Assembly (NCBI GenBank): GCA_038061075.1 | Contig: JBBUAA010000083.1 | Coordinates: forward strand, 1 to 35,235 | Source: Patescibacteria group bacterium | GTDB lineage: Bacteria; Patescibacteriota; Minisyncoccia; Phycocordibacterales; UBA2100 | Direction of reading: 5' to 3' | Length of the DNA stretch: 35,235 nucleotides | Part shown: positions 1 to 35,235 of the stretch, one piece after another | Numbering within the stretch: the stretch's first letter is position 1 | How the letters are laid out: each line of letters begins with the position of its first letter | Program-made: the position numbers and the translations under genes | The notes under the pieces: generated by a model | What the model was told of the DNA's origin: nothing | Databases searched by the model: none | The model's input: only the letters and a program-made list of their open reading frames with translations

Positions 1-200
1 GCATCAACCTCGTCAAACGCCACCGCAAACCTACCGCGCAGAACCGCAAGGGCCAGATCGTAGACAAACCGATGCCGATACACGCATCAAATGTAATGCT
101 TCTCGACCCGAAGACGGGGAAGCCCACGCGCATCAGGATTACGCGCGGCAAAGACGGGGCCCGCCAGCGCGTCGCGGTCAAGAGCGGCCAAGAAATATAG
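1..200 (+). CDS. rplX: 50S ribosomal protein L24, C-terminal part (5' end outside window)
   Basis: Frame 3 reads INLVKRHRKPTAQNRKGQIVDKPMPIHASNVMLLDPKTGKPTRIRITRGKDG..., stop TAG 198-200. Lies directly upstream of rplE as in spc operons. Confidence 0.9.
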   Translation, partial: INLVKRHRKPTAQNRKGQIVDKPMPIHASNVMLLDPKTGKPTRIRITRGKDGARQRVAVKSGQEI

Positions 201-214
201 AAAAAGTATCTTGT

Positions 215-760
215 ATGAAAACAGCTACAGCAACAGTGCGGGCGAACACATTCAACGCGCTCAAAGGCGACTTCGGCTACACAAGTCCGATGCAGGCGCC
301 GCGGGTGGTGAAGATCGTCGTCTCGTGCGGCGTAGGCTCGGTCAAGGACAAAAAGAGACTTGAGCTTATCGTGGACAGGCTCGCGCGCATCACGGGGCAG
401 GCTCCCGCGGTACGCGGCGCCAAGAAATCCATCGCCAACTTCAAGGTGCGCACGGGCGATATCGTCGGCTATCAGGTGACGCTCCGCGGAGCGCACGGGA
501 AATCGTTCCTCGACAAGCTCATCCACATCGTCCTGCCGCGTGTGAAGGACTTCCGCGGCATCAAGACTTCCGCCATCGACGAAATGGGCAACATCTCCAT
601 CGGCCTCAAAGAGCACACGGTCTTTCCGGAAACATCGGACGAGGATTCGAAGGACATCTTCGGCCTCGCGGTCACCATCGTGACGACCGCCAAGAACAAA
701 AAAGAAGCGGAAAGCTTCCTGCGCCACCTCGGCGTCCCGTTGCAGGAGGCAAATAAATAA
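215..760 (+). CDS. rplE: 50S ribosomal protein L5
   Basis: 181-aa ORF with typical L5 sequence (PRVVKIVVSCGVG..., KSIANFKVR, FRGI..., ISIGLKEHTVFPE). Synteny after rplX. Confidence 0.97.
   Translation: MKTATATVRANTFNALKGDFGYTSPMQAPRVVKIVVSCGVGSVKDKKRLELIVDRLARITGQAPAVRGAKKSIANFKVRTGDIVGYQVTLRGAHGKSFLDKLIHIVLPRVKDFRGIKTSAIDEMGNISIGLKEHTVFPETSDEDSKDIFGLAVTIVTTAKNKKEAESFLRHLGVPLQEANK
722..760 (+). repeat. Direct-repeat copy 1: authentic 3' end of rplE (RHLGVPLQEANK-stop)
   Basis: cgccacctcggcgtcccgttgcaggaggcaaataaataa. The first 18 nt are identical to 2449-2466, and the rest differs only at third codon positions plus one codon. Confidence 0.9.
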
Positions 761-767
761 CAAAAAT

Positions 768-795
768 AAAACGGGCACCTGACGGCGCCCGTTTT
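768..795. terminator. Bidirectional intrinsic terminator after rplE and after the minus-strand ORF ending at 813
   Basis: AAAACGGGC (768-776), 10-nt loop, GCCCGTTTT (787-795). The A-run and T-run allow termination in both directions. Confidence 0.6.
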
Positions 796-812
796 CAGCT
801 CACGACTTCTTT

Positions 813-1187
813 CTATGGGAGCAGAATGTCCGCGCCGACAGTGAGACCGAATGCTAGCTGACAGACTCCGCATACGGCCATCAGTCTCGTATTCAAATCC
901 CATTTAGACCACTCCCACTTCAGCCATTGTGCGGTAGTCCAAGTCGGAAAGTTGATCGAGATGCCCACTAGCCACGGAGTGATAGCGAACACCGCAAGGA
1001 ACATTGACACCCCGCCCATCTCGGTGAGTGGACTTTGTTCGGGTTGAAACGCAAATACACTTCGTAGGATTGCATGAAGGGCCATCAACCCCGTGCCACT
1101 TCCTGTCATCAGACAGGCCACGAGCATCGGAATTGTCCTGACGACCCTCCAGGTTCGCATTAGCAACTGCATGTTCATCTCCTTCAT
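813..1187 (-). CDS. Small hydrophobic protein with about three predicted TM helices, unknown family
   Basis: 124-aa ORF. Its start overlaps the stop of the upstream ORF by 4 nt (ATGA at 1184-1187). Hydrophobic stretches IPMLVACLMTGSGTGLMALHAIL, GGVSMFLAVFAITPWLVGISI and LMAVCGVCQLAFGLTVGADILL. Confidence 0.5.
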   Translation of the reverse strand: MKEMNMQLLMRTWRVVRTIPMLVACLMTGSGTGLMALHAILRSVFAFQPEQSPLTEMGGVSMFLAVFAITPWLVGISINFPTWTTAQWLKWEWSKWDLNTRLMAVCGVCQLAFGLTVGADILLP

Positions 1188-1555
1188 TTTGCCCCGATGA
1201 GGCCGCCGAGAACGGCATACAGCCTGCCGATGGTTTCTTTGTCACCGGAGAGCAGCATTTGTTTCGGGTCGATGTCTCCGTGGGTCTCCGCGACCCACTT
1301 CCTGATAGAGGCCCTTTCATTGCCGCATAGGATGCCGATCCAAAGACCGATGTCGACGATCCAATCGAGAATCTCGATGGAATCCGGATTGCCGGCGAGC
1401 CAGTCTCTCAGAGTAATCAGCGAATCGTCGTCGCGGATATCGGGGCGACCGAACACACGGCCCCGCTCTTCCAAACTCAGTCCAAGCACCTTAAGCACAT
1501 TCAGGGCGAGTTGAGCCCGAGTGTCGGCAACTTCTTCGTGACGTCCCGTGGTCAT
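1184..1555 (-). CDS. MbcA/ParS/Xre-type antitoxin-like protein (DUF2384-like C-terminus)
   Basis: 123 aa. HTH-like LGLSLEERGRVFG, then IRKWVAETHGDIDPKQMLLSGDKETIGRLYAVLGGLIG, which fits the W...P..LL......L..L..I..G pattern of the toxin-binding domain. Canonical SD AAGGAG lies 6 nt upstream of the ATG. Confidence 0.55.
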   Translation of the reverse strand: MTTGRHEEVADTRAQLALNVLKVLGLSLEERGRVFGRPDIRDDDSLITLRDWLAGNPDSIEILDWIVDIGLWIGILCGNERASIRKWVAETHGDIDPKQMLLSGDKETIGRLYAVLGGLIGAK

Positions 1556-1618
1556 TCGCAGCTCCTTTTACAAAGAACGAGAGGACCCAGCGACCGCTCG
1601 TTCGGGGGAGGGGTGCTA

Positions 1619-1654
1619 GTATCTTTCAGATACCTAGCTTTTTATTAGGTATCT
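1619..1654. promoter_or_regulatory. Candidate operator in the divergent promoter region (three GTATCT/AGATAC half-sites)
   Basis: GTATCT-ttc-AGATAC at 1619-1633, and AGATACCT-N11-AGGTATCT at 1628-1654. A TAAAAT -10-like box follows at 1657-1662. Confidence 0.4.
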
Positions 1655-1699
1655 GTTAAAATATCACTACTGGACACAGTTCGTCAAGGAAATCTATTT

Positions 1700-2446
1700 A
1701 TGGGCCTTTTTCCCAAAGATCAGCGTGAGAATCTAACCCTTGTCGAAAAGGTTGGTTCGGTGTTTTTGGGCACGCGCGATTTTAGAGTTCTCGCGGAGCG
1801 CGCAGTCAATCTTATGACCTCCGAACTTAAACAAGAAGGGGTTTTGAGTGCTTCGATTTTCCGTGTACACCCAGAGGAGCAGAAGTTGTATGCGTACGCA
1901 TTTTCCTCCGGCGCGTTTGATGCCGTCAACAAACTGTATCCCAAGAAGTTTTCTGAATTGAGTGTTTCTCTCGACGAACCTGCAAACCTTCTTGCAAAAA
2001 CGGTTCGAACGAAAGAGGAACAGGAGGGCGATCATCTGTATGAGTTCGCGCGGCCCGCACTTAGTGAGATGGTCTCGACAGCAGTTCAGCGTCTCGTAGG
2101 GGCAAAACACGGTATCGCATATCCTTTGCGCTTGAAGCAGGGTAAAGTTGCCGGCGTAATCCTGTTCAGTGTCGGCGAACAGGCGATCAATGAACGACAA
2201 AGAATCCTCTTGGAGACCTTTCGCTCACAACTCGAACTCGCGTTCGAGAATGTGATGGAATTCGAACGTGTAGTCGAACGCTACAAACGATTCGTTGTTT
2301 CTGATGACGAAAACAAACCGACGGCACATTTCATGCTCCGTATCACGCCAAAACAGAACACGCTGCTAGAACAAAAGGCCAAAGAGGCGAAGCTAGACAA
2401 GACATCCTACATACGTTCATGGATTGATTCGGGGGCGGGAAGATAA
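1700..2446 (+). CDS. GAF-like sensor domain fused to a C-terminal MobC-type ribbon-helix-helix
   Basis: 248 aa. GAF-like core (...GIAYPLRLKQGKVAGVILFSVGEQAINERQRILLETFRSQLELAFENV). C-terminus AHFMLRITPKQNTLLEQKAKEAKLDKTSYIRSWI resembles RHH/MobC modules. SD-like AAGGA lies 9 nt upstream. Confidence 0.55.
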   Translation: MGLFPKDQRENLTLVEKVGSVFLGTRDFRVLAERAVNLMTSELKQEGVLSASIFRVHPEEQKLYAYAFSSGAFDAVNKLYPKKFSELSVSLDEPANLLAKTVRTKEEQEGDHLYEFARPALSEMVSTAVQRLVGAKHGIAYPLRLKQGKVAGVILFSVGEQAINERQRILLETFRSQLELAFENVMEFERVVERYKRFVVSDDENKPTAHFMLRITPKQNTLLEQKAKEAKLDKTSYIRSWIDSGAGR

Positions 2447-2448
2447 TA

Positions 2449-2484
2449 CGCCACCTCGGCGTCCCGCTGCAAGAAGCGAAATAA
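2449..2484 (+). pseudogene. Orphan duplicate of the rplE 3' end (RHLGVPLQEAK-stop), att-like direct-repeat copy 2
   Basis: cgc cac ctc ggc gtc ccg ctg caa gaa gcg aaa taa. Compared with 722-760 it has 18 identical nt, four synonymous third-position changes and one codon missing. No upstream rplE body. Confidence 0.85.
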
Positions 2485-2491
2485 CAGAAGT

Positions 2492-3091
2492 TTATTCGAT
2501 GAGAGTCCCTTGGACTCTCTCGAACTCAAGCACCTCGGAGTTCCTGATTAGGATTGTTCTGCTCGTAGTGTAGGAAATGCCCTTGTTGGGGCCGGACTCA
2601 AACCCAAGGTAAACACAACTCACTCCACGCTCTTTGACTTCGCGGATTGCCGGTTGTAGGTCGGAGTCTGAACTGCCAAGGATAATTTCCTTCACCTTTT
2701 TATCGCAGGTGTTGGCGACCATGTCCACGGCCATCCGCACATCAACGCCTTTCTCCTTGAAAACCAGGACCTTCTTGCCGCCTGGTCCGACTTCAAGCTG
2801 TCCGCGAACTCGACCGGCTAAAATTACTTGGAAGCCCTGTCGTTCAAGATGTGTTTTTAGGAGCCGCTGCTCCTCGATGAGTTTCTTTGATTTTTCCTTG
2901 CTGTCGTCGTGCTCTTTGATGCGCGCAAAATAAAATGCTTGTCTGTTGATTTTCACACCTGCAAGTACCTTGTCCAATAGGCCCCTAAAATCATACTCAT
3001 GCCATATGGGTCGCGTTTTTCCGGAGGAAGTAAAAACATCCTTCACTTTGCCCTTGAAGTTCTCCCCATCGATGAGCAGGATGGTCTCCAT
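2492..3091 (-). CDS. NYN/LabA-like (DUF88) domain protein, putative RNase
   Basis: 199 aa. LLIDGENF..., KGVDVRMAVDM..., ILGSSDSDLQPAIREVKERG match NYN-domain acidic motifs. TAAAAT lies 8 nt upstream of the ATG. Confidence 0.7.
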   Translation of the reverse strand: METILLIDGENFKGKVKDVFTSSGKTRPIWHEYDFRGLLDKVLAGVKINRQAFYFARIKEHDDSKEKSKKLIEEQRLLKTHLERQGFQVILAGRVRGQLEVGPGGKKVLVFKEKGVDVRMAVDMVANTCDKKVKEIILGSSDSDLQPAIREVKERGVSCVYLGFESGPNKGISYTTSRTILIRNSEVLEFERVQGTLIE

Positions 3092-3120
3092 ATCAGGCTA
3101 TTTTAGCAGAAAACCAATTC

Positions 3121-3152
3121 AAAACCCCAGCGGGCCTTGCGGCTGGCTGGGG
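3121..3152 (-). terminator. Intrinsic terminator downstream of the DinJ-like gene
   Basis: Minus strand reads CCCCAGC-CAGCCGCAAGGCCC-GCTGGGG followed by TTTT. Confidence 0.5.
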
Positions 3153-3189
3153 CGTGTATATCCACACTCTACTCAGATACCATGAGGTG

Positions 3190-3372
3190 TCAATGAAGGA
3201 TTGGGGACGAGGGGCTGTTGGACTTTTTACCGAAACTGATTTCTCCTTGCGCGACTATATCTCGCAGTATTTGATTGAGAATCGCTGAAAATGGGATTCC
3301 CCATTTTTTTGCCAGTTTTTGCGCTGCTTCCTTTAGCTTCTTGTCGGTCTTGAACATGACAGTGGTCTTCAT
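3190..3372 (-). CDS. RelB/DinJ-like ribbon-helix-helix antitoxin-like protein
   Basis: 60 aa. VMFKTDKKLKEAAQKLAKKWGIPFSAILNQILRDIV resembles DinJ (V..RID..LK..A..VL..GL..S..I). Inverted repeat ATACCA-N12-TGGTAT (3373-3396) abuts the start. TATACT lies 7 nt upstream of the ATG. Confidence 0.6.
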   Translation of the reverse strand: MKTTVMFKTDKKLKEAAQKLAKKWGIPFSAILNQILRDIVAQGEISFGKKSNSPSSPILH

Positions 3373-3420
3373 ATACCAAAGTATATATTCTGGTATAACT
3401 CTGTCAAGCGCAACTTTAAT

Positions 3421-3443
3421 CTCCGGAGGTTAAACCTCCGGAG
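3421..3443. repeat. Palindromic element CTCCGGAGGT-TAA-ACCTCCGGAG (family copy a)
   Basis: Perfect 10-bp arms with a 3-nt loop. Related copies at 15050-15095 and 32016-32030. Confidence 0.85.
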
Positions 3444-3495
3444 ATCGAACAATAGTGAATTGCCACATTTTCAGGCGGCGGGTGGTGCTTAATCG

Positions 3496-3523
3496 TTGCT
3501 GGACACGGTCCGTAGGCTATAAT
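3496..3523 (+). promoter_or_regulatory. Sigma70-like promoter TTGCTG-16-TATAAT driving a leaderless ORF
   Basis: -10 TATAAT at 3518-3523 ends 7 nt before ATG 3531. Shares GGCTATAAT with the adk and ftsH promoters. Confidence 0.55.
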
Positions 3524-3530
3524 TCATCCG

Positions 3531-3824
3531 ATGAACCTACGTCAGATTTTGATATTTGAAGGCATAGTTGGTATTGGCCTTATTGCAATCATCACATATT
3601 TTGGCCTTCAGCCCCAAGACGATTCATGGGGCCCATATTGGATCATGGAGGATATAACGCTGTTCGTTCTTATGGCCGTCGTGATGTACGCAACTGTTTG
3701 GCTATCAAGACTACTTACATATGCCGGGAATCGAGGGGTATCATCGACTCAGAAACGACTAATCGGCTTTGTACTAGCCGCCGGTTTGCTTTTCGTAATG
3801 TATTACATTGTAGTAGGCTTATAA
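3531..3824 (+). CDS. Small membrane protein (about three TM helices), unknown family
   Basis: 97-aa ORF with three long hydrophobic segments, directly behind a near-consensus promoter. Confidence 0.55.
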   Translation: MNLRQILIFEGIVGIGLIAIITYFGLQPQDDSWGPYWIMEDITLFVLMAVVMYATVWLSRLLTYAGNRGVSSTQKRLIGFVLAAGLLFVMYYIVVGL

Positions 3825-3847
3825 CGGACGTTGTTATAACGGACGTT
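3819..3847 (+). repeat. Tandem direct repeat, 2 x TTATAACGGACGTT at 15-nt period
   Basis: Copies at 3819-3832 and 3834-3847. The second copy runs into the -35 of the next promoter. Confidence 0.85.
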
Positions 3848-3875
3848 TGACTTCCGCTTCCACTTCGCGTATATT
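3847..3875 (+). promoter_or_regulatory. Candidate promoter TTGACT-17-TATATT that could re-drive rpsN and the distal operon
   Basis: -35 at 3847-3852, 17-nt spacer, -10 at 3870-3875, about 155 nt upstream of rpsN. A weak hairpin with a T-run at about 3880-3905 complicates the reading. Confidence 0.35.
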
Positions 3876-4031
3876 TCTCAAGCCTCGTAGGGGGCTTTGT
3901 TTTTTGACCACAGGTTGGAAGAAGAACAGGGCCACGCGAAGAAGCTTCTGTAATCAGGCTGCGCAAGCGCCGGATGCAAGGGCTTCTAGCTTCCCCCTAT
4001 TTGGCATACCTTTCAAATCTGTCCAAGAAAT

Positions 4032-4217
4032 ATGGCCAAGAAATCAATGATAATAAAGGCGCTCCGCGTGCCGAAATTCTCTACCCGCACCGTGCGGCGC
4101 TGCTTCAAGTGCGGCCGCCCGCGCGGCTTTATGCGCGATTTCAACCTCTGCCGCATCTGCTTCCGCGAAGAAGCACTAGAAGGGAATATCCCTGGCATCA
4201 AAAAGTCCTCTTGGTAA
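4032..4217 (+). CDS. rpsN: 30S ribosomal protein S14, type Z (zinc-binding, 61 aa)
   Basis: [46 protein letters not shown]... with a CxxC...CxxC motif. Confidence 0.95.
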
Positions 4218-4258
4218 TTACTACGAACTATGCACTACAAACTACGAACTAATTTTTT

Positions 4259-4654
4259 ATGGTAGGCGACCCCGTCGGTGACTTCATAGTGCGCCTTGCA
4301 AATGCAACGGCCATCAAGAAGGCCTCGGTCTCCGTGCCGTTCTCCGCTTTCAAAATGGCCATCGCGGAGAAGCTCAAAGACGCGGGCTTTCTGAAATCCA
4401 TCGAGAAGAAGGGCAAGAAGGTCCGGAAGACCATGGACATCGCGCTCAAGTACGATGAGGCGGGACACTCCGCCATCGAGGGCGTGAAGCGCATCTCGAA
4501 GCCCGGTCGCCGCATGTACAGAAACGCCCGCGAGATCGTGCCGGTCCGCTACGGACGCGGCGCACTGCTCCTCTCGACGCCAAAGGGGGTGCTCACCGAC
4601 AAAGAGGCGCGCAAACAAAACATCGGCGGCGAAGCGCTCTTCGAGATCTGGTAA
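4259..4654 (+). CDS. rpsH: 30S ribosomal protein S8
   Basis: 131 aa. DPVGDFIVRLANA..., typical S8 C-terminus GGEALFEIW. Synteny. Confidence 0.95.
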   Translation: MVGDPVGDFIVRLANATAIKKASVSVPFSAFKMAIAEKLKDAGFLKSIEKKGKKVRKTMDIALKYDEAGHSAIEGVKRISKPGRRMYRNAREIVPVRYGRGALLLSTPKGVLTDKEARKQNIGGEALFEIW

Positions 4655-4691
4655 CTACAAACTACGTTCTACGTACTACGAACTAATATAT

Positions 4692-5258
4692 ATGTCACGA
4701 ATAGGAAAACTCGCTATCACCATTCCCTCCGGCACCGAAGTCGGCGTGCAATCGGGTGAGATCGTCGTGAAAGGAAAGGGCGGCACCCTGAAGCGCATAC
4801 TGCATCCTGCGGTCTCTGTCACCGTCGAAGGCGGAAAAGTCTCGGTCGTGCCCGCACAGACGACCCGCTTGGCCCGCGCGCTGTGGGGGACATACGCCGC
4901 GCACGTCCGCAATATGATCGCGGGCGTGAATCAGCCGTTCACAAAGAGACTGCAGGTCGAAGGTATCGGATTTCGCGCCGAACTTGCCCCGCCAGCGGCG
5001 GGGCGAGCGGGCCAGCAACTGAAGTTGCAGGTCGGATTCTCACACCCTGTCATGATTGATATTCCCGCGGGTATCACCGCGACGGTGGAGAAGAACATTA
5101 TTTCCATCTCCGGTCCCGACAAAGAGGTCGTGGGGGGATTTGCCGCGGGCGTTCGCGCCATCAAGAAGCCGGAGCCGTACAAGGGCAAGGGCATCCGGTA
5201 TGAAGGCGAAGTCGTGCGGCAAAAGCAGGGTAAGAAAGCCGCGACGGCTGCCGCGTAG
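4692..5258 (+). CDS. rplF: 50S ribosomal protein L6
   Basis: 188 aa. MSRIGKLAITIPSGTEV..., EPYKGKGIRYEGE. Synteny. Confidence 0.95.
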   Translation: MSRIGKLAITIPSGTEVGVQSGEIVVKGKGGTLKRILHPAVSVTVEGGKVSVVPAQTTRLARALWGTYAAHVRNMIAGVNQPFTKRLQVEGIGFRAELAPPAAGRAGQQLKLQVGFSHPVMIDIPAGITATVEKNIISISGPDKEVVGGFAAGVRAIKKPEPYKGKGIRYEGEVVRQKQGKKAATAAA

Positions 5259-5320
5259 GTCAGTTGACAGCGAACAGGCAACAGTAAACAGACAACAGTA
5301 AACGAAGGAGACAAAATTTT

Positions 5321-5665
5321 ATGACAATGACAAAAACACAGCAAAGAACCCGTCGCCACAAGCGCGTCCGCGCGAAAGTAATCGGCAGCGAAGCGCGTCC
5401 GCGCCTCTCGGTCTACAAATCGAATACGCGCCTTCTCGCGCAGATCATTGATGACAAGAGCGGCACAACGCTCGCGTCGGTCACATCCCTCACTGAAAAG
5501 GGAAAGACCCCCCGCGAACGCGCGGAGGCGGCCGCGGCGACGCTGGCAAAGCTTGCACGCGAGAAAGGTGTCACGGCTGTCGTCTTTGATCGCGGCGGGT
5601 TCCAGTACCTCGGTACTATCAAAGCGTTTGCCGAGGCGGCGCGTGCAGCCGGTCTGAAATTCTAA
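5321..5665 (+). CDS. rplR: 50S ribosomal protein L18
   Basis: 114 aa. RRHKRVRAKV...RLSVYKSNTRLLAQIIDD..., VVFDRGGFQYLGTIKAFAEAAR. SD AAGGAG at 5303-5308. Confidence 0.95.
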   Translation: MTMTKTQQRTRRHKRVRAKVIGSEARPRLSVYKSNTRLLAQIIDDKSGTTLASVTSLTEKGKTPRERAEAAAATLAKLAREKGVTAVVFDRGGFQYLGTIKAFAEAARAAGLKF

Positions 5666-5684
5666 ATACCACATAAATATATAT

Positions 5685-6362
5685 ATGGCAGATAACACAG
5701 AAGAAGAAAAAGTGGCCGTGGACCCCGTTGCAGCCCCCGTCGTCGACGAGGCGACTACGGCGGTCGTGGCAGAAAAGGCTCCGGAGAAAAAGTCGTTCCA
5801 ACGGGGTGCTTCACGCGACCCGCGCCGCGGCGGTGGACGCCCGGGGGGACGACCGAGGGGGAACCGCCCACGTGACGAACGCAGAAGTGAATTCGCGCAA
5901 AAATTGATCGGCATCCGGCGTGTGGCGCGTGTCATGGCCGGCGGCCGCCGTTTCAACTTCAGCGCCGCCCTCGTACTTGGTGATAAGAAAGGCCGCGTCG
6001 GAGTGGGCTTGGGCAAAGCCGCCGACACCGCGCTCGCCATCGAGAAGGCCACGCGCGCCGCGAAACGTGCCATGATCACCATCAATCTCTCCAAGAACCG
6101 GAGCATCCTACACAATGTCGCGGCGAAGTTCTGCGCGTCGCGCGTCGAGATCAGGCCAAGCCCCGGCAGAGGATTGGTCGCGGGCTCGTCGGTCAGGACC
6201 GTTCTCGAACTCGGCGGCGTGTCCGACGTGACCGCAAAGCTCCTCTCGCGCAGCAAGAATCCGGTCAACAACGCGCGCGCGGCTATCAAGGCCCTGCAAC
6301 AGGCCACACACACCCGTCCGAAAAATGCAGCCCCTTCGGGAGCGGGAACCGCAAACCTGTAA
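5685..6362 (+). CDS. rpsE: 30S ribosomal protein S5 with an acidic then Arg/Gly-rich N-terminal extension
   Basis: 225 aa. Core [35 protein letters not shown]... is typical S5. Confidence 0.95.
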   Translation: [225 protein letters not shown]

Positions 6363-6378
6363 AACTATAAACTAGTAT

Positions 6379-6822
6379 ATGGCAAGCCTACACGAACTGA
6401 AGCGGGAGACACTGAAAGCGAAGCGGCGTGTCGGACGCGGGGGCAAACGCGGCAAGACATCGGGCCGCGGCACCAAGGGACAGAACGCGCGCGCCGGCCG
6501 CAAGAAGCGTCCCGAGTGGCGCGACATCATCAAGAAACTTCCGAAGCGCAGGGGCTTCGGGAAGAACCGCGGGCGCACGGTCGACAACACACGACAGGAC
6601 GCGGTCACGATATCACTCGGGCGCCTTGAGACGGCGTTCGATGCCGGTGCGGAAGTCTCGACGAAGACGCTTTTGGAGCGCGGCGTCATCCGCGCCCGCT
6701 CCGGCGCACCCGTCAAGATCGTCGGAGAGGGTTCGCTGACGAAGAAACTCACGGTGAAGGGTATTCCCGTCTCTGCGACCGCCCGCGCCGCCATCGAAAA
6801 GGCCGGCGGTGTCATTTCATAA
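6379..6822 (+). CDS. rplO: 50S ribosomal protein L15
   Basis: 147 aa. LHELKRE...RVGRGGKRGKTSGRGTKGQNARAG. Starts 16 nt after rpsE, so no L30 gene lies between them. Confidence 0.95.
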   Translation: MASLHELKRETLKAKRRVGRGGKRGKTSGRGTKGQNARAGRKKRPEWRDIIKKLPKRRGFGKNRGRTVDNTRQDAVTISLGRLETAFDAGAEVSTKTLLERGVIRARSGAPVKIVGEGSLTKKLTVKGIPVSATARAAIEKAGGVIS

Positions 6823-6826
6823 TCGT

Positions 6827-8101
6827 ATGTGGGAAGCATTTTGGCGCAAAACGAAACTCATCCTTGCGGATGAGACGCTGCGCGCGCGCGTCCTGTTCGT
6901 CCTCGGCGCGTTCATTGTATTCCGCCTGCTCGCGGCGATACCTATACCCGGCATTGATGCGCTCGCCCTTGAGAATTATCTCGCCAACAACCAATTCCTC
7001 GGTCTCCTCAACATATTTTCCGGCGGCGGGTTTTCCAACCTCTCCATCATGATGATCGGAGTCTCGCCCTACATCACCGCCTCCATCATCATGCAGCTCT
7101 CGACGGTCCTCTCGCCGAAATTGAAGGCGCTCTATCAGGAGGAAGGGGATGCGGGCCGCATGCGCTTCATGCAGTACTCGCGGTACCTCACGGTGCCGCT
7201 CGCGTTCATTCAGGCGACCGGATTTTTGGTACTGCTCCAGCAGAACGGCGTCGTGCCGGCTCTTGGTATGCTCCAGATGGTGACCAACATAACCGTTATC
7301 GCGGCGGGGGCGCTCCTCATCATGTGGATTGGTGAGCTCATCTCCGAATTCGGCGTGGGCAACGGCATCTCGCTCCTCATCTTTGCCGGCATCGTCGCAT
7401 CTATTCCTTCCTCGATAGCGCAGTTCGTATTCTCGTTCGACCTCTCGCAACTTCCCGCATATGTCGGATTCGCCGCCGCCGCCGTCCTCGTCACCGCGGG
7501 AGTCGTCTTCATTACCGAAGCGGAGCGCCCCATTCCCGTCACCTATGCACGCCGCGTCCGCGGCATGAAGGTCATGGGGGGCGTCTCTACCTACCTGCCT
7601 CTGCGCGTCAATCAGGCGGGGGTGATGCCCATCATCTTCGCGCTCTCGATACTGCTCTTTCCGCAGATGATCGCGACCTTCCTCGCCAAGAGTTCTATCC
7701 CGTTCATCGCGACCGCCGCAGGCGCCGTTGTCGGCGCGCTCGGCAATCAGTGGATATACGGCGGGCTCTACTTCGGATTCGTATTCATCTTTACGTACTT
7801 CTATACGGCCATCACCTTCGAACCGAATCAGGTCGCGAAGAACCTGCAGAAGAACGGCGCGTTCATCCCCGGTGTCCGCCCCGGTACTACCACCGCCGAA
7901 TACCTCGGCAACATCATCACGCGCATCACGCTGGTAGGCGCCCTCTTCTTGGGCTCGCTTGCGCTCCTCCCGCTTATCCTGCAGGGGCTGACCGGCATCA
8001 CCGCACTCACGATAGGCGGCACCGCGCTCCTCATCGTCGTCTCCGTCGTCTTGGATGTCGTGAAGAAAGTTGACGCGCAGACCTCTATCAGAGAGTATTA
8101 G
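6827..8101 (+). CDS. secY: Preprotein translocase subunit SecY
   Basis: Multi-TM ORF with SecY motifs (IPIPGID, NIFSGGGFSNLSI, GISLLIFAGIV). ATG 6827 preferred over GTG 6809, which overlaps rplO. Start uncertain. Confidence 0.93.
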   Translation: MWEAFWRKTKLILADETLRARVLFVLGAFIVFRLLAAIPIPGIDALALENYLANNQFLGLLNIFSGGGFSNLSIMMIGVSPYITASIIMQLSTVLSPKLKALYQEEGDAGRMRFMQYSRYLTVPLAFIQATGFLVLLQQNGVVPALGMLQMVTNITVIAAGALLIMWIGELISEFGVGNGISLLIFAGIVASIPSSIAQFVFSFDLSQLPAYVGFAAAAVLVTAGVVFITEAERPIPVTYARRVRGMKVMGGVSTYLPLRVNQAGVMPIIFALSILLFPQMIATFLAKSSIPFIATAAGAVVGALGNQWIYGGLYFGFVFIFTYFYTAITFEPNQVAKNLQKNGAFIPGVRPGTTTAEYLGNIITRITLVGALFLGSLALLPLILQGLTGITALTIGGTALLIVVSVVLDVVKKVDAQTSIREY

Positions 8102-8104
8102 CCG

Positions 8105-8680
8105 ATGAAACGCGAGCTGATAACGATTGCAGGATCCTTGGGATCGGGAAAATCTTCAACGGCGAAGGCTGTCGCCGAGGCGCTCGGGTACCGGCATTTT
8201 TCCTCCGGCGACCTTTTTCGTAAGATCGCCGGCGAGCGGGGGGAATCCGTCGAGGCGACGAATATTTCCGCCGAAGTACAGAAGGATATCGATTATCAGG
8301 TCGACAAGCTCCTACAGGAGATGGGGCGTACGGAGAATAAAATTGTCATTGATTCGCGCATGGCGTGGCACTGGATGCAGGATTCATTCAAAGTGTTTCT
8401 CGCGCTCGATATCGACCCCGCCGCGGAGCGTGTCTTTCAGGATGTCTTGAAGAAAAGCCGCGTGAGCGAGGAGGGTTCTTCCGTCGACGATGTGCGGGCG
8501 AGCATCGAGCGGCGTTTCGCGAGCGAGCAGAAACGCTACTTCTCACTCTACGGGGTGCATCCGACCGACCCGAAAAATTTCGATTTGGTGGTGAACACGA
8601 AGGACAACGATCTGAAGGCGGTCGTCGATATCGTTCTCAAAAAATATAAGCAATGGCAGAACGATGAGGCTGCACGGTAG
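8105..8680 (+). CDS. P-loop nucleotide kinase, cytidylate-kinase-like
   Basis: 191 aa. ITIAGSLGSGKSST Walker A, DSRMA motif. The exact substrate cannot be told from the sequence. Confidence 0.7.
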   Translation: MKRELITIAGSLGSGKSSTAKAVAEALGYRHFSSGDLFRKIAGERGESVEATNISAEVQKDIDYQVDKLLQEMGRTENKIVIDSRMAWHWMQDSFKVFLALDIDPAAERVFQDVLKKSRVSEEGSSVDDVRASIERRFASEQKRYFSLYGVHPTDPKNFDLVVNTKDNDLKAVVDIVLKKYKQWQNDEAAR

Positions 8681-8709
8681 TCGCTTCCCTCGCTTCGCTA
8701 GGCTATAAT
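8681..8709 (+). promoter_or_regulatory. Conserved 29-nt promoter module TCGCTTCCCTCGCTTCGCTAGGCTATAAT
   Basis: 27/29 identical to 29129-29157. TATAAT (8704-8709) ends 7 nt before ATG 8717. Confidence 0.55.
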
Positions 8710-8716
8710 CCTCGCT

Positions 8717-9316
8717 ATGAAACCTATCACCGTCGCATTTTTCGGCATCTCCGGTTCCGGCAAGGGGACGCAGTGCATCCTCTTGGAAGACTATTTGAAG
8801 AAGAACGATCCGTCGATCGGTGTCGTGCGTCCGGAAATGGGCGACCTCCTGCGGGACTTTATGAAAAGCGGCACATCGCTCGCGGAGCGCACGGGGCGCA
8901 TCGTCAATTCCGGCGGCCTCGTGCCGTCGTTCATACCCATCTACATGCTGACGGGCATTTTGAACAGGACATTCGACGGCACACAGCATCTCATCCTCGA
9001 CGGCACGTGCCGCCGCATCGATCAGTCCCGCGCGCTCGACGATATGATGCGATTGTGGGAGCGCACGGAATTGCAGGCCATCGTGCTCACACTCTCCAAG
9101 CCTTCCGCAAAGAAACGGCTCATCGCGCGGGGGAGGGTTGATGATGCGACGGACGAAGCGCTCAACAGCCGTTTTGTGTGGTACGAAGACTACGTGATGC
9201 CTTCAATAGAGGAATTGCGTCGTTTGGGATGGGCCGTCCACGAGATAAACGGCGAGGCGGGCATTGATGCCATTCACGCGGAGATCAAGGCGGTGCTCGG
9301 CATTTCGACTTCCTGA
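8717..9316 (+). CDS. adk: Adenylate-kinase-family NMP kinase (short form)
   Basis: 199 aa. FFGISGSGKGTQ P-loop, LILDGTCRR. Lies in the canonical adk position between secY and map. Confidence 0.75.
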   Translation: MKPITVAFFGISGSGKGTQCILLEDYLKKNDPSIGVVRPEMGDLLRDFMKSGTSLAERTGRIVNSGGLVPSFIPIYMLTGILNRTFDGTQHLILDGTCRRIDQSRALDDMMRLWERTELQAIVLTLSKPSAKKRLIARGRVDDATDEALNSRFVWYEDYVMPSIEELRRLGWAVHEINGEAGIDAIHAEIKAVLGISTS

Positions 9317-9319
9317 TGC

Positions 9320-10087
9320 ATGATCGCGCGTACGAACGACGAACGGGAAATATTGCGCGAAGGCGGCAAACGTCTGGCCCGCCACCTTCGCACGCTCTCG
9401 GGAATGGTCAAGGCGGGCGCTACTTCGGCGGAGCTTGAAGCGCGCGCACGCGAAATGGTAGAAGCCGATGGCGACACGCTCGCGTTTTTGGGATACGGCG
9501 GCGGAAAGAATAAGGCGGGATTTCCTGCGGGCCTGTGTGTCTCAGTCAACGAGACAATCGTGCATTCTCCCGCAAACGAGAACGGTGCGGTTTTTCGCGA
9601 GGGAGATGTTGTGTGTCTCGATTTCGGCATCAAACACAGAGGCCTTTTTACCGATCATGCGGTGACGGTCATCGTCGGAACGCCTAAGAACGCGGATGAC
9701 GAGCGCCTCGTTAAGGGTACGTATGAGGCGCTCTCCGCAGGCATAGCCGCAGCGCAGGTCGGCAATACTACGGGCGACATCGGGCATGCGGTGGAGCGCG
9801 TCGCGAAAAAGTACGGTTTCGGATTTCCACGCAATCTCTCCGGCCACGGCGTCGGGCTTAAAGTGCACGAAGAGCCGCACGTGCCGAATTTCGGCGCTCC
9901 CAAAAGCGGCGAGAAATTGGTTGAGGGTCTCGTCATCGCCATAGAGCCCATGATGACGCTAGGCACGGGTGACCTCTACATCGACAAAGACGGACACTCC
10001 TATCGCACAAAGGACGGCTCGCGCACCGCGCATGCGGAGCACACGGTTTTAATAACAAAAAACGGGCCGGAGATCCTGACCGTTTAG
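9320..10087 (+). CDS. map: Methionine aminopeptidase, type I
   Basis: 255 aa. VVCLDFG...FTDHAVTV, GHGVGLKVHEEP, IEPM, AHAEHTVL metal-ligand motifs. Confidence 0.93.
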   Translation: MIARTNDEREILREGGKRLARHLRTLSGMVKAGATSAELEARAREMVEADGDTLAFLGYGGGKNKAGFPAGLCVSVNETIVHSPANENGAVFREGDVVCLDFGIKHRGLFTDHAVTVIVGTPKNADDERLVKGTYEALSAGIAAAQVGNTTGDIGHAVERVAKKYGFGFPRNLSGHGVGLKVHEEPHVPNFGAPKSGEKLVEGLVIAIEPMMTLGTGDLYIDKDGHSYRTKDGSRTAHAEHTVLITKNGPEILTV

Positions 10088-10122
10088 CTTTTGCAAACAA
10101 GGGAATACGTTACAATGCGGGC

Positions 10123-10662
10123 ATGAATATCGCCGTCTTTTGCTCGCAGTATGATGTGGCGGAGAAATACCGGAAAGATGCCGAGACATTGGCGCGGCTC
10201 ATCGCGAAAGGGGGCCACACGCTGGTATTTGGTGGCTTCGATGAGGGGCTGATGGGAGTCATTGCGGATACCGCGCATCGGGCGGGCGGCAGGGTCGTCG
10301 GCATCATTTCAGAACGGATCAAAGACAGCGCTTACAAGCTAGCCGATGAGATGGTCGTCGTCAGGGATACGTTGGAAATGAATCGGGAACTCATCGGGCG
10401 TGGAGACGTCATCGTCGTCTTAGTCGGCGGTATCGGAACACTCAATGAATTGACAGACGTGCTCCGGATGAAGAAGAACGGCCTTCTTGACGGTACTAAG
10501 CACATTGTTATCGTGAATACGGACGGTTTCTATGAGAAATTCAAAGAACAGCTGGAGAAGATGAATGCGGAGGGATTCCTCAAGAAAGAGGTCATGGACG
10601 CAGTGCATTTTGCCGATACGCCGGAGGCCGCAATGCGGTATATTGAACACAATGGCAACTGA
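10123..10662 (+). CDS. LOG-family (TIGR00730-like) protein, putative nucleotide 5'-monophosphate nucleosidase
   Basis: 179 aa. GGFDEGLMG and VGGIGTLNE resemble the LOG GGGxGxMG / PGGxGTxxE motifs. TACAAT lies 6 nt upstream of the ATG. Confidence 0.7.
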   Translation: MNIAVFCSQYDVAEKYRKDAETLARLIAKGGHTLVFGGFDEGLMGVIADTAHRAGGRVVGIISERIKDSAYKLADEMVVVRDTLEMNRELIGRGDVIVVLVGGIGTLNELTDVLRMKKNGLLDGTKHIVIVNTDGFYEKFKEQLEKMNAEGFLKKEVMDAVHFADTPEAAMRYIEHNGN

Positions 10663-11944
10663 CGTACTCGTTATCGGCGGCGGCGGACGCGAGCATGCGC
10701 TCGCGTGGAAATTGAAACAATCGCCACGGATCGGAAAGCTCTACATCGCGCCGGGGAACGGCGGGACGCTCGCTCTTGGAGAAAACGTGCCTATCGGCGT
10801 CATGGAATTCAAGAAACTCGCCGACTTTGCTGAAGAAAAAAATATTCACCTTACGGTAGTGGGGCCGGATGACCCGCTGGCGGGAGGAATCGTCGATTTT
10901 TTCCGCGCGCGGGGATTGCGCATTTTCGGCCCCGAGTATAAAGCGGCCCAACTCGAGAGTTCGAAGTCATTTTCCAAGCAGTTGATGCGGGACGTCGGAG
11001 TGCCGACCGCCGCATTCAAGATCTTTTCATCGTATACCGCGGCATCCGCGTATGTACAGCAACATAGCCTCCCCGTCGTCATAAAGGCAAGCGGGCTCGC
11101 ACTCGGGAAAGGCGTCTATATCTGCAACACAGTAGCGGAAGCGGACGCGGTATTGCGGGCAATCATCATCGACCGGGTCCACCAAGGTGCCGGCGACGAG
11201 GTCATCGTCGAAGAGTACCTGAACGGCCCCGAAGTATCAGTCCACGCGCTTACGGACGGGTTCGCGTCGCTCTTGTTCCCGCCGTCGCAGGACCACAAGC
11301 GCGCATTGGACGGGGATCAGGGTGAGAATACCGGCGGCATGGGAGCGATAGCGCCCCTCCCATGGGTAGGGCCCCAAATGCTCTCCGATATCGAGAAGTA
11401 CGTCGTCCGCCCCGTACTCGATGCTCTGCTCGCACGCGGCATACAATTCAGCGGCCTTTTGTATCCGGGGTTGAAGATAACACCCGACGGCATCAAGGTC
11501 TTGGAGTTCAACGCCCGCTTTGGCGATCCCGAGTGTCAGGTGTACATGCGGCTCCTCAAGAGCGATATCCTTGACGCGCTGGAAGCATGTGCCGACGGGC
11601 GGCTCATCGGGAGCAACATAACCCTTGAGTGGAATAAAGGGTTTGCAGTGAACATCGTCATCGCCTCAGGCGGCTACCCGGGTGAATATAAAAAGGGTTT
11701 GCCCATCACCGGTATCGAAGAAGCGGAAAAGGTGGACGGCGTTGTCGTTTTCCACGCAGGCACAATGATTGATTTACGAAATCAATCATTGGTCACGTCG
11801 GGCGGCCGCGTCCTCGGAGTCTCTGCAGTCGGCGACACGCTGAAAGACGCACTAGACCGCGCGTACGAGGCCGTAGGCAAGATTCATTTCGAAGGCATGC
11901 ACTTCCGCCGCGACATCGGCGCGAAAGCGTTGGCACAAAAGTGA
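10652..11944 (+). CDS. purD: Phosphoribosylamine-glycine ligase
   Basis: MATDVLVIGGGGREHALAWKL..., ATP-grasp core, EFNARFGDPE. Start set at ATG 10652. The 10565 extension overlaps the LOG gene. Confidence 0.92.
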   Translation: MATDVLVIGGGGREHALAWKLKQSPRIGKLYIAPGNGGTLALGENVPIGVMEFKKLADFAEEKNIHLTVVGPDDPLAGGIVDFFRARGLRIFGPEYKAAQLESSKSFSKQLMRDVGVPTAAFKIFSSYTAASAYVQQHSLPVVIKASGLALGKGVYICNTVAEADAVLRAIIIDRVHQGAGDEVIVEEYLNGPEVSVHALTDGFASLLFPPSQDHKRALDGDQGENTGGMGAIAPLPWVGPQMLSDIEKYVVRPVLDALLARGIQFSGLLYPGLKITPDGIKVLEFNARFGDPECQVYMRLLKSDILDALEACADGRLIGSNITLEWNKGFAVNIVIASGGYPGEYKKGLPITGIEEAEKVDGVVVFHAGTMIDLRNQSLVTSGGRVLGVSAVGDTLKDALDRAYEAVGKIHFEGMHFRRDIGAKALAQK

Positions 11945-11956
11945 TATACTTTCGAG

Positions 11957-14797
11957 ATGCCTCCGACATTGGAGAAGCCGCATATTGCGGCACCCGCAAA
12001 GTTCAAATCTCCCGAGGAGGAACTTTCCTATTTGCGGCAGCGCGTCGCCGAAAAAGAGGGGGAGCTTGAGGCGGCGCACAACCGTTTTGAAAGCGACCGC
12101 ATCGCCAAGCGTGAGGTCGCTGCGTACGCCGAGGTGCCGGCGGCGACCGTACTTCACGAATCCTATGTTATGCCCGAACACGAGTCGGTGCGGCATAAGC
12201 TCCGGCTTGAGCCGGAGACGCACGACGTCCAGATGGATGAACTTCTGAAGATTGTGGTGGAGCGGGGGATAAAAAACGCGCTCGCGGTATGCGCCAAATT
12301 GAAGAACCCCCACCTTGAGGATGATTTTCACCGCATGCTCACGCGATACGTCGCCGAGGGTTTGCCGGATGCCGGCGGCGCGCCGCCGGAGCGTATCCGC
12401 CGCGCGCTCGACCTCGTACTTTTCACGGTTGATCCGCAGGCGCACGGCGAGCGCGAAAAGCAGGACAACAGCCAGCATCGTCTGGAGCAGGTACTTTCGT
12501 CGTCCGAACAGCTGTATGCGGGACTCCTCTCGTTCATCGGGAAACACGAAGGATTCTCACTGGAGATAGCGGTACCCGAAGGCACGGAAGCGGCGATCCT
12601 CTATCTTGCCGTACCGCGTCAGAAGAAAGACCTTGCCGAACGCCTCATCTCCTCGGTATTCCCCAATGCCCGTATTAATGAGGAGCGCGGCGATTACAAT
12701 ATTTTCAATTATGAAGGCGCGCATGCGGCCGCCTACGCGACATTGGCCGATACCCCCGCGTACCCCCTGAAGACGCCGGATATGTTCGAGCACGATCCCA
12801 TGAACGTGCTTTTGGCCGCATTCGCGAAAATTGCGAAGCACGGCGAGGGCGCGGCGATGCAGATAATGGTGGGGACCGAGGGCGACCGCTACAATCATCA
12901 CTACAAAAAAATGTTGCGGCGTCTCGAGAAGGGCAAGACCCTGCATAAGGCCCTCGCCGTCCCCGAGAGCGCGGTCGGGGAGATGCTCTACGACATGTCG
13001 CATATGATGCTCAAGGACGAAAAGCAAATGCAGGCCGAGAAAGACCGTGCATTCCGCCGGCAGGCCGACAAGGTCGCGGCGGAGGAGATAGAACGCAAGA
13101 TTAAGAGCAAGATCGGGCCGACCCTCATCCGCCTCGTCGCATCAGCGCCGGCGAAGGCGCGCGCCGAAGATATTCTCGGCAATCTTATCGCCCCCTTCAG
13201 CCAATACGACGACCCGAAGGGCAACCGTCTGGTATTCAAAAAGATCTCGGGCTGGAGCCTCAACAGCTTCCTGCGCGACTTCACCTACCGTATATTCGAT
13301 TCGTCCTACGCGGTCCCGCTCTCGCTCGCGGAGGTCACGGCCATCTTTCACTTCACCGCAGAGCGGGTCCACACCTCGCGTGAGCTGAAGCGCTCGTTCG
13401 CCAAGCAATCTCCCGCACCGGTCGAGATGCCGTCCGACGGCATCACACTCGGTGTGAACCGCTACGGTGCGGAGGAGCGGCCCGTCAAATTCGGCGTCGC
13501 CGACCGCCTCCGCCACTGCTATGTGATAGGGCAGACGGGTACCGGAAAGACGGGGCTGCTCAAGAATATGATCATTCAGGATATCAAGAACGGCGACGGT
13601 GTCGCCTTCGTCGATCCGCACGGCAACGACATCGAGGACATCCTTGCCGCCATCCCGCCGGAGCGCGCGAAAGACGTTATCTACTTCGATCCGGCGCATA
13701 CAGACCGCCCCATGGGTCTCAACATGCTCGAATACGACCGCACGAAGCCGGAGATGAAGACATTCGTCGTTGACGAAGTGTACGGCATCTTTCGCAAGCT
13801 TTACGCCGATGTGCCGGAGGCGTTCGGCCCGATGTTCGAACAGTACTACCGCAACGCGGTCCAGCTCGTCGTCGAGGATCCGGACTCAGGTTCGACGTTC
13901 GTCGAGATACCCCGCGTGTTCGCCGACACCGCATTCCGGAATCTGAAGCTCTCGCGGTGCAAGAATCCCATCATCGTGCAATTCTGGCGCAAGATCGCCG
14001 AACAGGCGCAGGGCGATCCCTCGCTCGAGAATGTCGCGCCCTATATCACGAGCAAATTCGACGTCTTTCTCACCAACGACATCATGCGGCCCATCGTCAG
14101 TCAGGAGAAATCCGCGTTCGACTTCCGCAGCATCATGGACGACAAGAAAATATTTCTCGCGAATCTCTCGAAGGGCCGCTTGGGCGACCGCAACACGAGT
14201 CTGCTCGGACTCATCCTCGTGTCCAAATTCCTGCAAGCCGCGTTCTCGCGCGTCGACACGCGCGGCGGCAGCCTTCCCGTCTTCTATCTCTACATCGACG
14301 AGTTCCAGAACTTCGCGACGCCGTCTATCGGCACCATCCTCTCCGAGGCCCGAAAATACAAGCTCTCGCTCGTCATCGCGCACCAATTCATCGCGCAGCT
14401 CGACGAGAAAATACGCGATGCGGTCGTGGGCAACGTCGGCACGAAGGCATCTTTCCGCGTGGGTACGACCGACGCGGAATTCCTCGCGAAACAATTCGAG
14501 CCCGTCTTCGGCCAGCAAGACCTCGAGAATCTTCCCAACCGCCATGCGGTGTGCGCGCTCCTCGTCAACGGCGTCCCCGCGCGGCCATTCTCGCTCCAGA
14601 CGGAAAACCTGCCTGCCTTCGACTTCAGCACGGTCCCCGCATTGAAGGAGCTTTCATACCGGACGTTCGGGCGCGACAGGGAAGAAGTGGAATCCGAGAT
14701 GCGCGCGAAATTCGAAGCAAGTTACGGCAAGCCCGCAGCCCCCGACCTTGGCGCCGCACTCGGCGGCCTGCCCGACCCCGCGTCGCTGTACCAGTAG
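11957..14797 (+). CDS. Large soluble TraD/VirD4/TraG-like (FtsK-HerA superfamily) ATPase with an unknown ~500-aa N-terminal region
   Basis: 946 aa. Walker A GQTGTGKTG, Walker B FYLYIDEFQNF, and SEARKYKLSLVIAHQFIAQL typical of the TraG-D C-terminal domain. No obvious N-terminal TM helices. Confidence 0.75.
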   Translation: MPPTLEKPHIAAPAKFKSPEEELSYLRQRVAEKEGELEAAHNRFESDRIAKREVAAYAEVPAATVLHESYVMPEHESVRHKLRLEPETHDVQMDELLKIVVERGIKNALAVCAKLKNPHLEDDFHRMLTRYVAEGLPDAGGAPPERIRRALDLVLFTVDPQAHGEREKQDNSQHRLEQVLSSSEQLYAGLLSFIGKHEGFSLEIAVPEGTEAAILYLAVPRQKKDLAERLISSVFPNARINEERGDYNIFNYEGAHAAAYATLADTPAYPLKTPDMFEHDPMNVLLAAFAKIAKHGEGAAMQIMVGTEGDRYNHHYKKMLRRLEKGKTLHKALAVPESAVGEMLYDMSHMMLKDEKQMQAEKDRAFRRQADKVAAEEIERKIKSKIGPTLIRLVASAPAKARAEDILGNLIAPFSQYDDPKGNRLVFKKISGWSLNSFLRDFTYRIFDSSYAVPLSLAEVTAIFHFTAERVHTSRELKRSFAKQSPAPVEMPSDGITLGVNRYGAEERPVKFGVADRLRHCYVIGQTGTGKTGLLKNMIIQDIKNGDGVAFVDPHGNDIEDILAAIPPERAKDVIYFDPAHTDRPMGLNMLEYDRTKPEMKTFVVDEVYGIFRKLYADVPEAFGPMFEQYYRNAVQLVVEDPDSGSTFVEIPRVFADTAFRNLKLSRCKNPIIVQFWRKIAEQAQGDPSLENVAPYITSKFDVFLTNDIMRPIVSQEKSAFDFRSIMDDKKIFLANLSKGRLGDRNTSLLGLILVSKFLQAAFSRVDTRGGSLPVFYLYIDEFQNFATPSIGTILSEARKYKLSLVIAHQFIAQLDEKIRDAVVGNVGTKASFRVGTTDAEFLAKQFEPVFGQQDLENLPNRHAVCALLVNGVPARPFSLQTENLPAFDFSTVPALKELSYRTFGRDREEVESEMRAKFEASYGKPAAPDLGAALGGLPDPASLYQ

Positions 14798-14842
14798 CGT
14801 GGCAGATGGTATCGTTTCTGTATTATCGGGTCACGTATAACT

Positions 14843-15034
14843 ATGAACATTAAGAAAATCTCGATTGCGGTGGTAATTTTATCCCTCGCATTATTTACCA
14901 TCATTTCCCTACTCGCCATTTGGGACGTTATTCAGGACGGAGATTTTGTTTGGAAATCTTTGACATCGCTCGCTGTCGTTGGCTTTGCCGGACTCGTAGG
15001 TGTCGCGCTCGGTGATCGAATCAAAAGCACGTAA
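14843..15034 (+). CDS. Small two-TM membrane protein
   Basis: 63-aa ORF with two hydrophobic helices, 45 nt after the ATPase gene. Confidence 0.45.
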   Translation: MNIKKISIAVVILSLALFTIISLLAIWDVIQDGDFVWKSLTSLAVVGFAGLVGVALGDRIKST

Positions 15035-15049
15035 TTTCTAGTGATTGAA

Positions 15050-15095
15050 CTCCGGAGGTTCAACTTCTTATTACTTGGGAGGTTTAACCTCCGGA
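15050..15095. repeat. Palindromic element, family copy b (CTCCGGAGGTT...GGAGGTTTAACCTCCGGA)
   Basis: Same arms as 3421-3443 with about 20 nt extra inside. The core GGAGGT-TTA-ACCTCC at 15078-15092 is in inverted orientation. Both copies are followed by ATCG. Confidence 0.8.
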
Positions 15096-15147
15096 CATCG
15101 GCGCATTTTCTGCGGTATGATAAGTGCATGCAGATTCGGTTCACTAT

Positions 15148-15420
15148 ATGAAAAAGAAAACTAACCCGAAAATCTCATACGACTCCGATGCGGATGTTTT
15201 AAGCATGGAAAGCGGAGGACACGCGGTCATTGACCACGTCGAGGAGATGGGGGATCTTGTCGTTCATCTTAGCAAGCAGGGTAAGTCGGTACTCGTTGAG
15301 CTGATTGAGGCTTCGCAACATTTCAAGAATCAGCCGGAGTTGTCGCGCTCAATGACGGATTTTCTTGAGAGTGAACCCGATCTCTATTCCACCGCCGATC
15401 TGAAGGAGCGGTACGTCTAG
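15148..15420 (+). CDS. DUF2283-like small protein
   Basis: KISYDSDADVLSMESGG...VVHLSKQGKSVLVELIEAS matches the YD...D.L.I pattern. Start at ATG 15148 preferred over GTG 15124. Confidence 0.6.
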   Translation: MKKKTNPKISYDSDADVLSMESGGHAVIDHVEEMGDLVVHLSKQGKSVLVELIEASQHFKNQPELSRSMTDFLESEPDLYSTADLKERYV

Positions 15421-15665
15421 CGGTAATGGTTGTTGATGTCGGTGATTTCGATAATGCCGGGGGCGACAAAAAAGAAGACCGCGCGGTATTTTTTGTCGAT
15501 GCGGAAACTGAAAAATCGGAGGTGGACCGGTTCCAAGAGTTCAACGTTCAGACTCGGATGCGAGAAGTTCTGCCCAAGCAACTTCCTTTGTTTATCGAAT
15601 TTCTTCGTGAGGTTGCGTTTCTTGAGATACCCTTCAAGCTCGCGCCGGAGCGGAAGAATAATCAT
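15417..15665 (-). CDS. RelE/ParE-superfamily toxin-like protein
   Basis: 82 aa. ...FSFRIDKKYRAVFFFVAPGIIEITDINNHYR resembles the RelE/ParE C-terminal core. Lies 3 nt after the upstream small ORF. Confidence 0.6.
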   Translation of the reverse strand: MIILPLRRELEGYLKKRNLTKKFDKQRKLLGQNFSHPSLNVELLEPVHLRFFSFRIDKKYRAVFFFVAPGIIEITDINNHYR

Positions 15666-15668
15666 AGG

Positions 15669-15896
15669 TTAGCGATTCTTGAAGTACGAGGAGCGGGAGA
15701 GACCCTTTTCGAGGCTCTTCAAGAATGCCGGAGAATATTTCTTGGTGGCACGGAAGTCGCGCATAACTTCTTTAATATTCTTTGTCGGCGGTGGACTAAA
15801 GATGTCCTCGCGCGCAACGGTGATTATGCGGTCGTAGGCGACAGCACGCCGCCTCAAGATTTCGTACTTTGTTTTGCTGATGGTCACAGTGCTCAT
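15669..15896 (-). CDS. Putative cognate antitoxin (unknown family)
   Basis: 75 aa from ATG 15896 (MSTVTISKTKYEILRRRA...). TATATT lies 8 nt upstream. The longer 16022 start would overlap ndk. Confidence 0.5.
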   Translation of the reverse strand: MSTVTISKTKYEILRRRAVAYDRIITVAREDIFSPPPTKNIKEVMRDFRATKKYSPAFLKSLEKGLSRSSYFKNR

Positions 15897-15951
15897 ACAT
15901 GCACAATATAGCATATCAGCAAGTTTCTGAAAATATGCTACAGTACTCCCC

Positions 15952-16560
15952 ATGAAAGCCCATCCGAAGAAAGAACGCACGCTCGTCATCTTGAAGCCCG
16001 ACGCCATCCAGCGCGCGCTCATGGGTGAGATAATCGCCCGCTATGAGCGGCTCGGCTTGAAGCTTGCCGGACTCAAGATGGTGGTCCCGACGCCGGAGCA
16101 GATAGAGGGGCACTACACGCTCGACCCCAATTGGCGGCGCGTGACCGGCGAGAAGACCATCAAGAGTTACAAGGACAGGGGACTGACGCCTCCCTCGGAA
16201 GACCCGCTCGCGATTACCGCGGTCATTCTCAAGAATCTCAAGAAGTACATGACCGCCGGCCCCGTCATCGCGATGGTCTGGGAGGGAGCGCACGCGGTGG
16301 AGCTCGTCCGCAAGGTGACCGGCGGCACGGAGCCGCGCTCGTCCCCCATCGGCACCATCCGCGGTGATTTCGTCGTGGATTCCTACGTCATGTCCGATCA
16401 GGATGACAGGGCGGTACGCAATCTCATCCATGCATCCGGCTCCGTTCCCGAAGCCGACATGGAGATACCGCATTGGTTCAAAAAAGACGAGATCATCGAC
16501 TACAAGGTGACGCGCGAGGACATTCTCTACGCCAAAGAACTTGAGGGCATCCTTCCGTAA
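15952..16560 (+). CDS. ndk: Nucleoside diphosphate kinase (long form with an internal insertion)
   Basis: ERTLVILKPDAIQR..., GPVIAMVWEG, GTIRGDF, NLIHASGS. TACAGT lies 7 nt upstream of the ATG. Confidence 0.9.
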   Translation: MKAHPKKERTLVILKPDAIQRALMGEIIARYERLGLKLAGLKMVVPTPEQIEGHYTLDPNWRRVTGEKTIKSYKDRGLTPPSEDPLAITAVILKNLKKYMTAGPVIAMVWEGAHAVELVRKVTGGTEPRSSPIGTIRGDFVVDSYVMSDQDDRAVRNLIHASGSVPEADMEIPHWFKKDEIIDYKVTREDILYAKELEGILP

Positions 16561-16616
16561 CTTCTTCTGCACCGCGCAACACTTGCGTTCCGGCATGCGG
16601 GTGTATACTTCTTGTA

Positions 16617-16765
16617 GCGGTCGGTACTTTAACCTGCTTGGTACAAGAAAGGGAATTCTTACATCACTTCACGCCTACGGTGTGAATGTTGCGGAAACCC
16701 ACCTGGTCCAAACCCAGGCTTGCCGTACCTGCCGCACCAAAAAACTCCGCTCGTGCGGAGTTTTT
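16617..16765 (+). ncRNA. Candidate ~150-nt structured small RNA (unclassified)
   Basis: TATACT at 16604-16609 with no start codon at +7. The 5' GCGGTCGGTAC (16617-16627) pairs with GTACCTGCCGC (16725-16735). Ends in hairpin CTCCGC-tcgt-GCGGAG plus TTTTT (16745-16765). Confidence 0.3.
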
Positions 16766-16848
16766 CGGAAGTAGCAAGTATCAAAACTCAAGTATCAAAC
16801 CCACACTCACTTGCTACTTGATACCTGTTGCTTGATACTTACCACACT

Positions 16849-17211
16849 ATGCCCCGAAAACTTCTTTTTTTTCAGCTTCTTATCCTCGTTCCGCTCGCCG
16901 CGCTTCATGTCGCGGGCCTCGCGCTCTACCTGTACTGGTATTTTCCGTGGTTCGACCTCATTACGCACTTCATGGGAGGCATGTGGGCGGGTGCCTTTCT
17001 TCTGTGGTCACGCGCGCAGGCGGGGTATGCGCCCAGCCTTCTCTTCGTCGTAGGAGGGACGCTTTTGATCGGCGTCGTGTGGGAGATATTTGAGTTGGCC
17101 GCCGGCATCCCTCGCGACGCCAAGTATGTTTTCGACACCAACCTCGACCTTCTCATGGATGTTCTCGGTTCCCTGTGCGCTTTCGGCATCGTACGGTCGC
17201 TCACGCGCTGA
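16849..17211 (+). CDS. Hypothetical integral membrane protein
   Basis: About 120 aa with four hydrophobic segments. Start at ATG 16849 preferred. Confidence 0.55.
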   Translation: MPRKLLFFQLLILVPLAALHVAGLALYLYWYFPWFDLITHFMGGMWAGAFLLWSRAQAGYAPSLLFVVGGTLLIGVVWEIFELAAGIPRDAKYVFDTNLDLLMDVLGSLCAFGIVRSLTR

Positions 17212-17246
17212 CCCGACTTCCTTGAAGAGTGGTATACTATCCCTCG

Positions 17247-17930
17247 ATGATGAAAAAAATAATTCACCCGAATCACGTGGCGGTGCCCCGCAATTTCTGC
17301 CGCCTTCCCAACGGGTACGGCGTCGTCAAAATATGCGTTTCAGGTGCCGCAGAGACCGGCTACTGCGGCCTCGATGCGTTCGAGAAAGCAAAAGAGGTCG
17401 GGCGCGAAATAGCAAAGCACGGGGCCATCATCATGACCGGCGCCACGACCGGATTTCCCCTCTATGCCGCCATGGGTGCCAAAGACGAGTGCGGCTTCTC
17501 GATAGGGTTTTCACCCGCCGCAGGCGAGCGCGAGCATCTGGAGACGTATAAACTCCCCTTGGATTATATGGATGTTGTGGTCTACACGGGTTTTGGATAT
17601 TCGGGCCGCGACCTGCTTCTCGTCCGCTCGTCGGATGCGGTCATCATCGGATGCGGGCGCATCGGCACGCTCAATGAGTTCTCGGTCGCATTCGAGGATC
17701 ATCGCCCTATCGGCATCCTCGAGGGCACATGGGAGACCGACGAGATATTACGCCGCGTCATAGAGACCGCGCATCGGCCCAACGGGAAGATCATTTATGA
17801 CTCTGACCCGAAAGCGATGATCGAGCGCCTGCTCGAACTTGTGCAGAAGGACAAAGAGGTGACGAATCTCGTCTACAACACTTCCGACAAGTGGGACGCG
17901 ACGGGAAAGAACGCGGAGTATATATTGTAG
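17247..17930 (+). CDS. SLOG/LOG-like Rossmann protein (TIGR00725-like)
   Basis: ICVSGAAETG..., IMTGATTGFPLYAAMGA, GCGRIGTLNEF. Start set at ATG 17247, which lies 8 nt after TATACT (17233-17238). Confidence 0.65.
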   Translation: MMKKIIHPNHVAVPRNFCRLPNGYGVVKICVSGAAETGYCGLDAFEKAKEVGREIAKHGAIIMTGATTGFPLYAAMGAKDECGFSIGFSPAAGEREHLETYKLPLDYMDVVVYTGFGYSGRDLLLVRSSDAVIIGCGRIGTLNEFSVAFEDHRPIGILEGTWETDEILRRVIETAHRPNGKIIYDSDPKAMIERLLELVQKDKEVTNLVYNTSDKWDATGKNAEYIL

Positions 17931-18004
17931 CTGTCAGTGGTCAGCTTTCAGCTGTCAGAAAAATCTTCTTTGCTTACTGAAACCTGAAAGCCGAAACCTG
18001 AAAG

Positions 18005-18352
18005 CTATTTAGTGAGCTGCGACACAAGTCGCGTGAACGCCTCGGGGTGGTCCTTGGCGAGTCCCGCAAGTACCTTGCGGTCGAGCGCGATCTCCTTTTT
18101 CTTGAGGACATTGATGAGCCGTGAGTAGGTGATGCCGAGCGGGCGCGCGGCGGCATTGATGCGCAGGGTCCAGAGGTTGCGGTATTCACGCTTCTTCGCT
18201 CTGCGGTGACGGAATGCATGAACGCCCGCGTGGTGGATGGCCTCCTTGGCGACGCGCTCTTTTGTAGAGCGTCCGAAGCGGTAGCCCTTCACCTGCGAAA
18301 GGATGTTCTTCCGGTGCTTATTCTTCATCACCCCGCGCTTTACTCTGGACAT
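18005..18352 (-). CDS. rplT: 50S ribosomal protein L20
   Basis: MSRVKRGVMKNKHRKNILSQVKGYRFGRS...RRAKKREYRNLWTLRINAAAR. Confidence 0.96.
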   Translation of the reverse strand: MSRVKRGVMKNKHRKNILSQVKGYRFGRSTKERVAKEAIHHAGVHAFRHRRAKKREYRNLWTLRINAAARPLGITYSRLINVLKKKEIALDRKVLAGLAKDHPEAFTRLVSQLTK

Positions 18353-18355
18353 ATA

Positions 18356-18538
18356 TTAGCTTGAAAGATAACGGCTACGGTCCTGAAGGGTCATTTCGGT
18401 CGCGCCCTGCCGGCGGCGGCGCATGCGCCCTCTGCCTGATTCCTTGGCATTGAAGTGGTTTTGCCCCGGTACGCGCGCGACTATCTTGCCGCGACGCGTA
18501 AGACGGAGGCGTTTCGAGAATGATTTGTTCGATTTCAC
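18356..18538 (-). CDS. rpmI: 50S ribosomal protein L35
   Basis: MKSNKSFSKRLRLTRRGKIVARVPGQNHFNAKESG... Synteny infC-rpmI-rplT. Confidence 0.93.
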   Translation of the reverse strand: MKSNKSFSKRLRLTRRGKIVARVPGQNHFNAKESGRGRMRRRRQGATEMTLQDRSRYLSS

Positions 18539-18634
18539 AGTCGCGCCATTGTGCCAGAATGAACGAAAAAAGCAAGCTTTTCAGCTCGAAACGCCTCATC
18601 GCCGCACCCCTTGCGGGGTGTCTCGGAAGTTTCT

Positions 18635-19249
18635 TCAGTCGGCCTCTTTCTGTTCGACGACCGGCGTGGCCTCCGGCTTTGCCGGTTTGGGAGTTTGTGG
18701 CTTTTTTGCGGGGTCACGCTCCAAGACCACCGAGAGACCTTTCGGTCCTTTTTGGATGGACTCGGCTACGCGATAGCTTTCAGGGATGACCGCGAGGAAG
18801 CGTTCGAGCCGCTCCTTTAGGAACTCGAATTCCATGTACTTGTAGCGGCCCCAGAGGAAGAGGTCGACTTTCACGCGGTGCCCCTCACGCAGCCAGATGG
18901 CGGCCTTCGATGCCTTGATATGCATGTCGCGCTCGGAAGTGCCGATTTTCACCTGCGTCACTTTTGTCTCGGTGACGTGCGCCTTCGACTTCACCTCTTT
19001 TTCTTTTTTCTTCTGCTCGTATTTGAATTTGCCGTAATCGGTGATCTTGGCGACGGGCGGGTCCGCATTGGGCGATATCTCGAGAAGGTCGAGTCCCATC
19101 TGCTGCGCTTTGAGGAAGGCGTCGCGGGTCGCCATGACGCCGAGGTTCTGGCCTTCAGGCCCCAAGACGCGCACCTGCGCGGCGCGGATGCCCTCGTTCA
19201 TGCGGATGCGCACCTTTTCCGCCTGCGATGTGTATTTGGTGAATCCCAT
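18635..19249 (-). CDS. infC: Translation initiation factor IF-3 with a Lys/Pro-rich C-terminal tail
   Basis: RMNEGIRAAQVRVLGPEGQNLGVM..., DLLEISPNADPPVAKITDYGKFKYEQ. The start is uncertain because IF-3 genes often use atypical starts. Confidence 0.9.
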   Translation of the reverse strand: MGFTKYTSQAEKVRIRMNEGIRAAQVRVLGPEGQNLGVMATRDAFLKAQQMGLDLLEISPNADPPVAKITDYGKFKYEQKKKEKEVKSKAHVTETKVTQVKIGTSERDMHIKASKAAIWLREGHRVKVDLFLWGRYKYMEFEFLKERLERFLAVIPESYRVAESIQKGPKGLSVVLERDPAKKPQTPKPAKPEATPVVEQKEAD

Positions 19250-19420
19250 CCCGTTAGAGGTAGGAAGCTTGCGCTTCCGACGCGGATATACGTTTTGGTA
19301 AAATTCTCATTTTCTGCGAATGTGTCATCTGTATAATACTACACGAAACTTCCGTAACCTCTAACGGGACCCATTTGGTGCGGGCACTATACCACGGCAA
19401 TTGCAAGCGTGACAATCGTG

Positions 19421-20833
19421 TCACTCACTCATCAGATATTCGCCCGTGCCTCCCGACCTGCCAAAAGGCCGCAGGTATTCGAGTATCCGCAGCACAACCG
19501 CCTTCATGTCGGCGAGCGCTTTTTGGAACGTCGACTGCTGCGGCGGATTTGTGTATGCACCGGAGCTTTGGCCGAGGTCGGGGGAGACAAAGGTCTGCTG
19601 TGAGTCCGGCGGAGCAAACTGATACGCATCGGCAAGCGCTCCGGCAGGAGTTTGTGCCTGCACATTTCCGTCCAGCGTCATCACCGCTTGGCCGTTCAAT
19701 CCTGTCAGGTCGACCGATGTCGCGATATTCGTCGTGACGGTCACGATGGTCGGTCCCGCAAACGCACTCAACTGCTCGAACACGGAAGGCGTCTTAGTCG
19801 CCGTGCCCGCAGGGGTCGGGGTCGGCTTCGTACTCGAGGACAAAAGCGTGGTGAGCACATCGGTCGAGGCCGGAGTGCCTACGCACGAAGTCCCCGAACA
19901 TCCTTTGGGACACACCTGATTGATCTGGTCGACACAGCTACTCGAGCGATAGTAGAGATTGTTGTTGGAGCAATAGAATTGCGGAGCGCAGGTGCCTGCC
20001 TGATACGGCGTCGTGTTCGAGGTACCGAGAGGGGGCGGAGCCGATGCGGGCGGCATTTGTTGCGGCTGCGGCTGCACGGGGAGCGGCTGCGGTGTCGGTT
20101 GCGGATTGATGGCGTTACGGATGGCGTTGGAGATGGGAGAGGAAGCCAGTCCGGGATTCGGAATGCCCGAAGTGTCGGCGCTTATTTTCACACCTCCGTC
20201 GCAGTGCAGTGTCGCAGGGGTACAGCTTGCCCCCGGAGTTTCGTTGCATTGGATATGGACGTGAGAATAATCTCCCGCAAAGTATGCGATCTTCACGCCG
20301 AATGCGGCGTTCGGCTTCTTCACTCCAAGGACCTCTTGCAGCATCCAGTTGATACACTTCCGGTCAGAGGCGATATCGGCCGCAAGTCCATACTGATGGC
20401 ATGAATTACCCTGCGCTGCGCAACCATTACGGGGGGCACCGCATCCTTGCGTGGCGCGGAATGCGCTCACTATCTTGAAATTACATCCGCGCTGTTTTGC
20501 GAACCGCAGGAGTTTTACGAGGCGGCATGCGAGAGCCGGATCAAGCCCGGCCTTAAATGTGGTGTCGGTTCCGGCACGCGGGGTGATCCCGCCCGCGCCC
20601 TTGAATTCCGATTCAAGAACAGCAAAGGCGTTGAAATCGCAACCCCCTTTCAACGCCTTCATGGCTTCGTCGGTCGTCAGTTGGGACCGAACGCCGAGGA
20701 AGTTGAGCATCTGCTGTTCCTCCGGCGTCGCGGGGCGCGGTTCTCCGGCCGCGAAGACGGATACCGCACTTACAAACAAAAGAAATCCGGAGATAAGCAG
20801 AATGCCGGAGAATTTCCATGCGCCTGCGGTCAT
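19421..20833 (-). CDS. Secreted LAS/peptidase-M15-like metallopeptidase, paralog 1
   Basis: Signal/anchor ILLISGFLLFVSAVSVFAAG. SAFRATQG...CHQYGLAADIAS...YSHVHIQ fits the H-x6-D...H-x-H zinc site. P/Q linker, 6-Cys module, T/P linker, C-terminal LEYLRPFG. TATACT lies 6 nt upstream of the ATG. Confidence 0.7.
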   Translation of the reverse strand: MTAGAWKFSGILLISGFLLFVSAVSVFAAGEPRPATPEEQQMLNFLGVRSQLTTDEAMKALKGGCDFNAFAVLESEFKGAGGITPRAGTDTTFKAGLDPALACRLVKLLRFAKQRGCNFKIVSAFRATQGCGAPRNGCAAQGNSCHQYGLAADIASDRKCINWMLQEVLGVKKPNAAFGVKIAYFAGDYSHVHIQCNETPGASCTPATLHCDGGVKISADTSGIPNPGLASSPISNAIRNAINPQPTPQPLPVQPQPQQMPPASAPPPLGTSNTTPYQAGTCAPQFYCSNNNLYYRSSSCVDQINQVCPKGCSGTSCVGTPASTDVLTTLLSSSTKPTPTPAGTATKTPSVFEQLSAFAGPTIVTVTTNIATSVDLTGLNGQAVMTLDGNVQAQTPAGALADAYQFAPPDSQQTFVSPDLGQSSGAYTNPPQQSTFQKALADMKAVVLRILEYLRPFGRSGGTGEYLMSE

Positions 20834-20896
20834 GGGAGAAGTATAGCAGCGAGATGTTGCCTTGGGCGCACGGCCCCCGTTCTCCCTGTGCAGACG

Positions 20897-22306
20897 CTAG
20901 AGCAATCCCTCTGCGTTTTCGCCGCCATCGCCTGACGTTGCCCCGCCGAACGGTCTCAAATACTCGAGCGCGCGCAAGACGATACCCTTGAGACTTGCGA
21001 GAATGCCTTGGAATCCGGAAGCCTGTTGGGGTGAATATTGGGAAGTCGCGGGGCTGCCGGAGAGGTCGGGCGAGACAAATGTTTGTTGCGTCGGAGCGAG
21101 TTGGTAGGTTCCCTGCGATGTTGTAGGTGCGACCTGTTCCGACTGTTGCGAACGGAGGCTCACGGAGTCTTTACTTGTAATGACAAGCACAAGAGGTGTG
21201 CTGGAAGCGGCTTTGGTTGGTTGCGCTTGCGTCCCCGCAAACGCACTCAACTGCTCGAACACGGAGGGCGTTCTGGTCGCCGTGCCCGTAGCGGTTGGCG
21301 TAGGTTTCGTGGTAGATGATAGCAGTGTCGTCAAGATGTCGGTCGACACCGGAGCATCTATGCACGAGACTCCCGAACATCCCTTGGGACACACCTGATT
21401 GATCCGGTCGACACAGCTACTCGAGCGATAGTAGAGATTGTTGTTGGAGCAATAGAATTGCGGAGCGCAGGTGCCTGCCTGATACGGTGTTGTGTTTGCG
21501 GTACCCAAAGGCGGCGGAGCCGATGCGGGCTGCGTTTGTTGCGGAGGCGGCTGCACGGGAGCGGGCTGCAGCGCGGGCTGCGGATTGATGGCGTTCCTGA
21601 TGGCGTTGGTGATGGGGGAGGAAGGGGTAGCATTCGTAGCGCCGGGAACGGCAACATTTTGCCCCCTCCCGCACGCGACCGTTGCAGGCTCCAGATGTAC
21701 GCGGTCGCCCATTCCGTGCGGAAAGAAAACGCCGAGTTTCGGATTGCTTCTCGCAAATGCCTGCATCCGTGCGTAATCCCGGCTCGCCGGTGTTATGTCA
21801 ATCGCGACGCCGCGTTGATGATTGGATCCTCCTACGACGACTCCGCTCTTGGGGTCAACCTTACCCGGCTTGCCGCACAAGCCCTTCTCTCCCTGACAGA
21901 CGCACACTTGTTGCTGGGGAAGGCGGAATGCCGAATTGACGCGGATCGGATCCCCGTAAGTGCTCTGGTACGCGCGCACGAAGTTGGCCGCGCATATCGA
22001 GAATTGCGCATTGAGTCTGCCGATACTCTCGTCACTTTCCGTCCCGCACCGGCTCTTCGCTTCCTTAGGCAGACTTTTCAGGTACTCCTTTGCCTGCCCA
22101 CTTTCGGGTGTCACTCCCGATTGCTGATAGACCGACGGACACACTTGCGAACCCGGCGGGTATCCCGCCGCTTCGTCCAACTTATTTGCCGTATGCGGAT
22201 TATTGCAGGGAAGGCCGTTTGCCGCGTTGACGGCGAATGGAAATAGCACGAGCGCCGTGAGGAGGAATGCTCTAGCGAGATGCAGCGCACCCGTAGTTCG
22301 ATACAT
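20897..22306 (-). CDS. Secreted LAS/peptidase-M15-like metallopeptidase, paralog 2
   Basis: Start set at ATG 22306 (MYRTTGALHLARAFLLTALVLFPFAVNA), 8 nt after TATACT. SAFRLPQQQ...NHQRGVAIDITP...GDRVHLEP. The C-terminal half is closely similar to paralog 1. Confidence 0.7.
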   Translation of the reverse strand: MYRTTGALHLARAFLLTALVLFPFAVNAANGLPCNNPHTANKLDEAAGYPPGSQVCPSVYQQSGVTPESGQAKEYLKSLPKEAKSRCGTESDESIGRLNAQFSICAANFVRAYQSTYGDPIRVNSAFRLPQQQVCVCQGEKGLCGKPGKVDPKSGVVVGGSNHQRGVAIDITPASRDYARMQAFARSNPKLGVFFPHGMGDRVHLEPATVACGRGQNVAVPGATNATPSSPITNAIRNAINPQPALQPAPVQPPPQQTQPASAPPPLGTANTTPYQAGTCAPQFYCSNNNLYYRSSSCVDRINQVCPKGCSGVSCIDAPVSTDILTTLLSSTTKPTPTATGTATRTPSVFEQLSAFAGTQAQPTKAASSTPLVLVITSKDSVSLRSQQSEQVAPTTSQGTYQLAPTQQTFVSPDLSGSPATSQYSPQQASGFQGILASLKGIVLRALEYLRPFGGATSGDGGENAEGLL

Positions 22307-22362
22307 ATGAGTGAAGTATACCCACAAAAGTCAGAATGCGGATGCGTCGTGCGGGTATTTCT

Positions 22363-23013
22363 TCATGAGGGACAAACGCCGTCGGCCCACAACCCTTTTT
22401 TATTTTCACGCGCTTCCTTTTCGGCAGCCTTGAACTCCGTTTGGTATTTGTACGGAAGGTTGTAGGTGTACTCGTGCCCGTACCCTTTGGCGATCATGTA
22501 TTCATTGATGAGGATACCTTCCTGCTTCGAACTCGCCGGTACATATACATATGCAAGCAGACGCCCGTATTTGTCATACGTGCCCTGCGACGGGTCCGTC
22601 TCAAGCCTGACATATCCGACACCGAATCCCTGTTTTGCTTCATCCGATGCCTCCTTTCCGAAACACTGCACGGGCTTTCGCGGGTCAACCGTCTCGGGCG
22701 TATCGAGTCCGATGAGCCGCACCGTCACGTTTGCCCCGTCTATCTCGACGACGAGCGTATCGCCGTCCACGACCCGCACGACCTTGTACCATTCGTCCGA
22801 GTCTATCGTCGTCGGCGTGACCGCAGGCGGCTCGGCGCGTTCTTGTGACGCGACGGGGCCTGAACTTTGGAGCGGGGGAGAGGAAGCAAAAGAAATGATA
22901 ATGCCGAGCCCGATGAGGGATGCGATGAGCGTGAGCGTCCGCGTGTTCACGCTCTCATTGTATCCCGCTCTTTCGGCATGAAAAAGAAAGGGCGGGATTG
23001 TAGCCGACTTCAT
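22363..23013 (-). CDS. Membrane-anchored/secreted thermonuclease (SNase-like)
   Basis: VVDGDTLVV...RLIGLDTPET...GRLLAYVY...KGLWA are classic staphylococcal-nuclease motifs. N-terminal TM LTLIASLIGLGIIISF. Confidence 0.85.
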   Translation of the reverse strand: MKSATIPPFLFHAERAGYNESVNTRTLTLIASLIGLGIIISFASSPPLQSSGPVASQERAEPPAVTPTTIDSDEWYKVVRVVDGDTLVVEIDGANVTVRLIGLDTPETVDPRKPVQCFGKEASDEAKQGFGVGYVRLETDPSQGTYDKYGRLLAYVYVPASSKQEGILINEYMIAKGYGHEYTYNLPYKYQTEFKAAEKEARENKKGLWADGVCPS

Positions 23014-23033
23014 TCGAGGGTAATATTCGCCGT

Positions 23034-23459
23034 ATGGTAGATATCGTTCAGCTGAAGCAGGCGGATGCAGAAACGTCCGAGCAGATACACGCGCTCATCC
23101 AACAGCTCGACGAGCAGAAGAGTTGCACCCCCCAACACTTGCAGGGGCTCGTAGAAAGCCCGACCGCCGAATTGTGGGTCGCGCGCGAAGGCGGGAAAAT
23201 CGTCGGGATGGCGACGTTGACGCTTGCGACGCGCATATCGGGCCTCTCCGCGCGGATGGACGACGTCGTCGTGGATGCAAGTCAGCGGGGCAAAGGCGTG
23301 GGAAAGTCGCTCTGCGAAAAGATAATCGAGCGCGCAAGGACACGCGGCGCCCGCTCACTCCATCTTACGAGCCGGCCGTCGCGGGAGGCGGCGAACAAGC
23401 TCTACCAAAAACTCGGATTCAGGCTCCACGAGACGAATTCGTACCAGATACGGTTGTAG
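23034..23459 (+). CDS. GNAT-family N-acetyltransferase
   Basis: 141 aa. VVVDASQRGKGVGKSL (Q/RxxGxG/A motif), ...ANKLYQKLGF. Confidence 0.8.
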   Translation: MVDIVQLKQADAETSEQIHALIQQLDEQKSCTPQHLQGLVESPTAELWVAREGGKIVGMATLTLATRISGLSARMDDVVVDASQRGKGVGKSLCEKIIERARTRGARSLHLTSRPSREAANKLYQKLGFRLHETNSYQIRL

Positions 23460-23461
23460 CC

Positions 23462-24907
23462 ATGCGGTACGTCTCGACCCGCGGCGGGGGTACGCCGAAG
23501 GCGTTCTTGGATATCCTGCTCGAAGGATTGGCCGCCGACGGTGGTTTGTACGTGCCGGAAGAGTATCCGCAGGTGACACCTCAAGAATTGGAGAAGATGC
23601 GCGAGATGAGCTATTCGGAACTCGCGTTCGCCATCCTCTCGAAATTCATTGACGATATTCCCGCTGCCGATTTGCGAAAGATAGTCAACGAAACATATAC
23701 GAAAGATATGTTCGGAAGTGATGACATCGTTCCTCTCAAGACACTCGAAGAGGGGCTCTACATTCTCGGCCTTTCCGAGGGTCCGACGCTCGCGTTCAAG
23801 GACATTGCACTGCAGTTGCTCGGTCGCTTGTTCGAGTATGCCCTCGAGAAAAATGGCGACACACTCACTATCTTCGGAGCGACTTCGGGCGACACGGGCT
23901 CGGCGGCGGAATACGCACTGCGGGGGAGAAAGGGGGTGCGCGTCTTTATGCTCTCGCCACATGGCCGTATGAGCGATTTCCAGAGGAAGCAGATGTATAC
24001 GCTCCAAGAGCCGAATATTTTCAACATCGCCGTTCGCGGCACCTTTGATGACTGTCAAGACATCGTGAAGCAGATGAACGCCGACGCGGAATTCAAAAAG
24101 AAGTACAAGCTCGGCGCGGTCAATTCGATAAACTGGGCGCGCATCGCGGCGCAGACGGTCTACTATTTCTACGGGTATTTCAGGGCCACGGCGTCGAACA
24201 AAGAACACGTGTCGTTCGCGGTGCCGACTGGGAATTTCGGCGACATCCTCGCAGGGTACATCGCGAAGCGCATGGGCTTGCCGGTGAAGGACCTCATCGT
24301 CGCGACCAACGAGAACAACGTGCTTGAAGAATTTTTTCGCACGGGCGTCTATCGCCCGCGAAAGGGAAGTGAAGTGGCCGCCACATCGTCCCCCTCGATG
24401 GATATATCAAAGGCGTCCAATTTCGAGCGATATGTGTTCGATCTGGTGGGGCGCGATAATGTACGGATGAACGAGCTCTGGACGGCCCTCAAAGAAAAAG
24501 GTGCGTTCGAAATATCCAAAGAGGAATTCGCGCGCCTGACGAGCGACGGATTTGTTGCCGGCTCAAGCACGCATGCCGACCGTCTCGATACCATCCGCTC
24601 CATACATGAAAAGTACGGCGTGCTTATCGACCCGCATACCGCCGACGGCGTGACGACGGGCCTTCGCCTTCGGGGAACCCACAAGTCAGACTTGTGGGTC
24701 GAGACGCTCATCTGTCTCGAGACAGCACAACCCGCGAAATTCGCCGCGACTATCCTTGAGGCCGTTGGTCGCGAGCCGGAATATCCCGCCCCGCCATCGG
24801 CGGGGCCCGCGAGCTACAAGAGCCTTACGTCACTTCCGGAGCGGTTCGAGGTGTTTGATGCGGATGTAAAATCCCTCAAAGCCTACATCGCCGCCCACGC
24901 TGCGTAG
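23462..24907 (+). CDS. thrC: Threonine synthase (long class)
   Basis: MRYVSTRGG..., GPTLAFKDIALQ (PLP lysine motif), TSGDTGSAA. Start at ATG 23462. The 23123 extension overlaps the GNAT gene. Confidence 0.9.
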   Translation: MRYVSTRGGGTPKAFLDILLEGLAADGGLYVPEEYPQVTPQELEKMREMSYSELAFAILSKFIDDIPAADLRKIVNETYTKDMFGSDDIVPLKTLEEGLYILGLSEGPTLAFKDIALQLLGRLFEYALEKNGDTLTIFGATSGDTGSAAEYALRGRKGVRVFMLSPHGRMSDFQRKQMYTLQEPNIFNIAVRGTFDDCQDIVKQMNADAEFKKKYKLGAVNSINWARIAAQTVYYFYGYFRATASNKEHVSFAVPTGNFGDILAGYIAKRMGLPVKDLIVATNENNVLEEFFRTGVYRPRKGSEVAATSSPSMDISKASNFERYVFDLVGRDNVRMNELWTALKEKGAFEISKEEFARLTSDGFVAGSSTHADRLDTIRSIHEKYGVLIDPHTADGVTTGLRLRGTHKSDLWVETLICLETAQPAKFAATILEAVGREPEYPAPPSAGPASYKSLTSLPERFEVFDADVKSLKAYIAAHAA

Positions 24908-24978
24908 CCTTGCATCTTTTAATACGCGGTGGGAGACTGTGAGTTCTTAGCAGTCATAAATAGTATGTATTGAATAGT

Positions 24979-25506
24979 ATGCCAGATGGAAACACGCCCG
25001 CCGCATCGGGCTCGGGCAACATGCGGTGGTACATTATCGGCGGTATCGCTCTTCTTCTCATCGGAGGATGGCTTCTCACGGGTGGCGCCGCCAAACTCAC
25101 AGGAGGAGCGCAGGGAGTCGATGTAGACCGCAACGCGGACGGCTCGACGACCTACCAGAACGACGAGGGAAGTGTGACGGTCGGCACGAGTGCGAGCATG
25201 CCTGCCAATTGGCCTTCGGATGCTCCCGCCAATTATTCAGGCGCGGCTATCGTCTACTCGGGGACTTCGAATCCGCAGACGGGCCAACAGGGCTCCGCGG
25301 TCTCGTACACGGCAGAAGCTTCGGTCCAGAGTGTCGTTGATTTTTACCAGTCACAGCTTGCCGCCGGAGGATGGACGGTAAATGCGACGGCGAACGTGGG
25401 TGGCGCGACCGTCATCTCCGCGACGAAGGATACACGCACATTCGGCGCGTACGTCGTCGACACGGGAGGAGGCACTGTTACCGTGACGGCGGGGATAGAG
25501 CTCTAG
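24979..25506 (+). CDS. Hypothetical membrane-anchored exported protein
   Basis: N-terminal TM WYIIGGIALLLIGGWLL followed by a Gly/Thr/Ser-rich ectodomain. Family unknown. Confidence 0.55.
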   Translation: MPDGNTPAASGSGNMRWYIIGGIALLLIGGWLLTGGAAKLTGGAQGVDVDRNADGSTTYQNDEGSVTVGTSASMPANWPSDAPANYSGAAIVYSGTSNPQTGQQGSAVSYTAEASVQSVVDFYQSQLAAGGWTVNATANVGGATVISATKDTRTFGAYVVDTGGGTVTVTAGIEL

Positions 25507-25646
25507 AGCGGTCTAAAAACTCCGTCTGCTTCGTTGCGGAGCCTCTGCGTGCTCGTCGCCGTATAGTCATACGTCTCCTCGCCCGCCTCTCCGCGCCTCG
25601 CATACGAAGTTTTTAAACACGCTCTAAGTGTTTTCTTTCACGCGAC

Positions 25647-25676
25647 AAAAAGCCCGCGTCTGACGCGGGCTTTTTG
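25647..25676. terminator. Bidirectional intrinsic terminator
   Basis: AAAA-AGCCCGCG-tctga-CGCGGGCT-TTTT. Confidence 0.65.
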
Positions 25677-25707
25677 TATTGCGCATCGCACGTGATACGC
25701 TGTGCCG

Positions 25708-26397
25708 GTGAATCGAACCATTGGATACATCCTCGCGCTCGTTGTGCTCGTCGGCCTTGCCTACGCAATATATACCTACGTCCCCAAAGCGCCGCCGCTA
25801 CAGGCGGTGAACGCGGGGGAGCAACAGCAGGACGGGACGGAACTGAAAGTGGAGACGGTATCTGAAGACACCGACACGTATCTCATAGATGTACGCTATC
25901 CGCAATTCGGCATCCCGCTCGTCGACGCGAAAATAAAAGCAGTCGTCGAAAACGCCGTCGCGGCCTTCAAAGGCTATCCCGCCAATCCTCCCGATTCGGC
26001 GGTGCCGAAAAATGAATTCACCGGTTCGTTCAGTTCGACGTACGTCGGGGCAGATGTCGTCAGCGTCGCGCTCACCATCTCGGAGTACACGGGCGGCGCG
26101 CATCCCAACACGGTGATTATCGGCGTGAATGTGGACAGAAAGACGGGCGAGGACGTCACGCTCGATACGGTGCTCGCGATGATAGGGAAGACCCTGCCGG
26201 AAGTCTCCGCCGAATCACTCGTCCAGCTCAAGGCGGATATCGGTGAGGACCTGATATTCCCCGAAGGGGCGGAATCGAAGCCGGAGAACTACAGCACATT
26301 CACTGTGAGCAAAGACAAGGTCACCTTTATTTTCAACAACTACCAAGTCGCGCCCTACTCCGCCGGCCCGCAGTCGGTGGAGTTTGCGAGGAAGTGA
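25708..26397 (+). CDS. DUF4163/DUF3298-like (RsiV/PdaC-type) membrane-anchored protein
   Basis: N-terminal TM, ...YPQFG..., EYTGGAHPN motif typical of DUF3298. GTG 25708 preferred over GTG 25702. Confidence 0.65.
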   Translation: MNRTIGYILALVVLVGLAYAIYTYVPKAPPLQAVNAGEQQQDGTELKVETVSEDTDTYLIDVRYPQFGIPLVDAKIKAVVENAVAAFKGYPANPPDSAVPKNEFTGSFSSTYVGADVVSVALTISEYTGGAHPNTVIIGVNVDRKTGEDVTLDTVLAMIGKTLPEVSAESLVQLKADIGEDLIFPEGAESKPENYSTFTVSKDKVTFIFNNYQVAPYSAGPQSVEFARK

Positions 26398-26409
26398 CAA
26401 TAATATACA

Positions 26410-26592
26410 ATGGCTGATATGGTCCGAAAAAAGACACAGAAAGTAAAAAAAGGGTATTCTTCGGAAGAGCTACGCGTGCACATGCACGCTTACATCAAGG
26501 CATCGGCGGAGCGCCTTAGGAAGGATCTGCGAGAGGTATGGAAGAAGCGGGCGTCAGAGAGACGGAACTCTCGCCATGAAATTACGGTATAA
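26410..26592 (+). CDS. Small basic protein, possible antitoxin
   Basis: 60 aa. Overlaps the next ORF by 17 nt. Lies in the lower-GC block. Confidence 0.35.
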   Translation: MADMVRKKTQKVKKGYSSEELRVHMHAYIKASAERLRKDLREVWKKRASERRNSRHEITV

Positions 26593-26926
26593 AAATGCAG
26601 CGACAGTTGATTTGGAGAACTTCGTGAATCGCTACCGAGAAGCATTCTGTGTACTGTACAGTGATACTGGGTTGTGGAACGAGAATCTTATTATTGCCGG
26701 TTACGAGCGTAGCGCGACACACCTCCATGATGAAATTGATGGAGCAATACGATCACGACTTGATGAGCGTACCGTTATTGGGCGGAAACAAATCACCGGC
26801 GATTGGTCCGAGGTCACCGTTTCCGTCGGCACGCGACAAATATTCGTCCTCTATTCCGAAGACAAAAAGCAGAATATTCGCTGGGTCGAATCAATCTCTA
26901 TCGACCGCAAGCCGATTATTTTTTGA
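26576..26926 (+). CDS. ParE/RelE-like toxin candidate
   Basis: 116 aa. N-terminal ...AATVDLENFVNRY... and C-terminal ...RQIFVLYSEDKKQNIRWVESI... loosely fit the ParE pattern. Confidence 0.4.
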   Translation: MKLRYKNAATVDLENFVNRYREAFCVLYSDTGLWNENLIIAGYERSATHLHDEIDGAIRSRLDERTVIGRKQITGDWSEVTVSVGTRQIFVLYSEDKKQNIRWVESISIDRKPIIF

Positions 26927-26938
26927 TAGAATGGTGCT

Positions 26939-27265
26939 ATGAAGCTCGGTATCATTTTACAATCCAACAAGCCGGAGCATGTCTGGAATACATTTCGTTT
27001 GGGGCTTACGTCCCTTAAGACGGGTCATGCGGTTGAAGTTTTTTTGATGAGTGAAGGGTCAGAACTCGATTCTATTCCAGACAGTAAGGATTTTGATATT
27101 TCCGTGAAGGTAACGGAGTTCAAAGAGCTGAAGGGGCAAATCTACGCATGCGAAAGCTGCCTGAAAGTGCGGGGCAAGAGCGAAAGCAAAGTGTGTCCCG
27201 TCTCCACGATGTCAGACTTGTTAAAAATGGTCGAGAGTTCGGATAAGGTTCTAGTATTTGGCTAA
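26939..27265 (+). CDS. DsrE/DsrF-like family protein
   Basis: 108 aa. MKLGIILQS...FRLGL...GHAVEVFLMSEGS..., ACESC. TAGAAT lies 6 nt upstream of the ATG. Confidence 0.55.
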   Translation: MKLGIILQSNKPEHVWNTFRLGLTSLKTGHAVEVFLMSEGSELDSIPDSKDFDISVKVTEFKELKGQIYACESCLKVRGKSESKVCPVSTMSDLLKMVESSDKVLVFG

Positions 27266-27275
27266 CACACATACC

Positions 27276-27965
27276 ATGAAAAAAATCATTTTCACAATTT
27301 TTGCGGTGATGATCACGGGGTCGTTTGCTACAAACGCAGACGCTCAAATGATGGGCGGGTTTTCTAACTCCGGCGCCGATTGGGAAAAGGTAGTTGAGCA
27401 TACACTCCGAGAAGAAAAAGAAGGTGGGGAACTTTGGAGCAAGCTACAAGCAAAAGAGGTTACTTGCGAAGATTTGAGCAATGAGCAGTTCGGAGTTCTC
27501 GGCGAGTATTTCATGGGTCAGATGTCCGGTGATTCTCATGCCGCGATGAATGCGATGATGATTCAGGCACACGGCGAAGATGGAGAGGAACAGATTCATA
27601 TCGTCATGGGCAAGCGACTTTCGGGTTGCGATACCTCGGCGGCATTTCCGGCAATAAGCGGCGGTTGGATGCCGATGATGAACATGATGTGGGGAGGATG
27701 GTCGTCTCCGTTTAATGGTGATAACTCAATAAACAATATGATGGACTTTGGATTCGGGCCTTTCGGCGGTTTTGGGTGGATTTTTATGATCCTCTGGTGG
27801 GTCTTGCTAATCGCTGGCATCGTCGCACTGATTAAATGGCTTACCAGTCAATTTCGCGGTACCAACACCCAGGAAAAATCTGCACTCGATGTCTTGAAAG
27901 AGAGATATGCAAAAGGTGAAATAGACAAAAAAGAATTTGAAGAGAAGAAAAGAGATTTGGCCTAA
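27276..27965 (+). CDS. Met/His-rich membrane protein with a C-terminal SHOCT domain
   Basis: Signal-like MKKIIFTIFAVMITGSFA, Met-rich stretches (GGWMPMMNMMWGGW), one TM, then LDVLKERYAKGEIDKKEFEEKKRDL (SHOCT pattern). Confidence 0.65.
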   Translation: MKKIIFTIFAVMITGSFATNADAQMMGGFSNSGADWEKVVEHTLREEKEGGELWSKLQAKEVTCEDLSNEQFGVLGEYFMGQMSGDSHAAMNAMMIQAHGEDGEEQIHIVMGKRLSGCDTSAAFPAISGGWMPMMNMMWGGWSSPFNGDNSINNMMDFGFGPFGGFGWIFMILWWVLLIAGIVALIKWLTSQFRGTNTQEKSALDVLKERYAKGEIDKKEFEEKKRDLA

Positions 27966-27994
27966 CAAACCAACCCAAAGCGCAAACAGAAAAT

Positions 27995-28024
27995 CCCTCG
28001 AAATTCACGTTCGAGGGTTTCTAT
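27995..28024. terminator. Bidirectional terminator between the SHOCT gene and ssrA
   Basis: CCCTCGAA-attcacg-TTCGAGGG flanked by an A-run and a T-rich run. Confidence 0.6.
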
Positions 28025-28045
28025 TCTTCTATGTCGTTCTATGTC

Positions 28046-28448
28046 GGTGGAGGTGTCGGGTATCGGACCCGAGTCCAGAGAAAGATGATATGCACGTGTC
28101 TACGAAGCGTAGGTCATCTTGGTGAGACCGGGGTCTCATTTCAGATACGCATGTGTGAGATGAACAGAATCATGCGCAGCCTAGTCCCGTTCTCTTAGAT
28201 GCGGAGGGGACACTCGTGCATCAGTGCTTGAATTTTTTTACGCCCGGTCAACTCATATCAAGCATGGAGCTGACGGACGGCGCTTAGGCTACGAGAGCGT
28301 AAGCGGGCTGCAAGTCCTTCATCTGAATAGGTGAAAGAATTGCCCGTGCTACTTTGTTCGCACTTGGAATTTGAGCGGGTTTGGAGAGTCGCTCACTCTC
28401 GCAACGCGCATGCATAGACCGATTTCCCTGTCGAAGCCAGTCACCCCC
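28046..28448 (-). ncRNA. ssrA: tmRNA (transfer-messenger RNA)
   Basis: Minus strand starts GGGGGTGACTGGCTTCGACAGGGA. It ends ...TGGACTCGGGTCCGATACCCGACACCTCCACC, giving a T-arm TCGGG/CCCGA and acceptor GGGGGTG/CACCTCC with a G3:U pair. The internal tag frame ends ...QPAYALVA-TAA (stop at 28284-28286). Adjacent to smpB. Confidence 0.9.
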
Positions 28449-28571
28449 CATGTGGGATGCAGTGCATCCCACATGGGGACCGGCTGATTCCTTCGACTAT
28501 GTGTGCGCCAAGGGCGCACAAATGTTTGGAGAAACCACGTCAAAAAATGAGTATACATTTTTTGACGCAAA

Positions 28572-29015
28572 CTATTTAGTTTTCAAAGTACGTTCGATCC
28601 GTCTATCCTCCTCGCGCTTCCGGATAGTATGACGTCTGTCTTCCTTTTTCTTTCCGCGCGCGATGGCAATCGAGAGTTTCAACCGTCGCCCTTCATTGTA
28701 CACCTTAAGTGGCACGATTGTCAATCCCTTTTCGCCCTCCGCGCTCGCCACATGGGCTATTTCTTTCTGCGAGAGGAGGAGCCGCCGCGAACGTTCGGGG
28801 TCGTAGGATTTCGGCGCATTGGCTATTTGCCACGCGGGGATGGAGGCACCCACCAAGTACGCCTCGCCGCCCCGCGCGACCACCCGCGCTCCCTTCAGGG
28901 AGCCCCGCCCCGCGCGGAGCGATTTCACTTCGAATCCGAGCAACTCGAGTCCCGCCTCGATCTCCTCAAGGATGGTGTAGTCGAGCCCGACCTTTTTATT
29001 TTCTACCAATGCCAT
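28572..29015 (-). CDS. smpB: SsrA-binding protein SmpB
   Basis: 147 aa. ENKKVGLDYTILEEIEAGLELLGFEVKS..., LLLSQKEI. TATAGT lies 6 nt upstream of the ATG. Confidence 0.93.
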   Translation of the reverse strand: MALVENKKVGLDYTILEEIEAGLELLGFEVKSLRAGRGSLKGARVVARGGEAYLVGASIPAWQIANAPKSYDPERSRRLLLSQKEIAHVASAEGEKGLTIVPLKVYNEGRRLKLSIAIARGKKKEDRRHTIRKREEDRRIERTLKTK

Positions 29016-29128
29016 CTGAACACTATAGCGTGCATCCCCTGAAAGCTGAAAGCTGGCAGCTAAAAGCTATTTCGGTATAATCGCTACGCTCATATATCCT
29101 GCGCTCGCTCGGAAGCGAGAGTGAACTC

Positions 29129-29157
29129 TCGCTTCCCTCGCTTCCCTCGGCTATAAT
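29129..29157 (+). promoter_or_regulatory. Conserved 29-nt promoter module TCGCTTCCCTCGCTTCCCTCGGCTATAAT
   Basis: 27/29 identical to 8681-8709. TATAAT (29152-29157) ends 8 nt before the ftsH ATG. Overlaps an 11-bp-stem hairpin GGAAGCGAGAG/CTCTCGCTTCC at about 29111-29136. Confidence 0.55.
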
Positions 29158-29165
29158 GCACAGTC

Positions 29166-31103
29166 ATGGCAAATCCTGAAAAACAGCCGCCGCGCAAGGG
29201 GCGCGGGGGAGGCAGTGTGCCCCCCGTCTCGGGAGGCCCTTCGATCTGGGTGCAATTGGCGATGGCGTTCGCCATCTTTCTCGCGCTTTCCGCGGGGTAC
29301 TCGCTCGTGCGCCAATACATCACCACGGAGGACGAGACCGTGCCGCTCTCGCAGATAGCAGCCGACATCAATGAGGGCAAGATCGCTTCGATAACGGTCG
29401 GGGGCGATTCCATCACCGCGACGTACACGGACGAGAGCGTGAAAAAATCGCGCAAAGAAGTCGAAGCTTCGCTCACGGAGACGCTCGCCAATTACGATAT
29501 CGCTTCGGAGAGGATCAACGCGGTGAAGATCGAGATAGAGGATGAGGGGGGAGCGCGCTTCTGGTTTTTGACGCTCGCGCCGCTCTTAGTGCCGGTCTTG
29601 CTCCTCTTCGGCATCATCTGGTATCTCTCGCGGCAGATGAAAGGTGCGGGCATGCAGGCATTCACCTTCGGTAAATCGATGGCGCGGCTCATCTCGCCGG
29701 AGGACCAGCTGCAAAAGGTCACCTTTGCGGATGTCGCGGGCGCGAAGGAGGCGAAACAAGAACTCCTCGAAATCGTCGACTTCCTGAAGAATCCCAAGAA
29801 ATTCATCCAGATAGGCGCGCGCATTCCGAAAGGTGTCTTGCTGATGGGCGCGGCGGGGACGGGGAAGACCTTGCTCGCGCGCGCGGTCGCGGGTGAAGCG
29901 GGCGTACCCTTCTTCTCGATATCGGGTTCTGAATTCGTCGAGATGTTCGTCGGCGTCGGCGCTTCGCGCGTGCGCGACCTTTTCCAGACGGCCAAGAAAG
30001 CCGCGCCCGCGATAGTCTTTGTCGACGAGATAGACGCGGTGGGGCGCGTGCGCGGGAGCGGGGTGGGCGGCGGCAACGATGAGCGCGAGCAGACCCTCAA
30101 TCAGATACTCGTCGAGATGGACGGCTTCGAGCCCAATGAAAAAGTCATCGTCATGGCGGCGACCAACCGCCCCGACGTGCTCGACCCCGCGCTTGTGCGG
30201 CCGGGCCGCTTCGACCGCCGCGTCGTCATCGATTTGCCCGACCGCAAAGACCGCGAGGATATTTTGAAAGTGCACGCGCGTCAGAAGCCGCTCGGTCCCG
30301 ACATACAGCTCGCCGTCATCGCGGAGAGGACGCCGGGGTTCTCGGGCGCAGACCTCGCAAATCTTATGAACGAAGCCGCCATACTTGCCGCGCGTGAAGA
30401 CCGCAAAGAAATCGCGCAGTACGACCTCATCCGCTCGATAGAAAAAGTGATGCTCGGGCCCGAACGCCAGAGCCACATCCTCAACAAAAAAGAGAAGGAG
30501 ATCACCGCATACCACGAAGCGGGCCACGCGCTCGTCTCATCGGTCTTGCCGTATGCCGATCCCGTACACAAGGTCTCCATCATCTCGCGCGGCCGCGCGG
30601 CGGGCTACACGCTCAAATTGCCTTTCGAAGACCGCAAGATGCAGTCGCGCAAAGAATTCCTCGACGACATCGCGGTCAGTCTCGGCGGCTACATCGCCGA
30701 GAAGATGATATTCGACGACATCACGACCGGCGCATCCAACGACCTGCAGGTACTGACCGCGCTCGCGCGCGACATGGTCACGCGCTACGGCATGTCGGAC
30801 AAAATGGGGCCCATTGCATTCGATGCGGCGCTAGGGAAGGCGATGTTCGGGCAGGGCGTGGAAGGCGGCGAGCAATCCGAAGAAGTCGCGGGGCAGATAG
30901 ATGCGGAGGTCAAGAAAATAATCGAAGGCGCGCACAAGAGGGCGGAAGGCGTGATACGGAAGCACCGCAAGGTCTTGGACGCGATTGCGCAGAGATTGGT
31001 GGAAGTGGAAACGCTTGAGCGCGACGAATTCGAGAAAATCCTCATCGCCAACGGCGTCACGCCCAAAAAGAAGGAAGACATCGAACACGCTCCGTTGGCG
31101 TAG
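29166..31103 (+). CDS. ftsH: ATP-dependent zinc metalloprotease FtsH
   Basis: 645 aa. Two N-terminal TMs, GAAGTGKT Walker [10 protein letters not shown] Walker B, HEAGHA zinc motif. Confidence 0.97.
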
Positions 31104-32222
31104 CTAGTTTTGTATTTGCCAGTGAATGGTCTCGCTGCCGGAGCCGTGTACCGTGTTGCAGATGGGCCACACCTTGTCGCCTTCGTCGGTCACGACGGGC
31201 TCGGTCACCTGCCAATCTTTTTTCATCAGCGTAATTGTTTTGCTGCTCGGTTCGAGTCCGTAGAAGCGCGGGCCGTTGACGGAGAGAAAGTTCTCAAGTT
31301 TGTCGAGTGCACCGAGCTCTTCAAACACTTGTGTGTAGAGTTCGACCGCGGCCGGCGCACTGAAAATACCGAACGCGCCGGTAGGAGAAAGTTTTTTTGC
31401 TTCAGGATGCGGGGCGGAATCCGTTCCCGCGAAAACGAACGGCAGGCCTTTCGCAACGAGCGCTCGCACCGCATTCTTACTTTTCTCATCCTTGATCAAA
31501 GGCTTCACCTTGAGGAGGGGATTGGATTCCGCCTCATGTCTCCCGTAGAGCAGGTGATGCGGCGTGACGGTGGCGACGAGCCGCCCCGCCTCGCCGTTCT
31601 TCTCGATGAACGCAGCCGCATTCTCCGAGCTTAGGTGTTCAAGCGAAACTTTGAGCTTCGGATACGTGTCCAGTAGCCGCGGCAGGACGTCGGTGATGAA
31701 AAGCCGCTCGCCGTCGTACGGGTCCTCTTCCTCGTCGTCCTCATTCAAATGCACTTCGCCGTGAAGCAGGAGCGGCATGCCGACTTCCTCCATTTTTTTC
31801 AACACGTTCGCCGCTTCAAGAATACTGCGATACCCCCACTGCGAATTGGTCGTCGCACCGTACGGATAGGATTTCACGGCGGATATTTTGCACACATCAC
31901 CCGCGATGCCTTTCTCTATTTCGGCGGGCGTCAGGTTCTTTGTAAGATACAAAGTCATCAACGGCTCAAATCCCGAAACCCGTAAGGCGTCGCCTTGCGG
32001 GTTTCGGGATTCTGCGGAGGTTAAACCTCCACACGCGGCGAGGATCTCTTTTTTGTACTCCGCCGCTTGCTCCACCGTCTCTATCGGCGGTTCGGTATTG
32101 GGCATGATGATGGCGCGCCCGAATTCCGCCGCCGTAAGGGGCGTCACCGCCCGCAACATTGCCCCGCGGCGCAGATGCACGTGCGCATCAAAGGGTTTTT
32201 TAAGGGTGATAGTTTTCGACAT
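31104..32222 (-). CDS. pyrC: Dihydroorotase (E. coli PyrC-like class) carrying a 20-codon palindromic insertion
   Basis: DAHVHLR..., IMPNT, LHGEV, AGTDSAPH metal-ligand motifs. TATACT lies 7 nt upstream of the ATG. Confidence 0.9.
   Translation of the reverse strand: MSKTITLKKPFDAHVHLRRGAMLRAVTPLTAAEFGRAIIMPNTEPPIETVEQAAEYKKEILAACGGLTSAESRNPQGDALRVSGFEPLMTLYLTKNLTPAEIEKGIAGDVCKISAVKSYPYGATTNSQWGYRSILEAANVLKKMEEVGMPLLLHGEVHLNEDDEEEDPYDGERLFITDVLPRLLDTYPKLKVSLEHLSSENAAAFIEKNGEAGRLVATVTPHHLLYGRHEAESNPLLKVKPLIKDEKSKNAVRALVAKGLPFVFAGTDSAPHPEAKKLSPTGAFGIFSAPAAVELYTQVFEELGALDKLENFLSVNGPRFYGLEPSSKTITLMKKDWQVTEPVVTDEGDKVWPICNTVHGSGSETIHWQIQN
31971..32030. repeat. Composite palindromic element inside pyrC (39-nt palindrome plus GGAGGT-TAA-ACCTCC)
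   Basis: 31971-32009 is TCCCGAAACCCGTAAGGCG-T-CGCCTTGCGGGTTTCGGGA (19-bp arms, one mismatch). 32016-32030 is GGAGGTTAAACCTCC. Together they are exactly codons 65-84 (GGLTSAESRNPQGDALRVSG). Confidence 0.85.
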
Positions 32223-32229
32223 CCCCGCA

Positions 32230-32259
32230 AGTATACAACAGCCGCGTCGGTGTTATACT
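32230..32259. promoter_or_regulatory. Back-to-back leaderless promoters for pyrC (-) and pyrB (+)
   Basis: TATACT on the minus strand (32230-32235) lies 7 nt from the pyrC ATG. TATACT on the plus strand (32254-32259) lies 6 nt from the pyrB ATG. The intergenic region is only 43 nt. Confidence 0.55.
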
Positions 32260-32265
32260 TTCCCG

Positions 32266-33180
32266 ATGCAACATCTCATCGAGACCCAACAGTTCGACCG
32301 CGAAGCGCTTAACAAGCTTTTTGAACTTGCGACATCGTTGGAAGGAAAGCGTGATGAGTCGCTCAACGGCAAAATACTCGCCTCGCTTTTTTTCGCGCCC
32401 TCCACGCGTACGCGCCTCTCGTTCGAATCGGCAATGTACCGCCTCGGCGGGCATGTGATTTCGGCGGAGAACGCGAACGAAACCTCCTCGTCGACGAAAG
32501 GGGAAACAATCGAGGACACTATTCGTATTGTTGATAATTATGCCGACATCATCGTCTTACGTCATTCCGACGTCGGGACCGCTGCACGTGCGGCCGCTGT
32601 TTCTGAAGTACCGATAATCAATGCGGGAGACGGCATCGGACAGCATCCGACCCAGGCCTTTCTTGATCTGTATACGATACAGCGCGAGATTGGCCGGACA
32701 GACGATTTCCACATCGCGTTTGTCGGGAATCTCGCGTACTACCGCAGCGCACGGTCGCTTGCGTACCTGCTCGGCAAATATAAAAACGTCAAAATGACGT
32801 TTGTTGCCGCGCCCGAGTTGCGGATGAAGGACGATGTAAAAGACCACCTTACTGAAAACAGCGTACAGTTTGAGGAAACGGAAGATTTGGATGACGCGAT
32901 GCGGACAGCCGACGTGGTATACCAGACGCGCATGGCGGAAGAATGGATTCCGGACCACGACCAGTACGAGAAGTTACGGGGCAAATACATCATCACAAGA
33001 CCGATGGCGGACACCATGAAAGATGGCGCGATACTCATTCATCCGTTGCCGCGCGCGGGCGAGATTGCCGTCGACGTGGATGATTCGCCGCACGCAGTCT
33101 ATTTCAGGCAAGCGGGATACGGCGTTTTGGTGCGCATGGCGCTCCTGAAGACGCTTTTGGCTGGGGAATCGACGTCTTGA
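32266..33180 (+). CDS. pyrB: Aspartate carbamoyltransferase catalytic subunit
   Basis: FFAPSTRTRLSFE, HPTQAFLD, HPLPR motifs. Start at ATG 32266. The 31888 extension is antisense to pyrC. Confidence 0.93.
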   Translation: MQHLIETQQFDREALNKLFELATSLEGKRDESLNGKILASLFFAPSTRTRLSFESAMYRLGGHVISAENANETSSSTKGETIEDTIRIVDNYADIIVLRHSDVGTAARAAAVSEVPIINAGDGIGQHPTQAFLDLYTIQREIGRTDDFHIAFVGNLAYYRSARSLAYLLGKYKNVKMTFVAAPELRMKDDVKDHLTENSVQFEETEDLDDAMRTADVVYQTRMAEEWIPDHDQYEKLRGKYIITRPMADTMKDGAILIHPLPRAGEIAVDVDDSPHAVYFRQAGYGVLVRMALLKTLLAGESTS

Positions 33181-33275
33181 ACAGCACGTTATATACTGCG
33201 GGCGCCGCGTTTCAGTGGACGATTATGCGGCATGCGAATCAGCAGATTCGAAACTTGGTAATTTCGCAAAATCAC

Positions 33276-34442
33276 ATGAAGAAAACGGACGTCGCAAAGA
33301 AGGCTCTGGCGCTGCACAAAAAGCTAGGCGGCAAGATTCGCATCGTGCCCGCGGCACCCATTCGTAATCGCGCCGACCTCTCGCTTGTCTACACGCCGGG
33401 TGTGGCCGCCGTATCGAGCTATGTCGCAAAAAATCCCAAGGAAGCCCGAAACTATACGATGAAAGGGCGCACGGTCGCCGTCATCTCCGACGGCTCCGCC
33501 GTACTGGGCTTGGGCAACATCGGTGCGCTCGGTGCCCTGCCTGTCATGGAAGGAAAGTGCGCAATATTCAAAACATTCGCGGACGTGGATGCGGTGCCGC
33601 TCGTCTTGGACACTACTCCGCTAAAGCTTCGAAGTGCAAGCATGCAAGATGAAATTGATTTTATCGTCAAAACAGTCCTTGCCGTTGCGCCCGCATTCGG
33701 CGGTATCAATCTGGAAGACATCGCGGCACCGAAGTGTTTTGAGATCGAACGCCGCGTGAGCGAAGCCCTCGACATCCCCGTGATGCACGACGACCAGCAC
33801 GGGACCGCCATTGTCGTCTTGGCCGGCATGATAAACGCGCTGAAAGTCGTCGGTAAGAAACTGGACACCGCACGGTTCGTCATCCTTGGCGCGGGAGCGG
33901 CGGGCACGGCGACCGCAAAACTTCTCCACGTGGCCGGCGCACGCAGAATCGTCGTACTCGACAGTAAGGGAATAGTGGACAAGGACCGCCCCGAGGAACA
34001 CAAACGAAAACTCGCAGCCTTCAACACCGAAGGCGTGGCCGGCGGCCTCCGCGACGCTCTCGAGGGGGCAGACGTGCTTCTCGGAGTCTCGGGTCCCAAT
34101 CTCGTGAAGGCGGAGGACATCAGGCTCATGGCGAAGAAGGCGATAGTCTTTGCGATGGCGAACCCCGTCCCCGAAATAATGCCCGACGAGGCCAAGCGCG
34201 GGGGAGCGCTCATCGTCGGCACGGGACGGAGCGACTACCCGAATCAGATAAACAATTCGCTCGCGTTTCCCGGCGTTTTCCGCGGCGCGCTCGATCACCG
34301 CGTGTCGAAAATAACCGACAAGATGAAACTCAAGGCGGCGCGCGCTATCGCGGCACTCGTCAAAAAGCCGACCGCGAATTGCGTCATCCCCGACATGTTC
34401 GACAAGCGCGCGCCGATAGCGGTCGCCAAAGCGGTGCGGTGA
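33276..34442 (+). CDS. NAD(P)-dependent malic enzyme (short form)
   Basis: LSLVYTPGVA, ISDGSAVLGLGNIG, FGGINLEDI, ILGAGAAG motifs. Start at ATG 33276 (MKKTDVAKKAL). Confidence 0.88.
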   Translation: MKKTDVAKKALALHKKLGGKIRIVPAAPIRNRADLSLVYTPGVAAVSSYVAKNPKEARNYTMKGRTVAVISDGSAVLGLGNIGALGALPVMEGKCAIFKTFADVDAVPLVLDTTPLKLRSASMQDEIDFIVKTVLAVAPAFGGINLEDIAAPKCFEIERRVSEALDIPVMHDDQHGTAIVVLAGMINALKVVGKKLDTARFVILGAGAAGTATAKLLHVAGARRIVVLDSKGIVDKDRPEEHKRKLAAFNTEGVAGGLRDALEGADVLLGVSGPNLVKAEDIRLMAKKAIVFAMANPVPEIMPDEAKRGGALIVGTGRSDYPNQINNSLAFPGVFRGALDHRVSKITDKMKLKAARAIAALVKKPTANCVIPDMFDKRAPIAVAKAVR

Positions 34443-34482
34443 ATTATCGTTCAAGTTTTCGCATGGAAACGATACGCTGAAC

Positions 34483-34962
34483 GTGATGGATAAACTCAAA
34501 TACCTAGCCAACACGGCCATACTCCACCTCCAAAGAGGCGAGAGGCTTAACAAAATGGTGAGTTACACCATGGCATCAGACGACAGTGTCGTACTTCATG
34601 TAGCTGAACTCAAGAACTCCGACGGCCTCCAAAAGGCAATCCGATTTCTCGACGGCCTGAGGAAACTGAATAATAAGTTGCGGACAGAGGAGAAATTCAT
34701 CCGCACGAAGGAAGTCGCGATGTTTTCTTGGGCCGTGACACAGTTCGCGCCTTTCTTAAAAGATCTTGGCTTCGAGATCCATAGCGACAATAGTCACCCG
34801 CTTTGGAACGAGCTAGAGACGGACTACCGGGAAATGGCAAAACGCAATCGAGTACTCAAAAGGTACGTAGGCATTACACCTTCGCTTGCCGTCATGCAAA
34901 AGGAAGTTTTTTTGAACCATCCGCGTTTCCAACCCAGTACCCCAGAGAGACCAAACCTGTAA
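34483..34962 (+). CDS. Hypothetical protein, lower GC, unknown family
   Basis: 159-aa ORF. GATACG lies 6 nt upstream of GTG 34483 (ATG at 34486). No recognisable motif. Confidence 0.45.
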   Translation: MMDKLKYLANTAILHLQRGERLNKMVSYTMASDDSVVLHVAELKNSDGLQKAIRFLDGLRKLNNKLRTEEKFIRTKEVAMFSWAVTQFAPFLKDLGFEIHSDNSHPLWNELETDYREMAKRNRVLKRYVGITPSLAVMQKEVFLNHPRFQPSTPERPNL

Positions 34963-35103
34963 TCTTTACGAAGCGCCACCTCGTTAGTCGTGGGTATTCA
35001 GCTTAGTTGAGATTACCGCATTTTGTCACCTGTCCCGCTTTGAGAATATGCCCATGTGGGAGTACATTACTATGGCGCTCAAGTACATTCGAGAGCAGCA
35101 CAT

Positions 35104-35175
35104 CCGCCGATAGCTCAATGGTAGAGCAGTCGCCTTATACGCGATTGGTTGGGGGTTCGAGTCCCTCTCGGCGGA
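35104..35175 (+). tRNA. tRNA with anticodon UAU (reads AUA, isoleucine)
   Basis: Cloverleaf folded by hand. Acceptor CCGCCGA/TCGGCGG, D-arm GCTC-AATGGTA-GAGC. Anticodon arm GTCGC-CTTATAC-GCGAT with anticodon TAT at 35136-35138. 5-nt variable loop, T-arm GGGGG-TTCGAGT-CCCTC, discriminator A. CCA is not encoded. Confidence 0.8.
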
Positions 35176-35235
35176 CAGACATGAAGAAGGGTGGGGATTC
35201 GCGTGTTGCGTCATTTTTCACGCGTGCCACAATGC

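Follow-up and report, generated by a model that had tools for sequence, protein, structure and literature searches.

rplE, a ribosomal protein gene, ends in 12 codons that occur twice in the DNA analyzed here (35,235 nucleotides, hereafter the window), and we lean toward interpreting the second copy as a scar left when accessory genes were spliced into an insertion hot spot common to a whole group of bacteria. The hosts of this hot spot are a group of ultra-small groundwater bacteria. CPR bacteria (Patescibacteria) have tiny genomes, few recognizable mobile elements, and no cultured genetics, which limits insight into how they acquire accessory genes. In Paceibacteria, Kaiserbacteria-like members of the CPR, the spc ribosomal operon is split after rplE: rplE ends in a terminator of its own, and rpsN starts from a separate promoter and leader. 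The gap between these two highly conserved genes is a permissive hot spot. The gap in the window and its borders contain the following features.

215-760, plus strand: rplE (uL5), 181 aa, conserved left anchor (Pfam Ribosomal_L5 and L5_C)
722-760, plus strand: tail 1, the functional last 12 rplE codons and stop (RHLGVPLQEANK-stop), repeat copy 1 (sequence reading, repeat search, alignment)
768-795, no strand: hairpin of 12 base pairs with T-runs on both sides, a two-way terminator after rplE (repeat/hairpin search)
813-1187, minus strand: 124-aa predicted membrane protein without family match (ORF, profile searches)
1184-1555, minus strand: species-specific 123-aa ORF with AAGGAG 7 nt ahead of its start (ORF, protein search)
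1556-1699, no strand: divergent control region with the inverted repeat CAGATACCTA/TAGGTATCTG (comparison with relatives)
1700-2446, plus strand: putative 248-aa regulator with an N-terminal GAF sensor and a C-terminal ribbon-helix-helix (weak Pfam matches, AF2 model, Foldseek)
2449-2484, plus strand: tail 2, a displaced rplE end (RHLGVPLQEAK-stop), repeat copy 2, untranslatable alone (repeat search, alignment)
2492-3091, minus strand: NYN-domain (LabA-like) predicted nuclease, 199 aa (Pfam NYN, E 1.5e-14; PADLOC HEC-09 and NYN)
3096-3198, minus strand: 104-nt non-coding element with a terminator-like hairpin and a promoter-like site (comparison with L086)
3190-3372, minus strand: truncated RelB/DinJ-type antitoxin, 60 aa (profile searches, comparison with relatives)
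3531-3824, plus strand: 97-aa predicted membrane ORF without family match; its GC, 0.43, is the lowest in the gap (ORF, profile searches)
3847-4031, plus strand: dedicated rpsN promoter, hairpin, and structured leader, right anchor (conserved across relatives)
4032-4217, plus strand: rpsN (zinc-type uS14), 61 aa, identical in L085 and L086 (profile search, comparison with relatives)

The two copies of the rplE end are spaced 1.7 kb apart. A repeat search (family D2) aligned 722-753 with 2449-2480 at 88% identity, and an 18-nt core, CGCCACCTCGGCGTCCCG, is exact at both 722 and 2449, where an earlier note on this DNA had placed 18 identical nucleotides. Allowing up to 3 mismatches, the core matches only these two positions in the 35 kb (0.13 matches expected), and local alignment of the rplE tail with the gap scored 50, compared to 23 for the best shuffle. 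These values confirm the duplication that the note had reported. Copy 2 is one codon shorter than copy 1, and all four substitutions between the copies are synonymous (probability 0.003 under random substitution). The note had correctly described synonymous changes and a lost codon, but not all of the changes are in third positions as it held, since ttg/ctg differs in the first. As it had also stated, no rplE body precedes copy 2; what lies 2 nt upstream is the stop codon (2444-2446) of the 248-aa ORF. These data support its proposal that the second copy is an rplE end that was displaced and, in drifting away from the first, evolved as coding sequence. Direct repeats carrying the 3' end of the target gene (722-760 and 2449-2484) flank inserted DNA, as in an att duplication.

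At least 16 contigs, obtained from several samples with several assemblers, have the repeat unchanged. This excludes an assembly artefact, an explanation that the earlier note had named as a possible refutation. The nine separate places that were retrieved, again from several samples, align collinearly with the window at 98.6-100% identity, an independent 69-kb contig (L084) matches it at 99.6%, and a relative (L108) has an orthologous copy of the arrangement in which the 248-aa protein is 84% identical. Contigs can be mis-joined through short repeats, and a 619-nt contig with coverage 1 (L082), ambiguous as to an empty or filled site, departs from the window 8 nt past tail 1. These points could favor an artefact or an in-situ tandem duplication followed by decay, but the recurrence of the same architecture argues against the former, and the latter should have led to decay at all codon positions, in contrast to the synonymous differences seen here and the codon-position bias of the pooled pairs described below. 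The probability left to either is minimal, and we regard both as effectively refuted.

Accessory DNA fills the entire rplE-rpsN gap (761-4031, 3.27 kb, six ORFs), extending well past the right end at 2484 that the note had assigned to it. Nearly all of the 66 Paceibacteria loci measured have an expanded gap (51-5229 nt, median ~440 nt, most above 100 nt), and in the 14 closest genome relatives it spans 184 to more than 8000 nt. Its length is ~20 nt in non-CPR bacteria fetched with the same search. A clade-wide insertion hot spot thus lies inside the spc ribosomal operon, otherwise among the most rigid of bacterial gene orders; in Gammaproteobacteria and Bacilli, insertions are instead found between operons (PMC8046335). 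Conserved anchors flank the variable region across relatives, with rplE on the left (94% identical between the window and L085, 92% for L086) and the promoter, leader, and gene of rpsN on the right. The rpsN promoter reads TTGACT-17-TATATT (3847-3875) and is followed by a hairpin with a T-run (3880-3905); an Rfam search with the leader gave no match. Between identical flanks, the cargo differs: it is a YafQ toxin-antitoxin pair in L085, L088, and L092, and a toxin-antitoxin pair plus a 103-aa gene in L086 and L089-91. Gaps in related genomes hold GAF-RHH regulator/target pairs, RelB-type toxin-antitoxin pairs, and PaaX-like or NYN genes. GC content is 0.513 for 761-2448 and 0.473 for 2485-4031, compared to 0.566 for the remainder of the window, in line with the lower GC claimed for the enclosed DNA, although other 1.7-kb stretches of the window reach values as low as 0.468. 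Since rplE and rpsN serve as standard markers in phylogenetics and contigs bearing them are used for binning, mosaic gene ends and variable cargo affect both applications.

The main gene of the enclosed block, 761-2448, encodes the 248-aa protein. Its Pfam matches (GAF_2 and NikA-like) are both weak. The AF2 model (pLDDT 82) gave GAF matches in Foldseek (E ~1e-8, TMt 0.67-0.77), and the C-terminal strand-helix-helix weakly matched the NikA structure 2ba3 (E 0.15). As modeled, the protein fits the description of ligand-sensing regulators that combine a GAF fold with a DNA-binding domain; binding of a ligand and of DNA is predicted. The family is small and clade-specific (35 protein clusters), in every case stands back to back with a divergently transcribed, variable partner gene, and sits in the same rplE-rpsN gap in L096, L097/98, L099, L100, L109/110, and L116. 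With this family resident at the junction in at least six further lineages, the description of the block as a foreign cassette does not hold. Both halves of the inverted repeat in the divergent control region (CAGATACCTA, 1627-1636; TAGGTATCTG, 1646-1655) are conserved or co-vary in relatives, and the repeat is probably the operator of the regulator. The AAGGAG leader claimed before 1555 is present. The AAGGA noted before 1700 is also there in letters, but it is part of a conserved, family-wide motif, GTCAAGGAA. Among 5.8 billion proteins, the 123-aa ORF matched only itself. The L095 paralogue has a 125-aa partner, and the 124-aa protein shares with it a C-terminal W..EWS.W.L.TRL motif.

The sister species L085, with its 94% identical rplE, lacks 761-2448: rplE is directly followed by the toxin-antitoxin pair. 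This finding supports the addition of DNA between the rplE body and its old end. Within the species, no empty site was found, all 16 contigs being filled, and neither a donor nor an empty-site parental allele was recovered.

Displaced rplE ends recur in relatives. Seven independent scars, each scoring far above shuffles, were found in the window (with its orthologue in L108), L094, L086, L099, L140, L152, and L172. Gene-end scars thus occur in at least seven lineages, and each records a single acquisition event and its polarity. Across six tail/remnant pairs, nucleotide differences are distributed 12/4/28 over the three codon positions, and codon differences are synonymous in 22 cases and non-synonymous in 13. 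This pattern indicates that the two ends, current and displaced, acquired their differences in separate genomes, as functional alleles. Measured from the stop codon, the left boundaries of the seven scars lie at 36, 39, 42, 48, 54, at least 69, and at least 78 nt. All seven are inside the last ~80 nt of the 540-nt gene, more clustered than uniformly random joins, and those of the window, L172, and L086 are within two codons of each other, at L-R of FLRHLG. Right boundaries fall just past the stop, where the downstream contents of two alleles would begin to differ. Among roughly 110 loci, no rplE-end duplication longer than ~80 nt was found.

The remnant in L094 has 43 nt more rplE in front of the window's core sequence, and judging from this alignment the 18-nt core is not the boundary of the original duplication. 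Its last 35 nt are identical to tail 2 of the window, and the adjacent 248-aa genes are just 66% identical. Each of these displaced ends heads different content: an intact toxin-antitoxin pair in L094, the old terminator and the 103-aa gene in L086, and the toxin-antitoxin/NYN block in the window. The hairpin at 768-795, together with tail 1, looks like the L086 remnant plus its terminator. Bracketed cassettes range from ~0.1 to 1.7 kb, the smallest being ~70-435 nt (L172, L099). Those of L099, L140, and L152 hold one small gene each, and L140 and L152, two species with different tails, have homologous PaaX-like single-gene cassettes between their rplE ends.

We think it somewhat probable that the duplicated end arose by recombination anchored by rplE homology with an illegitimate second join, a form of "C-terminal displacement". 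DNA of a relative with different content would pair via rplE or, in the mirror case, via the rpsN promoter and gene, and its other end would be joined, illegitimately, to the resident copy of the rplE 3' end at a point a few dozen nucleotides into it. In the product, the rplE body would be followed by one allele's end and the new cargo, then by the other allele's end and the old cargo. In the window, 761-2448, a regulator/target module of a type common in the gap, would now lie between the gene and its old end at 2449-2484, which would still head the older, toxin-antitoxin-derived content, later remodeled by the NYN gene. We infer RecA-type anchoring and a microhomology join, probably after DNA uptake, as the enzymology, as well as which of the two ends came in. 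A conserved anchor gene, a retained end heading older content, allele-like differences, and variable joins, the marks of a displaced end, are all found here, and tail 2 decays freely in the L108 orthologue (7 of 36 nt differ, with R>C, L>F, and A>S among the changes). When the L094 junction was compared with L116 (un-inserted, a proxy for the parent), a CGCG motif appeared in both the rpsN promoter region and rplE, a possible microhomology. The clustering of left boundaries, with three at L-R of FLRHLG, fits the homology-anchored reading less well, and the 35-nt identity between L094 and tail 2 is unexplained by simple neutral decay. It also counts against this reading that homology-facilitated illegitimate recombination in its classical form usually yields deletions rather than duplications (PMC3240628). 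If the reading is correct, the scars are direct evidence, and a measure, of DNA exchange between related CPR species.

Site-specific integration, in which cassettes with a replacement rplE end were inserted by a trans-encoded or since-deleted tyrosine or serine integrase and the tails represent attL and attR, seems unlikely to us but is the next most credible reading. The exact 18-nt core followed by diverged sequence, the three scar starts within two codons, and the homologous cassettes bracketed by different tails in L140 and L152 are consistent with it, and the 35 nt of L094 that equal tail 2 despite diverged flanks could mean a conserved site. However, searches with Pfam, NCBIfam, PADLOC, and PHROGs detected no recombinase between the repeats, where the earlier note had likewise seen none, or elsewhere in the 35-kb window, and no integrase is present in the bracketed cassettes of L099, L140, and L152. 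The att-element model of the note predicts a fixed core, which is contradicted by boundaries varying from 36 to at least 78 nt, by the L094 homology running 43 nt upstream of the supposed core, and by poor conservation of the target across lineages (the cores of L099 and the window agree at ~10 of 18 nt). No attP-like copy was found in IMG/VR, where six matches to the core are attributable to chance, and the tail pattern occurred in two metagenome contigs, neither attP-like, and in zero representative genomes. Cassettes as small as ~70-435 nt, neutral decay of tail 2 in L108, and the clade-native nature of 761-2448, cargo that usually resides at this locus, further argue against integration of this kind. 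Nothing in these data indicates a self-mobile element with its own integrase. An integron gene cassette was rejected: there is no IntI-like protein, the repeat is a coding gene end rather than attC, and the core could form a stem of merely 4-5 bp. Also unlikely is the idea that the uL5 gene end serves as a dedicated docking site, at which an unrecognized trans-acting recombinase or nuclease would capture Paceibacteria cassettes, stacking small promoter-bearing units beside rplE that each bring a replacement C-terminus for this essential ribosomal protein. Were it correct, displaced ends would be a readable fossil record of acquisitions in hosts almost devoid of classical mobile elements. Any dedicated enzyme would constitute a new integration system.

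Two further routes appear improbable, to a similar degree. In nuclease-triggered, homing-like repair, a sequence-tolerant endonuclease would cut rplE near the L-R codons, the end and cargo of a relative's allele would be copied in, and the right break would be rejoined without homology, so that the end of the recipient stays downstream. Such repair needs no integrase and accords with allele-like divergence and with remnant starts clustered in the last 36-78 nt; free-standing GIY-YIG genes lie inside ribosomal operons of relatives (L085, 1776-2030; L096, 4018-4296, rplN/rplX), and an NYN nuclease gene adjoins tail 2 in both the window and L108. Yet all bracketed cassettes lack a homing-endonuclease gene, NYN proteins are predicted RNases and this NYN gene is outside the bracket, the boundaries differ, and no cleavage-site immunity changes are seen beyond ordinary synonymous divergence. 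Alternatively, a circularized fragment consisting of a short rplE 3' piece and cargo could have recombined once in a Campbell-type crossover, duplicating exactly that piece. The product would have the observed topology, the exact 18-nt block is a plausible crossover site, and single crossovers with circular molecules in E. coli gave duplications of the homologous segment, not deletions (PMC3240628). Against this, 36-78 nt of homology is very short for RecA, crossover frequency grows with homology length such that long duplications should dominate, contrary to the ~80-nt ceiling noted above, and no circular form was seen.

Several known systems resemble this locus in part. Oliveira and colleagues reportedly described in 2017 the chromosomal organization of horizontal gene transfer, with hot spots flanked by core genes. 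Such hot spots likewise have variable accessory content between two core genes, many without mobility genes, and their turnover was attributed to homologous recombination in the flanks; the present one differs in lying inside the normally unbroken spc operon and in leaving gene-end scars that record individual events. Paquin, Laforest, and Lang are said to have reported in 1994 that mobile endonuclease ORFs replace C-terminal parts of fungal mitochondrial atp6 and cox genes, Allomyces atp6 being so explained. There too, a foreign end and ORF replace the native C-terminal part, the native remnant persists downstream, and the ends differ like alleles, but those inserts encode the endonuclease that drives them, and the cassettes described here have no such gene.

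C-terminal displacement and orphan arrays are known from Rhs, CdiA, and T6SS effector-immunity loci (Jackson 2009; Poole 2011; Kirchberger 2017, PMC5361080). As in our case, a conserved upstream gene anchors homology, the incoming module brings its own gene end, the earlier end and downstream genes are pushed back and kept, and no recombinase is present; the proposed mechanism is homology-facilitated illegitimate recombination. Those loci displace variable toxin tips under selection on immunity, whereas here the conserved end of an essential ribosomal gene is displaced, the cargo comprises regulators, toxin-antitoxin pairs, and small unknown genes, and the host is an uncultivated CPR lineage. 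Integrase-driven insertion of streptococcal ICEs and IMEs into the 3' ends of rplL, rpsI, and rpmG is documented (Ambroset 2016, PMC4701971), and therefore the pattern as such is not new. In those elements, too, a ribosomal protein gene 3' end is targeted, the gene stays intact, and direct repeats (12-54 bp, compared to 36 nt here) hold the exact gene end. In contrast to our ~0.1-1.7 kb cassettes with variable repeat boundaries and no integrase, they encode a tyrosine integrase, measure tens of kilobases, and have a fixed repeat per integrase group. rplE is absent from the targets listed in PMC4701971.

The right part of the gap (2485-4031) has its own history of remodeling. Intact toxin-antitoxin pairs are found at L085, L086, and L094, and comparison with L094, where the pair occupies the same place, indicates that the NYN gene replaces the toxin of an ancestral pair. 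The truncated antitoxin has a promoter (3407-3380) and a 13-nt perfect palindrome (3419-3445), and in L085 and L094 the 5' end of the antitoxin gene, with its promoter, is ~80-85% identical to this region. This antitoxin-like ORF scores below curated cut-offs. A complete type II RelB/DinJ module at 3190-3372 was rejected as an annotation, the antitoxin being truncated to 60 aa and the toxin gone, with NYN in its place. The 3096-3198 element is 93% identical to 4521-4624 of L086, a segment that adjoins L086's own rplE remnant.

The last 12 codons and stop codon of rplE (722-760) are repeated at 2449-2484 with one codon missing, and the leading 18 nt of the two ends are exactly equal. This 18-nt core has only two matches across the window, even with three mismatches permitted (expected 0.13), and local alignment of the rplE tail with the downstream DNA gave a score of 50, with shuffles at or below 23. 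The duplicated gene end described in an earlier note is therefore borne out, as is the lack of an rplE body upstream of the second copy, which is preceded by the stop codon of a 248-aa ORF 2 nt away. All four substitutions between the two ends are synonymous, as the note had stated (P = 0.003 for four random hits); its addition that all are third-position changes does not hold for the ttg/ctg leucine codon, which differs at the first position. A candidate for a third, older rplE end at 2525-2551 (LKHLGVPD-stop) was dismissed as chance, its pairwise score of 35 being borderline against a shuffle maximum of 34 and its family-profile score of 5.6 bits equal to that of random hits in unrelated genes.

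The region is present in 16 contigs. Nine places fetched from several samples were colinear with the window at 98.6-100%, a 69-kb contig (L084) matched it at 99.6%, and a diverged orthologue of the locus (L108) has the same junction. These data rule out an assembly artefact, which the earlier note had named as grounds for discarding its reading. As regards presence/absence variation within the species, all fetched contigs were colinear with the window, retrieval having been through a 123-aa ORF of the inserted DNA, a look-up that finds only contigs bearing this DNA and is blind to empty sites.

Because rpsN starts only at 4032, the entire 3.27-kb rplE-rpsN gap is accessory DNA. Thus DNA was indeed added after rplE, but it extends beyond 761-2484 to rpsN rather than forming only the ~1.7-kb cassette ending at 2484 that had been proposed. 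The features of the locus are as follows.

215-760: rplE
768-795: terminator after rplE
minus strand: two ORFs of 124 and 123 aa, no family match
1700-2446, plus strand: 248-aa gene
2449-2484: displaced rplE end
2492-3091, minus strand: NYN-domain gene
3190-3372, minus strand: truncated RelB/DinJ-like antitoxin
within the gap: predicted membrane ORF of 97 aa
before rpsN: rpsN promoter and leader

GC content is 0.51 in 761-2448, 0.47 in 2485-4031 and 0.57 elsewhere, in agreement with the lower GC noted earlier for the enclosed DNA. Searches of four family libraries returned no matches for the 123-aa and 124-aa proteins, and no homologue at all was found for the 123-aa protein, whose ORF is species-specific. 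A 104-nt non-coding element at 3096-3198 is 93% identical to 4521-4624 of the relative L086, a species with rplE DNA only ~86% identical. Its beginning is also found at L108 1530-1569, its place relative to the antitoxin gene differs between the window and L086, and its minus strand carries a terminator-like hairpin and a promoter-like site. The element is possibly mobile, a small regulatory module.

The 248-aa protein is predicted to be a GAF sensor fused to a ribbon-helix-helix (RHH) domain, given its AF2 model (pLDDT 82), a Foldseek match to GAF structures (E about 1e-8) and a weak match to NikA. It belongs to a small family of 35 protein clusters. In every case the gene faces a divergently transcribed partner, which varies, and the region between them contains palindromes (CAGATACCT) that co-vary across relatives. 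Members occupy the rplE-rpsN gap in L096, L097/98, L099, L100, L109/110 and L116, which shows the enclosed DNA to be clade-native and not foreign, as had been supposed; others lie elsewhere, for example upstream of tig. GAF-RHH proteins appear to be local regulators that sense ligands and form a family restricted to CPR bacteria. Several paralogues occur per genome, each with its own divergent partner (L095 1-120 and 782-1525; L100-L107), and the partners include FabH-like, epimerase, radical SAM, haem-oxygenase-like and membrane proteins. The L095 copy contains an in-frame stop.

When the gaps of the relatives were searched, each with the rplE C-terminus of that genome and also with a family profile, six further displaced rplE ends came to light.

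L094: remnant of at least 26 codons
L086: remnant with the old terminator next to it
L099: remnant reaching AFLR
L140 and L152: remnants that both enclose a PaaX-like gene
L172: remnant with the terminator duplicated too

Six tail/remnant pairs together show 22 synonymous versus 13 non-synonymous codon differences, and their nucleotide differences are distributed 12/4/28 over the three codon positions, a pattern indicating that the paired ends are alleles which were functional, each in its own genome, as they diverged. Counted from the stop codon, the left boundaries of the seven repeats lie at 36, 39, 42, 48, 54, at least 69 and at least 78 nt; the right boundaries fall immediately past the stop codon, L172 excepted. 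In L172 (7102-7355) the rplE end and terminator are duplicated ~167 nt apart around a hairpin-bearing spacer with no gene, and the two copies are nearly identical in their 3' half but diverged in their 5' half, the opposite of the window pattern.

In L108, the counterpart of the displaced end differs from that of the window at 7 of 36 nt; R>C, L>F and A>S are among the changes, and this divergence is neutral decay. L108 is a closer relative than L094. The last 35 nt of the displaced end in L094 (931-965) are identical to window 2449-2483; the adjacent 248-aa genes are 66% identical and the antitoxin/promoter flank 85%. This 35/35 identity may be due to a recent donor allele in common, to gene conversion or to selection acting on the segment. 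Among ~100 Paceibacteria loci, the uL5 C-terminus past the G-x-P-L/F motif varies widely in length and sequence, even between close relatives (PLQ, PLQK, PLQEANK, PLIVDSGVKR or PLREVEAKK before the stop, and long lysine-rich tails), which fits frequent gene-end replacement.

The window stems from a Kaiserbacteria-like CPR organism (Paceibacteria) of Hainich groundwater. Throughout this clade the rplE-rpsN junction is a hot spot. Its length is 184 to more than 8000 nt in the 14 nearest genome relatives, 51-5229 nt in 66 further Paceibacteria (with a median of about 440), and ~20 nt in non-CPR bacteria from the search that yielded the 14. The S14 protein is identical yet the cargo differs between L085, with a YafQ/RelB toxin-antitoxin pair, and L086, with a toxin-antitoxin pair and another gene. 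The 190 nt upstream of rpsN are conserved in relatives and contain a TTGACT-17-TATATT promoter, a T-run hairpin and a stem with compensatory changes. With its own promoter and leader before rpsN, the spc operon is split here into two transcription units, making the space between them permissive. An Rfam search of the gap gave zero matches, so the rpsN leader may belong to a ribosomal-protein leader type of Kaiserbacteria not yet described. In window 3847-4031 and an alignment of nine relatives, the T-run hairpin directly follows the promoter and is attenuator-like; further downstream, the stem-loop GAAGCTTCCGTAATC...GGATGCAAGAGCTTC shows compensatory changes at seven pairs. Free-standing GIY-YIG endonuclease genes also occur within the relatives' ribosomal protein operons (L085 1776-2030, before rpsS; L096 4018-4296, between rplN and rplX), so the operon admits, or draws in, homing-type genes at further junctions as well.

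The earlier note had proposed a search for rplE-rpsN junctions without the inserted block. In the sister species L085, rplE runs straight into the toxin-antitoxin pair, followed by the leader and rpsN. In L116 the order is rplE, partner genes, GAF-RHH gene, leader and rpsN. In the window and in L094 the two contents stand one after the other with a displaced rplE end linking them, and in L086 their order is reversed. The simplest account, which we consider somewhat probable, is that the window arrangement arose by a homology-anchored exchange with an illegitimate join between L085-type and L116-type alleles. One crossover would have been anchored in the conserved flank and the other join would have been illegitimate, a few dozen nt inside the rplE end; later, the NYN gene and the 104-nt terminator/promoter element would have replaced the toxin and truncated the antitoxin. 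A CGCG motif common to the rpsN promoter region and rplE lies at the L094 junction and would fit a join through microhomology. In the window's rplE, identity to L085 and to L086 stays uniform over the whole gene, with no mosaic breakpoint, and therefore either tail may be the native one.

Homology-facilitated illegitimate recombination usually yields deletions; where duplications arose, circles had undergone single crossovers (PMC3240628). A single Campbell-type crossover of a circle therefore stays as a variant of the model, one we regard as quite unlikely. The same tendency to delete leaves a low probability for an enzyme-guided process, through an integrase in trans or a nuclease, as do the position of all seven boundaries within the last ~80 nt of rplE, three of them within two codons of one another, and the identity of the L094 remnant to the window's displaced end despite its diverged neighbour genes. 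Neither the gap nor the remainder of the window yielded a detectable integrase, transposase or other recombinase, in line with the integrase-free interval reported before. The idea of an att core fixed at the L-R codon, which the window, L086 and L099 first suggested, is weakened by the L099 remnant reaching AFLR and by the still longer remnants of L140, L152 and L094. In L094, 43 extra rplE nt precede the sequence corresponding to the window's core, and hence the original homology did not end at this core. In IMG/VR, six sequences matched the 18-mer but showed no similarity past those 18 nt, so that this collection gave no attP on a virus or plasmid. The locus thus has neither the integrase nor the fixed core that define the att-like site of an integrative element, as which it had been read. 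As to a source of the displaced end, its tail pattern was absent from 185,579 representative genomes and was found in the metagenome collection only in L093 (same species) and L094.

Streptococcal ICEs with an integrase insert in the 3' end of rplL, rpsI and rpmG and leave direct repeats of the gene end (PMC4701971); the window shares the ribosomal gene 3' end and the gene-end repeats, but has no integrase or fixed core. The logic proposed here is that of the "sequential displacement" of T6SS/Rhs loci (PMC5361080), and the anatomy matches C-terminal displacement at a core-gene-flanked hot spot. What is unusual is the location within the spc operon, reported as rigid for Gammaproteobacteria and Bacilli (PMC8046335), the displaced object, an essential uL5 gene end, and the CPR host. 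The locus is of value chiefly as a readable record of CPR gene exchange.

A 619-nt contig of coverage 1 from Hainich well H51 (L082) has rplE and its tail equal to the window and departs from it 8 nt past the stop codon (TAGAAATCGACTCGG..., 587-619). Its downstream sequence was not found in the other fetched loci; it may represent a strain with other cargo, or a chimera. The 34-nt intergenic motif ACTACGAACTA(T/C)G...CTACGAACTAAT is repeated at 4220-4253 and 4654-4687 (82% identical), directly upstream of rpsH and of rplF, and is a possible common signal for translation or processing in genes without Shine-Dalgarno sequences. A 946-aa protein encoded at 11957-14797, shortly after the ribosomal and purD genes, has weak TraG/VirD4 coupling-protein and HerA-like ATPase signatures; no further conjugation genes were recognised beside it within the window. 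Other features of the window are:

28046-28448: tmRNA gene, adjoining smpB
28572-29015: smpB
35104-35176: tRNA-Ile with anticodon TAT, which is uncommon in bacteria

Follow-up and report, generated by a model that had tools for sequence, protein, structure and literature searches.

Integration hotspots between conserved core genes are a general concept. They are also known as regions of genomic plasticity, and have been described in E. coli (PMC2617782). The locus that we discuss here, the interval between the ribosomal-protein genes rplE and rpsN, shares with such hotspots a species-specific variable content at a fixed position between conserved flanks, with toxin-antitoxin and defence-type genes frequent, and a turnover that probably proceeds via homology of the flanks. 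It differs from them in that in other bacteria the two flanking genes follow each other within one ribosomal-protein operon, in that neither a tRNA nor an integrase or transposase was found here, and in that the site is occupied throughout a deep clade.

A second point of reference is given by ancestral insertions into the ribosomal supercluster. There, as here, a few genes are inserted and synteny is then relaxed in the descendants, up to full separation in some of them (here, in L005 and L012). Most of the known supercluster insertions are found between operons (rpoBC-str, str-S10), and one, nrdHEF, is inside the rpoBC operon. In contrast, the site here is inside spc, where a promoter and a leader have been newly fixed, and has hypervariable content as opposed to one fixed insert.

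Integrative elements also target the 3′ ends of ribosomal-protein genes, as streptococcal ICEs do at rplL, rpsI and rpmG. As in those ICEs, a direct repeat of a ribosomal-protein 3′ end brackets an insert here and the gene stays intact; unlike them, this insert of only 1.7 kb lacks integrase, relaxase and conjugation genes, and the length of the repeat varies between occurrences. Homology-facilitated illegitimate recombination, which occurs in naturally transformable bacteria, would explain a foreign rplE end together with a variable native leftover by an anchor in rplE and a non-homologous join; here the process is read from sequence scars.

In E. coli, the spc operon is autoregulated by S8 through an mRNA structure at rplE, a mechanism of narrow distribution (PMC3616713). 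Our locus likewise has a conserved structured RNA at the head of a unit encoding S14, S8, L6, L18, S5 and L15, but this RNA is before rpsN and not at rplE, and its sequence and structure are unrelated according to Rfam.

The window, by which we mean the whole stretch of 35,235 nucleotides analyzed, comes from a groundwater Kaiserbacteria genome in which rplE (215–760) and rpsN (4032–4217) are 3271 bp apart. An earlier note on this DNA had described the two genes as parted by non-ribosomal ORFs, and so they are, by six ORFs, some on each strand. The arrangement recurs in eight independent assemblies, which differ in sample and in sequencing method and one of which is long-read (colinear, 98.8–100% identity). 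The island is fixed in the population. An empty-site variant was looked for and none was recovered; the sole divergent contig, L002, is 619 bp long with a coverage of 1.

All 22 of the Kaiserbacteria/Adlerbacteria-clade genomes examined have a gap between rplE and rpsN, of 178–5951 bp in 20 of them and of more than 10 kb in two. In a comparison set of 66 other bacteria, two other Patescibacteria included, the distance is −8 to 184 bp, mostly about 20. From rplB to secY, the clade junctions are expanded only at rplB/rpsS and rplE/rpsN, and the others are at most about 250 bp. The gap contents across the clade include YafQ with its antitoxin, MazF, Fic with a HATPase, Cas1, a SAM methyltransferase, GNAT, a PaaX/Cas2-like protein, lipid genes, a PIF1 helicase, a radical-SAM protein and haem-oxygenase-like genes. 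Since the gap is in all the sampled relatives and its content is different per species, the split is an old feature, and what is recent is confined to the content. The relatives have the split, not this island. The idea of a hotspot inside a core operon thus stands, with content that differs in every relative, and that of a recent insertion into an intact operon does not. The comparison shows the spc operon as apparently cut into two units in the common ancestor of the clade. As a whole explanation, we find it probable that an ancestral split left a permissive pocket, and that the island in it is a mosaic produced by recombination anchored in rplE.

The signals at the two edges of the gap are as follows.

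Positions 215–760, plus strand: rplE (uL5; Pfam Ribosomal_L5 and L5_C), final gene of the upstream transcription unit.
Positions 768–795, unstranded: GC-rich hairpin between the convergent rplE and 124-aa ORF, a terminator that is strong on the minus strand but weaker on the plus.
Positions 3847–3875, plus strand: rpsN promoter TTGACT-17-TATATT, with 10/12 consensus positions, conserved in the clade.
Positions 3880–3905, plus strand: conserved promoter-proximal hairpin (GCCUCG-NNNN-GGGGGC type) and then a U-tract.
Positions 3906–4031, plus strand: conserved rpsN 5′ leader, with an irregular long hairpin at about 3942–3987 capped by a GNRA-type loop.
Positions 4032–4217, plus strand: rpsN (zinc-type uS14, 61 aa; Ribosomal_S14), which heads the unit rpsN-rpsH-rplF-rplR-rpsE-rplO-secY.

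The identical rplE protein is found on 4 further contigs. The hairpin behind it, which had been called a bidirectional terminator, is real but uneven in strength: −21.8 kcal/mol with the tail UUUUAUUUUU on the minus strand, and −16.8 kcal/mol with an A.C mismatch and only UUUU as a tail on the rplE strand. It mainly serves the convergent minus-strand gene, and some read-through from rplE is possible. At least eight relatives have a terminator directly 3′ of rplE, and more can be seen by eye; overall, rplE has one behind it in most relatives.

On the rpsN side, homology to the relatives resumes at about 3845. TTGAC-17-TATATT is present in 14/14 sequences of a first alignment and, together with the hairpin that follows, in at least 18/20 of a second, so that the site proposed earlier as a candidate new promoter is not new. 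The hairpin is kept in distant members that do not have the long leader. The hairpin and U-tract right after the promoter resemble a terminator. The structured leader, about 130 nt with covarying pairs, is found in 15 Kaiserbacteria-type sequences, where 91% of cells are paired (slid controls, 30–62%), 9/19 pairs have compensatory changes, and the covariation score is reached by 0/500 shuffles; a comparison with Rfam gave no match. From the conserved motifs we infer that the rpsN unit is transcribed independently of rplE.

The right-hand part of the gap has these features.

Positions 2492–3091, minus strand: NYN/LabA-like nuclease-domain gene (Pfam NYN, 1.5e-14).
Positions 3096–3198, minus strand: conserved non-coding segment with a terminator-like hairpin (3139–3120) and a promoter-like site (3193–3166).
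Positions 3190–3372, minus strand: truncated RelB/DinJ-type RHH antitoxin, 60 aa (TIGR02384, 1.2e-7, below cutoff).
Positions 3380–3407, minus strand: promoter-like site of the RHH gene, TTGACA-16-TATACT, its −10 ending 7 nt before the ATG.
Positions 3531–3824, plus strand: hydrophobic ORF of 97 aa with the lowest GC3 (0.43) and TATAAT 7 nt before the ATG.
Positions 3819–3847, unstranded: 15-bp tandem duplication (TTATAACGGACGTT twice), abutting the −35 box where homology with the relatives resumes.

The NYN protein has 1786 homologues, and the best 120 of these 1786, which include Zambryski-, Nomura-, Lipton- and Pacebacteria, are mostly 71–77% identical. Going by these matches, NYN is a lineage-wide conserved Parcubacteria gene, hence not accessory. 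The word accessory was thus too broad for the island as a whole, which also holds a GAF-RHH gene with homologues in the same gap of other genomes. The non-coding segment is 93% identical to positions 4521–4624 of L086, where its position relative to the RHH gene differs. The 60-aa ORF, noted before as DinJ-like, is a stump and not an intact antitoxin: it has the RHH domain of RelB/DinJ-YafQ modules, and lacks the C-terminal part and the toxin. Only by its N-terminal part and promoter is it homologous to the antitoxin of the YafQ module that L085, L011 and L122 have at this site; it also matches a same-site antitoxin in L086, and in the right layer synteny with relatives is kept. The 97-aa ORF had no significant match in the family searches.

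The left-hand part is different.

Positions 813–1187, minus strand: 124-aa ORF with three hydrophobic segments, a membrane protein as judged by reading its sequence.
Positions 1184–1555, minus strand: 123-aa ORF with a NatR/MbcA (Xre-type) antitoxin fold and an SD-like GGAG upstream.
Positions 1619–1660, plus strand: candidate operator and promoter of the GAF-RHH gene, with the inverted repeat GTATC-N5-GATAC (half-site GGTATCTG) and the −10 TAAAAT.
Positions 1700–2446, plus strand: 248-aa ORF with a GAF sensor domain, a long helix and a C-terminal ribbon-helix-helix (Pfam and AF2 model).

The 124-aa ORF has no match in Pfam, NCBIfam or PADLOC; a weak homologue (38%) adjoins GAF genes in L117 and L120. 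Its start overlaps the upstream 123-aa ORF by ATGA, which indicates translational coupling. The AF2 model of the 123-aa ORF (pLDDT 92) has chains of the NatRT complex as its best Foldseek matches (TM 0.70–0.73), and among 1.84 billion representatives there are only 5 remote homologues. The model suggests a toxin-antitoxin-like pair, similar to type II Xre/MbcA/NatR-RES modules in the antitoxin fold and the coupling to a downstream gene, but with a 3-TM protein as the partner and not a RES toxin. In the 248-aa ORF, the Pfam matches to GAF_2 and a NikA-like domain are both below cutoff, and the AF2 model (pLDDT 83.6) has GAF folds as its top PDB matches; the family counts 35 homologues. In other genomes, GAF homologues have an equivalent GGTGTC-N5-GACACC upstream, overlapping the −35. 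The protein is probably a one-component regulator of its own gene.

In composition, GC drops from about 0.59 to 0.43–0.50 in the island, and GC3 is 0.43–0.66 there vs. 0.64–0.82 in the flanking genes. The two leftmost ORFs are host-like in GC3 and the GAF gene is atypical, a pattern that does not match the left part being a single foreign block; GC3 places the composition boundary near 1600 and not at 2448. The division between SD-led and leaderless-style starts does hold, at the level of motifs: SD-like motifs are found upstream of the 123-aa and 248-aa ORFs only, and the NYN, RHH and 97-aa ORFs have a −10-like hexamer 7–8 nt upstream of the ATG, as several resident genes do. The island is indeed heterogeneous, with a boundary at a repeat of the rplE end (2448/2449).

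Positions 722–760, plus strand: 3′ end of the live rplE, which is copy 1 of the direct repeat (RHLGVPLQEANK and stop), from repeat comparison.
Positions 2449–2484, plus strand: remnant of an rplE 3′ end (RHLGVPLQEAK and stop), copy 2, 36 nt, from repeat comparison.

These copies do bracket 761–2448, as the earlier note had proposed. Positions 722–753 and 2449–2480 are identical at 28/32 and share an 18-nt exact core, CGCCACCTCGGCGTCCCG; we estimate the chance of an exact 18-mer repeat in 5 kb at about 2e-4. The differences in the window are all synonymous in the rplE frame (4/4); in L130, the rplE-end copies differ at 9/30 nt (7 synonymous, 1 non-synonymous) and encode nearly the same peptide. 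Because the copies differ only (window) or mostly (L130) synonymously, each must have evolved within a working rplE, in different lineages. Three genomes (that of the window, L122 and L130) have rplE-like ends 3′ of GAF genes, with remnants of 36 nt, at least 78 nt (26 in-frame codons) and about 30 nt, respectively. This recurrence at differing lengths favors rplE-anchored recombination over an integrase. The window and L122 remnants are identical at 35/35 positions while the neighbouring GAF genes are 66% identical at the DNA level, which exceeds the expectation for a dead scar, and the remnant could be a functional recombination site.

The island would then have two layers. An older, resident-type layer (about 2449–3845) would hold what is left of the original 3′ end of rplE, NYN, the YafQ/DinJ-type stump and the small membrane ORF, and its genes have leaderless-style promoters in 3/3 cases. 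The younger layer (761–2448), with the terminator, the toxin-antitoxin-like pair and the self-regulated GAF-RHH regulator, would have arrived along with an rplE 3′ end of another lineage that replaced the native one, by one crossover anchored in rplE and another join that was non-homologous. A Campbell-type single crossover with a circular fragment carrying an rplE end may have done the same. Neither route would need an integrase.

That the direct repeats bracket the segment exactly, with the ORF restored and an identical 18-nt core giving way to diverged arms, also agrees with a site-specific integrative cassette, in which an att site mimics the rplE 3′ end, in the manner of islands aimed at the 3′ ends of tRNA or ribosomal-protein genes, the core is the crossover and a recombinase acts in trans. 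So do the 35/35 identity, the three genomes with rplE-like ends, and the GAF modules in tandem (L117, L120, L118) and at other loci, e.g. beside tig-clpP, which suggest mobility; in the L016 gap, 4.3 kb are enclosed by a separate perfect direct repeat of 38 bp. We still consider the cassette unlikely: a recombinase domain is absent from all six ORFs (the two modelled have a GAF fold and an antitoxin fold), an integrase or recombinase was sought in all the gaps scanned and none was found, the varying remnants imply a boundary that is not fixed, and three genomes (L113, L116 and L124) have the GAF gene right against the rpsN promoter, without an rplE-like end.

A local tandem duplication from the rplE 3′ end to past the GAF gene, with the content of the second copy later diverged, deleted or replaced, would leave the repeat as its junction. 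Starting 36 nt before the rplE stop, it would leave a piece of the rplE end immediately behind the GAF stop, where one is indeed seen, and tandem GAF copies do exist. But downstream of 2484 there is no second GAF copy or remnant, a dead duplicate should gather random and not solely synonymous changes, and the L130 copies fit orthologues of two lineages, not paralogues within a genome, all of which makes this quite improbable.

One could also see the gap genes as a functional unit for ribosome supply, in which GAF-RHH or NYN would control the rpsN unit. NYN is a conserved RNA-nuclease-type domain, and GAF-RHH homologues are in the rplE-rpsN gap of at least eight other genomes, on the ribosomal-protein strand, and directly upstream of the rpsN promoter in three of them. 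We give this very little credence, since the GAF operator motif is present in a single copy within the window, upstream of the GAF gene, so that the rpsN promoter has none, GAF is missing from the gap in 14 clade genomes and occurs elsewhere, and the NYN homologues are in unrelated, varying contexts in two other genomes looked up. Finally, an assembly or binning chimera joining the island to the ribosomal genes, which the metagenomic origin and the GC drop might suggest, is already refuted by the eight assemblies and by the relatives' gaps at the same place.

Under the ancestral split that we favor, one unit would end at rplE and the other would open with its own promoter and hairpin/U-tract before rpsN, together with the structured leader in Kaiserbacteria proper. 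Since each flank has its own signals, DNA between the two would leave ribosomal-protein expression undisturbed. The gap may be a permissive pocket in which genes are gained, lost and swapped, and its highly conserved flanking genes would provide the homology for recombination with DNA of related lineages.

Gene order in the S10-spc-alpha cluster is among the most conserved in bacteria, and for uncultured lineages the cluster is used to anchor phylogenies and binning. In the window, whose sequence lies within a 37-kb contig from Hainich groundwater, rplE and rpsN are separated by six non-ribosomal ORFs, as the earlier note had described, and across this island the GC content drops from about 0.59 to 0.43-0.50.

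Genes in the first 8 kb of the window, with the ORFs of the island between rplE and rpsN
72-200: end of rplX
215-760: rplE, followed by the six non-ribosomal ORFs
813-1187, minus strand: 124-aa ORF
1184-1555, minus strand: 123-aa ORF
1700-2446, plus strand: 248-aa ORF, modelled as a GAF and ribbon-helix-helix protein (GAF-RHH)
2492-3091, minus strand: NYN ORF, 199 aa
3190-3372, minus strand: 60-aa ORF, putative stump of a ribbon-helix-helix (RHH) antitoxin
3531-3824, plus strand: 97-aa ORF
4032-4217: rpsN, followed by rpsH, rplF, rplR, rpsE, rplO and secY

The island is neither an assembly artefact nor a rare variant, because eight independent assemblies, including one from long reads, have the same gene arrangement, colinear and 98.8-100% identical. 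The full island is present on all contigs that carry the exact GAF or NYN protein, and exact look-ups of rplE, rpsN, GAF and NYN brought no convincing empty-site variant. A 619-bp contig from another well, of coverage 1, has the same rplE and departs from the window about 10 nt past the stop codon (L002:579-619); its tail matches none of the other fetched sequences, and it may be chimeric or may represent strain variation at the gap.

The public genomes nearest to the window are labelled Candidatus Kaiserbacteria or Paceibacterota. We took 80 loci around rplE relatives from species-representative genomes and measured gene distances by tblastn, with membership in the Kaiserbacteria/Adlerbacteria clade assigned from database labels and rplE identity, and with rough gene calls in the relatives. 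In all 14 clade genomes rplE and rpsN lie 178-5951 bp apart, or else no rpsN occurs within 10 kb of rplE (loci L005 and L012); at the other 66 loci, two other Patescibacteria included, the distance is -8 to 184 bp, mostly around 20. Look-ups of exact proteins and homologues added eight more clade genomes, with gaps of 1.0-3.6 kb. The separation itself thus stands, but not as a local event, since the gap is there in 22 of 22 clade genomes; judged by these gene distances, the split is clade-wide.

Of all the junctions between rplB and secY, the clade shows expansion at two only: rplE-rpsN in every genome, and rplB-rpsS in most of them, including the window's own contig. The rplB-rpsS junction measures 24-4672 bp in the clade relatives. 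Upstream of the window start it forms a second occupied site in the ribosomal cluster (L001:453-1890, the same contig extended), holding a DUF5674 protein, a 90-aa ORF and a minus-strand membrane ORF. In the relative L011 nearly every intergenic spacer of the ribosomal cluster is expanded, to 93-243 nt.

We compared the contents of the rplE-rpsN gap in the 22 clade genomes by BLAST and Pfam. The gap is a core-flanked variable hotspot: the flanks are conserved and the content differs between relatives. A hotspot at this junction had been proposed from the window alone, and the expanded gaps with their differing contents agree with it. No integrase or transposase domain occurs in any gap scanned.

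Gap contents in relatives of the window
Six genomes: SAM methyltransferase
L004, L008: PaaX/Cas2-like protein and GNAT
L013: MazF
L014: Fic and HATPase
L016: Cas1
L015: LMW phosphatase
L085 group: YafQ with antitoxin
L005: lipid-modifying genes
L012: PIF1 helicase and HTH protein
L113, L114, L116: haem-oxygenase-like, radical-SAM and EamA genes beside GAF homologues

In the Adlerbacteria locus L016 (same gap, 10530-16258) a perfect 38-bp direct repeat, at 11942-11979 and 16221-16258, flanks 4.3 kb of DNA immediately before the rpsN promoter.

Homology between the window and its relatives ends near the rplE stop and restarts at about 3845. On the left flank, the bidirectional terminator that the earlier note placed at 768-795 has a real hairpin, but its plus-strand side is weaker than its minus-strand side: on the minus strand it folds at -21.8 kcal/mol and is followed by UUUUAUUUUU; on the rplE strand it folds at -16.8 kcal/mol, with one A.C mismatch and UUUU only. 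We read it mainly as the predicted terminator of the convergent 124-aa gene. A hairpin and T-run directly 3' of rplE is clear in most relatives.

On the right flank, a consensus scan finds TTGACT-17-TATATT at 3847-3875, the promoter candidate that had been described as new. In an alignment of 14 rpsN upstream regions TTGAC-17-TATATT is invariant, followed some 6 nt past the promoter by a conserved hairpin, GCCTCG-NNNN-GGGGGC with a T-run, and then by a conserved leader of about 130 nt; promoter and hairpin are kept in at least 18 of 20 sequences of a second alignment. The promoter, conserved across relatives together with the hairpin and leader, is therefore not new but an old, fixed feature. 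With this conserved sigma-70-type promoter in place, rpsN is predicted to head an independent transcription unit. A 14-nt sequence, TTATAACGGACGTT, is exactly repeated at 3819-3847 with 15-nt spacing; it overlaps the 97-aa ORF at its stop codon and directly adjoins the -35 box, where homology to the relatives resumes.

The leader contains a long irregular hairpin, at about 3942-3987 in the window. In the alignment 91% of its cells are paired, compensatory changes occur at 9 of the 19 pairs, and the covariation score is reached by none of 500 column shuffles. As a control, sliding the partners lowers the pairing to 30-62%; the covariation result repeats on 15 sequences. A search of Rfam with positions 1-7000, at a permissive threshold (E up to 1), gave no match. 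A conserved structure with covariation is what we find, and we propose the rpsN leader as a candidate ribosomal-protein autoregulatory RNA. In L011 about 460 nt separate the leader homologue from the rpsN gene downstream.

The more distant members L116, L124 and L016 keep the promoter and the hairpin with its U-run; the long leader is absent from them, and in L124 the rpsN ATG comes 5 nt past the U-run. The hairpin would thus lie within the 5' end of the mRNA, and not simply act as a stop signal. The same layout of promoter, hairpin and U-run precedes rpsS wherever the rplB-rpsS junction is expanded. It reads TTGAC-17-TA.A.ATT with a GC hairpin and T-run within about 10 nt, both on the window's contig (L001:1826-1886) and at the corresponding sites of L004, L005, L006, L008, L013, L015, L113 and L114, and is absent in the compact rplB-rpsS species L010 and L014. 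We raise as a tentative idea, one we consider rather doubtful, that a new control device for the ribosomal-protein sub-operons of this clade arose after the split, made of a promoter and, within about 10 nt of it, a terminator-like hairpin with a U-tract, a layout present before both rpsN and rpsS, the rpsN leader maybe being bound by S8 or S14 for feedback.

Further into the cluster, rpsH and rplF have no SD-like motif, and a repeated intergenic motif, ACTACGAACTA..ACTACGAACTAAT, lies upstream of both (4220-4253 and 4654-4687). AAC/CTA-rich repeats related to it are found upstream of ribosomal genes in L009 and L011.

Within the island, the contrast that had been drawn between SD-led and leaderless-style starts holds at the level of motifs. 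Among the island ORFs only the 123-aa and 248-aa ORFs have SD-like motifs upstream; in the NYN ORF, the 60-aa ORF and the 97-aa ORF a -10-like hexamer precedes the ATG by 7-8 nt, and the resident adk, LOG-family and VirD4-like genes likewise have such a hexamer before theirs. Codon composition is not divided along the 2448/2449 boundary: GC3 is host-like in the two leftmost ORFs (0.63 and 0.66) and low in the GAF gene (0.52). Since the stretch 2449-3845 is syntenic with relatives and has resident-style starts, we read 2449 to about 3845 as older gap content, and 761-2448 as a later addition.

How this left part arrived is suggested by its borders. Copies of the rplE 3' end bracket 761-2448, as reported before: 722-753 and 2449-2480 form a direct repeat of 28 identities in 32 positions, with an 18-nt exact core. 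The second copy, which follows the GAF gene, is in frame (RHLGVPLQEAK-stop), and all four of its differences from the live copy are synonymous. An rplE 3' end after the GAF stop is also present in two other genomes. The remnant in L130, about 30 nt long, has 9 differences from its own live rplE end, in seven synonymous and one non-synonymous codons. The one in L122 has 26 in-frame codons (at least 78 nt), and its last 35 nt are identical to the 36-nt remnant of the window; the GAF genes of L122 and the window are only 62% identical as proteins. L113 and L116 have no rplE remnant, and what might be an rplE-like remnant behind the GAF gene of the L117 tig locus is too weak to use.

The differences between copies being almost all synonymous, both copies appear to have evolved inside working rplE genes, and the two copies in one genome would therefore come from different lineages. 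We favour recombination with DNA of a related lineage as the route by which the left part arrived. One crossover would have been anchored in the conserved body of rplE, and the other junction would have formed without homology, within the rplE end of the recipient. Alternatively, the incoming fragment would have been circular, with an rplE end on it, and integrated by a single crossover. It is possible that a trans-acting site-specific recombinase placed the left part instead, a reading for which the perfect 35-nt remnant identity between the window and L122 is the best argument, next to the direct repeats of the target around the insert. Against it, the remnants of the independent occurrences differ in length and share no att boundary, which argues against a fixed attachment site, and no recombinase domain was found in the six island ORFs (Pfam, NCBIfam, PADLOC) or in any gap scanned; modelling of two of these ORFs predicts one GAF fold and one antitoxin fold. 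A further, tentative reading is that the conserved 35-nt element of the rplE end works as a recombination site, through which cassettes would be exchanged without an integrase.

The left part holds a regulator and a gene pair. The structure model of the 248-aa ORF (AF2, pLDDT 83.6) has nearly all of its top 50 PDB matches among GAF-containing proteins, with E-values down to 7e-8, and predicts a GAF domain, a long helix and a C-terminal ribbon-helix-helix; Pfam gives this last part a NikA-like match of 5.6e-4, below cutoff. The family has 35 homologues of about 250 aa. Upstream of its genes a conserved inverted repeat overlaps the -35 box, with a half-site before the -10. The repeat is GGTGTC-N5-GACACC for most genomes, the window and the closest homologue having GTATC-N5-GATAC instead, and it co-varies with the protein subfamily. 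GAF-RHH is thus probably a self-regulating one-component regulator with a predicted operator. The operator motif was not found elsewhere in the window, and regulation of rpsN by GAF-RHH is rejected by its absence from the rpsN promoter. Homologues occupy the plus strand of the rplE-rpsN gap in at least eight other genomes; elsewhere they stand before tig-clpP, as tandem copies (L117), and close to a proton pyrophosphatase (L123). The module can thus relocate, and these two occurrences reject a family tied to the rplE-rpsN locus.

An ATGA overlap links the 123-aa ORF to the 124-aa ORF at 813-1187. A k-mer-filtered search found no homologue of the 123-aa protein, and an exhaustive search of 1.84 billion representatives found five remote ones only. 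Its model (pLDDT 92) matches the chains of about 120 residues in NatRT complexes (Foldseek against 8qnq/8qnl chains: TM 0.70-0.73, rmsd 2.7-3.0 A, probability 1.0, E about 3e-3), which predicts an Xre/MbcA/NatR-type antitoxin fold. The 124-aa protein, judged from its sequence to be hydrophobic with three segments, has no Pfam match. We read the pair as toxin-antitoxin-like; unlike the NatRT family, which is defined by a RES-domain toxin partner, it has no RES toxin.

In the right part, calling the whole island accessory goes too far. The NYN protein has 1786 homologues, and the best 120 listed, mostly 71-77% identical, include Zambryski-, Nomura-, Lipton- and Pacebacteria. Two neighbourhoods of homologues that we looked up are unrelated contexts. 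By this distribution the NYN ORF belongs to a lineage-wide conserved family, conserved across Parcubacteria lineages, and is not accessory. The sequence of this NYN/LabA-like protein (2492-3091, minus strand) is conserved at the level of ribosomal proteins, its place in the genome varies, and the protein is a candidate core RNA-processing enzyme of Parcubacteria. PADLOC found no known anti-phage defence proteins in the island beyond weak matches to the NYN ORF (HEC-09 6e-9, NYN 4.5e-7).

The 60-aa ORF resembles a RelB/DinJ RHH protein (TIGR02384 E 1.2e-7, 31.9 bits, below the 45.65 cutoff; Pfam RelB 1.1e-3) and is 66-72% identical to ORFs in the antitoxin position of L011 and L122. It shares with the YafQ-paired antitoxin at the same site in relatives the N-terminal part and promoter only: in L085 YafQ sits beside the antitoxin, and in the window the homology ends after the antitoxin's N-terminal part, where the NYN gene follows. 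No cognate toxin gene was found next to it in the window. We take it to be the stump of a decayed YafQ-type module; pairing it with the lineage-wide NYN as a toxin-antitoxin system is therefore rejected. The 97-aa ORF is hydrophobic, has the lowest GC3 (0.43) and matches no family. The non-coding stretch 3096-3198 is 93% identical to L086 4521-4624, against about 80% for the neighbouring coding DNA, and its counterpart in L086 lies on the other side of the RHH gene. It has a promoter-like site and a terminator-like hairpin, and the stretch folds with z = -2.3; one possible identity is a small RNA, another a portable control region.

Other features of the window deserve a record. A 946-aa VirD4/TraG-type coupling-protein-like ORF (11957-14797; DUF8128, weak TrwB and TraG-D_C matches) comes after purD, at a distance of a few kb beyond the ribosomal cluster. 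The rpsE product (5685-6362) has 225 aa, with some 70 N-terminal residues of low complexity, rich in Ala, Pro, Arg and Gly, which we presume to be an extension relative to the typical length of S5. A tmRNA gene lies at 28046-28448 on the minus strand, with the tag peptide ANKVARAILSPIQMKDLQPAYALVA. The tRNA-Ile at 35104-35176 has the unusual anticodon UAU; AUA is decoded in most bacteria by a lysidine-modified CAU tRNA.

That gene content varies at sites between core genes is familiar. For Gammaproteobacteria and Bacilli there are accounts of small insertions within the ribosomal supercluster after which linkage was lost; most of these sit between operons and one is inside rpoBC (PMC8046335). 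The literature searched contains no account of an spc operon that is split throughout a clade and has a hypervariable gap. Of the features seen here, the conserved rpsN leader and the promoter-hairpin module, both predicted, appear to be the most novel.

What emerges is a whole CPR clade whose spc carries a stable cut at one junction and often has another at rplB-rpsS, the cut serving as a turnover site for toxin-antitoxin, regulatory and other genes. For those who work with these genomes it is a caution that contig breaks and strain variation are to be expected inside marker-gene clusters. For the biology of the clade it offers a natural test of ribosomal-protein balance without co-transcription, and it supplies a candidate new leader RNA and a candidate promoter-hairpin module.

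Follow-up and report, generated by a model that had tools for sequence, protein, structure and literature searches.

In-frame palindromes in the dihydroorotase gene of a Kaiserbacteria-like bacterium, a probable REP/RAYT-type mobile system

The Rickettsia palindromic elements (RPE), which Ogata et al. reportedly described in 2000/2002, are palindromic repeats placed in frame in housekeeping genes; RPE-1 has a length of about 100-150 bp. The TnpA enzymes of the IS200/IS605 group recognise single-stranded DNA hairpins. In the REP/RAYT system the mechanism by which RAYTs spread REPs is still debated, even for E. coli. Intragenic REPs have already been described (Di Nocera et al. 2013, PMC3733652): in Xanthomonas recB different REPs are found at about the same site of the gene in related species (PMC3733652). 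RPE-4 and RPE-6 have been classed as CGTC REPs 'without dedicated transposase' (Di Nocera et al., PMC3733652). Our literature search found no paper which links RAYT or REPIN with CPR bacteria, or which deals with palindromic in-frame elements in CPR.

The stretch of DNA which we have studied has 35,235 nucleotides and will be called the window. It comes from an uncultured ultra-small Kaiserbacteria-like bacterium (Patescibacteria/CPR). Its pyrC gene contains the following features:

31104-32222, minus strand: pyrC, type II dihydroorotase of 372 aa, the host gene (intact ORF and matches to PDB sequences)
31969-32011, no strand: 43-nt palindrome, a REP-like element of family B (21-nt arms, aligned with family-B copies elsewhere)
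32012-32015, no strand: linker CTGC of 4 nt between the two palindromes (read from the sequence)
32016-32030, no strand: 15-nt palindrome GGAGGTT-A-AACCTCC, translated GGLTS (short dispersed repeat)

Homology and fold agree in identifying the host gene as a type II dihydroorotase (PyrC). Its product matches dihydroorotases among the PDB sequences with E about 1e-70, and in Foldseek its AF2 model gives TM values of 0.86/0.92 with the E. coli dihydroorotase (DHOase) 1J79/3MJM. The ORF is intact and in frame, with every conserved DHOase motif present.

Translation of 31971-32030 on the minus strand, inside the 372-aa ORF, gives GGLTSAESRNPQGDALRVSG. These are codons 65-84, which derive from the 43-nt palindrome, the linker and the 15-nt palindrome. 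A preliminary description had them encoded entirely by two palindromes; the palindromes stand, and 'entirely' is slightly overstated because of the 4-nt linker. The large palindrome had been given as 39 nt with 19-bp arms. It has in fact 43 nt, with arms of 21 nt (31969-31989 and 31991-32011) around one central base; the one mismatch reported is indeed there, a T at 31983 opposite a G at 31997. Read from the sequence, the mismatch at 31983 turns TTG into TTA when the pyrC frame is followed, and is synonymous. The core of this palindrome spans 31975-32005, GAAACCCGYAAGGCG-N-CGCCTTGCGGGTTTC, and outside it there is a 6-nt palindromic extension, AATCCC/GGGATT. In the pyrC frame it is translated as (E)SRNPQGDALRVSG(F). 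Family-B copies found in other genes, and those which stand beside the RAYT-like gene, can be aligned with it.

Chance does not explain either palindrome. In 100 dinucleotide-preserving shuffles the expected number of the 43-mer is 0.00; the 15-mer has 6 strand-matches at three sites in the window against 0.03 expected. The folding z-score of the insert is -7.9 for the plus strand and -5.6 for the minus strand. An Rfam search of the window gave a tmRNA and one tRNA, with no match at the pyrC site. The 15-mer has intergenic copies in two places:

3419-3445, no strand: intergenic copy of the 15-mer (3425-3439) within an extended palindrome, ATCTCCGGAGGTT-A-AACCTCCGGAGAT
15051-15095, no strand: intergenic copy of the 15-mer (15078-15092) with a degenerate partner at 15051-15067

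The positions 3421 and 15050 proposed earlier for these copies were thus about right. Both palindromes have other copies, the 15-mer in the window and family B in metagenomes and in the genome of the window. The 15-mer is absent from the loci of 22 relatives and was seen only in the window's genome among the sampled genomes; GGAGGTTWAACCTCC is a second short dispersed palindrome. We looked for a transposase linked to the 15-mer and found none. A scan of viral contigs with its extended form gave one match, in an unrelated CTCCGG-rich repeat, and is uninformative. The window has a second in-frame insert, which adds 6 residues to ThrC in comparison with 5 orthologs:

24677-24699, no strand: palindrome of family K, ACCCACAAGTC-A-GACTTGTGGGT, an in-frame insert in thrC

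In the AF2 model of PyrC, residues 64-84 form a low-confidence loop (pLDDT 59-69, values also given by residues 61-80) and the rest is a confident DHOase fold. The insert lies there between a helix (50-69) and a strand (86-92), where a loop had been expected, and probably at the surface of the enzyme. Alignment by HMMER to the Burkholderia dihydroorotase 4LFY leaves a gap, ILAAL----------PAG-----MTFEPLMT. In 120 orthologs we have found 78 with a six-residue, E. coli-like loop, the other 42 being longer and heterogeneous. The insert adds 15 residues to the six present in most orthologs, and relatives which are about 90% identical have an empty site; both the estimate of about 15 extra residues over the E. 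coli type and the idea of a lineage-specific insertion are borne out.

At the DNA level, palindromes whose arms measure 12 nt or more stand at exactly the pyrC site in 11 of 23 genomes, and their sequences differ. Orthologs which are ~90% identical show three states of this site: it is empty, with the loop VPKGTL (P0243-245/L145); it has a different palindrome, family A, translated YSSVLQNTRI (P0002/L091); or it has the pair found in the window, the 15-mer plus family B. Three states among such close relatives indicate a recurrent insertion hot spot. We have rejected the idea that one ancient insertion was passed on by vertical descent: a loop-masked NJ tree, which is weakly resolved, needs 32 state changes for 42 inserted tips, against a mean of 39 when the tips are shuffled. 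Given this weak resolution we rely instead on the three states of the ~90% identical proteins. Judged from the sequences, the pyrC loop is a hot spot for several palindrome families across the clade. Filled and empty sites do not differ by a clean insertion, as the adjoining codons differ too. One relative (L021) has the same 25-27-nt palindrome in pyrC and in recG, translated into the same peptide YGSQT[A/T]VF. As to the frequency with which the pyrC loop is hit, permissiveness alone would predict many such loops.

Family B is a short palindrome repeated at many sites, as REPs are. Its pattern is AAACC[CG/AG/AT]CAAGGCG-N-CGCCTTG..GGTTT, with core AAACC-NN-CAAGGCG-N-CGCCTTG-NN-GGTTT. An exact-pattern scan found 49 sites, 43 of them unique, in 42 stretches of groundwater metagenomes. 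All 49 are perfectly palindromic, even in the four unconstrained positions. Within ORFs of at least 250 aa we find 17 of the 43 unique sites; from the sequence we take the host proteins to be MurD, RecR, PheT, Fmt, PurH, TsaD, ValS, GuaA, a helicase and a glycosyltransferase. The intragenic copies share the frame used in pyrC in 16 of 17 cases, against a chance expectation of one third; this frame gives the peptide N-[P/Q/H]-Q-G-x-A-L-[R/L/M]-V. Like the RPEs, these copies are in frame in functional ORFs and are predicted to be translated. In ~49 kb of the window's genome family B is present once in pyrC, twice at the flanks of a transposase gene and once as a half-copy. Contigs with several copies have a uniform variant. 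The idea of a genome-specific variant is not strictly true, since in the genome of the window the pyrC copy is of the CG type and the copies beside the transposase gene are of the AT type.

Copies of family B are found on both sides of an ORF of ~235 aa in several loci (L118/L099, L096/L108, L106, L116, L135 and L140). One such protein, P0124, is encoded in the genome assembly of the window (GCA_964366895.1, contig 2), with AACATCAAGGCG-T-CGCCTTGATGGT and AAACCATCAAGGCG-T-CGCCTTGATGGTTT at the two sides of its gene. In locus L140 (GCA_964366895.1) the arrangement is:

2965-2989: family-B palindrome
3001-3696: transposase gene
3702-3730: family-B palindrome

A Y1/HUH gene is thus bracketed by copies of the same repeat, as in a REPtron. 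The ~235-aa ORF scores 33-35 bits with Pfam Y1_Tnp (gathering score 23) and, with E ~1e-9, 35-38 bits with NCBIfam NF047646 REP_Tyr_transpos, whose cutoff of 80 bits it does not reach. Its AF2 model has a pLDDT of 90.7; the top fold match in the PDB is 4ER8 (E 1.2e-6), E. coli RAYT bound to a REP hairpin, with 15% identity only. The TnpA proteins of ISDra2 and IS608 come behind, at ~1e-3. Searches of PDB sequences with the transposase, either as a single sequence or as a profile, gave no match; the fold search alone succeeded. Each of the further RAYT-like paralogs has a palindrome family of its own at its sides; for a second paralog, in L101, it is family K, the one inserted in thrC. RAYT-like homologs number roughly 2,500. 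No RAYT-like ORF is found within 10 kb of pyrC in 21 relatives, nor in the window.

We consider it probable that these palindromes belong to a mobile system of the REP/RAYT type in a CPR bacterium, with frequent translated intragenic copies. The 60-nt segment in pyrC would be a small cluster of two miniature palindromic mobile elements, which landed or were exchanged in a permissive surface loop and would both be translated as part of dihydroorotase. The presumed mobiliser of family B is the RAYT-like Y1/HUH single-strand DNA transposase encoded on another contig of the same genome, in its REPtron-like position between two family-B copies. If E. coli RAYT and the IS200/IS605 transposases are a guide, the palindrome, folded into a hairpin in single-stranded DNA, would be bound by this enzyme, which would cut and rejoin beside it; copies would spread in this way. 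Genic copies would survive only if the frame is kept, a loop-friendly peptide frame is read and the loop is tolerant. The pyrC loop after 'YKKEILAA' would be such a tolerant place, repeatedly struck by different palindrome families in different lineages. The data show directly the sequences, the membership in the families, the flanking of the transposase in the same genome, the frame bias and the empty and alternative states in close relatives; from them we infer that the RAYT drives mobility, that the insert is translated and nearly neutral, and what makes the site a hot spot.

The likeness to REP/RAYT systems has several aspects: many loci carry short, GC-rich palindromes (27-43 nt), a transposase gene of the Y1/HUH kind stands between copies of its cognate palindrome, several transposase paralogs have their own repeat family each, some copies are in frame within genes, as in Xanthomonas recB (PMC3733652), and the RAYT-REP complex of E. 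coli is the best structural match of the transposase. There are also differences. The palindromes are perfect and symmetric, without the bulges typical of REPs. They lack the terminal GTAG/CGTC tag, the aligned copies having variable A/T-rich flanks; CGTC/GACG is present only at the apex (GGCG-T/A-CGCC). The transposase is longer, ~231-241 aa with a C-terminal helical extension, and remains below the NCBIfam RAYT cutoff. The location is not strictly extragenic, since intragenic sites with a strict frame preference are so frequent in family B, and the host is a Kaiserbacteria-like CPR bacterium.

The preliminary description had compared the insert with the RPEs. The comparison holds for the way in which it works: in both cases palindromic repeats, here presumably translated, are found in frame in housekeeping genes of a small-genome bacterium, and the inserts are apparently tolerated in surface loops. 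It does not hold for its affiliation, which is with REP/RAYT: the large palindrome is REP-like, and copies of its family bracket the gene of a RAYT-like Y1 enzyme which this genome encodes. The elements studied here have 15-43 nt, in contrast with the length of RPE-1, and come from another lineage; both length and host set them apart, and a candidate transposase has been identified for them. Our best reading is a system analogous to the Rickettsia RPEs which falls outside the families RPE-1 to RPE-8. The transposase also shares with IS200/IS605 TnpA the Pfam family Y1_Tnp and the fold (ISDra2, IS608). However its gene has identical short perfect palindromes on its two sides, not a left end and a right end that differ, the small palindromes are also dispersed by themselves with no gene attached, and the protein is structurally nearer to RAYT (E 1e-6) than to TnpA (~1e-3).

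It appears improbable that the hairpins at the pyrC site have been selected because they act in RNA or DNA, for instance by terminating antisense transcription within the gene or by insulating against it. The layout would suit it: pyrC is the lone minus-strand gene between ftsH and pyrB, both on the plus strand, with spacers of 0 and 44 nt, so that read-through from ftsH would run antisense across pyrC into pyrB. Read in antisense, the codons of the conserved 'YKKEI' form a natural T-run, the sole mismatch of the window's palindrome becomes a G-U pair in the antisense RNA, and in L011, L013 and L030 the antisense strand has a canonical GC-rich hairpin with a T-run directly after it. Many intergenic copies of family B are also GC-rich hairpins flanked by A-/T-runs, and the typical ones resemble bidirectional Rho-independent terminators, AAAAACCCGCAAGGCGACGCCTTGCGGGTTTTT. 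The pyrC copy itself, however, has no U-tract on either strand: a terminator scan of the window gave nothing at 31969-32030 on either strand, and the nearest T-run lies 16 nt past the second hairpin. The long inserts of L014, L020, L023 and L028 have no T-run after them, and the canonical antisense hairpin with T-run is present in just 3 of 23 orthologs. When synonymous codons were randomised in 13 empty sites, no excess of hairpins was apparent (summed stems P=0.19, summed MFE P=0.63). On the negative scan, the low ortholog count and this null randomisation we have set the explanation aside, keeping it as a minor rival. The same elements are furthermore present in many unrelated genes and are symmetric to the very centre, which an RNA hairpin does not need, while sequence identity over dozens of sites indicates common descent rather than convergence.

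Even less credit is due to a local, de novo origin with no mobile element or transposase involved, in which a small seed palindrome in a tolerant loop would have led to the present ones through template switching or fold-back replication. Perfect symmetry to the centre would agree with it, as would the frequent palindromy beyond the family core (in the window as described above, and TACCATT/AATGGTA in L135). The closest empty site is already a small palindrome, GTCCCC-AA-GGGGAC, and the pyrC loops of L011 and L013 have become palindromic at constant length. Yet the same 27-31-nt sequence is found at 43 unrelated sites and beside transposase genes, L021 carries one element in two genes, and the arm of family B matches the consensus of the dispersed family instead of the ancestral local sequence. 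A local origin is insufficient to account for sequence identity across genes and genomes, but it could contribute to the outer extensions. Finally, there is next to no chance that the insert is a pseudogene feature or an artefact of assembly or amplification (a chimeric inverted repeat): MDA or assembly chimeras can yield palindromes and several Logan contigs stop just upstream of pyrC, but the identical 372-aa PyrC on 15 contigs from independent samples (NCBI, ENA, several Logan runs) shows that it is no assembly artefact, the ORF keeps its frame and all its motifs, and related inserts are found in many independent assemblies.

A mobile system of the REP/RAYT type thus remains the preferred explanation. 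Intragenic REPs are known already; in-frame palindromes with a Y1 transposase in CPR are best read as a variant of REP/RAYT. The paradigm, which comes mainly from Proteobacteria, would in this way be extended to a deep uncultured lineage. The series of empty, family A and family B states at one site is natural material for studying target choice. Inserts of this kind are markers of recent strain divergence, and both annotation by homology and the trimming of alignments can be led astray by them.

CPR/Patescibacteria have tiny genomes in which intergenic DNA is very scarce, and extra segments that lack an explanation are a known trait of their proteins and rRNAs. For some of the protein insertions the present case offers a concrete and testable mechanism: miniature palindromes, paired with hairpin-binding Y1 transposases, would enter in frame the permissive loops of essential enzymes and be replaced over short evolutionary distances. 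More tentatively, and with considerable doubt, Kaiserbacteria-like CPR might have a divergent RAYT/REP system whose perfect palindromes enter essential genes by preference at particular codon positions, either permissive or prone to hairpins, where one family can take the place of another; the loops of pyrC and recG may even be targeted in a truly site-specific, homing-like manner. If such a divergent system with preferred codon positions exists, it would rank as a main source of the loop insertions which distinguish CPR proteins from lineage to lineage, and some intragenic copies might, in genomes where intergenic space is almost absent, have been exapted, for instance to terminate antisense transcription.

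Within pyrC, the gene of an E. coli-type dihydroorotase, there are two neighboring palindromes:

31104..32222, minus strand: pyrC, open reading frame of 372 aa
31969-32011: 43-nt palindrome; each arm 21 nt, a single central base, one mismatch (31983/31997)
Between the palindromes: linker CTGC, 4 nt
32016-32030: 15-nt palindrome GGAGGTT-A-AACCTCC

Positions 31971-32030 code for GGLTSAESRNPQGDALRVSG. The palindrome pair of the preliminary description is present, with arms of 21 rather than 19 nt in the longer one; codons 65-84 are encoded by both palindromes, except for the linker. Shuffled sequences give an expectation of 0.00 matches for the 43-mer and 0.03 for the 15-mer, the folding z-scores are -7.9 (plus strand) and -5.6 (minus strand), and a chance origin is not expected for either. 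The mismatch is a synonymous TTG>TTA change from the family consensus, consistent with a copy that arose fairly recently and has drifted while the protein sequence was constrained. The 43-mer also has a palindromic outer extension, AATCCC/GGGATT.

The gene assignment is based on sequence matches in the PDB (E down to about 1e-70) and on an AF2 model (pLDDT 86.8; TM 0.86 with 1J79 and 0.92 with 3MJM), where the insert lies in a loop. The host is a Kaiserbacteria-like Patescibacterium (CPR): its PyrC is identical to an NCBI entry, 'MAG: dihydroorotase [Patescibacteria group bacterium]', the closest named relatives are Candidatus Kaiserbacteria, and the matching contig is CAYIVO010000001.1 of assembly GCA_964366895.1.

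A HMMER alignment with a Burkholderia dihydroorotase gives 15 extra residues in this region, the number estimated earlier by eye. Of the 120 best orthologs, 78 share with E. coli a loop of six residues, 'VPxGxx'. In the remaining 42 the loop is longer, and several types recur: 'SxxLQNxRI' (family A, 24 proteins), 'QGDAL' (family B, that of the 43-mer, 9 proteins), 'YGSQTAV' (2 proteins) and others. We compared the pyrC loci of 22 relatives at the DNA level: all long loops correspond to a perfect or near-perfect palindrome at the same position, with differing sequences. Arms of at least 12 nt are found at this site in 11 of 23 genomes.

Examples of pyrC palindromes in related loci
L014: TCTTATTCCAGTGTTTTG/CAAAACACTGGAATAAGA
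L020: GGACATTCCAACATTCTG/CAGAATGTTGGAATGTCC
L021 and L025: AATACGGCAGTC-A-GACTGCCGTATT
L028: CGGTTAGTCTGACTAACC-A-GGTTAGTCAGACTAACCG
L030: AAACCATCAAGGCG-T-CGCCTTGATGGTTT

The insertion had been supposed to be lineage-specific, and proteins about 90% identical do differ in this loop. In the 90%-identity cluster of the window PyrC, the 357-aa members P0243-245 (DNA in locus L145) have an empty loop, VPKGTL. The next relative (protein P0002, locus L091), 88-90% identical to the window PyrC, has a family-A palindrome, while the window gene has the 15-mer and family B. Three states among near-identical genes indicate that this site was hit recently and repeatedly, rather than by a single old insertion; we consider this sequence series decisive for repeated insertion. 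The closest empty site has a small palindrome, GTCCCC-AA-GGGGAC, similar to the outer extension of the 43-mer, which suggests that the element entered an existing hairpin at its apex. On the other hand, a clean insertion does not account for all differences between filled and empty sites, and across 13 empty orthologs hairpins are not enriched relative to synonymous-codon controls.

Both palindromes have further copies, the 15-mer in the window and family B in metagenome contigs. The 15-mer occurs three times in the 35 kb; two copies are intergenic, as described before, with exact starts at 3425 and 15078 instead of 3421 and 15050. It is absent from the loci of the 22 relatives. The 43-mer core equals the pyrC palindromes of loci L092 and L030 except for paired compensating differences (CCCG/CGGG, CCAG/CTGG, CCAT/ATGG). 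A scan of JGI metagenome contigs with the exact pattern AACCNNCAAGGCGNCGCCTTRNNGGTT, four positions being left free, gave 49 sites (43 unique) in 42 stretches, all perfectly palindromic even at the free positions. Many are intergenic and resemble bidirectional terminators (AAAAACCCGCAAGGCGACGCCTTGCGGGTTTTT). Of the 43 unique sites, 17 fall within ORFs of 250 aa or more; from reading the sequences, we take the hosts to include MurD, RecR, PheT (two different positions), Fmt, PurH, TsaD, ValS, GuaA, a helicase, a glycosyltransferase and a reverse transcriptase. All three frames of family B are open and 16 of the 17 intragenic copies use the frame N-[P/Q/H]-Q-G-x-A-L-[R/L/M]-V, as in pyrC, so the bias points to selection on the translated peptide. 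In tsaD (loci L121 and L124) a family-B insert, KNPQGDALRVF, and a family-A insert, HSSILQNTSM / YSSILKNVGM, are found in the same gene; family A is thus also dispersed beyond pyrC.

In the region 29166-33180 pyrC is the lone minus-strand gene between ftsH (+) and pyrB (+). The ftsH stop at 31103 adjoins the pyrC stop and the pyrB start at 32267 is 44 nt from the pyrC start, with no space for terminators and hardly any for promoters; a promoter-like site of pyrB is at 32232-32259. Several independent short-read contigs of the window organism (L002, L006-L010) break off 37-136 nt upstream of pyrC, pointing to heterogeneity among strains or to a repeat where pyrC and pyrB meet. Such an inverted gene, squeezed between its neighbors, might have its hairpin selected as an antisense terminator or insulator, possibly as a secondary exaptation, and three pyrC orthologs have canonical antisense terminators. 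We consider this unlikely: the window copy and most long pyrC inserts have no U-tract, and the same elements are present in many genes. It is still less probable that the palindromes formed purely locally, de novo; this may account for the outer extensions, but not for identical sequences at dozens of loci. An artefact can be practically dismissed, since independent assemblies exclude it: 15 contigs of independent samples encode this identical protein.

Palindromic inserts, which we interpret as copies of dispersed elements, are a general phenomenon in these genomes: 42 kb of the window genome contain 11 perfect palindromes (arms of 9 nt or more), where 0.9 would be expected. Further palindromes in the window, listed with two RNA genes, include:

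24677-24699, in thrC (23462..24907, plus strand): in-frame perfect 23-nt palindrome, ACCCACAAGTC-A-GACTTGTGGGT
11763-11791, in purD (10565..11944, plus strand): perfect palindrome with 13-nt arms, CAATGATTGATTT-ACG-AAATCAATCATTG
28446-28478: perfect 33-nt palindrome, CCCCATGTGGGATGCA-G-TGCATCCCACATGGGG
28045-28448, minus strand: tmRNA gene
35104-35176: tRNA-Ile, anticodon UAU (ARAGORN)

The thrC palindrome codes for 'THKSDLWV' and lengthens this region by 6 residues compared with five orthologs; near its C-terminus thrC also has an extra 'PAPPSAG' segment. The purD palindrome codes for 'GTMIDLRNQSLV', presumably with no obvious length change relative to E. coli PurD; its ACG loop recurs in palindromes at 14453-14479 and in locus L018 (15852-15880). 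The 33-nt palindrome abuts the tmRNA gene 5' end, with a 3-nt overlap. The tRNA-Ile(UAU), an uncommon bacterial way of reading AUA, may be linked to tilS loss in this lineage.

Outside the window, the recG gene of the window genome carries TCCGAAGTC-A-GACTTCGGA (L001 3717-3755), at a site variable in relatives. This loop is another hot spot, with a pyrC-type element in L021 (4129-4155; one identical element is in both its pyrC and recG) and a 42-nt palindrome in L025 (2690-2731). One recG (L017 468-506 and 1296-1334) contains two copies of a double mini-hairpin, TCCGCC-AAA-GGCGGA-TCCGCC-TCC-GGCGGA (peptide 'KGGSASGG'), that is also present in thrC of another genome (L030); this double hairpin appears to be another small in-frame repeat family. 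The recG of L028 (957-3792) has several short inserts and a segment of about 130 aa which, judged by eye, resembles a GxxExxY/PD-(D/E)XK-type protein.

At several metagenome loci paired family-B copies about 745 nt apart bracket an ORF of about 235 aa with the HUH motif 'CLMPNHFHLL'. The protein matches Pfam Y1_Tnp (IS200-like) above the gathering score, and NCBIfam 'REP-associated tyrosine transposase' (RAYT) with E about 1e-9, under the model cutoff. It has about 2,500 homologs (E <= 1e-10); the named ones are 'transposase' from Kaiserbacteria, Paceibacterota and Parcubacteria MAGs. The window's own assembly (contig CAYIVO010000002.1, GCA_964366895.1) encodes a homolog with 80% identity, P0124, and family-B palindromes flank its gene (locus L140, 2965-2989 and 3702-3730); at 2932 there is also half a copy of the family-B CG variant. 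For the protein of about 235 aa, the best fold match of the AF2 model (pLDDT 90.7) is PDB 4ER8, 'REP associated tyrosine transposase bound to a REP hairpin' (E 1.2e-6), followed by ISDra2 and IS608 TnpA (about 1e-3). More distant paralogs each have their own palindrome family on both sides: AACCCACAAGTC-A-GACTTGTGGGTT in L101, the family of the thrC palindrome, AAATTGGACGTC-G-GACGTCCAATTT in L099 and GTCCAAGGG..CCCTTGGAC in L109. Such an arrangement is the REPtron architecture of REP/RAYT systems (PMC3733652).

The 43-mer of pyrC belongs to a family whose copies flank a Y1 transposase, in the same genome too, and show a frame bias inside genes; the pyrC insert lies in a loop and has empty and alternative alleles. 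By analogy with E. coli RAYT and IS200/IS605 enzymes (see also PMC3733652), the transposase would recognize the palindrome when it folds into a hairpin in single-stranded DNA, then cut and join beside it, so that copies spread. Intragenic copies would survive only if the reading frame is kept, the one tolerated frame is used and the loop is permissive.

REPs, RAYTs and REPtrons are already well described. Unlike REPs, the palindromes found here are perfect, symmetric and devoid of a terminal GTAG or CGTC tag, and the transposase clade is divergent and longer than RAYTs. A high intragenic share, a strict frame preference and a CPR host are further differences; in the literature searched, no paper connects RAYT or REPIN with CPR. 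The likeness to Rickettsia palindromic elements (RPE) proposed earlier holds for the way of working, but the pyrC element is no member of an RPE family. Di Nocera et al. 2013 (PMC3733652) class RPE-4 and RPE-6 as REPs. They also reported intragenic in-frame REPs, among them cases where related species have different REPs at nearly the same position of a gene, so the pyrC system is probably a variant within the known REP/RAYT kind.
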